A DNA stretch of 64,000 nt, from contig CM097885.1 of the NCBI GenBank assembly GCA_044892525.1, positions 32,800,001-32,864,000 of the forward strand, written 5' to 3'. The stretch's first letter is position 1, and the number at the start of each line of letters is the position of its first letter. The notes beneath the pieces are model-generated. The model had not been told where the DNA came from and ran no database searches. It worked only from the letters and a program-made list of their open reading frames with translations. Of this stretch, positions 1 to 64,000 are shown in pieces. Both the position numbers and the translations under genes were made by a program. The stretch comes from Schmidtea polychroa (taxonomy: Eukaryota).

Positions 1-80
1 TCTCTAGATGGCGTATCGTCCTCTCCCTCTCTCATTGTGATCGTTTTCTTTCGGATATTCGGTCTTTCTTGATTAATCAT
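1..80 (-). CDS. Start of a further cargo ORF running off the window (MINQERPNIRKKTITMREGEDDTPSR...)
   Basis: ATG at 80 directly after TTTATTATAG; open to the window edge; same composition as the element. Confidence 0.45.
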   Translation of the reverse strand, partial: MINQERPNIRKKTITMREGEDDTPSR

Positions 81-222
81 CTATAATAAATTTCATCATT
101 TCTTTTTGCATTTTTTCTTTTTCTAGTTTTTATGGTTTTGGTGAGTTACTTTACTTTATACAATAACTTTATAATTACTTTACATCGTTTTTACAAAATA
201 TTTACAATTTCCCTCCATCCGC

Positions 223-1646
223 CTATCGTATTTCTATTGTTAGTCCTTCCTCCGCTAGTTCGATTAGGAAGAATATAGTGTCCTTGTCTATGTAGGAACC
301 TTCATTGAACTGATATAGCTGTATAAACTCTCCTGCTCCTACCGCGGTATTAACCTCTGTAGTTGGTTTGTTCCATGCTGGACTTAATGCTCGACAGTAT
401 GTTATGTGTGTCCGTTCTCTTCCTAAGAGAGATATTTATAATTTATGTCGAAATGGCCAGACTATTAGGTCATCGAAGTCTCCTTTACAGATTTGCATAA
501 ATAAGGACATGTACCGATCTTTAAAATTTCCCTCGCCATTTGGAAACCATCTCAATTTCATCTTGTATCCATGTTTCTTGACGTAGAATGGTTTGCTCAC
601 TATCGTTGTCTGGGTTCCTTGCTTTGCTCGCTCCATTATTTCTGCTATCCCTTGAATTTTCCACATGTATGGTAATATTGGTAGTTCCTCTGTTGTCAGT
701 TCCCTTCCAGCCCATTTGGTTTGTAGTTTAGTTACTTCGACTAGTTTGTCGTCTAACTTCAACATTCTTTGTATTACGGCTTCTCTCGTAGTTTCGAAGC
801 TTTCCTGTGAACTCAGCATTTCTTTTATCATGATTTTATGTGATTTGAGTTCGTCTTTGACGTCTTCGACTGCCCTTGCCGTTAACTCTATTGCTCTCAT
901 CATCTTTTGCATGTGCTCTAATGTATTCTCTTCCACATGTTTCTTCATTTCTTCTGCTGGTAATTGTACTTTACAATCGAATGTCACCATTGGGCATTTT
1001 ATCGCTTTTCTCGTTCATATCTCCCAATGCTCTTTTAGTCTGACGTTGTTAATTTCTCCACACTCGTTTGGGCATCCCCTGTGTATTCATCGCAAATCCG
1101 TCTTTCTACTGCGTTTCGATGTTCTATTTCGATCTCTCTCCAATTAGCAGTTTCTCCGCAAAATTCACATTTCTCCGTTCGCACTTCGCATTCTTTTTTA
1201 TGTTTGGTTTTCTCTTTTCGTAAAAGCTTTACCGTACATGCTTCGCATTCCAATTCTAAATATTCGCATACGTCTGTATGGGCTCTTAACTCCTTTACTC
1301 GACCTGTCCATTCGCATGACCTTTGAGGACATCTTATTTTCACTTCTCTGATTTCTCGGTTCATTGCTCTATCCAATATCGTACCAGTGGGAACCAACTT
1401 AAATGCTTCTCCACACCCTGGACAAGTTTCTCGCTTTAGCTTGGCTAATCTTATATCACACTCTCGGCACAATCTACAACCGCATCGAGTTTGACTTGCT
1501 CCAATTAATAATCTTCTACATGCTGTATCGGCACATAATAGTCTTTCTTCGAACTCATCCGGCTTGGCTTGATATTTTCTCATCAACTCATAGTTAATCT
1601 TTTGTTCCTCTGCTTCTCTCCGGTTTTCTTCCGCTTTGTTTTGCAT
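223..1646 (-). pseudogene. TRAF-family protein (RING, TRAF zinc fingers, coiled coil, MATH), intronless and frameshifted; retroelement cargo
   Basis: RING (CADTAC...RCGCRLCREC...CPGC) and zinc fingers (CPQRSCEWTG...HTDVC) in ORF 1035-1646. MATH motifs (YMWKI, SKPFY, GYKMKL..FPNG, SLFMQICKGDFDDLIVWPF) in ORF 436-990. MATH continues in another frame (...YIDKDTIFFLIEL) to a TAG at 223. Confidence 0.85.
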
Positions 1647-1735
1647 TCTACAATGATAACTTTTTAATCTTGGAATTCTACTTGGTTATAACTCTATTTA
1701 TTTACAAGATTATTTACATTTTACTCCTTTCTCTC

Positions 1736-2191
1736 CTATACATCTACCGTCGAGTCCGCTTCTCCAGTTCCTGGTAGCCCGGTCATCCACTCGACTAAAC
1801 TGGCAATATCGTCATGTTGTCGATTTTCATGCAACCTTCTAATTTCTTCCGCTTGCCATCTGATTTGGCTTATTAACTGATTGTTATTATATTCTAGTTG
1901 CGCGATTATTTGGTGTTGTTCCTCTATTTTTGTAATGTATATTGCATTTCTATTAATACTCTCTATCAACGCCGTTTGATTTCGTACCCAATGTTCTTGA
2001 GTCTGATTTGTCAATTGGGTCATTAATTCACATTGTGCCCTCCACATGGATCCTGTTGACTGACTTGGCTGGTTTGGCACGTTCATTTCCATCATGTCCA
2101 CTGGATGCACATTCATTAGTGGCTGTTCCCCTACCTCAACAACATGTGGTATCCCATTTGGGCGTTCTTGCTCTTCCATTCTCTGGTTCAT
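1736..2191 (-). CDS. Hypothetical 151-aa Q/E-rich coiled-coil cargo protein
   Basis: Open ORF between pol and TRAF on the same strand; heptad-like C-terminal half. Confidence 0.55.
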   Translation of the reverse strand: MNQRMEEQERPNGIPHVVEVGEQPLMNVHPVDMMEMNVPNQPSQSTGSMWRAQCELMTQLTNQTQEHWVRNQTALIESINRNAIYITKIEEQHQIIAQLEYNNNQLISQIRWQAEEIRRLHENRQHDDIASLVEWMTGLPGTGEADSTVDV

Positions 2192-2338
2192 TCCTATTTA
2201 TAATATATGGTCATCATACTTGTTTTTGATTTTTCTACATATTGTTTTAGTTTACTATTTTTATTTTGTACATACTACTACTATTATTACTACTTTTATC
2301 GTTTCATTTATACATTATTTACACAACTCCTCCTCTTG

Positions 2339-5300
2339 TTAAACCAGTGTCGCCATGGGGCCGGAATGCAACGTGCGCATTCCCCCATATCTCTCGTCCG
2401 TTAGTCGGTATATATCGACTTCGTGTGCCCATTCGTTAGGTGTGGGTATTCTTGGTAGTTCCGACATCCACAATCCGCTGGATCTGGGATCCTCTATCAC
2501 CTCGTATTCTTCTAGATTCAGATTCTCTGTTGGAATGCCGTATTCAAATTTTTCCACCTTGGGCCATTTTCTTCGGTTTCTCGGTTTTTGTTTACATCTT
2601 TTGGTGGTTCTTATCCATTGAATCATTGCTAACACTATTATCGTACTTACTATCGCGCTAGTTATCCATATCATCTTTGTGATTATCGTTGTTCCATTAT
2701 TTGCTTTTTCTGTCGTTAATATTGTACTGCCTGTGGTATTCGTTTCTGGTGCCTTGATTTTCTTGAATGCTTGATGTAATCGTTCCTTCTCCTTCTCTGT
2801 TAGGTGACTGTGATTTTCTCGTTTCTCTCCCCCTTCTTGATCTTGGGGTATCCATGGTATGTTTATTAATTGGGATTTTTGTCGAGTTATTGGTTGACAT
2901 ACGCTGGTTCCTCTTCCTTTCTTAAGGATACATACTTGGTATCGCTCTTTTCGTTTTCCTGTCTCCATTTTGACGTCTGCACCTTTGTCTATTGGTGTTG
3001 TTGTACAGTCGATTATTCCCGTCTTATCCATTATACATATCCTTATGATTGGTTCTCCTTCTTGGTTTTTGACTGTAATTACCTCTTCACCTTTCTTGTT
3101 GAGGTTAATAGTTACCTGCACTTCCCGTCTTTCATCTTTAATCACTTCGTTAATCCATGCTGTTGTTGTTGTTGATTCGGTTTGGTTTTGTTCTGTTGTT
3201 GTTTTTGAACTAACTGGTTTCTTTGGCTTCTTGGTTGTTGTCCCCATTAATGGACCTTGTTTAATTGCCATACTCTTTGGTTTGTCTTTTCTTGGTGCAG
3301 CTCTTGTTCCTTTACATACTACTATCCCTTGTGTTCCTGCGCATACCACAGTAGGGGTATTTGGTTTGACCTCTCCCCAGAAGAATTTATGGTCTTGTGT
3401 CATATCAGTTACTATGCATATATCTCTGTCTTCTCTGATGCATACATGTGTAATTGATCGACTCTCTTTATCTTCTATTTCGATACCTTCTTCCAAAATG
3501 TTAAGTTGAAAATGTACTCCGGTTTCATTGGCTCTTTCTAGTTCCATTTCTTCTGTTGTTATGTCTTTGCAAATGTCATAATCTCCACATAGCCTGGGGT
3601 CTCTTTTTAGGCTGCTGAAAATCTTTCCTTTTGTTATCGTTCTGAAATCACAGCTTACTCCTGTTCCTTCCATTAGTTGTACACATATTCCGACGGCGTT
3701 TCTGTCGTAATCGCTGATTTTTATCATAAATACTTCGCCTTCTTGAGAAGCTTCTCTTACGATTCTCATATGTTTTGTTTCCGTTAAACAGATAGATGTT
3801 AATATTATAAATATTCTTTGTAGTAGGATTGGCTGGATTTGATTTCGAAACACTATGCTGTGTAGTGGGGACTTTCGCTTTTTGTTTTCTGTTTTGTCGA
3901 ATCCTTGATCTTCACCTCGACCTTGGTCATCTTCATCTTCTTCTAACTCTTCATTCTCATCCGTTGTTTCTCCGCCTTCTGGATTCTGTTCTTTGTCGTT
4001 TCCCTCTGGGTTGTTGTCGTTATCCCCCATCTTTTCGTCGTCGTCGTCATCGTCATTCCTTCCACCCGGGGTTTTTCCAAAAATATCGTTCTCGACATTT
4101 GTCGCTTTGATCATCTCCTCGTATTTTTTAATTATCTCTTTCTTGTCGTTGTGGATACTTTCTCGTTCTTGTTTGTTTCCTTGATATTTCCGTTGTTTCC
4201 GGTGCCATTCCCACACTAGTACTTCTAGTTGCTTTTTCATCGCATGTGCTTTTGTGCATTTCCACCAATTACCTGTCAATTCTGTTCTATTTCTTTGTAA
4301 TATTGCTTTAATGGTTTTTGGCATTGGTGGTCTTGAGTATATGGCGCTTCTTAGTACGATATTTTCGTTGTTTTGGAATTGATTTATGTCAATTACTTCC
4401 GCTTTTAATTCATTTTGTTTCCATTTGATCAACATTGCTGCGGTTCTGTCTAAGTTTCCTCTGATGGCTTTCAGAATTGGTTCAATGCTCTGACCCAACA
4501 CCTCAGCTTCCTCAGTTGTTGCATTTCCTGTGATAAAGTTTATTATACTAGGTCTTTTTGACCTGACGGCGTAACGTAAAATGGTCCGTTGTTTGTTGTC
4601 TTTTTCTTTCAACGTGGATCCCGTTCTCAATAATTCTCTGAGTACTTCTCTTGACGCGCCTGTTGCTATGGCTTTCATCAGTGGAGTTTTCCCTTTACTG
4701 TTTTTGACGTTTGTCGATTGTTTGCAGTTTTCCATTATTCGTATGATCTCTAATGCTCGTTTTTCCTGTCCTGCTTTGACTGCATGATGGATTGGCCAGT
4801 TATTACTCAAATCACTTGTTAGGAACATGATTGGTAATCTCCGGATTAGTTCATATATTTGAACCGGTACTTGTAATCCTTCAGCATATCTTCGTCCTTT
4901 CGCATATCTTTCTGCTACTATCATTAGTTTGCCTAATACTTGGTATTTATTGGTTATATCGGCCCATTCTGGTACAATTTCTCGTGCTATTTTTACTGTC
5001 ATATTCCATGTTGCTTGACTCCTTGCTATTGCGTCAGCTTTGCTTTCTACTTCGGTTCCTTTATTGGCGCTGCTGCTTGTTTCTCCCTTCAACATGAATA
5101 TTTGTCTTGTCTGTGATCTAGATAATCTACCGCTTACTTCTGGTTCTGTTGTGACATTTGTTTGTGATCTCGTGATTATCTTCCTTGTTTCTGGGTCTTT
5201 AGTGGCAGTTTTCGCTACTGCTTTACATCGACATGTATTCACATATATGGGTCTAATTAGTAGATTGTTAACCAACTTTACTCGAGCGTTGTTCTCGTTT

Positions 5301-7186
5301 ACATAGATGATTTCATACGGTCCTCTGCCATTACGTTGTAATTTCTTTGCCGTTCCTGGGATTAATTCGGGTGTTTCTATAATAACCCAATCTCCAACTT
5401 TAAATTGATGGTCTTGTACGTTCTTCTTTTTGTCATGCAATTCCTTATAACTTTCTTGGTTGAATCGGATGTTCATCCCTGCGGTTTTCCATATTTCTTG
5501 CATTCTTTCTTTGAACTTTGTCACATAATCATCTATCTCCATATATTGTGAGATTGGCGGTTGGTATTCGAGATCCATCGGCATGTTGCATTCCCTTCCG
5601 TACATGAGTTTAAACGGACTCATTTTCGTTGCTGAGTGTATTGACATTCGGTAAGCCATTAGACACAACTTAATATATTCATCCCAGTCCTTTTCATGTT
5701 TGCTTACATAATTTGACATCATGTCTATCAATATGCCGTTGAATCTTTCTGTCTGACCATTCGTTTGCGGGTGGTATGGCGAGGTTCTCAATTTGGCAAT
5801 TCTGAAATAATTTGTCACTTCATTTATTATCTCGCTCATGAAATTAGTTCCTTGGTCAGTTAGGATTTGTTTTGGGGTTCCATATCTGCAGCAGATCTCT
5901 TCCACTAATATCCTTGCAACCGTTCGTGCTTTTTGGTCCGGCATCGCAAATGCTTCAGGGAACTTTGTCAGATAATCCGTTATCACCAATATATACACAT
6001 TTCCGCTGTTGGTTTCTAGTAGTGGTCCAACCACATCCATTGCAATCATTGTCATCGGTTCTGGCGGTATCGGCATTAGTTTCAATGGCGGCTTTAGTTT
6101 ACTGCCCGTTGTTTTCCTAGTTGCGCATATCAAACAGTTCTTTATCCATTCTTTCACGTCATCGCTCATATTTGGCCAATAATATTTCTGTTTAAGCCTT
6201 GCTTCGGTTTTCTTGGCTGACATATGTCCACCCAATTTACCGTCATGGTATTGAATCATAATTTCTTTCCGTCTACTTTCCGGTAAACACATCAATCGTT
6301 TGTCGCCATCCATTACCAATAGCCATCCCTTCTCGATCGTATATCTGTGACGATTTTTCTCCATATGTTCTTTTAATCGATCATCGTTGTTGAATGTTTT
6401 CATATCGTTTTTATCCAGGAATTCGATTATTAGTTTTAATTCGCTATCTTCTTTTTGTTCATTCTTTAGGTTGGTAAAATCAATATCTTCCACGATTATC
6501 ATGCATATTCGCCTGACGTCATGATCCATGAGTTCTTCGAACACAAATCTTGATAAACAACCCGCATTCGCGTTTGCTTTTCCTGACTTGAACTTGATGT
6601 ATGGGGAATATTCTTGTAATTGCATTGCCCATCTCATTAATCGACTAGATGCTTCTTTATGTTGGCCCAACCAAACTAGAGGTTGGTGATCCGTAGTAAT
6701 AATTATCTCGTGTCCCCACAATAAATATTTAAAATGTTTTATCGCCTGAATTATTGCTAAGGCTTCTCTTTCCGTGACTGAGTAATTTTTCTCGTGCTTT
6801 TTGAACGTCTTACTATAATATCCGATGACTCTTTCCCGTCTCTCCTCGTCCCATTGTCCTAGCACAGCTCCTGATGCATGTCCACTTGCATCGGTTGCTA
6901 ATAGAAAAGGCTTTTTGAAATCTGGATGTATTAAAATAGGTGAGGCTATTAATTTATCTCTTAGCGATTCGAACGCTATTTGCTGTTCTCTTTCCCACAG
7001 GAATGGGGTATTTTTTTTCGTTAGTTCCTGAATTGGTTTTGCGATAGTTGCATAATATTTGATGAACTTGCGGTAGTATCCGCATAATCCCAGAAATTCT
7101 TGTATCTGAGTCACGGTCTTTGGTATCGGACAATTCTTTATCTTTTCAACGTTTCTCGGGTCTGGTTCCTTTCCTTTTGCCGACAC
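2339..7186 (-). CDS. Pol C-terminal part: RT connection, RNase H, integrase, ankyrin repeats, then a Cys-repeat ectodomain with TM anchor
   Basis: FLGLCGYYRKFI; RNase H (LATDASG, YSVTEREALA, TDHQPL); integrase HHCC (HDGKLGGH...CLIC) and DDE (MDVVGP, TDQGTNF, GQTERFN); ankyrin motifs (GKTPLMKA, RTILRYAV); TM MIWITSAIVSTIIVLAMIQW. Confidence 0.92.
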   Translation of the reverse strand: MSAKGKEPDPRNVEKIKNCPIPKTVTQIQEFLGLCGYYRKFIKYYATIAKPIQELTKKNTPFLWEREQQIAFESLRDKLIASPILIHPDFKKPFLLATDASGHASGAVLGQWDEERRERVIGYYSKTFKKHEKNYSVTEREALAIIQAIKHFKYLLWGHEIIITTDHQPLVWLGQHKEASSRLMRWAMQLQEYSPYIKFKSGKANANAGCLSRFVFEELMDHDVRRICMIIVEDIDFTNLKNEQKEDSELKLIIEFLDKNDMKTFNNDDRLKEHMEKNRHRYTIEKGWLLVMDGDKRLMCLPESRRKEIMIQYHDGKLGGHMSAKKTEARLKQKYYWPNMSDDVKEWIKNCLICATRKTTGSKLKPPLKLMPIPPEPMTMIAMDVVGPLLETNSGNVYILVITDYLTKFPEAFAMPDQKARTVARILVEEICCRYGTPKQILTDQGTNFMSEIINEVTNYFRIAKLRTSPYHPQTNGQTERFNGILIDMMSNYVSKHEKDWDEYIKLCLMAYRMSIHSATKMSPFKLMYGRECNMPMDLEYQPPISQYMEIDDYVTKFKERMQEIWKTAGMNIRFNQESYKELHDKKKNVQDHQFKVGDWVIIETPELIPGTAKKLQRNGRGPYEIIYVNENNARVKLVNNLLIRPIYVNTCRCKAVAKTATKDPETRKIITRSQTNVTTEPEVSGRLSRSQTRQIFMLKGETSSSANKGTEVESKADAIARSQATWNMTVKIAREIVPEWADITNKYQVLGKLMIVAERYAKGRRYAEGLQVPVQIYELIRRLPIMFLTSDLSNNWPIHHAVKAGQEKRALEIIRIMENCKQSTNVKNSKGKTPLMKAIATGASREVLRELLRTGSTLKEKDNKQRTILRYAVRSKRPSIINFITGNATTEEAEVLGQSIEPILKAIRGNLDRTAAMLIKWKQNELKAEVIDINQFQNNENIVLRSAIYSRPPMPKTIKAILQRNRTELTGNWWKCTKAHAMKKQLEVLVWEWHRKQRKYQGNKQERESIHNDKKEIIKKYEEMIKATNVENDIFGKTPGGRNDDDDDDEKMGDNDNNPEGNDKEQNPEGGETTDENEELEEDEDDQGRGEDQGFDKTENKKRKSPLHSIVFRNQIQPILLQRIFIILTSICLTETKHMRIVREASQEGEVFMIKISDYDRNAVGICVQLMEGTGVSCDFRTITKGKIFSSLKRDPRLCGDYDICKDITTEEMELERANETGVHFQLNILEEGIEIEDKESRSITHVCIREDRDICIVTDMTQDHKFFWGEVKPNTPTVVCAGTQGIVVCKGTRAAPRKDKPKSMAIKQGPLMGTTTKKPKKPVSSKTTTEQNQTESTTTTAWINEVIKDERREVQVTINLNKKGEEVITVKNQEGEPIIRICIMDKTGIIDCTTTPIDKGADVKMETGKRKERYQVCILKKGRGTSVCQPITRQKSQLINIPWIPQDQEGGEKRENHSHLTEKEKERLHQAFKKIKAPETNTTGSTILTTEKANNGTTIITKMIWITSAIVSTIIVLAMIQWIRTTKRCKQKPRNRRKWPKVEKFEYGIPTENLNLEEYEVIEDPRSSGLWMSELPRIPTPNEWAHEVDIYRLTDERYGGMRTLHSGPMATLV

Positions 7187-8209
7187 GATATGTCCTAAAA
7201 ATGTGACTCTCTCCGTTGCCCAGTCACATTTGTTTCCATTGTTTCAGTCTTACGAATACATTCCTGATGTCGATTAAGTGTTGCTCGAAAGTACCTGAAT
7301 ATATTAGCAGATCATCAATATACACCATACATTGTTTGATTCCGTGTGTCACAAAGTTCATACATCTTTGAAACGAAGCAGGTGCGTTTGTTAACCAAAT
7401 GGCATCTTTTTAAACTGATATAAATCTTTTCCAATGGTAAAGGCTGTCTTTTCTCTATCTTCCTCTTTAACTTTAATTTGCCAGTATCCACTCTTTAGAT
7501 CTAAAGATGTAAAGTATGCTGCTCCATGCAACATCTGTAACATTTAGTTTATATCTGGCAGTGGATATGTATCCCTTTTTGTTACTGCATTCAACCTCCG
7601 ATAATCAATGCAAAATCTCTGTGTGCCGTCTTTCTTTTTTACCATTACCACTGGAAATTGCCATGGTGAGCAACTAGGTTCTATTACACCGGCATCCAAC
7701 ATCTTTTGTACTTCTTCCTCTGCCACCGTTTTTTGTGTTTCGGCTAATCGATATGGTCTCAAGGTTATGGGTGTCTCATCTGTTAGTGGTATAATGTGTT
7801 GAGTTACATCGCTGGTACCCAAATCTAAATCTGAAGTCGCAAAAATGTCTTTAAACTCAATCACCAGTTCTCTGAGTTGTTTCTTTTCTTCTTTGTTTAG
7901 GAGTTCGCTATCGATGGTCCACAATTCTTTTTCATCTGCTCCTTCACTTTTTATCTCTGGCAGTTCAATGTTCATCATTGGTGTGAGTTTTCCAAGTCTG
8001 TCGTTTTCGTAGATTACTTTATCTTCCTTATCAAAATTGGTGATGTTGATGGGTATCTCGTTATCCTCATTTATACTGACGATCTCTCTTGCCAATGGTA
8101 GCTCTCTTCGTTTCTCAAATTTTTGACTTGGTTCGAATATCATATCTACTTTGGCTTCATTATCAACCTTGACATAGCATATTGTCTGGGTACGTGCTGG
8201 TATTATCAT
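7187..8209 (-). pseudogene. Reverse transcriptase of the giant element, frameshifted
   Basis: [38 protein letters not shown]; downstream FTSLDLKSGYWQ and VYIDDLL (~7311-7326) lie in shifted frames. Confidence 0.9.
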
Positions 8210-9288
8210 TTTTTATAGCATCTCACTTGTGTTCTCATTGTGCATATCTGTCCCGTTTTATCTTTTAATTTCATGAAACTCAAATCAATCACAATTTCTT
8301 TCAACAATTCCGGAATTACATCTATTCCAATTATACATGATACGCTTAGTTGTCTAATGACTGCGAGGTACGTTGTAACTTTAACCCCTTTGTATTCGAT
8401 CGTTGACCATACTCTTCCTACTACCGCTATGGATTGTTTGCTGCATGTTATTACATCCATGGTTGTCTCTTTAATGCATGGCCATAGTCTACCTGGTAGC
8501 ATATTCATATTTATTGCTGAGATATTTGGTCCGGTATCGATCATTGCATCCATCTCTATTCCGTTTACTTCGACCGTGATAGTTAATGATGGTCCGGCTG
8601 GTGTTTGTAATACCTCAATCGTTCTTGTCTCAACTTCTTGTTTCACACTTTTAGCTGGCTTCATTATCGTTGGGTCCATTGCTGCCCAATTTGGTTCATA
8701 AGCTGTTGGATAAATGTTTGGTACTGGTAATCTTCCGGTTCCCATTCTTATCCGTTCTCTCACTGTTCCCGGTCGTCGCATTGGTCCATTAGTTGGTGCC
8801 TGTAAATATGGTGATCCCCATGGTTTCATTTTTTCGTTTTCCCAAGTGGCTGTATTTTTGTTTATTAACATTGCTCCTCCTTGGTTATTATCATCGTCGT
8901 CGAAATCATCATTGTCGTTGTCACTGTCATCGTCTCGTCTGAGGTTCATCCACTTTTTCCACTTCCCTGTTCTTTTCGCTTTCTCTTGAGTTCTTTCTGC
9001 CTCTAATCTCATTATCACTTTGAACTTACGTCCGACTTCTTCGTCTGTCTCTTTCATTTGCGTTAATATTTTCAACAATCTTTTTATTCGATAAATATCC
9101 TTTGAGTGTCCGTGCAACACCATTGTTTTTGCTAAGAACGGTAAAAATCCAATTGCAAGTTTCCAATTTACTTTTCTCTCGCGTTTGTAAATGTCAAAAC
9201 ATGCTAGCATCTGAGTTAGTATCACTCTGACTATTTGTATTATCAGAATAATTCCGAGTATTCCTGCCATCATTTGGCCAAATACCAA
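8206..9288 (-). CDS. Envelope TM anchor and tail fused to retropepsin aspartic protease (in frame with 9298-11586)
   Basis: Hydrophobic [18 protein letters not shown]; protease [13 protein letters not shown] and CIIGIDVI; separated from the upstream ORF only by one TAG in the same frame. Confidence 0.85.
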
Positions 9289-9297
9289 AAATCGACC

Positions 9298-11586
9298 CTA
9301 CATGGCCTTCATCATATTTGCTGTTGCCTCTTGATAGTGACTTGGTGATAATAATAGCTCGTAATTCGGGCTCTCCCCATAATTATTTCCTCCAGAAATA
9401 GTCACTATATTTGACAAGATCGCTTGTCTTTGTGCTGGGAATAACATGTGGGCTCTTGCCGATTCGAGATCTTTCGGTGAATATAATCCACTCTGGAATA
9501 CGTCTATCGGCTTGAACTCTAATTCTGTTGTTAGTTCCGTCAATCCGAATTTCTTGGGTGTTGGTGCGATTGTTTTACTTGGAAATTGAACCCATTGTCC
9601 ATCCTCTTTTTCATACATTGGTCCATATGCATTACTACAATTAAACAGGTTTGGTTGAAACCCTACCGGGTTCATTATCCTGGTGACTGCTTGCACAAAT
9701 CTGGGTTTGCCTTCGTGAATAATTTCGAGTTCGTTTGCACACTTATCCCTTGGTATTGTAGGGTTTTCCGGCAATCTTGCAATTATCTTTTTGCATTGGT
9801 AGGTGTACATTACTTCGCCCACGATTCGTCCGAAATATCCTTCCTGTAATGGTAGTAATGGAATTGCTTTATCTGGATTTGTAATTGCCATTGCTAATTT
9901 TGTTCTCAATATTTCTTTGTTGAGCAGGCAATCGTTTCTTAACAGATCATGATAGACTTTTTCCGTAGATGTTAATCCTCTGTGATATAAGAAATCCATC
10001 TTATTATTCGCATATAAATATAATTTGACATCCTTTTCGCTTAGTCTTCCGACCGCATTTGCTAGGGTTCTCTGCGACAAGTAGATTCCTTTGTAATTGG
10101 TGCTGATCACCACCTCATCGCATTTACACACCACTTTGTTCTTTATGAACCTCATTCCTATTCCATCGTCTTTGGAGATTATCGCTGTGGGTGTCACTTC
10201 CGATTCCAATTTCGATGTTATTACGTCTTCTCTGAATCCTTTTCTTGCTCTCAACTCTTCCATCGCTCGTTTTTCTGCTTCTCCTTTTGGTTCACTGTAC
10301 ACTTTCCCTTGGATTTCTTCGAATATTGCTGTCTTGAGTAACATTAGTCGACATACTTTCTGATCCGCATGGTATACCAGAGTTGACATTCCGGTTGAAC
10401 ATGATCGGTCTGATGCGAGACAGCTTGGGTATTTCTTCATTGCTTGTGTGTCAGGGTCGAAATAACCTTGATACCTTTCTAATTTAGCTTCGTAGTTTTC
10501 TATTACGACCACTCCACTAACCAGTTGTCCGTTCAGCGTGTATGTTCCTGTTTCACATGTTCCGTCTCCTTTGGTTATTCTGCCTGCCGTATACACGCGA
10601 GTCGTTTTTATTTTCCCTGGTTCTGCAGCAATTTCAATCCCTTGCCTTAGGTGGATTCTCCCCGATCGGAATCCTTCCTCGCATTCCTCTCTTGATAGTA
10701 ATATTACTGTCGATTCCAATCCTGGTTCTATGATTGTTGAGTGGGAGGATGAACCACAGTGATGCGCGAATATCTTCCTGGTTACCGTACACTCTTGGAC
10801 CATGGTTTTGATGAAATCTGCTTCTTGATATACATTATACGAGACTGATGCCATAACTGTTTGTAGTTTTCTTGGATTTGCCGCTTTACAGTCTTCCGTA
10901 TCCTTTAATGAATATTTCTCATTGATTTTTATGTTGTCACAGTCGTATACCGCAAATGACTCGGTTCCTTTGATACACATCATCCATATCAATATCGTGG
11001 TTATTATGGCATTCATTCCCTTTCGGCTTGCTCTTGGGTCGTTCATATTGATTGTCCCTTCGAATTCAGTTAGCAAATCGCGTAACTTTGCTTGCATCAT
11101 TTCCGTTTGATCCTTTTTCCCAGTTGATTCGATGAAGTTTCTCCATCCCCCTTGTTCAAGTATATATGGTTCTATTGATCGTTTGATTATTTCTGTTACC
11201 GTGAATTCATAACCAGTTGCGTTATATTTTGGCATTCGTTTTTTATATTGACCACTAACGTTATACACCAAATATGCTAATCCCACTAAATATCGATTTT
11301 GGTCCTCTGATCTGCTTAATAGATGTTCCACAATTAATCTGAGTTCCACAGGATCTTTTAACGTTAATCGAATTTTATTATCCATGATTTTCATTATTAT
11401 CGGTTTCAATACCGCCCATAATTGTTTGACTTCGGTCGGTATATTATCCTTCCTCATTACTCTTTTCACATCTGGATTTGCTAACGCTAACATGTTAGCT
11501 AATAAGTCGTTTATCCATCGTGTCCCTTGTTCCCGGACGCTTGTTTTCACTTTGACTTGTTTTACTAATGCACTTAGTTTATCCAT
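9298..11586 (-). CDS. Bcl-2-like domain, internal signal peptide and chuvirus-like (class III-type) envelope glycoprotein
   Basis: BH2-like YILEQGGWRNF; signal MNAIITTILIWMMCIKGTES then FAVYDC; Cys-rich ectodomain with NKMDFLY...NDCLLNKEIL...GYFGRIVGEVMYTYQC, typical of chuviral and retrotransposon-captured glycoproteins. Confidence 0.75.
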   Translation of the reverse strand: MDKLSALVKQVKVKTSVREQGTRWINDLLANMLALANPDVKRVMRKDNIPTEVKQLWAVLKPIIMKIMDNKIRLTLKDPVELRLIVEHLLSRSEDQNRYLVGLAYLVYNVSGQYKKRMPKYNATGYEFTVTEIIKRSIEPYILEQGGWRNFIESTGKKDQTEMMQAKLRDLLTEFEGTINMNDPRASRKGMNAIITTILIWMMCIKGTESFAVYDCDNIKINEKYSLKDTEDCKAANPRKLQTVMASVSYNVYQEADFIKTMVQECTVTRKIFAHHCGSSSHSTIIEPGLESTVILLSREECEEGFRSGRIHLRQGIEIAAEPGKIKTTRVYTAGRITKGDGTCETGTYTLNGQLVSGVVVIENYEAKLERYQGYFDPDTQAMKKYPSCLASDRSCSTGMSTLVYHADQKVCRLMLLKTAIFEEIQGKVYSEPKGEAEKRAMEELRARKGFREDVITSKLESEVTPTAIISKDDGIGMRFIKNKVVCKCDEVVISTNYKGIYLSQRTLANAVGRLSEKDVKLYLYANNKMDFLYHRGLTSTEKVYHDLLRNDCLLNKEILRTKLAMAITNPDKAIPLLPLQEGYFGRIVGEVMYTYQCKKIIARLPENPTIPRDKCANELEIIHEGKPRFVQAVTRIMNPVGFQPNLFNCSNAYGPMYEKEDGQWVQFPSKTIAPTPKKFGLTELTTELEFKPIDVFQSGLYSPKDLESARAHMLFPAQRQAILSNIVTISGGNNYGESPNYELLLSPSHYQEATANMMKAM

Positions 11587-11594
11587 TTTAGTTT

Positions 11595-12380
11595 TTACCT
11601 GTCCATTTGCGCCTGAATTTTGGATTTTGGTTCTACCTCTGCTTTATCTGTTTTTGGTCTTCCTCTTGTTCGTCGATCCATAGCTGTTCCGGTTTCTTTC
11701 CGTTTTGGCGGATTGTAAGTTGTGTCTTTTGATGTGGTCGCTCCTGGATCTACTCTCCAGTTGCTCCATTCATTGGTTGTAGTTACTTCTTTATTGTCAC
11801 CTCTTTCTACATTATCTAAATCCGTCTCGGCTTCTGTCGTTTCCACTGGTTGTCTTTGCGCGCATACAAATCCATCTAGATCATCGGTTGTCGGTTCACC
11901 TTCGTCGATAAATAGATCTCCTGATTGCGATGCTCTCATAATCTCGTCTGCTTCTACTATCTCTTGTATTTCGTCTAGTATTTCGTCTTCTCCCGTCGTT
12001 TCGATCGTTACTTCACTAACCGCATTTGGAACTTCCGGTGTGTCCAGACTTCCTGGTTGTTGCGTGGATGATTTTTGCTTTATCTCTCTTCTCCTTAATT
12101 CTCTACCTGCAATTTTACTCACTGTTAATCTGTTCACAATTTCTCCTTGGAGTGGTGTCACACCAATTTCAATATCGTCGTCTAATGATCGTCCCTCGTG
12201 TTGTAAGTGGAATGGGAGTTCATAAGGTATTCTCTTTTTAACTTCTCTGACCTTAGCTGTCGTGTAGAATTCCTTTTCCATTGGTTCAAAATCTGGCAGG
12301 AATATTTTTAGTTGATATTTCTCGGGTGAGTTTTCGGCCCACTCTTGTTGTTTCCATTTCCGGATGATTTCACCAAATTT
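11595..12380 (-). CDS. Ubiquitin-like domain plus acidic linker, probably the frameshifted upstream part of the polyprotein
   Basis: YQLKIFLP...TTAKVREVKKRI...LQHEGRSLDDD resembles a beta-grasp UBL. The ORF-track start at 12413 lies in the neighbouring Maverick remnant. Confidence 0.5.
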   Translation of the reverse strand, partial: KFGEIIRKWKQQEWAENSPEKYQLKIFLPDFEPMEKEFYTTAKVREVKKRIPYELPFHLQHEGRSLDDDIEIGVTPLQGEIVNRLTVSKIAGRELRRREIKQKSSTQQPGSLDTPEVPNAVSEVTIETTGEDEILDEIQEIVEADEIMRASQSGDLFIDEGEPTTDDLDGFVCAQRQPVETTEAETDLDNVERGDNKEVTTTNEWSNWRVDPGATTSKDTTYNPPKRKETGTAMDRRTRGRPKTDKAEVEPKSKIQAQMDR

Positions 12381-14223
12381 TTCCAGATATCCAAGTTGGG
12401 GTTCTATATCCATGTCATTTTACACAGTATTGCCTATATTTCCCATCATCTTTGGTTTTTAAATGAAATCAATGACTTGTAGTTTTTGCTCGTAGCATTT
12501 TCCACTGACTTCATTATTTTCATGATCTGCAATAAAGTACAATACCAGGTTCTGGCTAGTATCGATTTCTGAGATTTGAAATACTTCATCGCTCCAATTA
12601 TTGCCAAAATTCTCGATGAATGGAAAAGGCTTTAGGCATTTTCATGGTTTAGTTTTCTTGTTGTAATATCCCATTATAAATATTATTTGTTGAATAAATA
12701 TCAATCACTTACAATCCATTTAACCCTCGATGTGGAGAATAATTGTAGCTATAAATCGTTTTTGGTAAGACATTTATTCAAGTTCTATTTCCTTGATATA
12801 AGAAAAACCTTAAAACGATCAAAAACAATTAAAAACTAAGTTAATTTTAATTACCCAAATCCGTTTTTAAATTACGAGGCTTTGTTTGGAAATGAAACCA
12901 ATGGTTTTTCCGCTAACAGATTTTGAGTTATGGGAAGATAGCAAACATTTTTCTCTTTCACATCTTTGATGAGGATGCCTAATTTAACTGCAACTTTTCA
13001 TGGACTCCCATTGAAATAGTTTTTGGATACGTCTTTGGAAAATGTTTCCTTCATTATTACAACAAGATGTCAAAATGTTTAAATCTAAATTATTTTTATC
13101 GTGTATTGAACCTTAATGGTGAAATTGAGCTTATTGCAGATAGTATTATTGGAATTAATGCTCCCAAGAACCCACCATTTTGTTAATATATTATCTTTCT
13201 CATTAGTCGTAGATTTTTTATATTGACTAACGATAAAAGTACATTTTACATTTTTGCGAAACAAGTCTTTTTAGATCTACCAATATTTACATTACCATGA
13301 ACTACATTAACAATAACTTGAAGTAAATCATCAATGACTAACGAAGAAAAGTCTATAAAATATTCATTCTTTTTTTTATTTAGAGCCTTGACTAAGGCAA
13401 TAAAAAGCGGTAGACTGCGTTCTAATTTCATTTTTAATACAAATTTTAATTATTTGTTGTGTTTATATTTTAATCCATTTTTTATTTTTCACTACTTTTC
13501 TACTCTTTTTTATTACTTTACGTTTAGTACCACTTTTCTTTGTAACTTTTTTCTTTAGAGTTTTCTTCCTTTGAACAATTACTTTTTTAAACGACATTTT
13601 AATGAATTATTTTTACGATTAAAATTTTGTTTATCAATTGTTAAATCTTTCTCGTTGAAAATATCGGTTCGAATAAGTAAATCATCAGAACGTAATGAGT
13701 AAAATTAAAAAATAAATATCCTTGGGGATTTTTGTAGGATCTTAAAATTAATCAATTAAAAAATTGTCTATCATTAGAATACGCCCGTCTAACCAGAAAA
13801 TCAATAATAGTAACATTTTGGGGTTTTTTAAAAATAATCAAGTACTGAACATTCAAGTTTCAAGTTCTTTGACCTCCCTTTTGAAATAAGTTTTGAGTTA
13901 TAAAATACCTGCAACTCATAAATGTCAAGCAATTTTTGTAACTAAACTATTAAAATATTTTTCTTTATTTGCTTCGTGATACAAATCATCGATAATAATA
14001 ACATCTCCTTGACGTAATATTGATGACCAATTTTTATCAAATCTTTTAATTATAGTCATTTTTAATTTACAAAAATGGTCTTGTGTATCACCATTCTCAT
14101 TATCAGATTCCCTATGCCAATATATTTTATTGAATTTGATTTGAACAACTCTGATTATAACAATATTTTGCCGCTACCACTTGATCCAACAATTTGATAT
14201 ACCACATCATTTCTTAATTCCAT
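12380..14223 (-). mobile_element. Decayed Maverick/Polinton remnant: packaging ATPase and integrase/chromodomain pseudogenes
   Basis: ATG at 14223 gives MELRNDVVYQIVGSSGSGK (Walker A), then VIIIDDL, ITQNLFQKG, NLNVQYLIIFK. Integrase C-terminus NWSDEVFQI...LYFIADHENNEVSGKCYEQKLQ (~12480-12600). Chromo-like QYCVK*HGY...TWI (~12385-12435). Many stops and frameshifts. Confidence 0.75.
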
Positions 14224-14417
14224 TTTAATTAATTAAATAATTATTTATATTTTCTGAAATACTGTGTTTTAATTGATTAAAAAAATATTTGAATATGCTG
14301 AGTAATATTAATTATAATGGTCGATATTTAATACATAATATGAAATTCCCCATTGAAAACTACAGCAAGTTGTATATCGAACAGGAAAGTATCCGATCAT
14401 ATTTTTTATTTCAGGAA

Positions 14418-14533
14418 TGTTAGACGCAATTAAATTCAAGTCTTCTTCAAGCATTTATTTTTATAACAACTTCAAAATTGAGCCGTTTACTAGAGTATTT
14501 AAACACCGAGGCGTGATAATTATTAATATTAAT
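14418..14533 (-). repeat. 3' LTR, partial (U3 side and PPT deleted)
   Basis: Matches 18882-18996 with one indel, then joins directly to integrase C-terminal sequence. Confidence 0.8.
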
Positions 14534-14534
14534 A

Positions 14535-17450
14535 TTCGTTTTATTACTGTGTATAGTCCTTCATATCTCTCATGATCTTTGTTTCTAATTTCTTGTTTCA
14601 CCAATACTTTGTCCCCCACTTCTAAGTTCCTAGTTGTGCCAATTTCTTTCGCTTGCTGTCCTTTAGCCTCTAATTTCCGCATGATTTCATTTCTATCCAC
14701 TTCATTATTACTATGCCATTGCGATCTGTTAATCTTTCTTCCAAATATAATTTCTGCTGGACTCACTCCAGTAGTTTTTTGAGCTGTCGCATTTAAAACG
14801 TATTCTATATCAGGTATTTATTCTGCCCAGCTTTTTTTAACTCCTTCTCTGAGTGACGCGTTAATATAGTCTCTTATAGTACGAAATTGTCTTTCAATTA
14901 CACCATTAGTATTATGATGATACGGACTCGAAAATATGAACTCCATTCCTGCTGCCTTTGCTAGTTCTTTAATGCTATTTGCTTCGAAATTCTTTCCACA
15001 ATCAACATGTAGTTCCTTAGGGGCTCCAAATTTCAATATCCAATTATTTAACAAAACTGCTTTTATTGTATTTTCATCTTGCTTTCTAATAGAAGTTAGA
15101 GATATGTGTTTACTGCAATGATCGATTATTGCACAAATATATTTTTCTCCTCTGAAGGTTTCTCTTAATGTATATTTTCTCCATAGGTTCTGAAGCTTGA
15201 ATTACTTGGGTTTTTTCTTTTGACTTTGTAGTTAAAACTTTGTTTTTCTGGCATGCTTCACATATTGAAATAGTCTCTTTTACTTCATTTAGCAAATCTT
15301 CCATATCAAAATTGTTCCTAATATATTTCATAACTTTTTCTACTCCCGCGTGGCATAATAATAAATGTGTTTCCTTAATCATTTCTCGTCTTTTTGTTTC
15401 TGGTATCCATATTTTGTTTTGATTGGTATAGATAATATTTCCTCTTAATATATATTTATTATTTTTCCTTTCATTTATTTGATCTTTCATATCTTGTATT
15501 TCTGCATTATCTCTTTGCCATTCATTTCCATTATTTTCGGTCATCAATGTTAACAATCTAGTTTTTAATCGCCCTGATTTGAGGTTATCATGGTCCATCA
15601 AACATTGTACACATTTTCCGCATGTATTTCTAGACAGCATATCTGCATTCGTATGCGCCGTACCTTTTCTGAACTCCATTTTTATGTCTAAACTGCTCAA
15701 GTAATTTATCCACGTTTGGAACTGTGCTGTTATAGGCTTCTTTGTCGTTAACATAAAAGTTATTGCTTTATGATCAGTGCGCAAAACAAACCGTTTACCG
15801 TATAAATAATGGTTGAAATGGCGACAGAAATAATACATAGCCAAAAGCTCTTTTCGTGTTACACAATATCCTCTTTCATGGCTACTCATAGCATGGGGTC
15901 CATATGCAATAACGTGTTCATGCCCCATTTCATCTCTTTGTGATAATACAGCTCCAATTGTATCAAAGCTTGCGTCTGTATCTAATATGAATTCTTTCTT
16001 GAAATCTGGAAATACGAGAATTGGCGCTGTAGTCAACGCCATTTTCATTTCATCGAAAGCTTTCTCACATTCCTCAGTCCAGATTATTTTTTCACTATTG
16101 CTTCCACATATGCTTTCTAGAGCTCTTGATTTTGTTGCATATTCCTTAATAAATCTCCGATAATAGTTACATATACCTAAAAAGCTTCTCAAATTCTTTA
16201 TACACTTAGGCCTCTGAAATGATTTAATAGCCTCAATTTTACTTTGATCTGTCCGAATCCCCTGACTGTTAATAATGTGCCCTAAAAACTTTACTTCACT
16301 CTTTAATAACTGACATTTTTCTGGGTTGATTCTCAATTTAGCTTCCCGTATTTTCTCTAGAACCTTTCCAAACACATTGTAATGTTCTTCAATTGTCCTT
16401 GTAAAAATTAAAATATCGTCTAAATACACCATAACTCCTTCTTTCCATAGATCTTTCAATATTTTTGTCATTAATTCTTGGAATGTACCCGGTGCCGCCG
16501 CAATGCCAAAAGGCATTCTATTAAAACAAAATTGCCCTCCTTTAGTAGAAAATGCTGTCTTTTCTTGCGATTCTATGTCCAATTTCACTTGATAATAAGC
16601 GTTCTCAAGGTCTATAGAACTAAAGTACTTAGATCCATGTAATGTATCTAGAATTTCTTCTACATTCGGCATAAGAAAAGCTTGTCTTTCAGTTATCTTA
16701 TTAACTGTCTAAAATCTAAACAAAGTCTGATATCTTTTTTGTCTTTTTTCCACACTCATACTAACGGCGTATTCCAAGGTGAATTACATCTTCTTATGAT
16801 ATCATTATTTTCTAAATTTTTTATAGCAGCATTTATTTTCTCCTCTAAATTGATGGGTAATCTTCTGGGTTTTATCATAATTGACCCTTCTTTGTGATGA
16901 TTTTATGTGCAATTAAATCAGTACATCCGATATCCCAGTTATTAGCCATAAAAACACTTTTATTGTTTTTAACAATCTCTAACAGTCTTTTATTTTCGTT
17001 TAATCTTAGAATTTCTATTGCTTTTTGACATCTCTCGTTATCTGTAATCTTTTCCCCAAATCTAGCTTCTATTTCACACACAAATTCATTATATCCTTCT
17101 TCATTTTGCTTGATGTAGTTTAATTCAATTCCAAACTCTTTCTGCAATTCCACTCCGCCTATTATATCTAGAACAATATTTTTAACTATTATAAATGTTA
17201 TTTTTCTTTCCATATTACCAATTCTAACATCAATATATATTTTTCCGATTGTCTCTAATATACTATCATTTGCTCATCTCAACATCTCATCTGATTTTAT
17301 GATTTTCACATTCACTAATTTGTCCACAACTGCTTCTGCCATTACATTTACTCTTGCTCCTGTATCTAGTAAGCATTCCATTCTATAGCCCTGAATTTCA
17401 AGAGTTGTACTCGGTCTACCTTGCATTTTGTCATAACTCAGCATCTGTCG
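14535..17450 (-). pseudogene. pol: Pol (protease, RT, RNase H, integrase) with stops and frameshifts
   Basis: ECLLDTGA (~17360-17380), YLDDILI, LDTDAS, TDHKA, HLLLCHAG...CEAC, VDCGKNF, IERQFRT; split over several ORFs. Confidence 0.9.
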
Positions 17451-17641
17451 TTTCCATTCATCTTTAGTGAAATTATTTTGCTCCTCTTATATTTCATTAA
17501 ACCACCCAATTTCATTTTTCTCTAATTTATCTTCTACATTTTTAATAAATTTATAAACTTTTTCATATACTATTTTATTATTATATTCTGCTTCTTTAAT
17601 TTCATTATACTCTTCTTGATTCTTAGGATTATTATTATTAT

Positions 17642-17736
17642 TTATCGATCAGCATTAAAATAACTATAACATTTAAAATTATTTAAAGGAAACTTTTTAA
17701 AATTACAAATTTTATTACATAAAGGTTCTACATTAC

Positions 17737-17788
<52 letters not shown>

Positions 17789-18859
17789 ATTATTTACATT
17801 ATTAAAATTATTATGACCAATATTTACATCAATATCAAAATTACCTAGTATTGCTCCGATCATTGCCTCCCGTGTCGAAGCATGTACTTTTGGGTGATGA
17901 ATATCCTCATATTTGTCTTCTGCATCATCTGAATACTCAAGTGGCATCGTCTCATCATTAGCTTCAATTGCTGCAATTGTTCTTCCTGGATTGTTGATCT
18001 TTTGTTGATAGCTTGTGGTTCGATGGGCATAATAATTATTGTTTCTCATGTTTGAATTAGTTTGAAACTTCCTTCTTTCCAAATTTGTATCGCAGTCAAT
18101 CTCCTTATGTCCACGTAAGTGACATCTCTGGCATTGAATCGTTGAACATTCTCGCCGTACGTGGCCTTCAACTCCGCATGCAAAACACGTCATTTTCTTT
18201 TTCATTTGGCATTCTCGACTCACATGACCAGTTTTCTTGCATGTCCAGCATTCCAATTGTCGGTTACTGACGTTTCGTTGCTTGAAATTATTATTTCCGT
18301 TTACCATTCCTCTTTGAGCAACATCTCTGTAACTTCTGTAGTTTTGAACAACCGGTGAAGTCTTCACAACATTAATATGGCCCATAATTTTGTTTACCTT
18401 TTCTAATTTCTTTATTGTCGCTTTTATTTCTTCTAATGTTTTCAAATCTTTCATCTCGATCTCTTTTTTAACTTCTCGACCTCTTACACAGTTTGTAAGC
18501 AGGCATTTTTCTATTTCTTCTTCATCCCATTTGTGCGCTATTAATTTCTTTGTCATCTTTTTAATTTTCTCTATAAAAGTTTTGGCTGAATCTGATCCTT
18601 GTTCATAACTCAAAGCTTCTTTTAGATCATCCATTAATGATGTCGGTTTCGAAAATGCACATCGAAGTTTCTCTTCATTAGTTTTTCCTTCGGCTGCTTC
18701 ATAATCTTCCATTAGCGATCTTTCAAGTAATGTTGTAGTTAATATTACTTGCATCCTAATTGTTGTTTTGGTCGCGCCAAAAAACCTTTGAGAATCCTTG
18801 ATAAAATTTTCTAAATCATCGCCTTTGTGAAATTTCTCAGGTAATAGTCTGCTTATCAA
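17642..18859 (-). CDS. gag: Gag with CCHC zinc knuckles
   Basis: CWTCKKTGHVSREC, CFACGVEGHVRREC, CQRCHLRGHKEIDC. Confidence 0.9.
17743..17784. repeat. (TA)n microsatellite within the Gypsy gag-pol junction
   Basis: Directly visible. Confidence 0.9.
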
Positions 18860-18870
18860 TAATCCGTGGT

Positions 18871-18881
18871 CGTGGTCGCCA
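18871..18881 (-). promoter_or_regulatory. Primer binding site TGGCGACCACG (probably tRNA-Arg)
   Basis: Begins TGG immediately after the 5' LTR on the minus strand. The tRNA identity is inferred. Confidence 0.7.
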
Positions 18882-19091
18882 TGTTAGACGCAATTAAATT
18901 CAAGTCTTCTTCAAGCATTTATTTTTATAACAACTTCAAAATTGAGCCGTTTACTAAGTATTTAAACACCGAGGCGTGATAATTATTAATATTAATGTAA
19001 TTACTGGTCATACATTTAATTGATTTAATTTAATATAATTTAATATAATATGATATAATTTAATATAGAATTTAAATATAAAATTTTAACA
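18882..19091 (-). repeat. 5' LTR (210 bp)
   Basis: Starts TGTTAG and ends TTAACA; shares ~116 bp with 14418-14533. Confidence 0.8.
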
Positions 19092-20326
19092 GAAATAATT
19101 ATTTCTACTAACTGATCTCACTTCTACCATTTAACCATAATAATTTTATATAGAAATTTACTAACTCCTTACAAGGAAGGTGTTGGAAAATGGGATATAA
19201 GAAACTCCTTAAAATCGTAGATTTGAAATATAATTTACATGACTTACAAATTCAATCATTCACTCTAACAATCGATATCGAAAGATTTATAAACTTATAT
19301 GAGGTCATAGAAAAGTCAATTGTGTATTTGAACCAGAAATATTTCCAGCCTTATGTCTTCAGAAATCTAGTCTGTCATGTGTCAATGTATTTTCTAACGG
19401 GAGAAAAGTAATACTCAGAATAAAATCTTTGGATTATAATCAATATGTAAAAAATATCAATATGTTAATTAATTAATAAATATTTTGTTTAAATTATTTT
19501 TATTTTTAATTATTTTTAAAAATGTCGAAAGGTAATTATATATTTTTATATTTTAAGTTTTTTATGTTATTATTTAGTTTATTTCTTTGAAATAATTTTG
19601 AAACTTTATCTAAGAATTAAAAAGGTATTGGATTATTGTGCACCAAAGTTACTTGTATTTAAAATATTCCAGGGATCAACATAAAAGAGCTACTCGAGAT
19701 ACATTACGATTTGAATAAGCGATCAGAAACATTTGTGTTACGAATTGCATAGTTTGTAAAGATTCAATGAAAATAACATGCTCTAATGGATGCCCATTAT
19801 AAAAGAGTACGGCTATAACTGTCTTTTTATTATTTAACCCCTAGAAAAATACCACAAATATTTATCAAAAACTTTAATTTTCAAATATAAAAAAAGAAAA
19901 ACTAAAAATTTAATCGAAAATAAAATAATAAAACAAATAAAACAAATTTGCTCTCAATGACAAATAAATTAATATTTACTTAAAAATAAATTTAAAAATC
20001 TTTTACAATTTCTGCATTAAAATTTGAAATTGTAAGAAATTTTAAATCCTTGAATAATATTTTAAGTCGAGTTAATACTACTTTGTAATTGATCAGAAAT
20101 TCATTTCCTCAAAAAAAGGCTATTCATCTATCAGACTTTAGAGAGAAGAATAATTTTCCTCATTCAAAATATATAAGCAGCCATACAATACAAATCCAAA
20201 CAAAACTAAGATTATTGCTTCAAAAAATTAATGCAAAACGCAAATAATGATTAAATAGTAAAGAAAATATATTAAATAAAAAATTTTATTTTATATTATT
20301 AGAAAGTGTTACTCAATCATACATTT

Positions 20327-20367
20327 CACGATATATTTCAACAGTTTTTTTGTCATCATCAAGTATG
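20327..20367 (-). ncRNA. Degenerate minimal hammerhead ribozyme
   Basis: Minus strand: TAC TTGATGA TGACAAAAAAACTGTT GAAA TATATC GTG; core C mutated to T and stem II weakened. Confidence 0.5.
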
Positions 20368-21340
20368 ATGGAAAAACTATAGATATTATATATTTAATAC
20401 ACACGAATTAGAGACGATCTTATGATTTAAATTATCGAATATATTGTTTATCTTACTCTTATAATCTGTAAAACATTCTGAGTACAGCAATACCAACACC
20501 AATTTAGTCTCATTGTATTTACACTCACTATTAATGTTATTTATTTCGTTATCCGATTTATACACACTAGTCCAATTACACCAAAACATTCTTAAACACG
20601 CATCTTTTGGATTCCTAATACATTTATTACCGGTTTCTTTCATCATTATTAATTAAAATGATTTTAAATATCCATTATTAATTAACAACTCACTTAATTT
20701 ATCAAAACTTCTAACTGAATTTGCAGAAGTAGAAGGTAAAGACCATGAGCAATAAATCAATCTTTTCATCATATTTCTTTAACACTTACATTCATAAAAA
20801 ACATTCATGAAAAATATGAAAACCGGTATCAGTTGGTTTTCTTTCTCCGTTTGGCATGTAAATATTATGTTTTATACAAACTATTCATTTAATGCAAAAA
20901 CGGCTTTTCACGTCTCTAATTTTCAAATATAAGAAAATTATTATATACAGTTAATAAACAATAGATATCTCAAACTGAAAGGAGATATTTTTCTTTTTCT
21001 AAGCTTGCAAAAAATGTTGATATCATCGTTAGTGGCAAAGGGAAACCAACATGAACTCCATCTATTTGTAGTGTTGGACAAAAAATTAACTTTTGAAGTA
21101 GAAAATTCAAGTTCACAAAATATTCTTCCATTCAAAAAATGATTATCGGAAATGTTTTCATTCCACCATAGAGAACATAGATCAATAGTTTCAACCAATG
21201 ATACGTTAGTTAACAGACTACAAACATCAATCGTAACAATAATCTCATCCACAATTTGTCTATTCAACTGTTCAATACAGAAAACAAATTCAAAACTGTC
21301 TCTACATTTTAATAAATATTTTAATTTTATTTCAAAAAGA
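20327..21340 (-). mobile_element. Degenerate Penelope-like element fragment (RT remnant plus downstream hammerhead remnant)
   Basis: IDVCSLLTNVSLVETIDL resembles the PLE RT motif DVxSLFTNVP; hammerhead-like sequence at 20327-20367. Confidence 0.55.
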
Positions 21341-22887
21341 AATTTTAAAAGTTGACATGTAATTGGTAAAAGTCAGAATATTCGAATATGGAAGTCAAAA
21401 AAAGAGTCGATAGATCGTGAAAAATTAGCCGATTGCAAACCCCTAAAAATAACCGACATCCAACAAATCTATTTAAAGTGTAAGTTTTACACACAAAAAT
21501 GCAATGGACGAGCCAAACTGGAGGATAATTTATTGTATGAGGCAAATGGTCATACCTGCAAGCAAGTTGACTGAAAATATTGGGATATTTTTCAAGCCAA
21601 AATTGAAATGAAAAAACGAGCAAGTACAACAGCAGATCCACTTCGTAACATCTGGAGAGATGTATTATCTCAGTCAAATCAAGAAGCGCAGGCAAATATA
21701 AACTGGCCTGGAGTTGCTCCTTCTTTAAAATATCAAAGGAGTTCACTTTTTCTACCAATACCTGGTACGGTAGAGGAGACAGTTTATGTTTTGGATAATG
21801 GTGATCATCCATTCAATTAGCTTAAACAACGGTCTGAGTTCTTTACACTAATTTTTGACAAAAAAACTCTTCACCCCCTCCCCGGTATTTAATTATAAAT
21901 ACATCTCGAATATTTACAACCTACTACAGTAATAACATCTCCCAAATAACTAACACCCTTTTAAAAAAATTGTATTATTTTTGACCCCTAAAGATTCAAC
22001 TATTTTCTAGGATTTAATATTGTCAGCTATTTTTTTGTACTAAATTTTCGACGATTTTTTCGGGTTTCAACATTTGTGATGATTTTAACCAATTGAAGCT
22101 TTTTTTCTTTGGCGAGGATTTTTTGGCTTCCATATTCGACTATTCTAACCCTCAATATGTAATTTTGTATGTAAATACATTTCAAATACTTAATATTTTA
22201 TTAAAATAGGTAAGCTTTATAGAAATCTATTAATTACTGAATTACTTATTTTTCCATATTTTTATTGGAGATAATTTTACAGAAAAAAGAAACTGAATAT
22301 TTTAAAATAAAATAAATTAAAATATCTATTGCATGCGATAGTATTGCGAGATTAGAATTTCGATAGCTTTAACAAATCTGTGATTATAAATTAAATTCAA
22401 TTTCATGGAATCATAAAATTTTGTAAAATATTAAAATAAATTCATTCTTTTGACTTAGATTAAAATTTCTAAGTTTTCGAATTTATTTCTAAGCATGTTT
22501 TTAATAAATTTTACTTCGGGGTATTTCGGTGGCAGTATTTTCATGACAATATCGCGTACCCATATGCGTTGAGTAATAGATAATTTTTACAATTTAAATA
22601 GACGTAGAATTTTCTATACGTATAGCCGTTTGTATTTTGAATCCTATATATTTTGTGACTAATGAACCGGCCTTCTCTTTGTGAATTTAAAAGTTAGCAA
22701 ATATCTGAACCTAGTTTGAAATAGTGTTTTATCACATATTGCTGGAAAAAATTCTAAATTGATTTTAATTATCTTCATTTCTCCTGTTAATCATTCAATT
22801 TTGTATCAGACTTGTGATTTGTAGGCTTGTATGTAATGCCTATTCAGATCCTCGATTAAGAACACATGACACACAGACAAAATTATA

Positions 22888-23841
22888 CACCTAATTCCGA
22901 AATTTAATAACTTCTATAATCTAAAAAAAAATCAATAAATATATATTATAGGAACACACAAACTTACCTGTGTGTAGAAATTTATTGTTCCGAAATTTAG
23001 TAACTTTATTATAGGTTTTGTGAAGGTGAGAGAAAAATAACTGAACACACCAACACAAAACACAATGAAAAATGCATGCAAAATTCTTATATAGGTTTTT
23101 GTTCCGAAATAAATAACTGTTAACATATTGTTAACATATTGTTTAAATATAATTATTTTAAAATTATTAAAAAATGCAAGAAAATACTTTTAATTTAGAT
23201 TCCGACAGCTCTACCTTGAGCTTTAGGGAAAAAGAAGAAAATACAATGTAAGTTTTATTCATTAAATTACAAAATATTAAAATATTTTATAGTATGTGTG
23301 AAGGCAGCATTTCAAATATTGAAGGTCCTTAGAGATCTTTTGATTTACAGAAAGAAAAAAGCCATCGAAAATGAGCTGCAGAAAGAAGATTACAAAAATT
23401 TAAAAAACTATTTCATTCATGTACGCCGATTTTTTCCTAAATGTCTTAAAAAAATAAATGTGTTTAGTGATTACTTTATTTATTTATAAATATAAAAATA
23501 GCTAACTTACATTTTAGCGAAATAATTCAATATTAATACATAAAATATCATAAATTTCCTAAAAACACCTGAAATTTAATTATTAATATATTTATAAATG
23601 ATAAATTATAAATGATGACTAACAGTAATATTTAAAAACTTGAATAATGATCTCATAATTATATAAAATCAAAATTCAAGTCTTAAAATATACTTGAAAT
23701 TAAAAAAATTACCTGAAAACCATTTTTAATAAATTGAATAAATGAAATTGAGTAACTTCATTTTAACGTAAATGGTGACTCACTCAACTGGTGTGCACAC
23801 CAACGTGAATTATAGAGGTTACTCAATTTCGGAATTGGGTG
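22888..23841. mobile_element. Non-autonomous TIR element (Tc1/mariner-type MITE), copy 1
   Basis: TA-CACCTAATTCCGAAATT ... AATTTCGGAATTGGGTG-TA; homologous to 28002-28828. Confidence 0.8.
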
Positions 23842-24605
23842 TATCTATTTCTTTTTATACATGTTATCATATTCTGTCTCCAGATGTTTAAATTCGTGAT
23901 ATATTCGTATGCGAGATGTAGTAGATTACTTTTACACGAAGGACAGCAACACTTGGTTTTAATTGGCTTGCACGGTATTGTGGTGAAAAGACGGTAAAAC
24001 TTTAAAATATCCAACGTCTGAGTTTTTAAACTCTGACAACCTATTTAAATATGTTTTCTTATAACCATTGCGAAATAAATATTATTAGAGTTTGTGAATA
24101 ATGATAACTTCACGTTTAGTAATATGAAAATCTTTCAATTTTCAACGAAATGTCATTGATTTCTACACATGAATGTTGATGACTTCTCGTCTGTTTGCTC
24201 CTGAATCTTTCAATTTGATCGAAACGTCACCGATCTCGCACATGTTTCTGGTCGGATAAGAAAACATAACTTTGACTTCCGATCTCAAATAATTATTCGA
24301 TTCAATAAAGTAGAGTAAGTTATTCACAGTTTGTGATTCTCCAAATTCTCGCACAATTGTCTGTGGGTTTGGTAAACGTGTTCTAAACGTGAAATTATTC
24401 GATGAAGGAGAAACGTCCACAATTTGATTCTTTGCAAATTCAATAAGATTGTTTCGATTTGATTCTTCGATCAATCTTTGATTTTCTTTTCCTATTCTCT
24501 CGTGTTCTTCTTACTTTGCCTTTCTTTTAATTTTTTGATTCTTTCTTTTTATTTCGAATTTTGTTGGTTTATTCATTTTCATGAAAGCCAGTTGATCATC
24601 TAAAG

Positions 24606-27212
24606 CAGGGGTTCCCAAACTTTTACCAGTCGAGACCCACTAATTAGACCGCAAAGTTTTCGCGACCCACCTGTAAATAAAACAAGAAAAAAGCTAAAAA
24701 TGTTGATTTACATATTTATTTAACACGCATATTTAAGAATAATTAATAGGATGAATGAGATGAATGAGCCTGCTTTCTATTTTTTGCAATAACATCTTTG
24801 ATATCTACTTTTATATTTGTTGTTATTAAGCGAAGTGAGTTTGATAGCTGTAATTTGTTGCGATATTTATTTTTTATTGCAATCATTGACGAAAATGCAA
24901 CCTCGCATAGATAAGAAGTTGTGAAAGGAAGCAATACTTTTAACGCTGCGGTGTGTAAAGTTGGATATGTGTTTTGCACCGATAACCAAAACTGTAACAA
25001 TTTCGTACCGTCAAAATGTAATTTAACAACACTATCTTCGAATAGCTCAATTAATTCCTCATCCGCTATCGTCGATATACCGGTAACTAAACCACTTTGA
25101 AATGGATTTTGAACCCATGTATATTTTTCTAGATTTTTCATTTCTCCATAGAAATAAAAATCAAAATTTTCTTTAAGTCTGTCCAAATGCTCAATTATTA
25201 AAGAAATTAAATCGTTATTGGGCGTTACTTCATTTTCAATGATAAAAGTTTGGAATGTATCAAAGCAGTCATATTTATTTTCTTGAACATTATTTTTCCA
25301 CAACATAAGTTTTTTTGTAAAAGCTTTTATTTTACCATGAACCGAAAATATATCAATTCCATTTGTTCCTTGTAATTGTAAATTTAAATCGTTCAATTTC
25401 GAAAATATATCTGCTAAATAAGTCAGCAAAACTACATATTTCACATCGCGCAAATTTGATGTGTACTCATCTTGTTTATGTTCATGTAAATATATTGCTA
25501 CTTCTTCGCGAAGTTCAACAAGTCTTGTCAGGACTTTGCCTTTCGATAGCCAGCGGACTTCTGTATGCAGCAGAAGAGATTTATGTAAACTTCCCATCTC
25601 TTCGCAGAGTTTTTGAAATAATCGTGATTGTAATGGTTTGCTCTTAATAAAATTTACAATTTTTATAGCAGTGGTCAAAACAGTATTTAGACTTTTTGGT
25701 ATATTTTTGGATACTAACGCTTCTCTATGAATAGTGCAGTGAGTCCACGTTGCATTTGGACATTTTTGAAGACAACGTGTCACAGCACCAATGTTTTTAC
25801 CACACATTGCTTTTGCACCGTCGCTACATATTCCGACGCAGTTTTTCCAATCCAGTTTTTTCAATGTTATATAAGTGTCGAGCGTATCAAAAATTATTTC
25901 ACCAGTTCCTCGAATGATTGGTTCACAAAATAATATGTCTTCAAAGAACTCGTTGCACCATATAAAACGTATGAAAATAATTAGTTGGGACAAACCTTGT
26001 ACATCGGTTGATTCATCCAGTTGCAACGCAAAAAGTCTACTAACTTGAATTCTATGGATAAGCTTATTTTCTACCCATTCGGACATTTCATCAATTCTAC
26101 GAGCAACTGTGTTATTAGAAAGTGGAATTGATTCAACTTCTTTTAAGCTCTGCTCTCCAAACATAATTCCAACAGCATCTTTTATAGCTGGAAGTACTAA
26201 TGACTCTCCAATAGTGTGCGGTTTACCGGATTGTGCAATTCGCAAACTAATGAGATACGAGGCGAACATAGCCTTTTCATTAATGCTGATGAAGCGAGAA
26301 AATAGATTTTTTGAATTATTTAATTCCTGTAATTTGGTTTTAAAATAATCAATAGGCTTATTTTTTAAATCGGAATGTTTCGTCTCAAAATGTCGTATTA
26401 ATTTGTTAGGTCGCATACTTTCATTAGCCAGAATTTCTTGACAAATAACACACTGTGGGCGTGGATCATCTTCTTTTCTATTCCATGTAAATCCAAATTT
26501 TAGATATTCAGAATCATATTTTCTTTTGCCACGTTTTGATGATTGCGAACTTGTTGAAGGATTCTCACCAAATTTTCTCTTATTATCTGTTTTTGTTGCT
26601 ACAGAACCTTCTTTTTCTTTTTCATTTTCAATTGTTTGATTTTGCCCAGGAGTCTTTTTCAACCACTTATCCATCGCAGCAATGGTTCTTTAAAAATAAG
26701 AATATTAAGAACTTTATTTATTACATGAAATACTATAGCACTAAATTTAAAAAATACTTACATTTGATTTTAAATTATGTTTTTTTATTAACGAAACACT
26801 TTTATTAACAATATATATAAACTTTTTTATTAACAACACAACACCGTACTTAGTCCAAAACAAAATTTGCACTGGTTGTCTGAATATTTAAAGTTTGTAA
26901 TCCTAAATTTCTAATTAACCGTTATTTGTGTTTGGTTGCCTGGTTAAAATGTAGAAAAGTGGTTGTTATGATGCGATTATTAAAAACAAGTTATAAATAC
27001 AAAAATTTGCTAAAAAGAAGTTTAATTTTTAAACCACCTAAAAATATGCAATAATTTTTTGTCGCAAACCTACTTATATATAAATATTGTGACAAGTTAA
27101 GTAAAAGCAAATTAATATGCTCAGTAATACAAATATTAAATTTTTGGTTAAATATTAAATTTTTGGCGACACACCGAAAATAGCTTCGCGACCCACACTT
27201 TGGGAACCGCTG
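24606..27212 (-). mobile_element. hAT transposon, Buster/Charlie group, full length
   Basis: TIRs CAGGGGTTCCCAAA / TTTGGGAACCGCTG; perfect 8-bp TSD ATCTAAAG (24598-24605 and 27213-27220) with central TA; subterminal GACCCAC repeats. Confidence 0.95.
24743..26674 (-). CDS. Buster-type hAT transposase, 643 aa, intact
   Basis: BED finger (PQCVIC...LIRHFETKH), LDESTD, SDGA, HCTIHRE, EVRWLS, YLCEVAFS. Confidence 0.95.
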   Translation of the reverse strand: MDKWLKKTPGQNQTIENEKEKEGSVATKTDNKRKFGENPSTSSQSSKRGKRKYDSEYLKFGFTWNRKEDDPRPQCVICQEILANESMRPNKLIRHFETKHSDLKNKPIDYFKTKLQELNNSKNLFSRFISINEKAMFASYLISLRIAQSGKPHTIGESLVLPAIKDAVGIMFGEQSLKEVESIPLSNNTVARRIDEMSEWVENKLIHRIQVSRLFALQLDESTDVQGLSQLIIFIRFIWCNEFFEDILFCEPIIRGTGEIIFDTLDTYITLKKLDWKNCVGICSDGAKAMCGKNIGAVTRCLQKCPNATWTHCTIHREALVSKNIPKSLNTVLTTAIKIVNFIKSKPLQSRLFQKLCEEMGSLHKSLLLHTEVRWLSKGKVLTRLVELREEVAIYLHEHKQDEYTSNLRDVKYVVLLTYLADIFSKLNDLNLQLQGTNGIDIFSVHGKIKAFTKKLMLWKNNVQENKYDCFDTFQTFIIENEVTPNNDLISLIIEHLDRLKENFDFYFYGEMKNLEKYTWVQNPFQSGLVTGISTIADEELIELFEDSVVKLHFDGTKLLQFWLSVQNTYPTLHTAALKVLLPFTTSYLCEVAFSSMIAIKNKYRNKLQLSNSLRLITTNIKVDIKDVIAKNRKQAHSSHSSY

Positions 27213-28001
27213 ATCTAAAGAATTTGCTGTTTTTATCTTCATTTTCTTTTGAATTCTTTGCCAGCATCGAATAGTTTACCGAAATCTTTTATTGAATTCT
27301 TGTTCTGCATATATGTTGAAACAAATTCGTTAGACCCTCCAATTGAACACACCAATAACATTGGTAATTTGTATGAAAATATTCCGCCATCAATAAAACT
27401 AAAAAATTCATTTTTCGTTTTATTATCAGAAATATTTATTGGTCAGATAAGCAGATATTCACAAATGATTTCATTGCAAACATTTTTCTTAAAATAAGTC
27501 TCAGATCTTTTGTTATTAAAATCAATTTTATAAATGATAAATGGCTTAAAACTTTTCAAATCATTTCCATGAGTTTGTAATATTGCTTCTTCGAAATCAC
27601 ATCCCAGCAATTCAGAAGTCACCCTTTGTTTAACATAGATATTTTTCAAAAATTTAAAGGTTTTGTAAAAAATTAAAAACATGTTACAGTTTTTCATGAT
27701 TAAAATTATCTTAATCTTAGTGTTGAAGATATCTAAATATCAAAAATATTAAATAATGTTCCAAAATGAATAAAAATAATTGTGGAAAAAGAGCTACAAT
27801 AAATTATGTCATGCTCTGAAATTCGAAAAAAATGAATGAAGGGAGAAATTTGAAAACGAAAAAGATATAGCAAAAAATTCAATGAAATCAAATAAAGAAA
27901 TGGGACAAGGTCGTTTTTAATAATAAAAAAATTTTTAAAAAAGGTGTCAGGCACTACCAACAATTAAGTGGTCGTATAACTAAAGTGTTCCCAAAGTGCT
28001 A

Positions 28002-28828
28002 CACCTAATTCCGAAATTTAGTAACTTTTATAATCTAAAAGAAAATCAATAAATTTATAGTATAGGAACACACAAACTTACCTGTGTGTAGAAATTTATT
28101 GATTCGAAATTTAATAAATTAATTATAGGATTTTTGATGGTGAGAGAAAAATAATTGAACATACCAACACAAAACACATAATGAAAAATGCATGCTAATT
28201 TATTATAGCTTTTTTTGTTCCGAAATAAATAACCATTAACATATTGTTAAAATATAATTATTTTGAAATTATTAAAAAATTATGCAGGAAAATACTTTTA
28301 ATTTAGAATCCGACAGCTCTACATTGAGATTCAGAGAAAAAGAAGAAAATACATCGTAAAATTTAATTATAAAATAATTTAAAATATAAACTCTTTAGAT
28401 TTACAGATATTTCTCAGGATACATTACCTTTTCGCGAAGGTGAAAATCTAACAATTTAAGATTTATTCATTAAATTACAAAACATTAAAATATTTTACAG
28501 TATGTGTGAAGGTAGCATTTCAAATATTGAAGAAGAAAATAAGCTGCAGAAAGAAGATTATAAAAATTTAAAAAATTATTTCATACGTGTACGCCGCTTC
28601 TTTCCTAATTGTATTAAAAAAATAAATGTCTTCGGTGATTAGTTTATTTATTTATAGTTAAAAATATATCTAACTTACAGTTACTTGAATTAAAAAAATT
28701 ACCTAATCATTTTTAAGAAATTGAATAAATGAAATTGAATAACCTCATTTTCACGTAAATGGTGACTCACCTCAACTGGTATGCACACCAACGTGAATTA
28801 TAGAGGTTACTAAATTTTGGAATTGGTG
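28002..28828. mobile_element. Non-autonomous TIR element, copy 2
   Basis: Same TIRs and TA flanks as 22888-23841, same orientation, diverged internal sequence. Confidence 0.8.
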
Positions 28829-30840
28829 TATTCCTATCGAAGTGTTGTAATAAGCACCCGAATCAGTTTGAGTTGCATTGAGTAACATGTGTCATTATAA
28901 TCTTTATAACTATTTGTGGTATTCAATAAAGTTATACTGTTTGAATTCGTTATTGTTGTTGAATAAAACACGCTCAGAGTCACATAGTTGTTATTGATTT
29001 GATAAATCGCCAAAAACTAACCCTAACATTAGCAAAATTTAAATTTTAACAACTAACTATTTCCGCAATTTAACTTATTAAATTATATATAAATTTCATT
29101 TTTTTACATACTTTCAAATATTGAGATCCACTTAAGCAATAGTTAAAGTCATAAATTTTGAAATTTACTTTAATATTTTCCATTTGTCTCTTTATTTTTA
29201 AAATAAATTTAAAAATATTAATATTGTAAATTTCTTAAAGAATTTATTTTTGTAATTTATTTAAACGAAAATTCTAAAAATAATATTTTAAACATATATC
29301 ACGAACTGTTTGCTAACCGATCAGATGAAGAATCATCGGAATTAATGACATTCTTTTTAAATCTTTGAATTGTAATAATAAAATTTAATATATAATCGTA
29401 ATGAAAATAAATTAAAAATAATTTCTTTATCCTATCTAACAACTTCTACTCTCTTAATAAAAGATGTAAATTATTCCTAATTGAAAATAATTTATAATCT
29501 CTACGTGCTGATTTATATAAATTGTACATAAAATATAAAAATCTGTGAATAAGAAATTTTAATTTGTATTCTTCTAATATTTTCTATTAATTGACATGAA
29601 TTGTTGTGCTTAAGTGACATAGAATTTAGGAAAAGTCAGAGCAAACAGCTGTTTGTCGAATTTTAGTTAATATTAAAAAAAAATTCGATTATGAAATTTT
29701 AACTTAATTTTCAACTAATATTTCAGTAAATTAAAAATAATAATAAAATTATTTTATTTTAAAATTAAATAATAAAAATCTAAACAATTTGTTTTCAATA
29801 AAATCCATTTTCATTGTTATCAGTAATTTTTATTTGTTGCTTTGAAAAGCTAAATCGTTTTGACGAATTCTTTCGAAGAACTTTCGTCATAGCCGGTAGA
29901 GAAAATCTGCGATTTACTAATTCGCTTGATTTGTCAATGTCCTAAATAAATTCTATTGTAATGAGGAAATAAATTAATTCAAAATATTTTTCTGAGCTAT
30001 CAAATTCAAAAAACCTTTTGGACATGTACAAAATATAACATGAAGAATCATATACAGATTATTTCAGAATTGTTAGTCAAAAATTCAAGAAGATATTCTG
30101 TGGTAAACAATGTGAATAAAAAAGGTCGGTAAAATATAAACAGGTAAATTTATGTTATAAAGAATGGTTCTGACTTTAATAAACATTGAATTCTTTAGGA
30201 AAAGGAATCTTAGGTATATTATAGATATATTAATACGTACCGGATTATTATGTCATTTACAACGGTGTTCATTAAAGAATTATTTTATTACAAATTTTTC
30301 GGAGTATCCATTTTGGGAAAAATATTTTGAGGTTATCTAGGATTTTGAATATATTAGTTGTTATAGATCTTTCCTATCTTATAGATCTATTTATTTTAAT
30401 TATAGAAATGTTGTTTAAATAATCAGATTTTTGTGACGATTTTACAAAATGCAGAATTGTAATGAAATAAAATTATCAAAGAAAGCAACATTGTTTAAAA
30501 TAAATTATGAAAAATCTTAAGTAAAATTTATTCATATTATTTATTAAAAAAATATTCTCTTGTGAATTTTCAATAAGGCATTTTAAAATTAAAATATATT
30601 ATTACTTCTAGAGAAAATTATATTCTTAAAGTGCTCAATTAAATCTGAAACTGAAATTAAAGAGGAAATGTAGGAATAGAATCAGAAATAATTAAAACAT
30701 TACTAACAAAATTATTGTTTTAATACAAAACATTATTTCCAGGTTATCATTCACTTGAAAAGGTTGTGCCGAAAATTCGTGAGTATAAATAAAATATCGA
30801 TATCGTTACTGATTCATAGTCAATTTTTTAATAAATACAA

Positions 30841-30841
<1 letters not shown>

Positions 30842-30922
<81 letters not shown>

Positions 30923-30930
30923 ATTATTAA
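30842..30930. repeat. (ATT)n microsatellite
   Basis: Directly visible. Confidence 0.95.
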
Positions 30931-31309
30931 TGGTTGTTGTTAAAAGCATTTAATGTATGTCAAGCATATTACTGTAATAAAGGAATTAAATTCATTCGGA
31001 ATAAATAAAAGAACTTCTTTGACGGAAGTTAAAAAATTAATAAATCAAAGAGGTTTTATTAATTGTTTCTATAAAACTATTTACAATCATAGAAAATATT
31101 TTACATTACTTAATAATTTAAAGAATGTTGCCTTTTAAACTTTACTGGATTGCATTAGATTGACATAGATTAAAGGAGAATATGTTAATTTGAAAATTCT
31201 TTAAAATATGAGACTTTCAAATTATTTATAATTTATACAAATTTATAATATTGTTGGGATTATGTAAATAGATGCAAATAAAATGTAAATATTTAAATAT
31301 TTGAATGTA

Positions 31310-31973
31310 CACCCAACTCTTTTTTTACACGGTAGATACGTTCGAACGAAAATCGTGTAAAAAAATATCGTGTAAAAAAAGACATGTTAACCACAATAAA
31401 ATTGAGGATGTGTTCTACAATTATAGAAAACCGTCTAAAATAGAAAAAGGAACCATTAGTTGTTCTAAAAACCGTGCAAAAAAATAGTAAATAAAAATAG
31501 TTTCCAAAGAAATCGCTTGTCGCTTCCGATTATTTTTCGTTGGTTTAGGCATATTATTAATCGGCTATAATAAAAATTAAAATAAAAACACTTAATAAAA
31601 AATTTTTAAATTAAAAAAAATAACATTACTAGTTTATTAAAATTTCCTTATGTAAGTAAAACTTCTTAAAAATAATAATTTTTGCAGGAAATTACCAGTT
31701 TATTAAAATTTACTTTAGTAAAATAAAATAATAACTAAAAAATTTAAAATTTAAAAAAAATAACATTACCAGTTAAAACTTCCTTATGTAAGTAAATTTT
31801 TCTAAAAAAATATTTGTCAAAATAACAATAAAAACAAAATTAAAACATAAAACATTTTTTGGAAATAGTGTAAAACCGAATATTTTGTGCAAAAAAAGAA
31901 GATTTGTTCCTTTTTTGTGGACCGTGTTATTTCAAAATCGTGTAAAAAAGACCGTGTAAAAAAGAGTTGGCTG
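31310..31973. mobile_element. pogo/Tigger-like MITE
   Basis: TA-CACCCAACTCTTTTTTACACGG ... CCGTGTAAAAAAGAGTTGGCTG-TA; repeated CGTGTAAAAAA subterminal motifs. Confidence 0.8.
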
Positions 31974-33567
31974 TATATCAATTAAAACTTTGCAAAAAAG
32001 CAAAACTAAATAAAAAATTTCAAAAATCTGAGCGTTTTAAGTCAAAAATGACTATCAGATTTATGAGTTCTATAAATCTTTTACATATGATTTATGGCGA
32101 CTCCCCTCAGAATTACATACTTATAGAAGCTAACTTTATCATTGTTTATTAAGATAAACATATAAATCATTGAATTACATTGTTGATTGTAGAATTAAAA
32201 ATGGATTTTGAATTGAAATATGTGTGCATTCATCAAGTGGTGACACACAGATTTCTACATATAATAGATTGAATTTGGAAATGGTGGATAAACAAAATAC
32301 ATTGAATATTTTTGTTAAAAACGATGAATTAGTATATTTATACAGCGAGTTTTATGTTTTTATTTCATATTTTTGATGAATAATGAGATTAGAAATTGGT
32401 TAAATGATTTTTTATATTATTTTTTTTTTGCTTTTGATATTTTCTGTATTTTCTTTAGTTATTTAAAATTTTTACATAAAAACTGACCCGATATTCCTAG
32501 AGATTAAGATACTATTGAGTGCCATATAAGAAAAAGATATTAATAAAGTTTCCGAATGATTACAATGAATTGAAAAAATTATAGTGCAACTTGGATACAA
32601 AAATGTGAAGGATAGACGTCATTATACTCATTCATTCTTATCTTTACCTAATCTTACATATAATACTAATATATTTTCTCAATTAGCTTTTAATCTTTAA
32701 AAATCATTGAAATAATAATCCTATAGAGATAATCTAAAATATAATTTAATAAATTTATCATTATTATAAACAATTAAGATTGTTACACTAAAGCTTGGTA
32801 AATATCGTACCCAAAATTTGTGGTAATAGTAAACAATTTACCTTTCATTATATTATAGCAAAAGAATTTTTATTTTCTAAAAATGATGAAAACTAAAATA
32901 ATTTTATCAATATAAATAAAATGTTAAAAGAAAACAAAACAGATCAAAGATGAATAAATAAATAAAGGATTGTACTGATAATATAAATAGGATTAAATAC
33001 AGCTATATGAAGGAAAATTATATAAAACCTTGAAAGAAATCCAAAATTACTAATTTAAAATTTATTAAATAAAGAAACATAATTTAATAGTGAAAAAACT
33101 TTTATTCACTTAATTAGCTTTCATTTCCTCTTAACAAGAAAAATTTTATAAAAATTTACAATTCATTAAAATTATTTAATTAATTAATTGTTTACAAAAC
33201 AAGGAATTAATTTTCACGCTTCTAATTCTCATAGGAAATGAAATTCATGGACAAAAAGTAATTACTATTTCTCCTGTATGACCTTTTTCCATACCTCATT
33301 AATTCTCACGGATACCTCTTCTTAATTGTTTATTGTTGATAAAATAAAAACTGTTGAATTTTTAAATGAATTTTTCTTAGAAAAATATACATTTCAAATG
33401 AAATACTTTTCAGAAAAGTTTATTGTCAATAAACATTTACGGGAAAACGTTTCACGTATAAATAATTTTATCATAAATTAAATGGCGTGAATTAATTTGT
33501 TTTAATTTTATTTTTAAAGTAATTAAATGTAACATTTAATTTTTTTATTTCGAATTATAAAATTTTT

Positions 33568-33608
33568 CACGATTAATTTCGACAGTTTTCCTGTCATCAT
33601 CAGGTGGG
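33568..33608 (-). ncRNA. Minimal type I hammerhead ribozyme
   Basis: CCCAC-CUGAUGA-U-GACAG(GAAAA)CUGUC-GAAA-UUAAUC/GUG: intact core, stem II, palindromic stem III, CAC/GUG stem I. Confidence 0.8.
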
Positions 33609-34040
33609 ATATAATACTCATTAAATAAAGGATTTTAAACAAATTTAATTATGTATAAAAAAATTTTTTTATTTTATAAAAAATATTATTTTGTAAAACT
33701 TTAACATTTAAAATTTAATTTAATAATTTAAAAATTTAAAAATTTTTTTATTAATTATTTAATTTAACACAACAATCAATACATACAATACACAAAAGCT
33801 TATTTAAAAACACTCAACACACAAGTATTTACAGCATTCTGCACATTAATTTTCGGATTCAATGATTTTATCAACAACGCCTCACAAATCACACGTTCCC
33901 AATAATTATCGAAGTTTTTTAATAAAATTTTAAAATCAGACATACCTATTTTAATCTTACAGCCCTTATTGTGCTCACCAATATGGGTCAAAGACTTCGG
34001 TCTACAATGTTCTCGAGCTCGAATACAGAGATGACGGGAA
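33568..34040 (-). mobile_element. Penelope-like element 3' end (GIY-YIG endonuclease C-terminus plus hammerhead)
   Basis: HLCIRAREH...HIGEH...FKIL...EALLIKSLNPKINVQ. Confidence 0.8.
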
Positions 34041-34329
34041 GTTATATATTGAGCTATATATTGAGCTATAAATTGTTCTAGAATGTTCCAAAGTCTTCTT
34101 AAATATTCTGTTATTTTTCAAAATGTTGTTAAGTTCTAAACACTTCTAATCTATACAAGTTTTAAATGATTTGCAGGAAAGCCACACGTATTTGTAGTAG
34201 CAGTAACAATATTAAATAAATGACGAAAAGTAATTTGATTTGCGGAGTGACCTTTTTTTTACAACCGAGAGGACTTGAACATGTTTTCAATGTTTTCTAA
34301 TAAAAGTTCATCGATTTATGACACAGGAA

Positions 34330-35395
34330 ATTAATTTTTTTTAAGAGTCAAAAAGTCATAACCCTAATATCCATGTATCATACAGGTATGAGATTGAACC
34401 CAGTTTCTCATAAGAAATATCTAAAATTTCAGCAAAGTACGTTCTTCTTAGTTCAATGACTCTTTTGAAGTTTCTTTCAATATGAATTAGGACCATACTT
34501 TTCTTTGTTTTCGTTTTCCAACTGTTGCTATTTTTGCTATTGTGTAAGAATAAACTGAATTTTCCCCATGTATCGGATCAAGTTATACGAGCAAAGCTTG
34601 ATAAAATACTGAAATGTTATGATGAATGTGTCAAGCGGGGAAGCTACGAACTCCTTGATGAAATTTTTGATATTACTAAAGTGGATGGAACATGGTTATC
34701 TTCCGAGGACAAGCGATTGTACCATCTCCAAGTGGAAAGCAAAGAAACAGTGGGATACTCTACAAGCCAAGCGGCCAGTAAAAAAAACGATCCATCCCTC
34801 TAAAATACAAAAACTTTCTAATGAGTCATCCAACTCATCATCTTAATATCCTGGTTTTAGTGATTCTGACTCTAAGGTTGACGACAGTGAATATGAGAAC
34901 AATGAAGAAGAAGATGAGACAACTCCTACACCAAGCATAAAACATCATAAAAGCAAAATTGCAGTCAGCATGGTGACCTCCACAAGAGTATCAACAAACA
35001 AACAAAGCAACTAACATATGCAAGCAATTTCCCACTACAGATACTAAAGATACCCAGAAGTAATCAATGCGCAGAGCGCGCTATCAAAGTAATGGGGGAA
35101 ATTTATTCATCATGCAAAAATAAAGACAAATTGCACCTTTCATTCCTTCTGTGCAACAAGCAAGGTCAACCGTCTGAGTCATTGTTGGATTGAAAATTTA
35201 TTGTATTACATGACTATGACATTCTAAATACATTTGAATACATAGTAACACTTATGTCAAAATCGATTTTTCAATGGCGAGGTGAACATTTTTGAAAAGA
35301 TTTGCAAATAATAGTTCATTTCGTGCTTTTTAGGTAAAAGTTCATCAAACTACAGTACAGGAGCATGGGGTTGATAAAAAGTCATAACCCCAATG
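34330..35395 (+). mobile_element. Degenerate DNA-transposon fragment
   Basis: Transposase-like remnant KLNFPHVSDQVIRAKL...IFDI...EDKRLY; related AAAAAGTCATAACCC ends at ~34350 and ~35377. Confidence 0.35.
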
Positions 35396-36213
35396 GATAT
35401 TCTCTAAATACACTAAATATTCAAAAACACAGAAAATTGTTAATTAATTAATCAAAAAAATTTAAACTAGGTAAACAAAGAAAATGAGTTATTTTTGTGT
35501 ATATTTTGGAATTCTGGCATTTTAAACGATTTTATGTATCCTTGTGGATAATTTTAACACAAAACAATATATGTTATATTTTTATTAAATATTTAAACAA
35601 AAATACATTTAAAAATCTAAAGTTAAGTGGTATGTTTCTCTAAATCATTAAAAATTAAGATTTTGTATTTTTAACAAAAATAAAGCATTTATTTTATAAA
35701 ATATTTTTAAAAATTAGTGGTTTATTTCGCTGTTTGCTTTATTATAGAAATTGTGTGTGCTGTGTTTGTATGTTTCATTTATTTTTTTTACCTATAATTA
35801 TTAAGTAAATTGGTGTACTTCATATTATATAAATGCTCCATATAAATAAATTAAATTATCTTTTAGGATAAAATAAAATAGAGATAAAAAATGATTAATA
35901 TATTTATTTGTGAATTACGAGAAAAAATAATAAGGCGAAATTAGTAAACATTAAAATGACAATATTTAGCATGATCTTATTGATTTATTAAGGAAAATAA
36001 TTTATAAAAAGTCTAATAAATTATACAATGAACGTTTTTCTAAATCTATTAATTTCCTTTGATTATTTAAGAATTAATTAAATATTCTTGACAATATAAA
36101 AGAAATTACATAAGATGAATTAAGGTTTTTTCACTAACAAGTCTAAACGTCATTAGCAACGTTTAATCTTTATGATAGGAAAATAATTTTAGAAAGAAAT
36201 GTTTTAAACTTAC

Positions 36214-36369
36214 TTCATCGAACTCTATAAAGTTACCGATATTTTTCTTTTTATCTTTAAGTGCTGAAAACAACACAGAAAAATTTAATTTCATTTCTTC
36301 TATTTCTTCAATTGAATGGTTTTTTTCGTTTTGCATATTTATTTGAATGTCGTTTAAAAGATTAAGAAT
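36214..36369 (-). CDS. Host exon of the WS/DGAT-like gene (C-terminal)
   Basis: CAG acceptor at 36370, GTAAGT donor at 36213, 52 open codons after a 53-bp intron. Confidence 0.55.
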
Positions 36370-36422
36370 CTGATTTAAAATATTCATTAATTTTAAAATG
36401 TATCTTTTTTTGTTTAAATTAC

Positions 36423-36551
36423 TTGATTTTCTGTTAAACTCGAAGTTGGGAAACTTTGATCAACACCAAATTTAATATTTTTTAAATTGATAGAGTTGGA
36501 CTTTTCGCCTGGAACCTTTCGGTTTTCTAACAATTTTGAAAGTTGTGCCAC
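36423..36551 (-). CDS. Host exon of the WS/DGAT-like gene (VAQLSKLLENRKVPGEK...)
   Basis: TTTAG acceptor, GTAAT donor, 43 codons, phase-compatible with exon 40829-41758. Confidence 0.6.
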
Positions 36552-38488
36552 CTAAAGTTATTGATTTCTTTAAAAGATAATTTTAAAAATATTTTTAAAA
36601 AAACTCTTAAATAAATAAATACAATTAGTTTCTTGAATTAAATTAAATTCAACGACGTTTGTATATTTGTGAATAAATTAAATGAAAATTAATTAATATT
36701 ATTCTGAATTTATAATTAACAAAATGTACGTGAAGAATCAAGATATTTAAAGTTATCTTGACGTTGTCATTCAAAAAAAGAGCTTGAAACTTAATTAAGT
36801 TATTGTTTATTTGTTTAAATCATAAAAAAGTAAATTTAGATTACCCATTTACACAAATTTAGGACAAAAGCATTACAATATTTGTATTTTTATTAAAGTA
36901 ATACTAATTATGGAAGTGTCATTAATTATGCTTTCGAAAGTCTTTCGTTCGAGGTTGATTATTTCACATCCATTCTATCCGTAAAAAAGAGATACGAAAA
37001 AGTACGAGGATTTCTTTTATTCCGAGTTAATTAGCCAAGCATTCTACGAGTAAAGGCACAAAATTAATAAGGGATAAAGCCATTATATCGTTTGGTTTTT
37101 TTAAATAAAAGTATAAAAATTTTAAAAAATTAATTGGTTATAAAATTAAAATAAGATATTTCAGGATTTTTGATAATAAAATTTTTACAATAAATTATGA
37201 AGATTATAAATTATAAATAAGTTAACTATCAGTAAAAAATAATTATTAAATAAATGGTATTAATTAAATGTTAATTTAAATCTGTTTAAAGAATGCACAA
37301 AAATGATTAATAAAGAAATTGGTTTTATTACCGACAAATTAGTTGAGTTGTTTTAACTTTCTGTCACGGGCAACGTAGGGATCGTGTCTTAATTATTTCA
37401 TTCAATTTGACAGGCTACACTGCTTTTTTATTGTTTAAATGTAATAATAACGTTTACCTTAAATTTTGCAATTATTGTCAAAAAAATAACAATTTTTATC
37501 GTAAATTTTGTTTGGTTGCATATATTCCCGAGATACAAAACCCTACCAAATATTAATAAATAGCGATTAAAAATATCCCACGGTTGGAAGATTGACGAGT
37601 TGATTTATATTTGAAAATTATATAATTAATTAATGATTCTTATTGTCTTTATACAGAAATATTTTTCGTAAAATTCTCTTTTACACGCTATGCTACATTA
37701 ATAATACGTGTGTTACGGATTGTCAGTTCACAAGACTGGATGTTGCGTATATCACAATCCTTAACTTCACAAGACTTCTGCTTTTGATAACTGTACCATT
37801 TAGACCTGAAACGGCCAAACCCGCGGCCCACGAGATTCATCACACTTTTACAAAATATATTTATTTTATAATGGTCGGGGTAATTTAAACATTCTAATTA
37901 TATCAATAAACAAACATTTTTCATTGTATTGCCGATAATATGAAGTAAACAAAAGTTATAATAAATTTTAGGCAATTATATCACAACTAGTTATTACTAA
38001 TAAGACTTTTCTTACTTCCATCACCCCTGTTAATTCTACACATTAATTTATGAAACAGTAAATATAAAATTTTTCTTTGTTGATTGAGAACAGAAACTTT
38101 AATATTAATTTATTTAGGGCTATTCTCAACAATGTTTTGCTCTGTTATGCCATATGCTTATTTATTTTGGAAATTTAAGCATTTTCAAAGTTAACTTAAA
38201 ATTAATAAGATGTTTAGAAAAATTAATTTATTGTCCATTTGTCTTGTTATTTTTATTATTTTTGGAAATGAATTTGTTTGGTTAAATCAAAAGATTTTTG
38301 TTTATCCAAATCTTTGATTTCAAACTGAATCTGAAATAACAAGAATTAAAATTTGCCCAGATAATCTAATTAATAAAACAAGAAATTATTTATATGTTGT
38401 TCGCAAAATGTTGAATTTCTCATTAAAATTATTTATGATTGAATAAATGCTTAAAATTATTTTTACTACTACTATTACTACTACTTAT

Positions 38489-38640
<152 letters not shown>

Positions 38641-38744
38641 TTTATTAATATCAAATTTGCTAAAAATCTATCTGAAATTCAAAATGTTAAAGTAATGGGT
38701 TACAGTATAGCTGCTATGGCTTACAGTATTCTTTTATTGTTTTG

Positions 38745-38940
38745 CAGGACCCACTGATCAATGGAAGGTGTTAATGCCACCACTGCACATTAATTTTGGT
38801 TTCATGAAGCAATTTGTCACAGCTCTGGATAAAGAGTTAGTAGCATTCAGATACCTTTAAGACTTCTTCCTTAAGCTGTCTGGGGCAAAGGTTAAAGCTG
38901 GTGACTTCATTGGAGTGCAGATCAAGGGAATCATACAATT
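38745..38940 (+). pseudogene. DNA transposase fragment (probably Chapaev3-like)
   Basis: VLMPPLHINFGFMKQFVTALDKE...KLSGAKVKAG.FIG.QIK resembles the PPLHIKLGLMKQFVKAL motif. Confidence 0.5.
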
Positions 38941-38999
38941 ATAAGAAAGCACCACTCGAACATTTGTTCTACTTTTGAAAATTCAGTAAAAATTTGATA

Positions 39000-39870
39000 A
39001 ATCGGTTGAGTTGTTAATGAAGAATGGTTATTTAAAATCATTTTTATTAATGATGATAAAAGCGACTGTTGATAAATGATTAAAAATCCAAACTGTTTGA
39101 GAATGTTTGGGTCTGACTTTAGTTGTGTGGGTGAGTTAAAAAAATTTAATAGTGAGTGTAAGAATGAGGAATCTAAATTTCTGTTGGTATTATCGTATTA
39201 GAAAAGTTTCACATATTATAAAAGAAAATAGTTGGAAAATTAGAATTATATAATCGTTTCTAATTCATGTAAAGTACGCAATATATTTATTATTAAGTCT
39301 AAAACTCTTTTTGAATTGTGTTCTACTCTCGTTTGTTAGTTTACATGTAATAGATGTAATGCGACATACATTGGAGAGATTTCCTGGCATCTCTCTATTG
39401 AGCTCGAGGACATTGTCTAATTTGGGAGCACAATAAGACCTGTATGTACAAAAATAGGTATGTCTGATTTTAAAATTTTATTAGAGTTTTAATAATTATT
39501 GGGAACATATAATTTATGAAGCTTTGTTGATAAAATCATTGGATCCAAAAATTGTTGTACAAAATTCTGTAAACATTGTGTTCTCAATGTTTATAAATAG
39601 TTTGGGATATAATTTTTGTGTAGGTAAATTTGTTGTTATTTTAAATGTATTAAATTATCAAGTTAAATAAATTTCAAATTTCAATTTTTATAAAAGTTGT
39701 CAAAAATAAAAATTAAATTATTATTAAATTATTTTAAAATCTTGAAATATATTTATTATAAATTGAAAAATGGTTTATTATTTATATTAAAATTAAAAAA
39801 TGTATAATATCTATATTTCTTTTATATTCTACCTGACGATGACAGGAACTGTCGAAATATATTGAAATGT
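39000..39870 (+). mobile_element. Penelope-like element 3' fragment
   Basis: KIGMSDFKIL...EALLIKSLDPKI (~39450-39560), homologous to 33800-33991; hammerhead downstream. Confidence 0.7.
39828..39868 (+). ncRNA. Minimal hammerhead ribozyme (cleavage-site side degenerate)
   Basis: UAC-CUGACGA-U-GACAG(GAA)CUGUC-GAAA-UAUAUU. Confidence 0.65.
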
Positions 39871-40828
39871 AAAACAAAAGTTTCAGTAACGATAAATGTT
39901 AGTAAATTGTTTAAAATATTTTTATCGCTTTCTTTATATTTTTCACACCCTGTCTCACATTTACTTTAATATCCAATCGACATTTTTGCAGCTGCAAATA
40001 AGCATTTTTTAAATTAAATTAAATATGTATGAACAAATAAATTAATTAAAATTTGACGCAAAAACAAATATATTTTATTTTTTTTGCGTTCGTAAACTAA
40101 ACAAATTAATTTATTGATCTGTTATAAAAATTAAATATTTGTTTGTTTACTATCTATATAATATTCCTGTAATATTCCTGCTCATTGAAAATATTTGATA
40201 TTTAATTGTAAATATAGAAAATAAGTCAATTAATTAAAATATTTTATTAGTTAAATTTAAAAAATATTTTTGAAATGAAAAGTACATTGTTTTTATAAAA
40301 GGTCTAAAAATGATTGTGCTTACAACTTACAACTTATACCCAAAAATATAGAAAAATTTTTGTTTTTCTAGCACAGGCATTCACAATCTTTTTTGAGTAA
40401 ATATTTTACTTTTTTTTCTTTTTTTTTTGAGAATTATTTGCTAAGAAAATATTTAGGGAGTTAATTGTAAAAAAGTCATAATAATTCATTCGAAAACTAC
40501 ATTCCACAGTAACAGGTTGCCAACTGTAATTATTAAGTAAATTATTGTTGTTTTATATGACCTTTTATTGGGGATAATTACATATATTATGTATTTCAAG
40601 TCAATAAAAATCATGCATCTGCATCCCGAATTAAAATCCCAAGATTCGTTAGTTTTGAGAAACAAACCTTTAAATTATGCATTTTGTTTCAATGGTAACT
40701 CGTGGGAAAAAAAACTTACATAATCTTTTGTTTTATTCATGAAAAAACATTTATTTTACCAAATATATTTCACATTTTGTTTTAATTTAGTTCAGAATTA
40801 CGCGGGAAAATTTTAACAAAAAGCTTAC

Positions 40829-41758
40829 CTGATACTTAATTGCGTCAACTAATAGTTGAAGATTTACAAATTTGGAATTTTGTCCTCGAATGCAAATCGT
40901 AAACTGATCATTGTAGGAAAAACATGCCATAGAAATTGATATTAATTCAAACAAGGGAAACCAAAATAAAAGATTTTTTGCTTTGTTTTCGTTGATCAAA
41001 ATCGGTTTCCATGTTCCACTTAAGGATGAAACCAAAATCTTAGATTTTCTATAATAGGATCTCATGAATCTTTCAGAAAGACTTGTTGAAAATAAAACGG
41101 AAATAAATTTCGGTAATAAATACAAAAATAAATAATCAGAAGACGATTTTAAAGCCTTCATTTTCTGTTTAAGTTGCCAGAGAATTGGAATCATTCCTTC
41201 CGTTGATAAAGGCAATTCGATGTCAAAATAGGTTAAGTCGTTTTTGATTTTTTGAATTCCATTTTTCCTTTGAGAATTATTACTCATGTCAACTGTTATG
41301 AAGCATGGATAGTTCTTGATGTTTACAGATTTTGTAATGATGTGATGATGGTGCTTAATTCCACTTGACAGAAGTGACAATGCGATTTCTCCAAATGTGG
41401 ATCTTGTGATGAGTTTCAATCGAGTTATTTCTGCCAAAGAAAAATGACAAAAGACAAATTGGTGGTCCTTAATATCAAGCTGAGAAGGAATTTCCGGTGG
41501 AGACTTATGATCGGAACTTACAAATAAACGATATTGTGTTTGTCTAAATGACCATGATTTGATGAAAATATAAAACGAATAGAAAAGTGCAGTGAATGTT
41601 TTGAAGCAAATTTTGTTTCTATAAGTATTTGTTCCCAGCTGAGACGGTTCTGGAATATCGTTGAATATTTCGGTAAGAATTTTCATTATACACATTCCAT
41701 CTGTGATGCTAGGATGGATTTTAAGAACTATTGTGGAATTCGGTTTGCACAATTGACA
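40829..41758 (-). CDS. Large host exon, wax-ester synthase/DGAT-like acyltransferase
   Basis: HHxxxDG-like KIHPSITDG; C-terminal ILVSSLSG...SISMACFSYNDQFTICI; TTTTAG acceptor and CAG/GTAAG donor. Confidence 0.7.
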
Positions 41759-41869
41759 CTAAAAGTACAAAATGATTGCAGAAATAAAGTTTACATTTGA
41801 AATAAAATAAAATTTAATTTATCTTTAATTCTAACTTTTTAACACTATAATGCCTAATGGCAAAAAATT

Positions 41870-42330
41870 ATTTTAATTAACCATCAATTTTACTAAATAT
41901 TTTTGTAACACATTCAGATAAAAAGTGCTCAATATACAATTTAGAGTTGTCACAAATTTCGAAAAAATACACACATTTACTATTGCTTATTTATTTATTT
42001 TATTAGTAAAATTTCAAAAATAATATTTACAAAATTTTCCACTAAAATTGTATTAAGTATACATAAAACCATCAAACTCGAAATTAAGTTTATACGCTAT
42101 AATGATTAATATCGAAAAAAATTTTAATTTAACCATCAATTGTACAAAATACTTTTGTAACACATCCAGCTGACAAGTGTCCAATGTCTATTGTCCAATG
42201 TCTATCTATTAGAGTTGTGTCAAAAACCCAGAAAAAATACACACATTTACTTTATTTATTTATAGTAATATTAATATTTACAAAAATATTCCACAACTAT
42301 AAAGTATATATTAAAACCATAAATAAATGA
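41870..42330. repeat. Imperfect ~250-bp tandem duplication left of the Maverick
   Basis: AACCATCAATT...TTGTAACACAT...AGAGTTGT...AAAAAATACACACATTTACT occurs twice. Confidence 0.65.
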
Positions 42331-42420
42331 AATATTTCCATTGGGCATGCGTCTGTCGTTTTAGGGTTAATTAATCAGCTAAGTAAAACTTTAAAAAATA
42401 AATCTTTTAGGGACTTCGTA

Positions 42421-43373
42421 AGTAGTGTGGTTATATACCCAACCAAAACAGCCCCCCAACAAAAACATGCCTCCAAATCACTTAAGCTATTAGAAAAACA
42501 ACATAAAACTTATACTTTTATAGTATTTTAACCCTATATTTTGAAAACAACCACCCTTAATGACTCTAACTGTTTTAATCTTTAAAGCCTCAAACTCAAA
42601 AGCTTCAAACTAAAAAGAGAATAGAAAAGAAAATGGCATTATGAAAAAGTTAGAGGGCTATTTGATCTTTATCAGATTATTGATTTTAAATTATATAAAT
42701 TAAAAAATAAATGAAAAATAGTAAAACTGCTCTGAGGGGACAGTGGTATTTTTTTTTTTTTTTTTTTTCACTGTCCCCTCAACAGTTTTTTTTGATCCGG
42801 ATCATTTTTTTTATTTATCAACCTCTTTCGTTTATCGAATCTCTTCCAATATACAAGCTGGCCAGACTCATACATCAGAATCAATCCGATAATAGCAGCA
42901 CACCTTATTATTCGCTTCTCGCTCGAATACGATTTCATCGGCGTTTTAAGTGTGCTGCTCGAAAGTACAAATGAATTCGAAAGCGAATTCGAAAGAGGTC
43001 CGAAAACAACTGAGAAATAAATGTGCACATTAAAGAATCGATCCGGGGGTGTTCGAAAGACAGGTGGCGATAATTACCGGTTCGCCACCATCACCCGTTT
43101 CAATATTTTTTTTTTCATATTTATGTTTAAAAAATAATTAATTAATAAAAAAATAAAATAAAATAAAATAAATAAAATAAAATATACAAGTACTTTATAA
43201 ATATAAGATACCCACACTATTTTCAATATTATTTTCAAATTTTTAATATTATTTTATGTTGAAAAAAAACTAACCTCAGATGTGATTTGAACCACTATCC
43301 ATTTGAACCACTGTGCCAGTCTATTCCCACTGCGCCATCAAGGTTTGAATTTTTGTCATTTTTTTAATTTTTA
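42421..43373 (+). repeat. Left TIR
   Basis: Reverse complement of 56122-57066. Confidence 0.92.
43262..43345 (-). ncRNA. Putative Pol III small RNA, copy 1
   Basis: A box TGGCGCAGTGG, B box GGTTCAAATC, terminal stem, T8. Confidence 0.6.
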
Positions 43374-43494
43374 ATTTATAAAAAAATAAAATAAAATAAA
43401 ATAAATAAAATAAAATATACAAGTACTTTATAAATATAAGATACCCACACTATTTTCAATATTATTTTCAAATTTTTAATATTATTTTATTGTG

Positions 43495-43578
43495 AAAAAA
43501 AACTAACCTCAGATGTGATTTGAACCACTATCCATTTGAACCACTGTGCCAGTCTATTCCCACTGCGCCATCAAGGTT
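43495..43578 (-). ncRNA. Putative Pol III small RNA, copy 2
   Basis: Same sequence as copy 1. Confidence 0.6.
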
Positions 43579-43722
43579 TGAATTTTTGTCATTTTTTTAA
43601 TTTTTAATTTATAAAAAAATAAAATAAAATAAATAAAATAAAATATACAAGTACTTTATAAATATAAGATACCCACACTATTTTCAATATTATTTTCAAA
43701 TTTTTAATATTATTTTATGTTG

Positions 43723-43805
43723 AAAAAAAACTAACCTCAGATGTGATTTGAACCGCTAGCATTTTGAACCACTGTGTCAGTCTAGCCCACTGCGCCATCA
43801 AGTTT
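43723..43805 (-). ncRNA. Putative Pol III small RNA, copy 3 (variant)
   Basis: A box, B box and T8 conserved; spacer substituted. Confidence 0.6.
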
Positions 43806-43824
43806 TGGATTTTTTGTCATTTTT

Positions 43825-44046
43825 TTAAATAATCGATTCAAGTTCTTTTATTCTTTCCTGTAATTGTTTTATTTTATCTAATCTTTTCTCAGCTACTTCT
43901 ACTGCATTCATGTAAAAATGTCGATACTTTTCATTCTCTACCACCAACTCTTTAATGTATTCTAATGGTTCTTCTTCTCTTCTTTTTATTCTCTTAAGTT
44001 TAACTTCATTCAATTCATTTCTCATTCTTTCAATAAAGTCAATCAT
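43825..44046 (-). CDS. Small coiled-coil Maverick protein
   Basis: 73-aa charged helical ORF with AAAATG start. Confidence 0.5.
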   Translation of the reverse strand: MIDFIERMRNELNEVKLKRIKRREEEPLEYIKELVVENEKYRHFYMNAVEVAEKRLDKIKQLQERIKELESII

Positions 44047-44139
44047 TTTTATAAATTATTTTTTTATTGAATTCCCTTTTATTTTTATTTTTATTTTTCA
44101 ACTTTTATTTTTATCAACTTTTATATATAAAAATAAATA

Positions 44140-45300
44140 ATATAAATCTTAAAATTCAAGAAAAAAATAAATTAAATCTTGATTATAATAAAGAATTTAC
44201 TCATGAAATTAAAAAAAATGATATTTTAAAAATCTCGCCAACTTCAGGATCTATTGCAAACTTAAATCGTAGGGGTGATATAGTTTTTCAATCTCTTCAA
44301 ACATCAAACCCTATAGATATTTGTAATGCCAAATTATATTATAAAATCGAATTAGAAATTGAAGCAAACAAAGATATAACCCTAGAAAATAATTTCTTTC
44401 CAAATTTATTCTCCAACATGAGATTAAAACTAGGATCATCAGAAATTGAAACTGTTTTGCATCCGGGAGTATATTCTACAATGTTAAATTTTATTTTGAC
44501 TGGTTGTGATTATAAAAACGAATATGGTGAATTAACAGGTTGTATTCCTGATGTTAATAAAGGGGATTTAGATAAAGATGGTTTAGATGTAAACCATGGT
44601 TACCATAAAAGAGCTGAACTTTATAAATCTAAAAAATTTGAAGGTTATTTTGAATTAAAACACTTGTTTGGATTCCTTCAAAATTATAACCGTGTACTTC
44701 ATAATGTTTTTATAGAATTAGTTTGTAATAGAGTAGAAGGTGATAAAAGATTGTTCTATGGAGCTGCAGATACAACAGCTAAATTAAAAATATCAACACT
44801 TGAATTGCATATACCTGAATGGACATTAAATCCACATTCCGAAATCAAACTCCTTGAAAGATTAAATTCCAACAAGTCTATAAACGTAAATTATTTAAAT
44901 AGAATCTGTAGTGAATTTAGTATGACAGAGGGTTCAACATATTCTATAAAGGTAGCAAATTTAGCATACCGACCAAGATATATCTTGATTGGATTCAAAG
45001 AAGTAGATTCATCTTTCCAAAAAAATAACAACTTGTTTATTCAAAAGATTGGAGTTGATAATTTAAAAACAATCCAAATTCAATTAAATAGTTCTTATTA
45101 TCCAATAAATAGAATGGAATTTAATATTGAAAATAATGAAAACATATTCCCATATCTAAATTATATTGAAACTTCATGTAACAAAGGATTCTAATTTTAA
45201 AGCTAAAGTATATACATTAATATTAGAAGAAAAGAAAATAGAAATGAAATTATATGGTGGAAAGATTTCAATTATTGAAAATGTTAGGGGAGATTCTTGA
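44140..45300 (+). pseudogene. Major capsid protein (double jelly roll, hexon-like), disrupted
   Basis: GSIANLNRRGDIVF, LENNFFPNLFSNMRLKLGSSEIE, LKHLFGF, RPRYILIGF, IQIQLNSSYYP. No ATG at the expected start; the C-terminus (KVYTLILEEK) is out of frame after ~45180. Confidence 0.75.
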
Positions 45301-45329
45301 TATAATCCCTGATATTTTAACATTTTAAA

Positions 45330-46742
45330 ATGTCTTTAAATAAACCCTATTGGAGATGTGAAACTTGTAATTGTCAAGTTACAAGACATCATAAAGCAAG
45401 TCATTTAAAAACTAAAAAACATACAGTAGGTGACCTAATTCCACGAGCTGGAGGCGATTTGCAATCTTCAAAAACAACATCTTCAATATTAAAACCTTTT
45501 ACTACAGAAAAATATCCAGGTGAAAGACATTTATTTAAACACAACTATACTGGACCAGGAACAAGATTAGATATTAGATTAGATGAAAATAATAATCCCA
45601 AACAAGGAGAAGAACCAATAAATAGAATTGATCAAGCAGCTTTAAAACATGACATTGCATACAATTCAACAAATCTTAGAGATAGACATGTTGCAGATGT
45701 GAATTTAATACATGATTTAAATAGTATCCAAAATCCATCAACCCAAGAAAAGATTCAAAGAGCTCTAGTTAAATTAGCAATGAAAGGTAAGATTTTCATA
45801 GGCTTAGGACACAGTCCGATCACCATGGGTGCAAGACTTCCTAGGAAAGCAAAAGATGTTGCTTATAAAAAGATTATCGAACAAGCAGAGATTGAAAGAT
45901 CCCTCGAGAGTACAGCCAAGACTAGTTTACAAACCCCAACAGAATCAGAAATAAAATATGCAAAGGAATTACACCATGAATTTAGAAAAAATAAAAAATA
46001 TTTAAAAGTTCAAGTACATGAAAAAGATCAAACATGGTCTGCAGATTTAGTCTTTATGCCCAAATCATCAGACCCTGAAAAATATAAAATAATTTTAACT
46101 GTAATAGATTTATATACAAGATTTGCTTTTGCAAGATGTTTAGAAAATAAAACAGGATATTCTATTACAGAAGCATTTGAAAATATATTTGAAGAAAATC
46201 AAAGAATCCCAAAATATTTATGGTGTGATAAAGGAACAGAATTTTATAACAAAGTTTTTACAAAGTTTTTAAATGAAAATGATATTAAATTATATTCAAC
46301 AGAAAACGAAGGAAAAGCAGTCGTAGTTGAAAGATTAAATAAAACATTAAAAAATAAAATGTGGAAATATTTTACTGCTATTGGAAAACAAAAATGGAAC
46401 AATGAATTGTTACAAAAGATTGTAAATGAATATAATAATGATGTACATAGTTCTATAAAATTAACACCTTTAAATGCTTCCATGAAGCCTGAAACCATTA
46501 AAGTGGTAAATATTGAAAATGATGTTATTGAAAAACCAAAGTTTAAAATTGGTGACCGAGTAAGAATATTTAAATATAAAAATAAATTTGAAAAAGGATT
46601 CACAGCAAAATGGACAAATGAAATTTTTATTATAAATAAAATACATTATACAACTCCAATAACATATAGCATCTTTGATTTAAATAATGAAAAAATATTA
46701 GGTAGATTTTATAATAATGAACTACAGAAAACATATTTTTAA
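45330..46742 (+). CDS. Zinc finger, parvovirus-type phospholipase A2 and retroviral-like integrase fusion
   Basis: CETC...HLKTKKH; NYTGPGT...DQAALKHDIAY; DDE in WSADL, WCDKGTEF, VVERLNKTLK; FKIGDRVRI...WTNEIF. Confidence 0.92.
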   Translation: MSLNKPYWRCETCNCQVTRHHKASHLKTKKHTVGDLIPRAGGDLQSSKTTSSILKPFTTEKYPGERHLFKHNYTGPGTRLDIRLDENNNPKQGEEPINRIDQAALKHDIAYNSTNLRDRHVADVNLIHDLNSIQNPSTQEKIQRALVKLAMKGKIFIGLGHSPITMGARLPRKAKDVAYKKIIEQAEIERSLESTAKTSLQTPTESEIKYAKELHHEFRKNKKYLKVQVHEKDQTWSADLVFMPKSSDPEKYKIILTVIDLYTRFAFARCLENKTGYSITEAFENIFEENQRIPKYLWCDKGTEFYNKVFTKFLNENDIKLYSTENEGKAVVVERLNKTLKNKMWKYFTAIGKQKWNNELLQKIVNEYNNDVHSSIKLTPLNASMKPETIKVVNIENDVIEKPKFKIGDRVRIFKYKNKFEKGFTAKWTNEIFIINKIHYTTPITYSIFDLNNEKILGRFYNNELQKTYF

Positions 46743-46753
46743 GTCGACAAGCC

Positions 46754-47560
46754 CTAAAACAAACTTTTCCATATTTCAGCTTCTTCTCTATCCAAATAAA
46801 TATAATTATATTTTTCTTTCCAATGATTATCAACAAACATATCAAACATATTCTTATCAGGTTCAACATTTGAAAATAAATCATTATAAATCATATTCTT
46901 ATCACGGCGATCTAATTTAAAAAATATAAAACAATTGGAATTATTTCTTATTGAATTTTTATCTAAAGCATAATATGTTTGAGATATATAAATAACATTA
47001 CAATTATTATGTCGACCTCGTGTAAAGTAACTCTTTTGAATCTCTTGATTTTTCATATTAACAACATCATCAAATATAACTAGATTCTTTTTATCTTTAG
47101 GAAGTAAATCACAATGTAAAACATCTTCAGGTTTATTAGAGAATAAAACTTGAATTGCCTCCTGCCCTTCTTCACAAATATAATCATTTTTATTACTAAT
47201 ATCTGATTCTAAAATCTTTTCCTTATACCAATCAACCATATCACAAGGTTGAAAAACTTCTTCAGGACACCTATGTTGATTTTTAAAAATATCAATTATT
47301 GCTTTTTTAGTTAATTTATTTTCAAATCCACATTTCAAAAGTTGTAATTCTGGTTGATTTATGGTTGTAGAATAAAAGATTAAATTATTATAATCTAAAA
47401 AATCATCTTCAAGTAACATTCTCAAAACAAGTACATTCTTTCCACATCCAGAAGAACCAACAATTAATAATCTAAAATTATCAGGAAATACTTTATTATT
47501 AAATTTACTCTTATGTCTATTTAAAATTGGTTTCCAAATTATTGGACTTCGTACATCCAT
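46754..47560 (-). CDS. A32/FtsK-like genome-packaging ATPase
   Basis: IVGSSGCGK, LVIFDD, FTRGRHNNCNVIYISQ; likely start ATG at 47560. Confidence 0.92.
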   Translation of the reverse strand: MDVRSPIIWKPILNRHKSKFNNKVFPDNFRLLIVGSSGCGKNVLVLRMLLEDDFLDYNNLIFYSTTINQPELQLLKCGFENKLTKKAIIDIFKNQHRCPEEVFQPCDMVDWYKEKILESDISNKNDYICEEGQEAIQVLFSNKPEDVLHCDLLPKDKKNLVIFDDVVNMKNQEIQKSYFTRGRHNNCNVIYISQTYYALDKNSIRNNSNCFIFFKLDRRDKNMIYNDLFSNVEPDKNMFDMFVDNHWKEKYNYIYLDREEAEIWKSLF

Positions 47561-47575
47561 TTTGTTTATTATAAA

Positions 47576-48154
47576 ATGACAACTGAAGAATCTTTGCAAG
47601 AATTAATAAATTCAAATAAAAATAAATCAGTAGTAATTGATGGTAAAAAATATTTTATTGGAAAACATGTAAAAGAACAAGTTAGAGCGAAGCTCCACGA
47701 AGCTAAAGAAGGTGGCATTCTTCCATTAGCTGCTTTAATACCTGCAATCATTGCTGGTTTATCAGGTGCTGCTGGAATAGCTGGAGGAATTGCAACTACA
47801 GTTCAAAAAGCTAAAGAATCTCAAAAGACAGACCTAGAAAAAGAAAAACTACAAACTGAAATCGATTCAATGAAGAAGGTAGGGCAAGCTAAAGGGGGAG
47901 TGTCCGTTGGAAAGGGTCTCTATCTTAATCCATATGAGGGGAGTCGGCAAAAGTCTCAGGGCAAAGGTCTCTATCTTGATCCTTATAAAGGTAGAGGTTT
48001 AAATGATTTTTTAAAAAATCAAATTTCTACATCTGAATCTTTATCTTCAAAAGATAAAGAAGATTTAAAAAAAATATGTAAATCTTTAAAGAATGGATGC
48101 CTTTGTAAAACTAAAAATGGTAAAGGATTATACTTGAAGCCCTTCGAACTATGA
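47576..48154 (+). CDS. Virion core protein with adenovirus pX-like hydrophobic segment
   Basis: KEGGILPLAALIPAIIAGLSGAAGIAG; three GKGLYL.P[YF] repeats. Confidence 0.7.
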   Translation: MTTEESLQELINSNKNKSVVIDGKKYFIGKHVKEQVRAKLHEAKEGGILPLAALIPAIIAGLSGAAGIAGGIATTVQKAKESQKTDLEKEKLQTEIDSMKKVGQAKGGVSVGKGLYLNPYEGSRQKSQGKGLYLDPYKGRGLNDFLKNQISTSESLSSKDKEDLKKICKSLKNGCLCKTKNGKGLYLKPFEL

Positions 48155-48176
48155 TACCATTTTTGATACCATTAAA

Positions 48177-49058
48177 ATGGTATATGAAGAAAGATTAGCA
48201 CTTTTAAAAAAATTACAATCAGAACAAGATAAATATAATAAAAAAAATACAACTCAACATGCTGAATCTATAATATTAAATGAGGTAATAACACAACAAC
48301 AGGGGCCAACAATTAAAGCTATAAAAGAGTTGGAAGATTTCAATGAGCAAGCAAAATTTAAAGAGTTAGAAGATAAAAAACAAAAAATAAAAGAACTAGA
48401 GTGGCAGGATAAAGAAAAAGAATCCAGTGAAAACCATCCTGAAAGAAATCAAAGAAAACGCAGAAGAATTTCTAATGTGGAAGAAGAAGAAATGTTTTTA
48501 AAAACAAAACCTCTTAAAGTTGATCCTAAAATTAGAGATGATTTACCTCCTTCAATTAGACCCACATTTAATACTAATACTGAAGGATATCAAATAATAA
48601 CAATTAATAAACAAAACTTTACTTTATATTCAAATTCAGAAAATAAATCACGTATTCATTCACAAAATGTTTATAATAATGAATATTTAGACTTTGAATT
48701 TACAGATGATTTTTATAGATTACTTTGTGGATATTCTTCAGATGATGTTGAAGAAATTAAAAAATATTTAAATTTAATAAGATTAATAAGAGCTAGTTCT
48801 AAAGCAAAATATATTCAAGATTTAAAGAATTATTTAAATAAAAATGAAAAGGGTTATGTTGTTACAGAGGGAGAGGGATTAATTAGTGAAGGTGGTAAAC
48901 CAAATCCCATCAATCTTTTTATTGAATTAAGAAAACTATTAGCTGCAAGGAAAGCAGGACATAATAATTTAGATTCTGATATTTTAAAGATTTCTAAAGA
49001 TTTGTTAAAACAAGGAATAATTTCAAAAGATAAATTTAATAAGTATACGAAGTTATAA
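48177..49058 (+). CDS. Hypothetical Maverick protein
   Basis: 293-aa ORF in the virion gene block; C-terminal GEGL...LRKLLAARKAGHNN. Confidence 0.7.
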   Translation: MVYEERLALLKKLQSEQDKYNKKNTTQHAESIILNEVITQQQGPTIKAIKELEDFNEQAKFKELEDKKQKIKELEWQDKEKESSENHPERNQRKRRRISNVEEEEMFLKTKPLKVDPKIRDDLPPSIRPTFNTNTEGYQIITINKQNFTLYSNSENKSRIHSQNVYNNEYLDFEFTDDFYRLLCGYSSDDVEEIKKYLNLIRLIRASSKAKYIQDLKNYLNKNEKGYVVTEGEGLISEGGKPNPINLFIELRKLLAARKAGHNNLDSDILKISKDLLKQGIISKDKFNKYTKL

Positions 49059-49080
49059 ATACGAAGTTTTAAAATACAAA

Positions 49081-49545
49081 ATGACTCCTTCAATATTAGA
49101 TTTTTTAAAAACATTTGGAATAAATGCAAAAACAAATTTTGATTTAAAAGATTATGCAAATTATTTAAATTTAAAAATTAAAATATTAATGAATGATGAA
49201 TTATCAAGTCTGGAGAGTCCCCTGAATATAATAATCAATTATCAAAATTCAAATGAAAAAGGATCTCATTGGGTTTGTATATATAAGAAATCTATCTACT
49301 TTGATTCTTTTGGGATTAAACCTACTAAAGAAGTTGAAGATTATCTCTTGAGGGGTTCTCCGATTGATTCCCCAAATGGTTATACTTTTAACTCTTTACA
49401 AGTTCAACCTTTGAATACTAAAATATGTGGTATTTTAAGTTTATATGTTTTGTATAGATTGAATAAGGAAGAGGGAAAGGGGCATACGCAAGATTTTGAA
49501 TCTATAATTCAAGAAATTTATAATGATCTAGAATCTCTACTATAA
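49081..49545 (+). CDS. Adenain-like cysteine maturation protease
   Basis: IIN...GSHWV, YFDSFG, Q...ICG catalytic residues. Confidence 0.92.
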   Translation: MTPSILDFLKTFGINAKTNFDLKDYANYLNLKIKILMNDELSSLESPLNIIINYQNSNEKGSHWVCIYKKSIYFDSFGIKPTKEVEDYLLRGSPIDSPNGYTFNSLQVQPLNTKICGILSLYVLYRLNKEEGKGHTQDFESIIQEIYNDLESLL

Positions 49546-49593
49546 GGATTTTTACTATAAGGATTTTTACTATATGAATTTACTACTAAAGAA

Positions 49594-50358
49594 ATGGAGC
49601 TTCACAACCCTCCGGAAGATAATTTAAAAAAAATGGTAAACATAATGTCAGATAAATATTCAAGAACTTTATCTATAAATTCAAAAGAATCAGAGTTTAC
49701 TATAAACTTTCAAGATTCAATTAAATTAGATCAAAATTTAAATTATGAATTGGGGCTATTATGGTTTTGTGCTTATAATACTATTTTTAATATAACTAAA
49801 GATAATAATAAATTTACTATTCAAACTCGTGATGGGCATAAATCAGAAATTATAACAATAGAACCTGGGGCATATGAGATAAAAGATTTAAATGATATAC
49901 TTTCTAAAAAAACAAATGAAGGTATTAAAATTAAAATGGATATACCAACTTCAAAATGTGTAATGACTTTGAAGAATATAAAAATTAGTTTTTTAGATAA
50001 TTGTTTCTTTCACACAGTTTTAGGATTTAAACCTATGGATATAACAATAAAAGAAGATAAAATAATAACATCAGAACATATTATAAAAATAATAAATACA
50101 AACACAATAAATATTCATTGCGATTGTATAACAGGTTCTTATAATAATGGTAAACAAACAAATGTTTTATATTCCTTTCCCTCAAACACAGTTCCTATGG
50201 GATATAAAATAGTTGAAAGAATGAATCCTCCAAATTATTTACCTTTATGTAGAAAATATATAATGGATATTAATTTTAAAATTCTTAATCAAGATGGAGA
50301 ATTGATTGATTTTAATGGAGAAGAGATTTCAATGTATTTACATTTGAAACAGGTTTGA
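49594..50358 (+). CDS. Minor capsid protein (penton-like single jelly roll)
   Basis: ITIEPGAYEI, INIHCDCITGSY.NG...VLYSF, ILNQDGELIDFNGE. Confidence 0.85.
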   Translation: MELHNPPEDNLKKMVNIMSDKYSRTLSINSKESEFTINFQDSIKLDQNLNYELGLLWFCAYNTIFNITKDNNKFTIQTRDGHKSEIITIEPGAYEIKDLNDILSKKTNEGIKIKMDIPTSKCVMTLKNIKISFLDNCFFHTVLGFKPMDITIKEDKIITSEHIIKIINTNTINIHCDCITGSYNNGKQTNVLYSFPSNTVPMGYKIVERMNPPNYLPLCRKYIMDINFKILNQDGELIDFNGEEISMYLHLKQV

Positions 50359-50382
50359 AGATTCATTTTAAATTATTAATAA

Positions 50383-51393
50383 ATGAGTTCTTATATTCCA
50401 TGTAATAGAGGTGGTGGAACAATAAAAACAGGGTTTAATACAGAAGAAATATTAACTTTAACAGAAAATAAATATATTAATGAAAGAGGTGATTCAATGA
50501 AGGGTGATTTAATTTTAAATGGACACAAGATAAAAGAATTATCTTTTCCAACTGATGAAGCTGATGCAGTTAATAAGAAATATGTAGATGGTGTTAAAAA
50601 ATATACTGATTTAACAACAACAAGAATTGAAAGTTCATTAACAACAAAAATTGATTCAATGGAATCAAAGCTTAATAATATCGAACAACGATTTAATGAT
50701 AAATTTGACAAGTTACAAAGTCTGTTAACTGAACAAGTTGTAAAGTTAAATACTGCTATATTAAATTCTAAAGATAAACAAATTATGAATACTAAATTTA
50801 ATACAATATATAAAATAATAAATGAGATGATTACATCATTTAATAAAAGAATTTCAAATTTAGAGTCTCATGGAACACACATTAACACCACACATAGTAT
50901 TAGAAAAAGAGCTGCTGAATTAGAACAGAATAAAACATTATTACCCCATACATATAAACATTTTATAGAACCAAGTTTAATAACAACAAACAGTAAAGAA
51001 TGGGGTGTTTTTATGGTTGTAAAAATTATTGATCCTTATTTCTTTTTGTTTGATGATGATAATGAAAGAATGAAATGGTTTGTGAAATGTGATTATAATA
51101 GTAAGCTTGAAAAGGGTGATGTTATAATGACTAGTTATGATTTACCACACGGAGATTGGTATGTTAATACTCATTCACATGGACTACATAAAGTTAAAAG
51201 TAAGAATATTCATTTTTCTAGTTCACTTGTACAATATATAGATTTAATATTTTATGAAAAAAAGGTTGATGTTGATGAAGTTCGTAAAGCATTGAGAGAA
51301 TTGTATAAAGATATCCTCTCAACAAGAGTTTCTTTTGATATCCGAGTATTGGTGCCAGATGGTGCTCAGAAGAATAAAGTCTTATTTTTTTAA
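50383..51393 (+). CDS. Putative fibre/spike protein
   Basis: GDSMKGDLILNGHKIKELSFPTDEADAVNKKYVD fibre-type repeat, coiled coil, globular C-terminus; lies directly after the penton gene. Confidence 0.6.
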   Translation: MSSYIPCNRGGGTIKTGFNTEEILTLTENKYINERGDSMKGDLILNGHKIKELSFPTDEADAVNKKYVDGVKKYTDLTTTRIESSLTTKIDSMESKLNNIEQRFNDKFDKLQSLLTEQVVKLNTAILNSKDKQIMNTKFNTIYKIINEMITSFNKRISNLESHGTHINTTHSIRKRAAELEQNKTLLPHTYKHFIEPSLITTNSKEWGVFMVVKIIDPYFFLFDDDNERMKWFVKCDYNSKLEKGDVIMTSYDLPHGDWYVNTHSHGLHKVKSKNIHFSSSLVQYIDLIFYEKKVDVDEVRKALRELYKDILSTRVSFDIRVLVPDGAQKNKVLFF

Positions 51394-51401
51394 TTATTAA
51401 A

Positions 51402-51998
51402 ATGGAAGAAGTAAGAGAAGAAAAATTTTACCCAGAATTGAGATCATCAGGATATTATTCTTCCAAGGCCTCGGCTCCCACAGAACTTGAAATTATGAGA
51501 GTAAAAGAATTTAAATCAGAAACCTTACATTTACAAGATTTATTAAAGCATTATAAAAAAATTAAAAATAGATGGAATAAAGGGAATACAGTTTTAAAAG
51601 TTATAGGTTATTCTTTAGGATTTGCATCTGCAATATTAACAGTTATTTTACCCATAACTTTACCAGTTGTTACTCTTGCACCTGTAATACTTGGAAGTAT
51701 TTCTGTGGCTGATGGTTTCTTAACTGAAATAGTTTCATTATCTTATACTTCTAAAAAGAAAAGTTTATATAGAGAAGTTTGTTTATCAATAGAATTAGGA
51801 ATCTCTAAATTATTTTTATTTCAATTAAAAGCTTTGGAAGATGGAATCCTGACAGACGAAGAAATAATGAAATCAAATCAAATAATACAAGATATAAAGA
51901 ATGAGGTTATAAGATTAAAAAGGGAGGGCATGGTGGCTAATGTTATAAGTAATAAAAAAACATCTCGAGAAAAATGGTTAAAGAATTCTTACTTATAA
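51402..51998 (+). CDS. Membrane protein with hydrophobic hairpin
   Basis: VIGYSLGFASAILTVILPITLPVVTLAPVILGSISVA; KALEDGILTDEE. Confidence 0.7.
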   Translation: MEEVREEKFYPELRSSGYYSSKASAPTELEIMRVKEFKSETLHLQDLLKHYKKIKNRWNKGNTVLKVIGYSLGFASAILTVILPITLPVVTLAPVILGSISVADGFLTEIVSLSYTSKKKSLYREVCLSIELGISKLFLFQLKALEDGILTDEEIMKSNQIIQDIKNEVIRLKREGMVANVISNKKTSREKWLKNSYL

Positions 51999-52092
51999 AA
52001 TGGGTGTATTTTTAAAAAAGTAGATCAGGTTGCTATAGTTGCTTAAATTAATTGTCGACATTTTATTATTAAAAAATTAAATATCGTTGGTT

Positions 52093-55000
52093 TCAGTTAT
52101 GGTTGAAAGCCAACCTATGAATCATTAATTTATGATCTTTAAATTCTTTATCACTTAGACCTTTTATATATTCAGGATCAGTATTAAAATATTTAAGTTC
52201 TAAACATATAGGATTAAAAACTTGAGAATATAAAGGTTTCTCGATTTCTCTCTCGGGATAAATAATTTCAACATTATAAATATCAAGATCAGTAATCTTT
52301 GTATCATATAACTTATTCAACTTTTCTAGATTTTTTATTATAGGGATTAAATTATTTCCAATAGGTAGAGTTGTCTTTAAATCACTTAGTATGAATCTCT
52401 TATCATCATAATTTGATAATGATACTTTTTGAGATTCTATCAAGTGAATATCATGGTTTTCACTTTTAAGTTGATGTATTTCATCAATTTTATCTTTATG
52501 ATTTGGATTTAATGTATCTATATAATCTTGATGAGAAAGATTCTTTGCCACCACTCTCTGTATTCCTTTACATCTGTTATCCTTTACAGGTTTTTCTTCT
52601 TTAGGAAATATAGGATATCTATGTGTAATGGTTTCTTCTGTTTCTGGAGTTTTAAATATAAATGATCTAGTTATAAATTCAGGGTTTCTAAATGTTTCGT
52701 ATGAATATTGTTTAGCACGAATAAATATTCCATTTTCTATAGGAGTAAAAGGTTTTTCATCTTTAAACGAAAATAGTTCTCCAGATGAATTTATTAAATT
52801 TGAAAGTATAGGATTTTCTTTCATATCTTTTTGTAAATCATGAGTTCTTATTGTTAAAAACATTGAATCTGTATCCATTGCATGCATTGATATATTTGCT
52901 CCGTATATAGGTTGTAAGATGTTATAATATGTTTCATACATTTGTAATTTTGAAAGTTCTAAAATTGTAAACCCTATAAATATTGGTTTGTTATATGTTT
53001 TCTCATAATTTTTTAATTCTACTGCAGTAAGATTTTCAGAAAATACTTGTGCGTTTTTAAATGTAGGCTTTCCTAGCATGCGATTATAACGCTTAATATC
53101 TTTGGTAGTATTTGTTAGGAGTTCAATATGAGTATATTTATCAACATTCTCCATTGTTTTCCCAAAGACTGAATTGTTTAAAATTTTATAATTATTATCT
53201 TTAAAAAGATTACCTTCTCTTTTTGCAATGTTTCGGCGCCTAATGTTCTCCTCGATAAAAGCTTTCATGAATGGAGCTTGTTTAAATCTTATGACACTAT
53301 GAACTTTTTTTAATATCATTCCTCGTGAAAGATAAAATTGGAGGAGTCTATAGTGACAAAGATAAAACCTTCGATCTGTTTGATCACAAAGAAGTTTCAT
53401 TGTTGGAAGTTTATCTTGTGAGATTTGCCATTCAGAAAGTTCGTTGATATCAATCTTTCTTCTTATGGGAGCTAAAGGAAAATATCTTGTTCCTGATTTT
53501 ATATCATCTGGATAGTCGAGGTCGCATTCTATAAAGTAACCTATTGGAGAATCTTTCGATGTTGAAAGTATTTCTTTCATAAGGTCATCTGTTGGATTCT
53601 CTATTTCAGTGAAATCACCCATTGGTAAAAATTGAGTCATAATTCCTGAATATAAAGCTGTTGCATCTATATAAAGTATAAATATAGGATTTTTCATTGT
53701 TTCTAATAATTCTTTTAATTCCTCATTGTTAATTTTCATATATGGATCATCAGGGTGTTTAGATAGCCTTCGGCTAGTAGTTATTGCATTTCTAGCTTTT
53801 ATTTCTCTATTCCCCATTACTGAAGAGACTCCTCCTCTAATGTTTGTTTTAATTTGGTTAAACATATCGAGGTTAGTTAAAAGATCTATAATTTTATCAG
53901 CATCTTCTATATTTGAAGTCCAAATGGTATATAACATAGTATCCCAAGCTAAAGAGGGTGCAGTTATATAATTATAAGGTTTAAGAACAAAAGAGTTTGT
54001 AAATTCTTCAAAGCAATCTGCTAGAATATAAACATACAAGGATAAATGCATACTTGTATATTCTCCTAAAGTTTTACACTTGAATAATTCCCACATTTTA
54101 TTTGCTCGAGAATATTCTTGATTTGTAATATGATTTTTTTGAAGTTGTGAATAGAAATCTTCTTGGCTAGGAAGGCTTGTTTCATTATATCTTTCAAACG
54201 AGTCAACATAGTCATAAGGATATATTCCTTTTGCTAAACATGTAGGATATTCTTCTAGAGGAATATTATTTTTTTCCAAGAATTCTCGAGTGATTTTAAA
54301 ATTTTCTGGTTTCATTGTTTTTGCTACTGCATCTAAAGACATTTGGAGAAAGTTTAACGAGTCTATAAATTTTAATTTTCCATATTCAATTGATTTATAT
54401 TTTTCCTTTGTTAAGCCGATAACTTTGAAAGAGTTTTTAGCATTTGCTGCGAGGTGTTTAATAAATAGATGTATGTCATATCCAAAAAGATTATGAAATA
54501 TAACAGGTATAAATTTAGGAGTATGGCAATTAAGATTGCAATTTTTATGAGCTGCTCCTCGATAATTATTTTCCTTTTTTAAATGATCATGATCTATAAC
54601 TTTTTCATCAGGAAGAATATTCTGTTTACACATCCAACAGTTGGAAGTATTTTCATATTCTTGTTGTTGTTGATTAGAAATATTTTGAGGATACTTTGTT
54701 TTTAATATTTTAAATATTTCATGTTCTAGATCATTTATATTTTTAGTAAAATGATTCAAGACTTCTTCAGGGGTACCTCCTAGAATTGAATATTCTCTAG
54801 ATTCTATGAGTTCAGGATAATTACTTTTAAATAATAATTTATAAGCAGATGGTAATTGTTTAGTTTTTTTAACACTATTAGGTTTATTTCTTTTTCTTAG
54901 AAAGGCTTTCATCCTCTCTGGTTTCATCTTCTCTCCTGAGGAGTTCCATAAATCCATGAGTTTATTTTTTTCTATTATTTTTAAATATTGATAAACCAAA

Positions 55001-56048
55001 TCTTGTTTATGGTTTATAGATATAAGTCACCATAAAGAACTCCAACTGTTTGTAGTAAATTTGAAAAGTTTTTATATGGTTTATAGATATAAGTCACCAT
55101 AAAGAACTCCAACTGTTTGTAGTAAATTTGAAAAGTTTTTAAAATACATCTTGGGATTATTAGGCATTTTAATTAAAGCTGGATCATCTTTTTCACAAAA
55201 TCTTGTATGTTTAATCATAGAGTTTTTAGTTGTTGAATAATGAAGACATCTTTTACATGTTCCTTCTCCACTAGTTGGATTCTCTGGTGATGTAAAAGCT
55301 TGAAAGTTTTTTATTAAAACATAATGTTGATTATTTTGTTGTTCCAAGATTAAAAGATATATCTCGTTGTCCTGTGCTCCGTTATCCTTGGTTCCACTAT
55401 CTGAAATATAAATTGGAATAATTTCTTTCCCTATAACATGTTCATAAATATTAAGTTTAAGATTATTTAATTTTTCAAATTCTGGAATGTCTTCTAGTTT
55501 CATTGGGTGTTTGAATCCTTTGGGAAATATTAATTCATTTTCATATTGTTTGTATTTTGAAACTCTTTGGGGATTTGTTGCTTGAGGATGTAAATGTGCA
55601 AGTATTGACCAGATGAAACATTTGTTATCATTATTCTGTACATTTATAACATTTTTAGATTTAAAGGGTGTAGGAATATAAGATTTAGGATTGGGAGGTA
55701 ATCCTCTCCAATAATCAATCACTAAAGTTTGGAAAGAGTTGAATACTAAGTTTGAATCTCCTAATTCATTTTCTACTTCCTCTTGTTTTGCTTCTGCTGC
55801 TTGAATTATTTCTTTGATGGTTTTATCAAATCCATTAGTTGAAAATAAATATTTAAAGAGTATTCCAATTTCAACATCTAAAGGTGTTGTCTTTTCTTCT
55901 GCTCCTCGCCAGTATTTTGCTTTGATTATAATTTTATATTTTATAACATTATACCTTGTCGGTTTATAATTTTTTAAAGCTTCAGTGAAAGAATTTTTAA
56001 TATTTTTTTTATTTTTATTTATATATTCTCCAGGAGTTGCAGGCCCAT
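52093..56048 (-). pseudogene. Protein-primed family B DNA polymerase (OTU-like and endonuclease VII-like domains), disrupted
   Basis: DNKCFIWSIL...HYVLI; CWMC...DHDH...RGAAHKNCN; FHNL.GYD; KGIYPY; YIDATALY; KILNNSVFGK; DTDS. Broken at ~55000-55140 and upstream of 55722. Confidence 0.92.
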
Positions 56049-56121
56049 TAATTTTTAATTGAAATTCATCTATATGATTAAAATTATCCCAGTTATATTT
56101 TTATATTATTCATTTTTTATA

Positions 56122-57066
56122 ATAAAAATTAAAAAAATGACAAAAATTCAAACCTTGATGGCGCAGTGGAATAGACTGGCACAGTGGTTCAAATGGATAG
56201 TGGTTCAAATCACATCTGAGGTTAGTTTTTTTTCAACATAAAATAATATTAAAAATTTGAAAATAATATTGAAAATAGTGTGGGTATCTTATATTTATAA
56301 AGTACTTGTATATTTTATTTTATTTATTTTATTTTATTTTATTTTTTTATTAATTAATTATTTTTTAAACATAAATATGAAAAAAAAAATATTGAAACGG
56401 GTGATGGTGGCGAACCGGTAATTATCGCCACCTGTCTTTCGAACACCCCCGGATCGATTCTTTAATGTGCACATTTATTTCTCAGTTGTTTTCGGACCTC
56501 TTTCGAATTCGCTTTCGAATTCATTTGTACTTTCGAGCAGCACACTTAAAACGCCGATGAAATCGTATTCGAGCGAGAAGCGAATAATAAGGTGTGCTGC
56601 TATTATCGGATTGATTCTGATGTATGAGTCTGGCCAGCTTGTATATTGGAAGAGATTCGATAAACGAAAGAGGTTGATAAATAAAAAAAATGATCCGGAT
56701 CAAAAAAAACTGTTGAGGGGACAGTGAAAAAAAAAAAATACCACTGTCCCCTCAGAGCAGTTTTACTATTTTTCATTTATTTTTTAATTTATATAATTTA
56801 AAATCAATAATCTGATAAAGATCAAATAGCCCTCTAACTTTTTCATAATGCCATTTTCTTTTCTATTCTCTTTTTAGTTTGAAGCTTTTGAGTTTGAGGC
56901 TTTAAAGATTAAAACAGTTAGAGTCATTAAGGGTGGTTGTTTTCAAAATATAGGGTTAAAATACTATAAAAGTATAAGTTTTAGGTTGTTTTTCTAATAG
57001 CTTAAGTGATTTGGAGGCATGTTTTTGTTGGGGGGCTGTTTTGGTTGGGTATATAACCACACTACT
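56122..57066 (-). repeat. Right TIR
   Basis: Reverse complement of the left TIR. Confidence 0.92.
56151..56233 (+). ncRNA. Putative Pol III small RNA, copy 4 (right TIR)
   Basis: AACCTTGA-TGGCGCAGTGG-...-GGTTCAAATC-ACATCTGAGGTT-AG-T8. Confidence 0.6.
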
Positions 57067-57799
57067 TTCGTATCCCTCAAAAAATATTATCATTTTTAAA
57101 ATTTGCAATTTATTTATTCATTGTCATTCAACAAAATAGTCATTATTTTTATGCAAAAAAAATTATTAAAAAAAATTAAGAAAAATTGAATATTTCCACG
57201 TTAAATTATTATCTCTTGATATAATAAATTATAAATATTATTAATTTAAAAATAAAATTAATTAATGCAAAGCCTATTTCAAAAGAATTAAGATAAAAAA
57301 GAAACAGTTAAATGTAATTACAGCGTAGCGAAAAGGCATTGCTAAAAACAATCAAAACTAATTTGAACGAAAATAATATGTTAAATCTGGATTTAACATT
57401 TAATATTTAGAAATTTAAGATAAATTAAAAATTATTTGATAAAACAACATTTATATTTCAAAGACATTATTATCCATAATAAATCTGTAAGTTTTTTTGA
57501 AAATGAAAAATCAAAAAGAAATTCATTTTTAAATGTTTTATAATTTTATATTATTTGATCTTCATTTTTGACAATATAATTGTTTTATTTAATCTGTGTA
57601 AAATTGAAATTACATTATTATTTATAAAAAAATATTGAAAAATATTATAAGAACTTTTTTTTTCAAATTTCACCACTGATTTCTTTTCCATTGACATTGT
57701 ATTTATTAAAAAGCTTGACTATGAATCAGTAAATATATCGATGTTCACGAATTTTCGACACTGCCTTTATTTCGGTAAAAGATATTTTACTAAGATTTT

Positions 57800-58155
57800 G
57801 CATAGAGTAAACAGAATTCATTTCTTCTTTTTCATATTCATTGCTGAGAAAATAAAATGTTTCCAGTAAAACCATAGTAACATCGACAATGATCATCAAC
57901 CGGGATTTTTGCTGGATCTGGAGTATCAGTATCAGAAACTAAATCAAGACAACAAACAAGAATTAGTCCAACTAATACTGAGTGAAGGACTTGATCTAAA
58001 TCTGCATTATCGACGCTGTTGACATAAATTAACTTCCATTCCAAATCATCTTCTAAGCTTTCAAGACATTCGAATGTAACTTTAAATTTAAATTTGGAAG
58101 AAAATTTGGCTGGATTTTCCAGAACTTCAACATTGCTTATACTAATTTTAGCCAT
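57800..58155 (-). pseudogene. ASF1: Histone chaperone ASF1 pseudogene (truncated, frameshifted)
   Basis: MAKISISNVEVLENPAKF...FKVTFECLESLEDDLEWKLIYV.S....DQVL.SVLVG...PDPAKIP. Confidence 0.88.
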
Positions 58156-58824
58156 TGCTTCAAGTATAAAATTATAGTATATTCCAATAATAGAGTTAAA
58201 TTAATTAATTAAGGCAATTCAATTCGTTTGTAAAGCTTTATTATTCAGCAAAAAAAATATAATTTCAAATATAATATAGTTTTCTGAACTCTTAAATATC
58301 AATTAAACATTTTAAACTTAACAATTTAATTTTTTCAAAGTTTCACAAAAAAACCAAAGTTAATATTCCTCAACAGCCTTTTTCAAATGAATTTGATCGA
58401 ATTTGAATTTGATTTATTAAAAAACTTAACTATGAATCAGTATCGATATCAATTTTTAATCAAAATCACTTGAAAAAGACAGTGCCGAAAGTTCGTGAAT
58501 ATCTTTACTGATTCATAGTCAACTTTTTTAATAAATACAATGCCAATTGAAAATAAATTAGTGGCGAAAATTCAAAAAAGTTCTTATAATAATATTGAAA
58601 AAGTTTACATTGCACAGTTGTAAAAATATTCTTAATCCAAAATTAGCCTTTAGGTGTCTTTTAGACGTAGGGTAATATGTGGAGCCGGGAACAAAGAACT
58701 TTTACGTAATCGATGACATCACAAAGAAAATTACGTCATCCCCGCCCGGGGTGTTTTTTATAAAAAAATTTTATTTTTAAATTTTGTTTTTTTAATTTTT
58801 TTGTTTTAAAAATTTTTTTAATTA

Positions 58825-59010
58825 TGTAACAAAGACATGTTACGTAACGAATACATATTGTGTAACGAAGACATATTACATAATAAAGACATGTTGCATA
58901 TCAAAAACATATTACGTAACAAAGACATATTTCGCAACAAAGACATACGGCATAACAAAGGAATAAATTTAAACAAAGGACTATTACATAACAAAGACAT
59001 TTTAACAAAG
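58825..59010. repeat. 18-bp minisatellite (ACAAAGACATATTACGTA-like), about 10 units
   Basis: Directly visible periodicity. Confidence 0.85.
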
Positions 59011-59339
59011 AAACATGACTCATCATACTTTTTAAATATATTACGTTGCGGTATTTTAAAATTTAAATATATTTTAAAAACTTATTTTGACGCTTAAGTT
59101 GACAAATTAAAATTATTGCACATACTTTGCACATACTTTCCATTATCATATATCCTCCGAGTCTATCCGACAAGATATTCTGTCCCCCTGAGGGTAATGG
59201 TCACAAAGGTACTGGTAAAACTTTAACATATTATTACACAATGTTTAAAAAATATTATTAGTGTCCACACATGGTCATGCAACAAGTTAGTGTTCCCATC
59301 GATAGCTCATATTAAAGTCTAGTGTAAGATCTATCTAAT

Positions 59340-59561
<222 letters not shown>

Positions 59562-60344
59562 CTCCGAGTCTATCCGACAAGATATTATGTCCCCCTATGG
59601 GTACTGCTCACAAAGGTACGTTAACAGAATTTGAAAAAATAAAAATATTTTATTGTAACATTTTTATTTTTGTAAAACATTAAAAGGTTACCAAAATGTC
59701 TTTATAAATTTTTTTTTGAAAGCGTTTGAGTAATCCAGGTTGATTCCAAAAATGAAATGATCTAGTAAAAGTGTCGGATGGTTCCTATAATTATTATAAT
59801 TGGGGTCATTGTTTGATTTCAAACAGGTTTAAAACGGAAAACATTTGATTTCATTCATGAATAAAGACGAGTATTTTGCAAGTATTTCTTTGATAAAACA
59901 TTTTGTGCAAGTAAATATTCGAGGGCAGTAAAATGAAAGAACCGCAGGATATTAAGATTTCTTAGTTATATGCGTTCCTTGAATTTCATTAGAATTATAC
60001 CTATAATTTATCAATTTTTGATCATTCATTTAGTTACACAGCATAACAAATAACAAATTGTATTCTCACAAAAAAATAAGCAAATTCTGAATAATTTTGA
60101 CAACTGATTTCAATGTAATTTCTATCAAATAAAGTCTATATATGTTAAACGTTTAAATAATTTAATTAAGTTTATCTTTGCCTTTAAACACCAACAATCT
60201 TTCCTCGTTTTCGGCAATATTACTAAATCAAAATATATAAATATATTTATAAAAAAATTTGAAATTATTCTTAATTAACTTTAAATATTTATTCAATTTA
60301 ATTTAATTATTTCATTGCTTATTCCATAATATATATTTTTTGCT

Positions 60345-60617
60345 ACCATTTTGTCTTGGCACCTCAATTCCTACCTTTCTCCAGAAAAATATTGATTGCG
60401 ATATTTTAAAACTTTTAATTAATTTTGCACTCAAATTTTAATTGATTCTACCTATTTCAAATTAATTTCTGCAATTATTTACCATTTTGTCTTGGCACCT
60501 CAATTCCTACCTTTCTCCAGAAAAATATTGATTGCGATTTTTTAAAACTTTTAATTAATTTTGCACTCAAATTTTAATTGATTCTACCTATTTCAAATTA
60601 ATTTCTGCAATTATTTA
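60345..60617. repeat. 136-bp tandem duplication
   Basis: ACCATTTTGTCTTGGCACC at 60345 and 60481, near-identical units. Confidence 0.9.
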
Positions 60618-62019
60618 CATAAGCTCAGCAAAAATTCTAAAATGAAAATTGAAAAACAAAATTCACTCAAATATTTTGATTATAAATTGTATCCATAAAA
60701 ATATCTGAAAACGATTCCAAATTCTATAATAAAAATATATATTTTACTACAATTGTTTTTTAGGTTGTAAAAACTAGCATAAATTAAACAAAAATTCGCA
60801 ACTTTACTTAATTAAAGTTATTCAATAATTATTTGAATTTAAATAATTTTTTTGTAAATAACATTATAATTCTATAATATTATAAGAACTTCTTTCAAAT
60901 ATCACCACTGATTTCCTTTCAATTGACTTTGTGTTTATTAAAAAGCTTGACAGTGAATCAGTAAATATATAAAAAAAACTTCGATATATTTACTGATTCA
61001 TAGTCAAGCTTTTTAATAAATACAATAATTCTAGAAATTTTTATTCAACAAAGAATAATAAAAAATATTTTTTAAATGTCTTTAATTTAAAAATTTGTTA
61101 AATTTTAACGTAAATATTAAAATAGAACGATTTTTATTTTTAGAAAGAAATAATTATATAAATGATATTGTTGAGGTTTTAAAAGTGAATTATTAAATTA
61201 TATAGTTCAGATTAAAAGGAAAGCCGAAATTGAATGGCGGTCAAGCAGAGAAACAATGGCAAAGAAAGATATGATAAAAATAGAACTATAAAAGGGTACA
61301 ATCATGAAATTGGAAAATGCGCAAACCTGAGGAAGTGGAATAAAGTGAAAAGTTATCGAAATTGAAGCTGGAAAACGGTAGAGGAGTAGATTAAGGGATG
61401 GTGAAGAAGACAGTGAGCAAGAAATGGTTAGAAAATGTGTAGAAAGGGTCGTAAAACAGACAAATGTGGAAAAAAGTAAAATACTAATTAATTAATTAAT
61501 TGGCTAATGGGAAACCCGAGCTAATGGAAAGCCCGAGCCAATGGAGAACCCGAGCGATGAAGAAACCCGAGCACGGCAATTTGGAAGGGTAAACAAACGA
61601 GGAATTCAGAGGGCAATTACCCAAACAACCGGATAAACGATGGTAAACAAAAGAAGGGGAATTACGAAGAGGGTCAACAGAAATAGCCAATTAGGGAATG
61701 ATAACTAAAGAAGTCAAAACCAATTAGGTCAAAATGGGGCAATTACAACGATTACAACATTCACATAATCAGCAATAGCCTTAGGTAGGGAAGAAGAAAC
61801 CGACATTAGGAGTTAAAGGAATAGAATAAAAGAAGAAAAGAATTATAGGAAAAACTGAAGAGTAGAAATTTGCATATTATCAAAATAAATTTAGTTTCTG
61901 TTATATTTTTACATACAGATCGAATTATTTTCAGAGCTTTATATTGACAACATTGTGTACCAACATTATTATAAACATTTCAGTGAAAATTATATTTCTT
62001 GTGGTAATTTAATAAAAAT

Positions 62020-62230
62020 TATGGAATTTGCCTTTTGTTAACCGGGCTCGAATGCGGTCACAGAAAGAGTTTTTTCAATTATTAATAATATGTCAACAGC
62101 AGATAAATCGCAATTTAATATTGATACTTTGAAAACAATGTTTATAACAAAATGTAATTTCGAATGCAATATTAGCGAGAACTTCAAGCTGCAAATAGAA
62201 AACGGTGAAGTCCTTAAAAAATTCATTCTA
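62020..62230 (+). pseudogene. hAT transposase C-terminal fragment
   Basis: LPGSNAVTERVFSIIN. Confidence 0.6.
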
Positions 62231-62449
62231 TCACAAAATACTCATAAAACCAATTAAATTACTTTTATACTATTATTAAATAATTTTTATTGTATTAGTA
62301 TTTGTTTCATTTAGAACAATTTTTAAAACAATTTTTTCTAAAATGACCTCCCACTGACTGATGTCCCAGATTGAACTCCAGAAAAATGGTCATCCTATAC
62401 TCATACAAAATATTTCAACGGATTCACTGTCATCACCAAGTAGAAACGA

Positions 62450-63030
62450 ATAAACTATATAGATTTTAAATTGCTTATTTTAAAAGATTTAACAAAAAAA
62501 TTGGATATTTCTCCGATGAAACAAAAGGCAGTAAAATTCAATTAGCTCTGTTTCTGATGAAGGTCCATCTTCTTGAACATTTCCCACGACACATCTGGAT
62601 AGTTTCTCAATATTTATATTTTGTGTATTCAGGTTTAATTTTTTGAACTCAACAAAACGATGTTCAAACTAAATGTGCAAGGTCAAAAGTATTTGAATAT
62701 GATTTTCTCTTGTATGTGATTCACAATTTATTTCATCTTCCAGCTTTTCTTTCAAACAGGGAAAATACTTGATTTCTTCAAGACATAAGTTATTTTTCCA
62801 AAATGAAAGTTTGTTTAACAATGCTTATAAGCTTGAAATCATTTGTCCCGGAAACTGAATATTAAGTTAGTTAATTCATTTTGTGACATCTACAAGAAAA
62901 ACAAAGTCTCGCAACCAAGCAAGATTTTCAAGTTGTGAATAGTTTTCAATGTGTTCTTTGAAAAATGCAACTCTTGCAGGTAGCAATTCATTGAAACGGC
63001 GTAAAATATGTCCCTTACTTATTGTTAATT
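62450..63030 (-). pseudogene. Degenerate hAT (SPIN/GTF2IRD2-like) transposase fragment
   Basis: SKGHILRRFNELL...WLRDFVFLVDVT...KLSFWKN...YFPCL. Confidence 0.6.
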
Positions 63031-64000
63031 GAGATGTGCCAATTATATTTACAGATTCATCAAGTTTATTAGGTAAATAGCAACATCTGCTAAATCACTT
63101 CCAAACTGCAAAGAAACATCACTAGACATTCTCAACTTGCCTAGTATTGGTAGAAAGCCGCGAGGAATTAATTGCATATAATATATCTGATTTGTTTTTA
63201 AAGCCATCAAATAATACATCTACTGCTTCCTTTGTCATTCCATTTTCTTCGCAAGTTTTTCTTTTTTGCTATTATCTGTGAGGTGCGATAGTATGCAATA
63301 GTAGCTGCCTTGTTTTTATCCATGATTTTTGTAAAAGTACATTGTTGAAGACTTAATTAGTTTTTCAACTATTCTACTTTTGTTTTTCTCACATACGAAG
63401 CTAAAGGATTATCGTAATCAATAGTGCCATCACTATTCGGGAGAATAGTGATGGACAGGAACCGTGTTTGGCAAGAATAAACTTTTTACAAGCTCTGTAA
63501 AAAAGCAAGCGCCTTCAACAGCTGCGAATATGTCATCTTAAAGTTTTTGGAAATGTTAATGAAAAGGATTGCAACACTGCCATGAATTCTAATATTATCT
63601 CTACTTATCCTTCAGGATTAAAAAATAAAGGAGAACCTGGTACACTTCAAAGTCAAACATCAATAATTAAGTTCTTTGTAGGGGACAAGGTAAGAGTAAC
63701 AATGACTTCAGAAACCTTTAAACATTTTCTAATCCAAATGGTGGTCCAAAGTAGTGTGCCTTTAACATTTTTTTTCGGAACCTGCCTTTTTAGGTTTAAA
63801 CAGTGAAATGGCTAAACACTTGGAATTTCGCTGGAAAGAGCTAGCATCAGGAGACTGATACTTGAAGAGGCTAAAATTAAAAAAGATGGATTGCAATAAA
63901 GTTTAAGTTTTGTAAAATTTTGTGTAAAATTATATATAGTCGGAGTCAGATTTAAAATTTTAAAAAAATATAGTCGGAGTCAGGATCGTAATTTTTAGGA

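Follow-up and report, generated by a model that had tools for sequence, protein, structure and literature searches.

The closest described relatives of the element analyzed here are the Burro elements of the planarian Schmidtea mediterranea. In its account of Burro1-4/GYPSM1, PMC6431247 (Arkhipova & Yushenova 2019) describes elements of more than 30 kb with an internal region of ~25 kb, multi-kb LTRs and one ORF of ~4,800 amino acids, which encodes three CCHC knuckles, MATH, Ubi/SUMO-like and BCL2-like domains, an in-frame env between gag and pol, PR-RT-RH-IN and ankyrin, and is accompanied by BIR and further accessory ORFs. GAG-ENV-POL elements with a gB-type Env were reported from Nematoda, Bryozoa and Platyhelminthes by PMC13524379 (Chary & Hayashi), whose tables list six such elements for S. 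mediterranea. In PMC8532177 BURRO1 is described as expressed and PIWI-controlled; PMC11410931 mentions Burro once. The headline architecture, with env upstream of the enzymes in one polyprotein, is therefore already published.

Related glycoproteins are found in other settings. The G proteins of chuviruses and other Monjiviricetes, such as that of Tacheng Tick Virus 4, and the chuvirus G carried by mosquito BEL/Pao elements (Dezordi 2020 as cited in PMC13524379) belong to the same class III family (PF24664) as the Env described below; the latter differs from both in lying inside a Gypsy polyprotein. Drosophila errantiviruses (gypsy, ZAM, Idefix) are likewise env-bearing Ty3/Gypsy elements and serve as a model for cell-to-cell spread within an animal, but their Env is F-type (class I) and encoded by a separate 3' ORF, whereas that of the present family is class III, in frame and upstream of the protease.

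We analyzed a 64,000-nucleotide stretch of the Schmidtea polychroa genome (the window). The copy it contains is very probably a dead, 5'-truncated Burro-type giant Ty3/Gypsy LTR retrotransposon of the env-bearing GAG-ENV-POL kind, sister copies of which are still multiplying in the same genome. To the published layout the present analysis adds a structural test of Env as a class III protein, strong purifying selection on it, the full element boundaries, a very recent wave of intact copies and a conserved slot for a second membrane protein at the end of the polyprotein.

The window copy and its intact relatives

Positions 1-12400 form a strand-biased, GC-richer block (38-41%) within the otherwise AT-rich window, with coding on the minus strand, to which all features below belong. 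The block holds the 3' part of the element and has an abrupt edge at 12383, where similarity to long copies from the same genome started sharply in all five cases. Because the long copies encode three CCHC knuckles plus MATH in frame upstream of the equivalent position (zf-CCHC 2e-11, MATH 3e-29), the 5' LTR, Gag and MATH have been lost from the window copy; the Pfam retrotrans_gag profile had no match in the element. At its other end the element leaves the left window edge and continues for ~8.2 kb, comprising the rest of a BIR-RING ORF, a further three ORFs, one of which has a signal-like segment plus an anchor by hydropathy, and a diverged, shorter 3' LTR ending near contig position 32791800. 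The extent of ~10 kb (2339..12380) given in the preliminary description was thus too small, and its env-pro-pol polyprotein is in fact gag-env-pro-pol, Gag being merely lost from this copy.

What remains of ORF1 begins at 11604..12383 with a putative ubiquitin-like domain and an acidic linker (96% amino acid identity, dN/dS 0.08-0.09), followed by a candidate Bcl-2-like helical domain (11011..11586, dN/dS 0.04-0.06), an internal signal-peptide-like hydrophobic segment (10957..11016), the Env ectodomain (9301..10956) and the Env transmembrane anchor (9217..9273). The enzymes consist of a retropepsin protease with a DTG motif (8305..8580, PF13975/PF00077, aspartyl protease E=5e-4), a spacer and reverse transcriptase (7227..8212), RNase H (6608..6997, PF17917 3e-38, PF17919 1e-34) and the integrase zinc finger and core (5768..6283, PF17921 (H2C2) 2e-21, PF00665 (rve) 2e-12); ankyrin repeats (4529..4792, PF12796 (Ank_2) 1e-8) and a second membrane protein (2339..3838) complete the ORF. 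RNase H, both integrase profiles and Ank_2 matched within a single ORF (7243-2342), while the reverse transcriptase is broken in the window copy and was recognized in an unbroken natural copy (RVT_1 E=3e-35, YIDD motif). The domain order proposed earlier was borne out by Pfam and hydropathy from the signal-like segment through Env, anchor, enzymes and ankyrin to the second membrane protein, whereas the UBL and Bcl-2-like domains stay candidates. The UBL region had no Pfam match and its PDB matches were unrelated. For the Bcl-2-like region there was no Pfam match and no usable Atlas match, and the best phmmer match in PDB reached only E=0.66, yet all 35 listed matches were to Bcl-xL, over a 30-residue stretch. 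In a profile test with alignment A2, which was swamped by protease and RT matches, neither domain appeared in the top 60 of 241. Between protease and RT the spacer is present, with no Pfam match to dUTPase; the published dUTPase call for Burro used HHpred.

Compared with three natural long-frame stretches, ORF1 of the window copy carries frameshifts near 11603, 8215, 7395 and 7232 and stops at 9300-9298 and 7546-7544, of which the stop at 7546-7544 and the last two frameshifts fall in the RT region. The accessory ORFs that follow are a 153-aa frame (1736..2197; dN/dS 0.09-0.10, no Pfam match), open in four of the five long copies at a cut-off of 150 aa, a TRAF-like ORF (226..1685) with RING-like, TRAF zinc finger and MATH matches in Pfam, and the start of the BIR-RING (IAP-like) ORF (1..80), whose counterpart in one long copy (L013 9580-8513) matched PF00653 at 2e-18 together with RING. 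The TRAF-like frame of 487 aa is retained in four of five long copies; in the window copy it is interrupted by one frameshift and two stops (breaks near 1077, 1017 and 438). With dS of about 0.1-0.37 to the active copies, the window copy belongs to an older branch of the family.

To characterize these relatives, the 781-Mb genome was searched with a piece spanning the Env anchor and protease, and the best 112 of 2703 candidates were scored, a sample that over-represents intact copies. All 112 were 93-100% identical to the query; 54 had an ORF of exactly 4791 codons from stop to stop and 62 one of at least 4780, which confirms one continuous ORF in other genomic copies. A query with the second membrane protein gave 150 scored of 461 candidates, all at least 91% identical, and the family therefore numbers at least 150 copies. 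Each of five long copies spans 34.2-35.6 kb between 4-bp target duplications and has LTRs of 4.3-5.0 kb with TG...CA ends that are 99.9-100% identical within the copy. Their ORF1 reads Gag zinc knuckles, MATH, candidate UBL/Bcl-2-like domains, class III Env, PR, RT, RH, IN, ankyrin and second membrane protein, and six accessory ORFs, including the TRAF-like and BIR-RING ORFs, follow inside the LTRs. The order PR-RT-RH-IN, the TG...CA LTRs and the short target duplication place the family in Ty3/Gypsy (Metaviridae). Since the LTR pairs are nearly identical and copies have diverged little (1.7-3.5% among three of them across 10 kb of ORF1), the family has transposed very recently. Contigs of four sequencing runs covered 30, 22, 28 and 30 of 30 bins of the ORF, and no splice-like joint was found in contigs of three runs guessed to be RNA; as run type was guessed and the element is a high-copy repeat, both observations are uninformative on transcription.

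The Env glycoprotein within the polyprotein

The Env ectodomain comprises 552 aa with 15 cysteines and matched the Monjiviricetes fusion glycoprotein profile PF24664 at E=3e-57 in the ORF at 11643-9301, with the best stretch ending at model position 535. Past the stop at 9300-9298 the match resumed in the same frame (model positions 543-579, E=2e-4) and covered the anchor (Kyte-Doolittle 2.53). This agrees with the earlier proposal that Env and protease share one frame and are separated by a single TAG at 9298, the only break between them; as an account of the intactness of the element it holds for this interval alone, since ORF1 has four frameshifts and a second stop elsewhere. The hydrophobic stretch ahead of Env (~11010-10972) peaks at 2.47 at position 11010 in a 13-residue window, and cleavage after it would be expected from hydropathy. 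No furin-like R-X-K/R-R site was present in the ectodomain.

Run on 122 aligned sequences (the query plus 121 of 150 listed homologs), AF2 gave a monomer model with a mean pLDDT of 91.6, a pTM of 0.72 and a 48-residue central helix. All 37 listed Foldseek matches in PDB were herpesvirus gB (best E=2.7e-14, TM 0.25-0.47), and BFVD ranked chuvirus-like G proteins first, with a best E of 7.5e-37 and TM values of 0.60-0.72 among the top four. VIA-align placed HSV gB first (Z=9.5, rmsd 8.3, 422 aligned residues) with class III proteins in all of the top ten rows, the Z values being modest, and a profile search with Env returned gB in 39 of 39 matches (best E=7e-4). Because the three structure methods and the profile search agree despite the modest Z values, the modeled Env is assigned to the class III (gB/chuvirus G) fold, as the preliminary description had anticipated. 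The ectodomain also keeps the nearly invariant cysteines common to viral G proteins.

In pairwise Nei-Gojobori comparisons of the window copy with active copies, which rest on small counts, dN/dS was 0.07 for the Env ectodomain, close to the 0.07-0.08 of the RT/PR spacer, above the 0.02-0.03 of integrase, and was 0.09-0.12 for ankyrin and 0.09-0.34 for the accessory ORFs. Judged by these ratios, Env is under strong purifying selection. Its fusion to the protease is old, because the protease follows Env within a single protein in 10 of the 13 long Env homologs examined, which are distant relatives sharing 28-43% Env identity; five of the 10 also include RT.

Alternative readings and kinship with Burro

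The fusion and the state of the other copies bear directly on the idea of Env as an independent viral fragment, or a nested insertion, lying in frame by chance in the window copy. The stop dividing the ectodomain from the downstream frame would suit such an origin, as would the next-best Env homologs, which are stand-alone chuvirus-like glycoproteins of ~650-700 aa. However, the stop is private damage of the window copy, as 109 of the best 112 matches are open across its position with frames of at least 1144 codons, neither repeats nor ends of its own flank env, relatives carry the same fusion, and env and pol have diverged evenly from the active copies. Natural copies with env inside the long ORF refute this reading, to which we attach next to no probability.

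Another reading sets the family apart from Burro, as a new lineage that arrived at the same layout by convergence; membership in Burro was judged here by architecture and a comparison by eye. According to PMC13524379 the GAG-ENV-POL elements are not monophyletic, and on a quick RT-RH tree the env-in-frame label needs three changes. In that tree the window element groups with P0003, P0007, P0011 and P0157 (SH-aLRT 95); it has 54 rows, is midpoint-rooted, was built without Burro references, and kept 53 of 117 matches (seven env-bearing, the nested Gypsy and the 45 closest others). Against a separate lineage, total size, internal region, LTR scale, the three CCHC knuckles, the order of MATH, env and PR (with UBL and BCL2-like candidates between MATH and env), ankyrin, BIR and accessory ORFs all match Burro1/GYPSM1, as does ORF1 length (4791 codons from stop to stop vs 4,873 aa in PMC6431247), and the window Env is closest by eye to that of Smed_errantivirus_6 in the supplement of PMC13524379, with long identical runs. 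Independent convergence is hence very improbable, and the proposed kinship with Burro stands, although the layout on which it rests is not new but present in both PMC6431247 and PMC13524379. The S. mediterranea elements of the latter also share with the window family the GAG-ENV-POL order, a gB-type Env and a coding span of 14.5-18 kb. The accounts differ in other respects: the table of PMC13524379 gives Smed_errantivirus_6 a copy number of 1, compared with at least 150 copies at 91% identity or more here, and shows no LTR or primer site for the S. mediterranea elements, compared with LTRs of 4.3-5.0 kb. The section on Burro in PMC6431247 linked its env to gypsy Env, baculovirus and paramyxovirus, noting mononegavirus matches, whereas the present fold test points to class III. 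A search of the S. polychroa genome for other Burro families with a 45%-identical Env as query returned only the present family among the 94 scored of 2502 candidates.

A more serious contender accepts the same Burro-type element and holds that Env no longer serves entry: transposition would be intracellular, and the glycoprotein would be kept for anchoring assembly at membranes, for blocking the entry of related elements or as a fusion protein useful to the host. PMC13524379 calls the extent of infectivity through such Envs unclear, and a host-beneficial role of Burro1 through its IAP (Lee et al. 2026) is cited in PMC13465017. On the other hand, the ectodomain is full length and well folded in the model, retains the cysteines of viral G proteins, evolves at a dN/dS of 0.07 and has been retained across lineages with only 28-43% identity. 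We consider loss of the entry function the less probable course, if one that deserves real weight.

The second membrane protein and a possible route of synthesis

By hydropathy, the protein that ends ORF1 has a signal-like segment (3838-3782), an ectodomain of ~370 aa that contains cysteines, Thr-rich stretches and five N-glycan sequons, an anchor (2674-2618) and a cytosolic tail up to the stop at 2341-2339. Compared with active copies, the window copy gave a dN/dS of 0.21-0.28 for this protein. No homolog was found among 3863 candidates of similar length, 4897 longer ones, Pfam to E=5 or the Atlas, and blastp against the tails of P0003, P0007 and P0015 reached no better than E=0.06 and showed no internal repeat. 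Such a protein is not mentioned for Burro in section 7 of PMC6431247, and we did not find a signal-led second membrane protein ending the polyprotein in the accounts consulted; Grohme et al. 2018, Lee et al. 2026 (Dev Cell) or their supplements may describe one.

The position itself recurs in relatives. Of 123 integrase-matching proteins 900 aa or longer, five had an Env match and four of these a tail of at least 350 residues; all four tails contained two hydrophobic segments, and three passed the preset spacing of 150-550 between them, with P0157 missing it at 142. The remaining 118 proteins had no Env match and included ten with such tails, one of which passed the spacing; P0175, env-bearing by Pfam, fell below the blastp cut-off and was counted here as env-less, and its tail is short. 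The tails of the relatives read signal, ectodomain, anchor and tail, with no alignment to the second membrane protein of the window. These are small numbers, and since three of the four relatives share an RT clade with the element, they are not independent.

The preliminary description had suggested an enveloped, possibly infectious lineage with processing by signal peptidase and the element's own protease. Enveloped particles, infectivity and this processing route are hypotheses, the last modeled on general polyprotein biology. The polyprotein would be threaded through the ER membrane in the manner of flaviviruses and alphaviruses, by co-translational insertion with alternating topology, and its four hydrophobic segments are ordered so as to give a consistent topology, with signal peptides judged by hydropathy. 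The first internal signal would direct the Env ectodomain into the lumen, the Env anchor would return PR-RT-RH-IN-ANK to the cytosol, and the second signal and anchor would add another type I glycoprotein. Cleavage by signal peptidase would release both luminal N-termini, leaving the cytosolic portions to the protease of the element. Particles would then bud with Env and spread from cell to cell within one animal, as in Drosophila errantiviruses, while the Bcl-2-like, IAP, TRAF/MATH and ankyrin modules might damp host-cell death and signalling. Synthesis of Gag, Env and Pol at a ratio of 1:1:1, with Gag attached in front of a signal sequence, is awkward for particle assembly and is left unexplained by this proposal.

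Taken further, the active family may be an enveloped retrovirus-like Burro that builds a two-glycoprotein envelope from one polyprotein, in which the conserved gB-type fusogen is joined by a fast-changing C-terminal type I attachment or trigger partner, comparable to herpes gD or gH-gL beside gB, that sets which cells are entered. We put this forward tentatively and regard it as rather unlikely at present. If the second protein does act as an entry partner, the family would be a rare case of an LTR retroelement with a two-glycoprotein system.

Sequence surrounding the truncated Burro copy

The truncation point of the Burro copy at position 12383 is adjoined by decayed fragments (12420-14200) which by eye we take to resemble Polinton/Maverick genes, including an integrase C-terminus-like piece (12641-12462) and a Walker-A-like stretch near 14190. 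Pfam analysis of the pieces in this interval provided no support for the Polinton/Maverick resemblance. The 5' half of Burro was not found anywhere else in the window. A small Gypsy element, unrelated to the Burro copy, was observed at 14417-18956, where it is delimited by identical 76-bp direct repeats (14417-14492 and 18881-18956) and contains an RT-RH ORF (16708-15110), with a value of 36.5% against the RT-RH of Burro, as well as an integrase piece (15201-14818). Elsewhere in the window, inverted repeats of about 930 bp (42402-43327 and 56168-57085) that are 98-100% complementary and separated by 13 kb are likely the long terminal inverted repeats of a DNA transposon.

Proteins related to the Burro-type Env and polyprotein

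Among the related database proteins, P0007 (HBK71150.1) is an env-PR-RT-IN polyprotein of 2627 aa whose database source is a Flavobacteriaceae MAG, probably reflecting animal DNA within a bacterial bin. Some relatives (P0003, P0005, P0006 and P0014) exhibited two or three protease-like domains, and P0136 carries a C-type lectin-like domain fused with the same glycoprotein family as the Burro-type Env.

LTRs, putative primer site and further ORFs of long copies

The Burro-type LTRs comprise at least two sequence types that are about 80% alike in part. Beginning 8 bases past the end of the 5' LTR, one long copy contains a putative primer site (L031:9543-9572), which we liken, presumptively, to the gammaretroviral tRNA-Pro site, and a putative tRNA-Pro-like site also occupies the equivalent position in two others (L032 and L034). 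For the Schmidtea elements, PMC13524379 lists no primer site.

Additional ORFs of the long copies include a RING ORF of 160 aa (PF13920, 3e-12) between the 5' LTR and the giant polyprotein ORF1, and an ORF of about 150-180 aa within the LTR; locations for these extra ORFs are L019:2136-2615 and L022:538-1014. The last accessory ORF (L023:7585-8607; 341 aa), with a dN/dS of 0.26, opens with a signal-like segment and carries a strong anchor at residues 260-278, making it a predicted third membrane protein of the Burro-type element.
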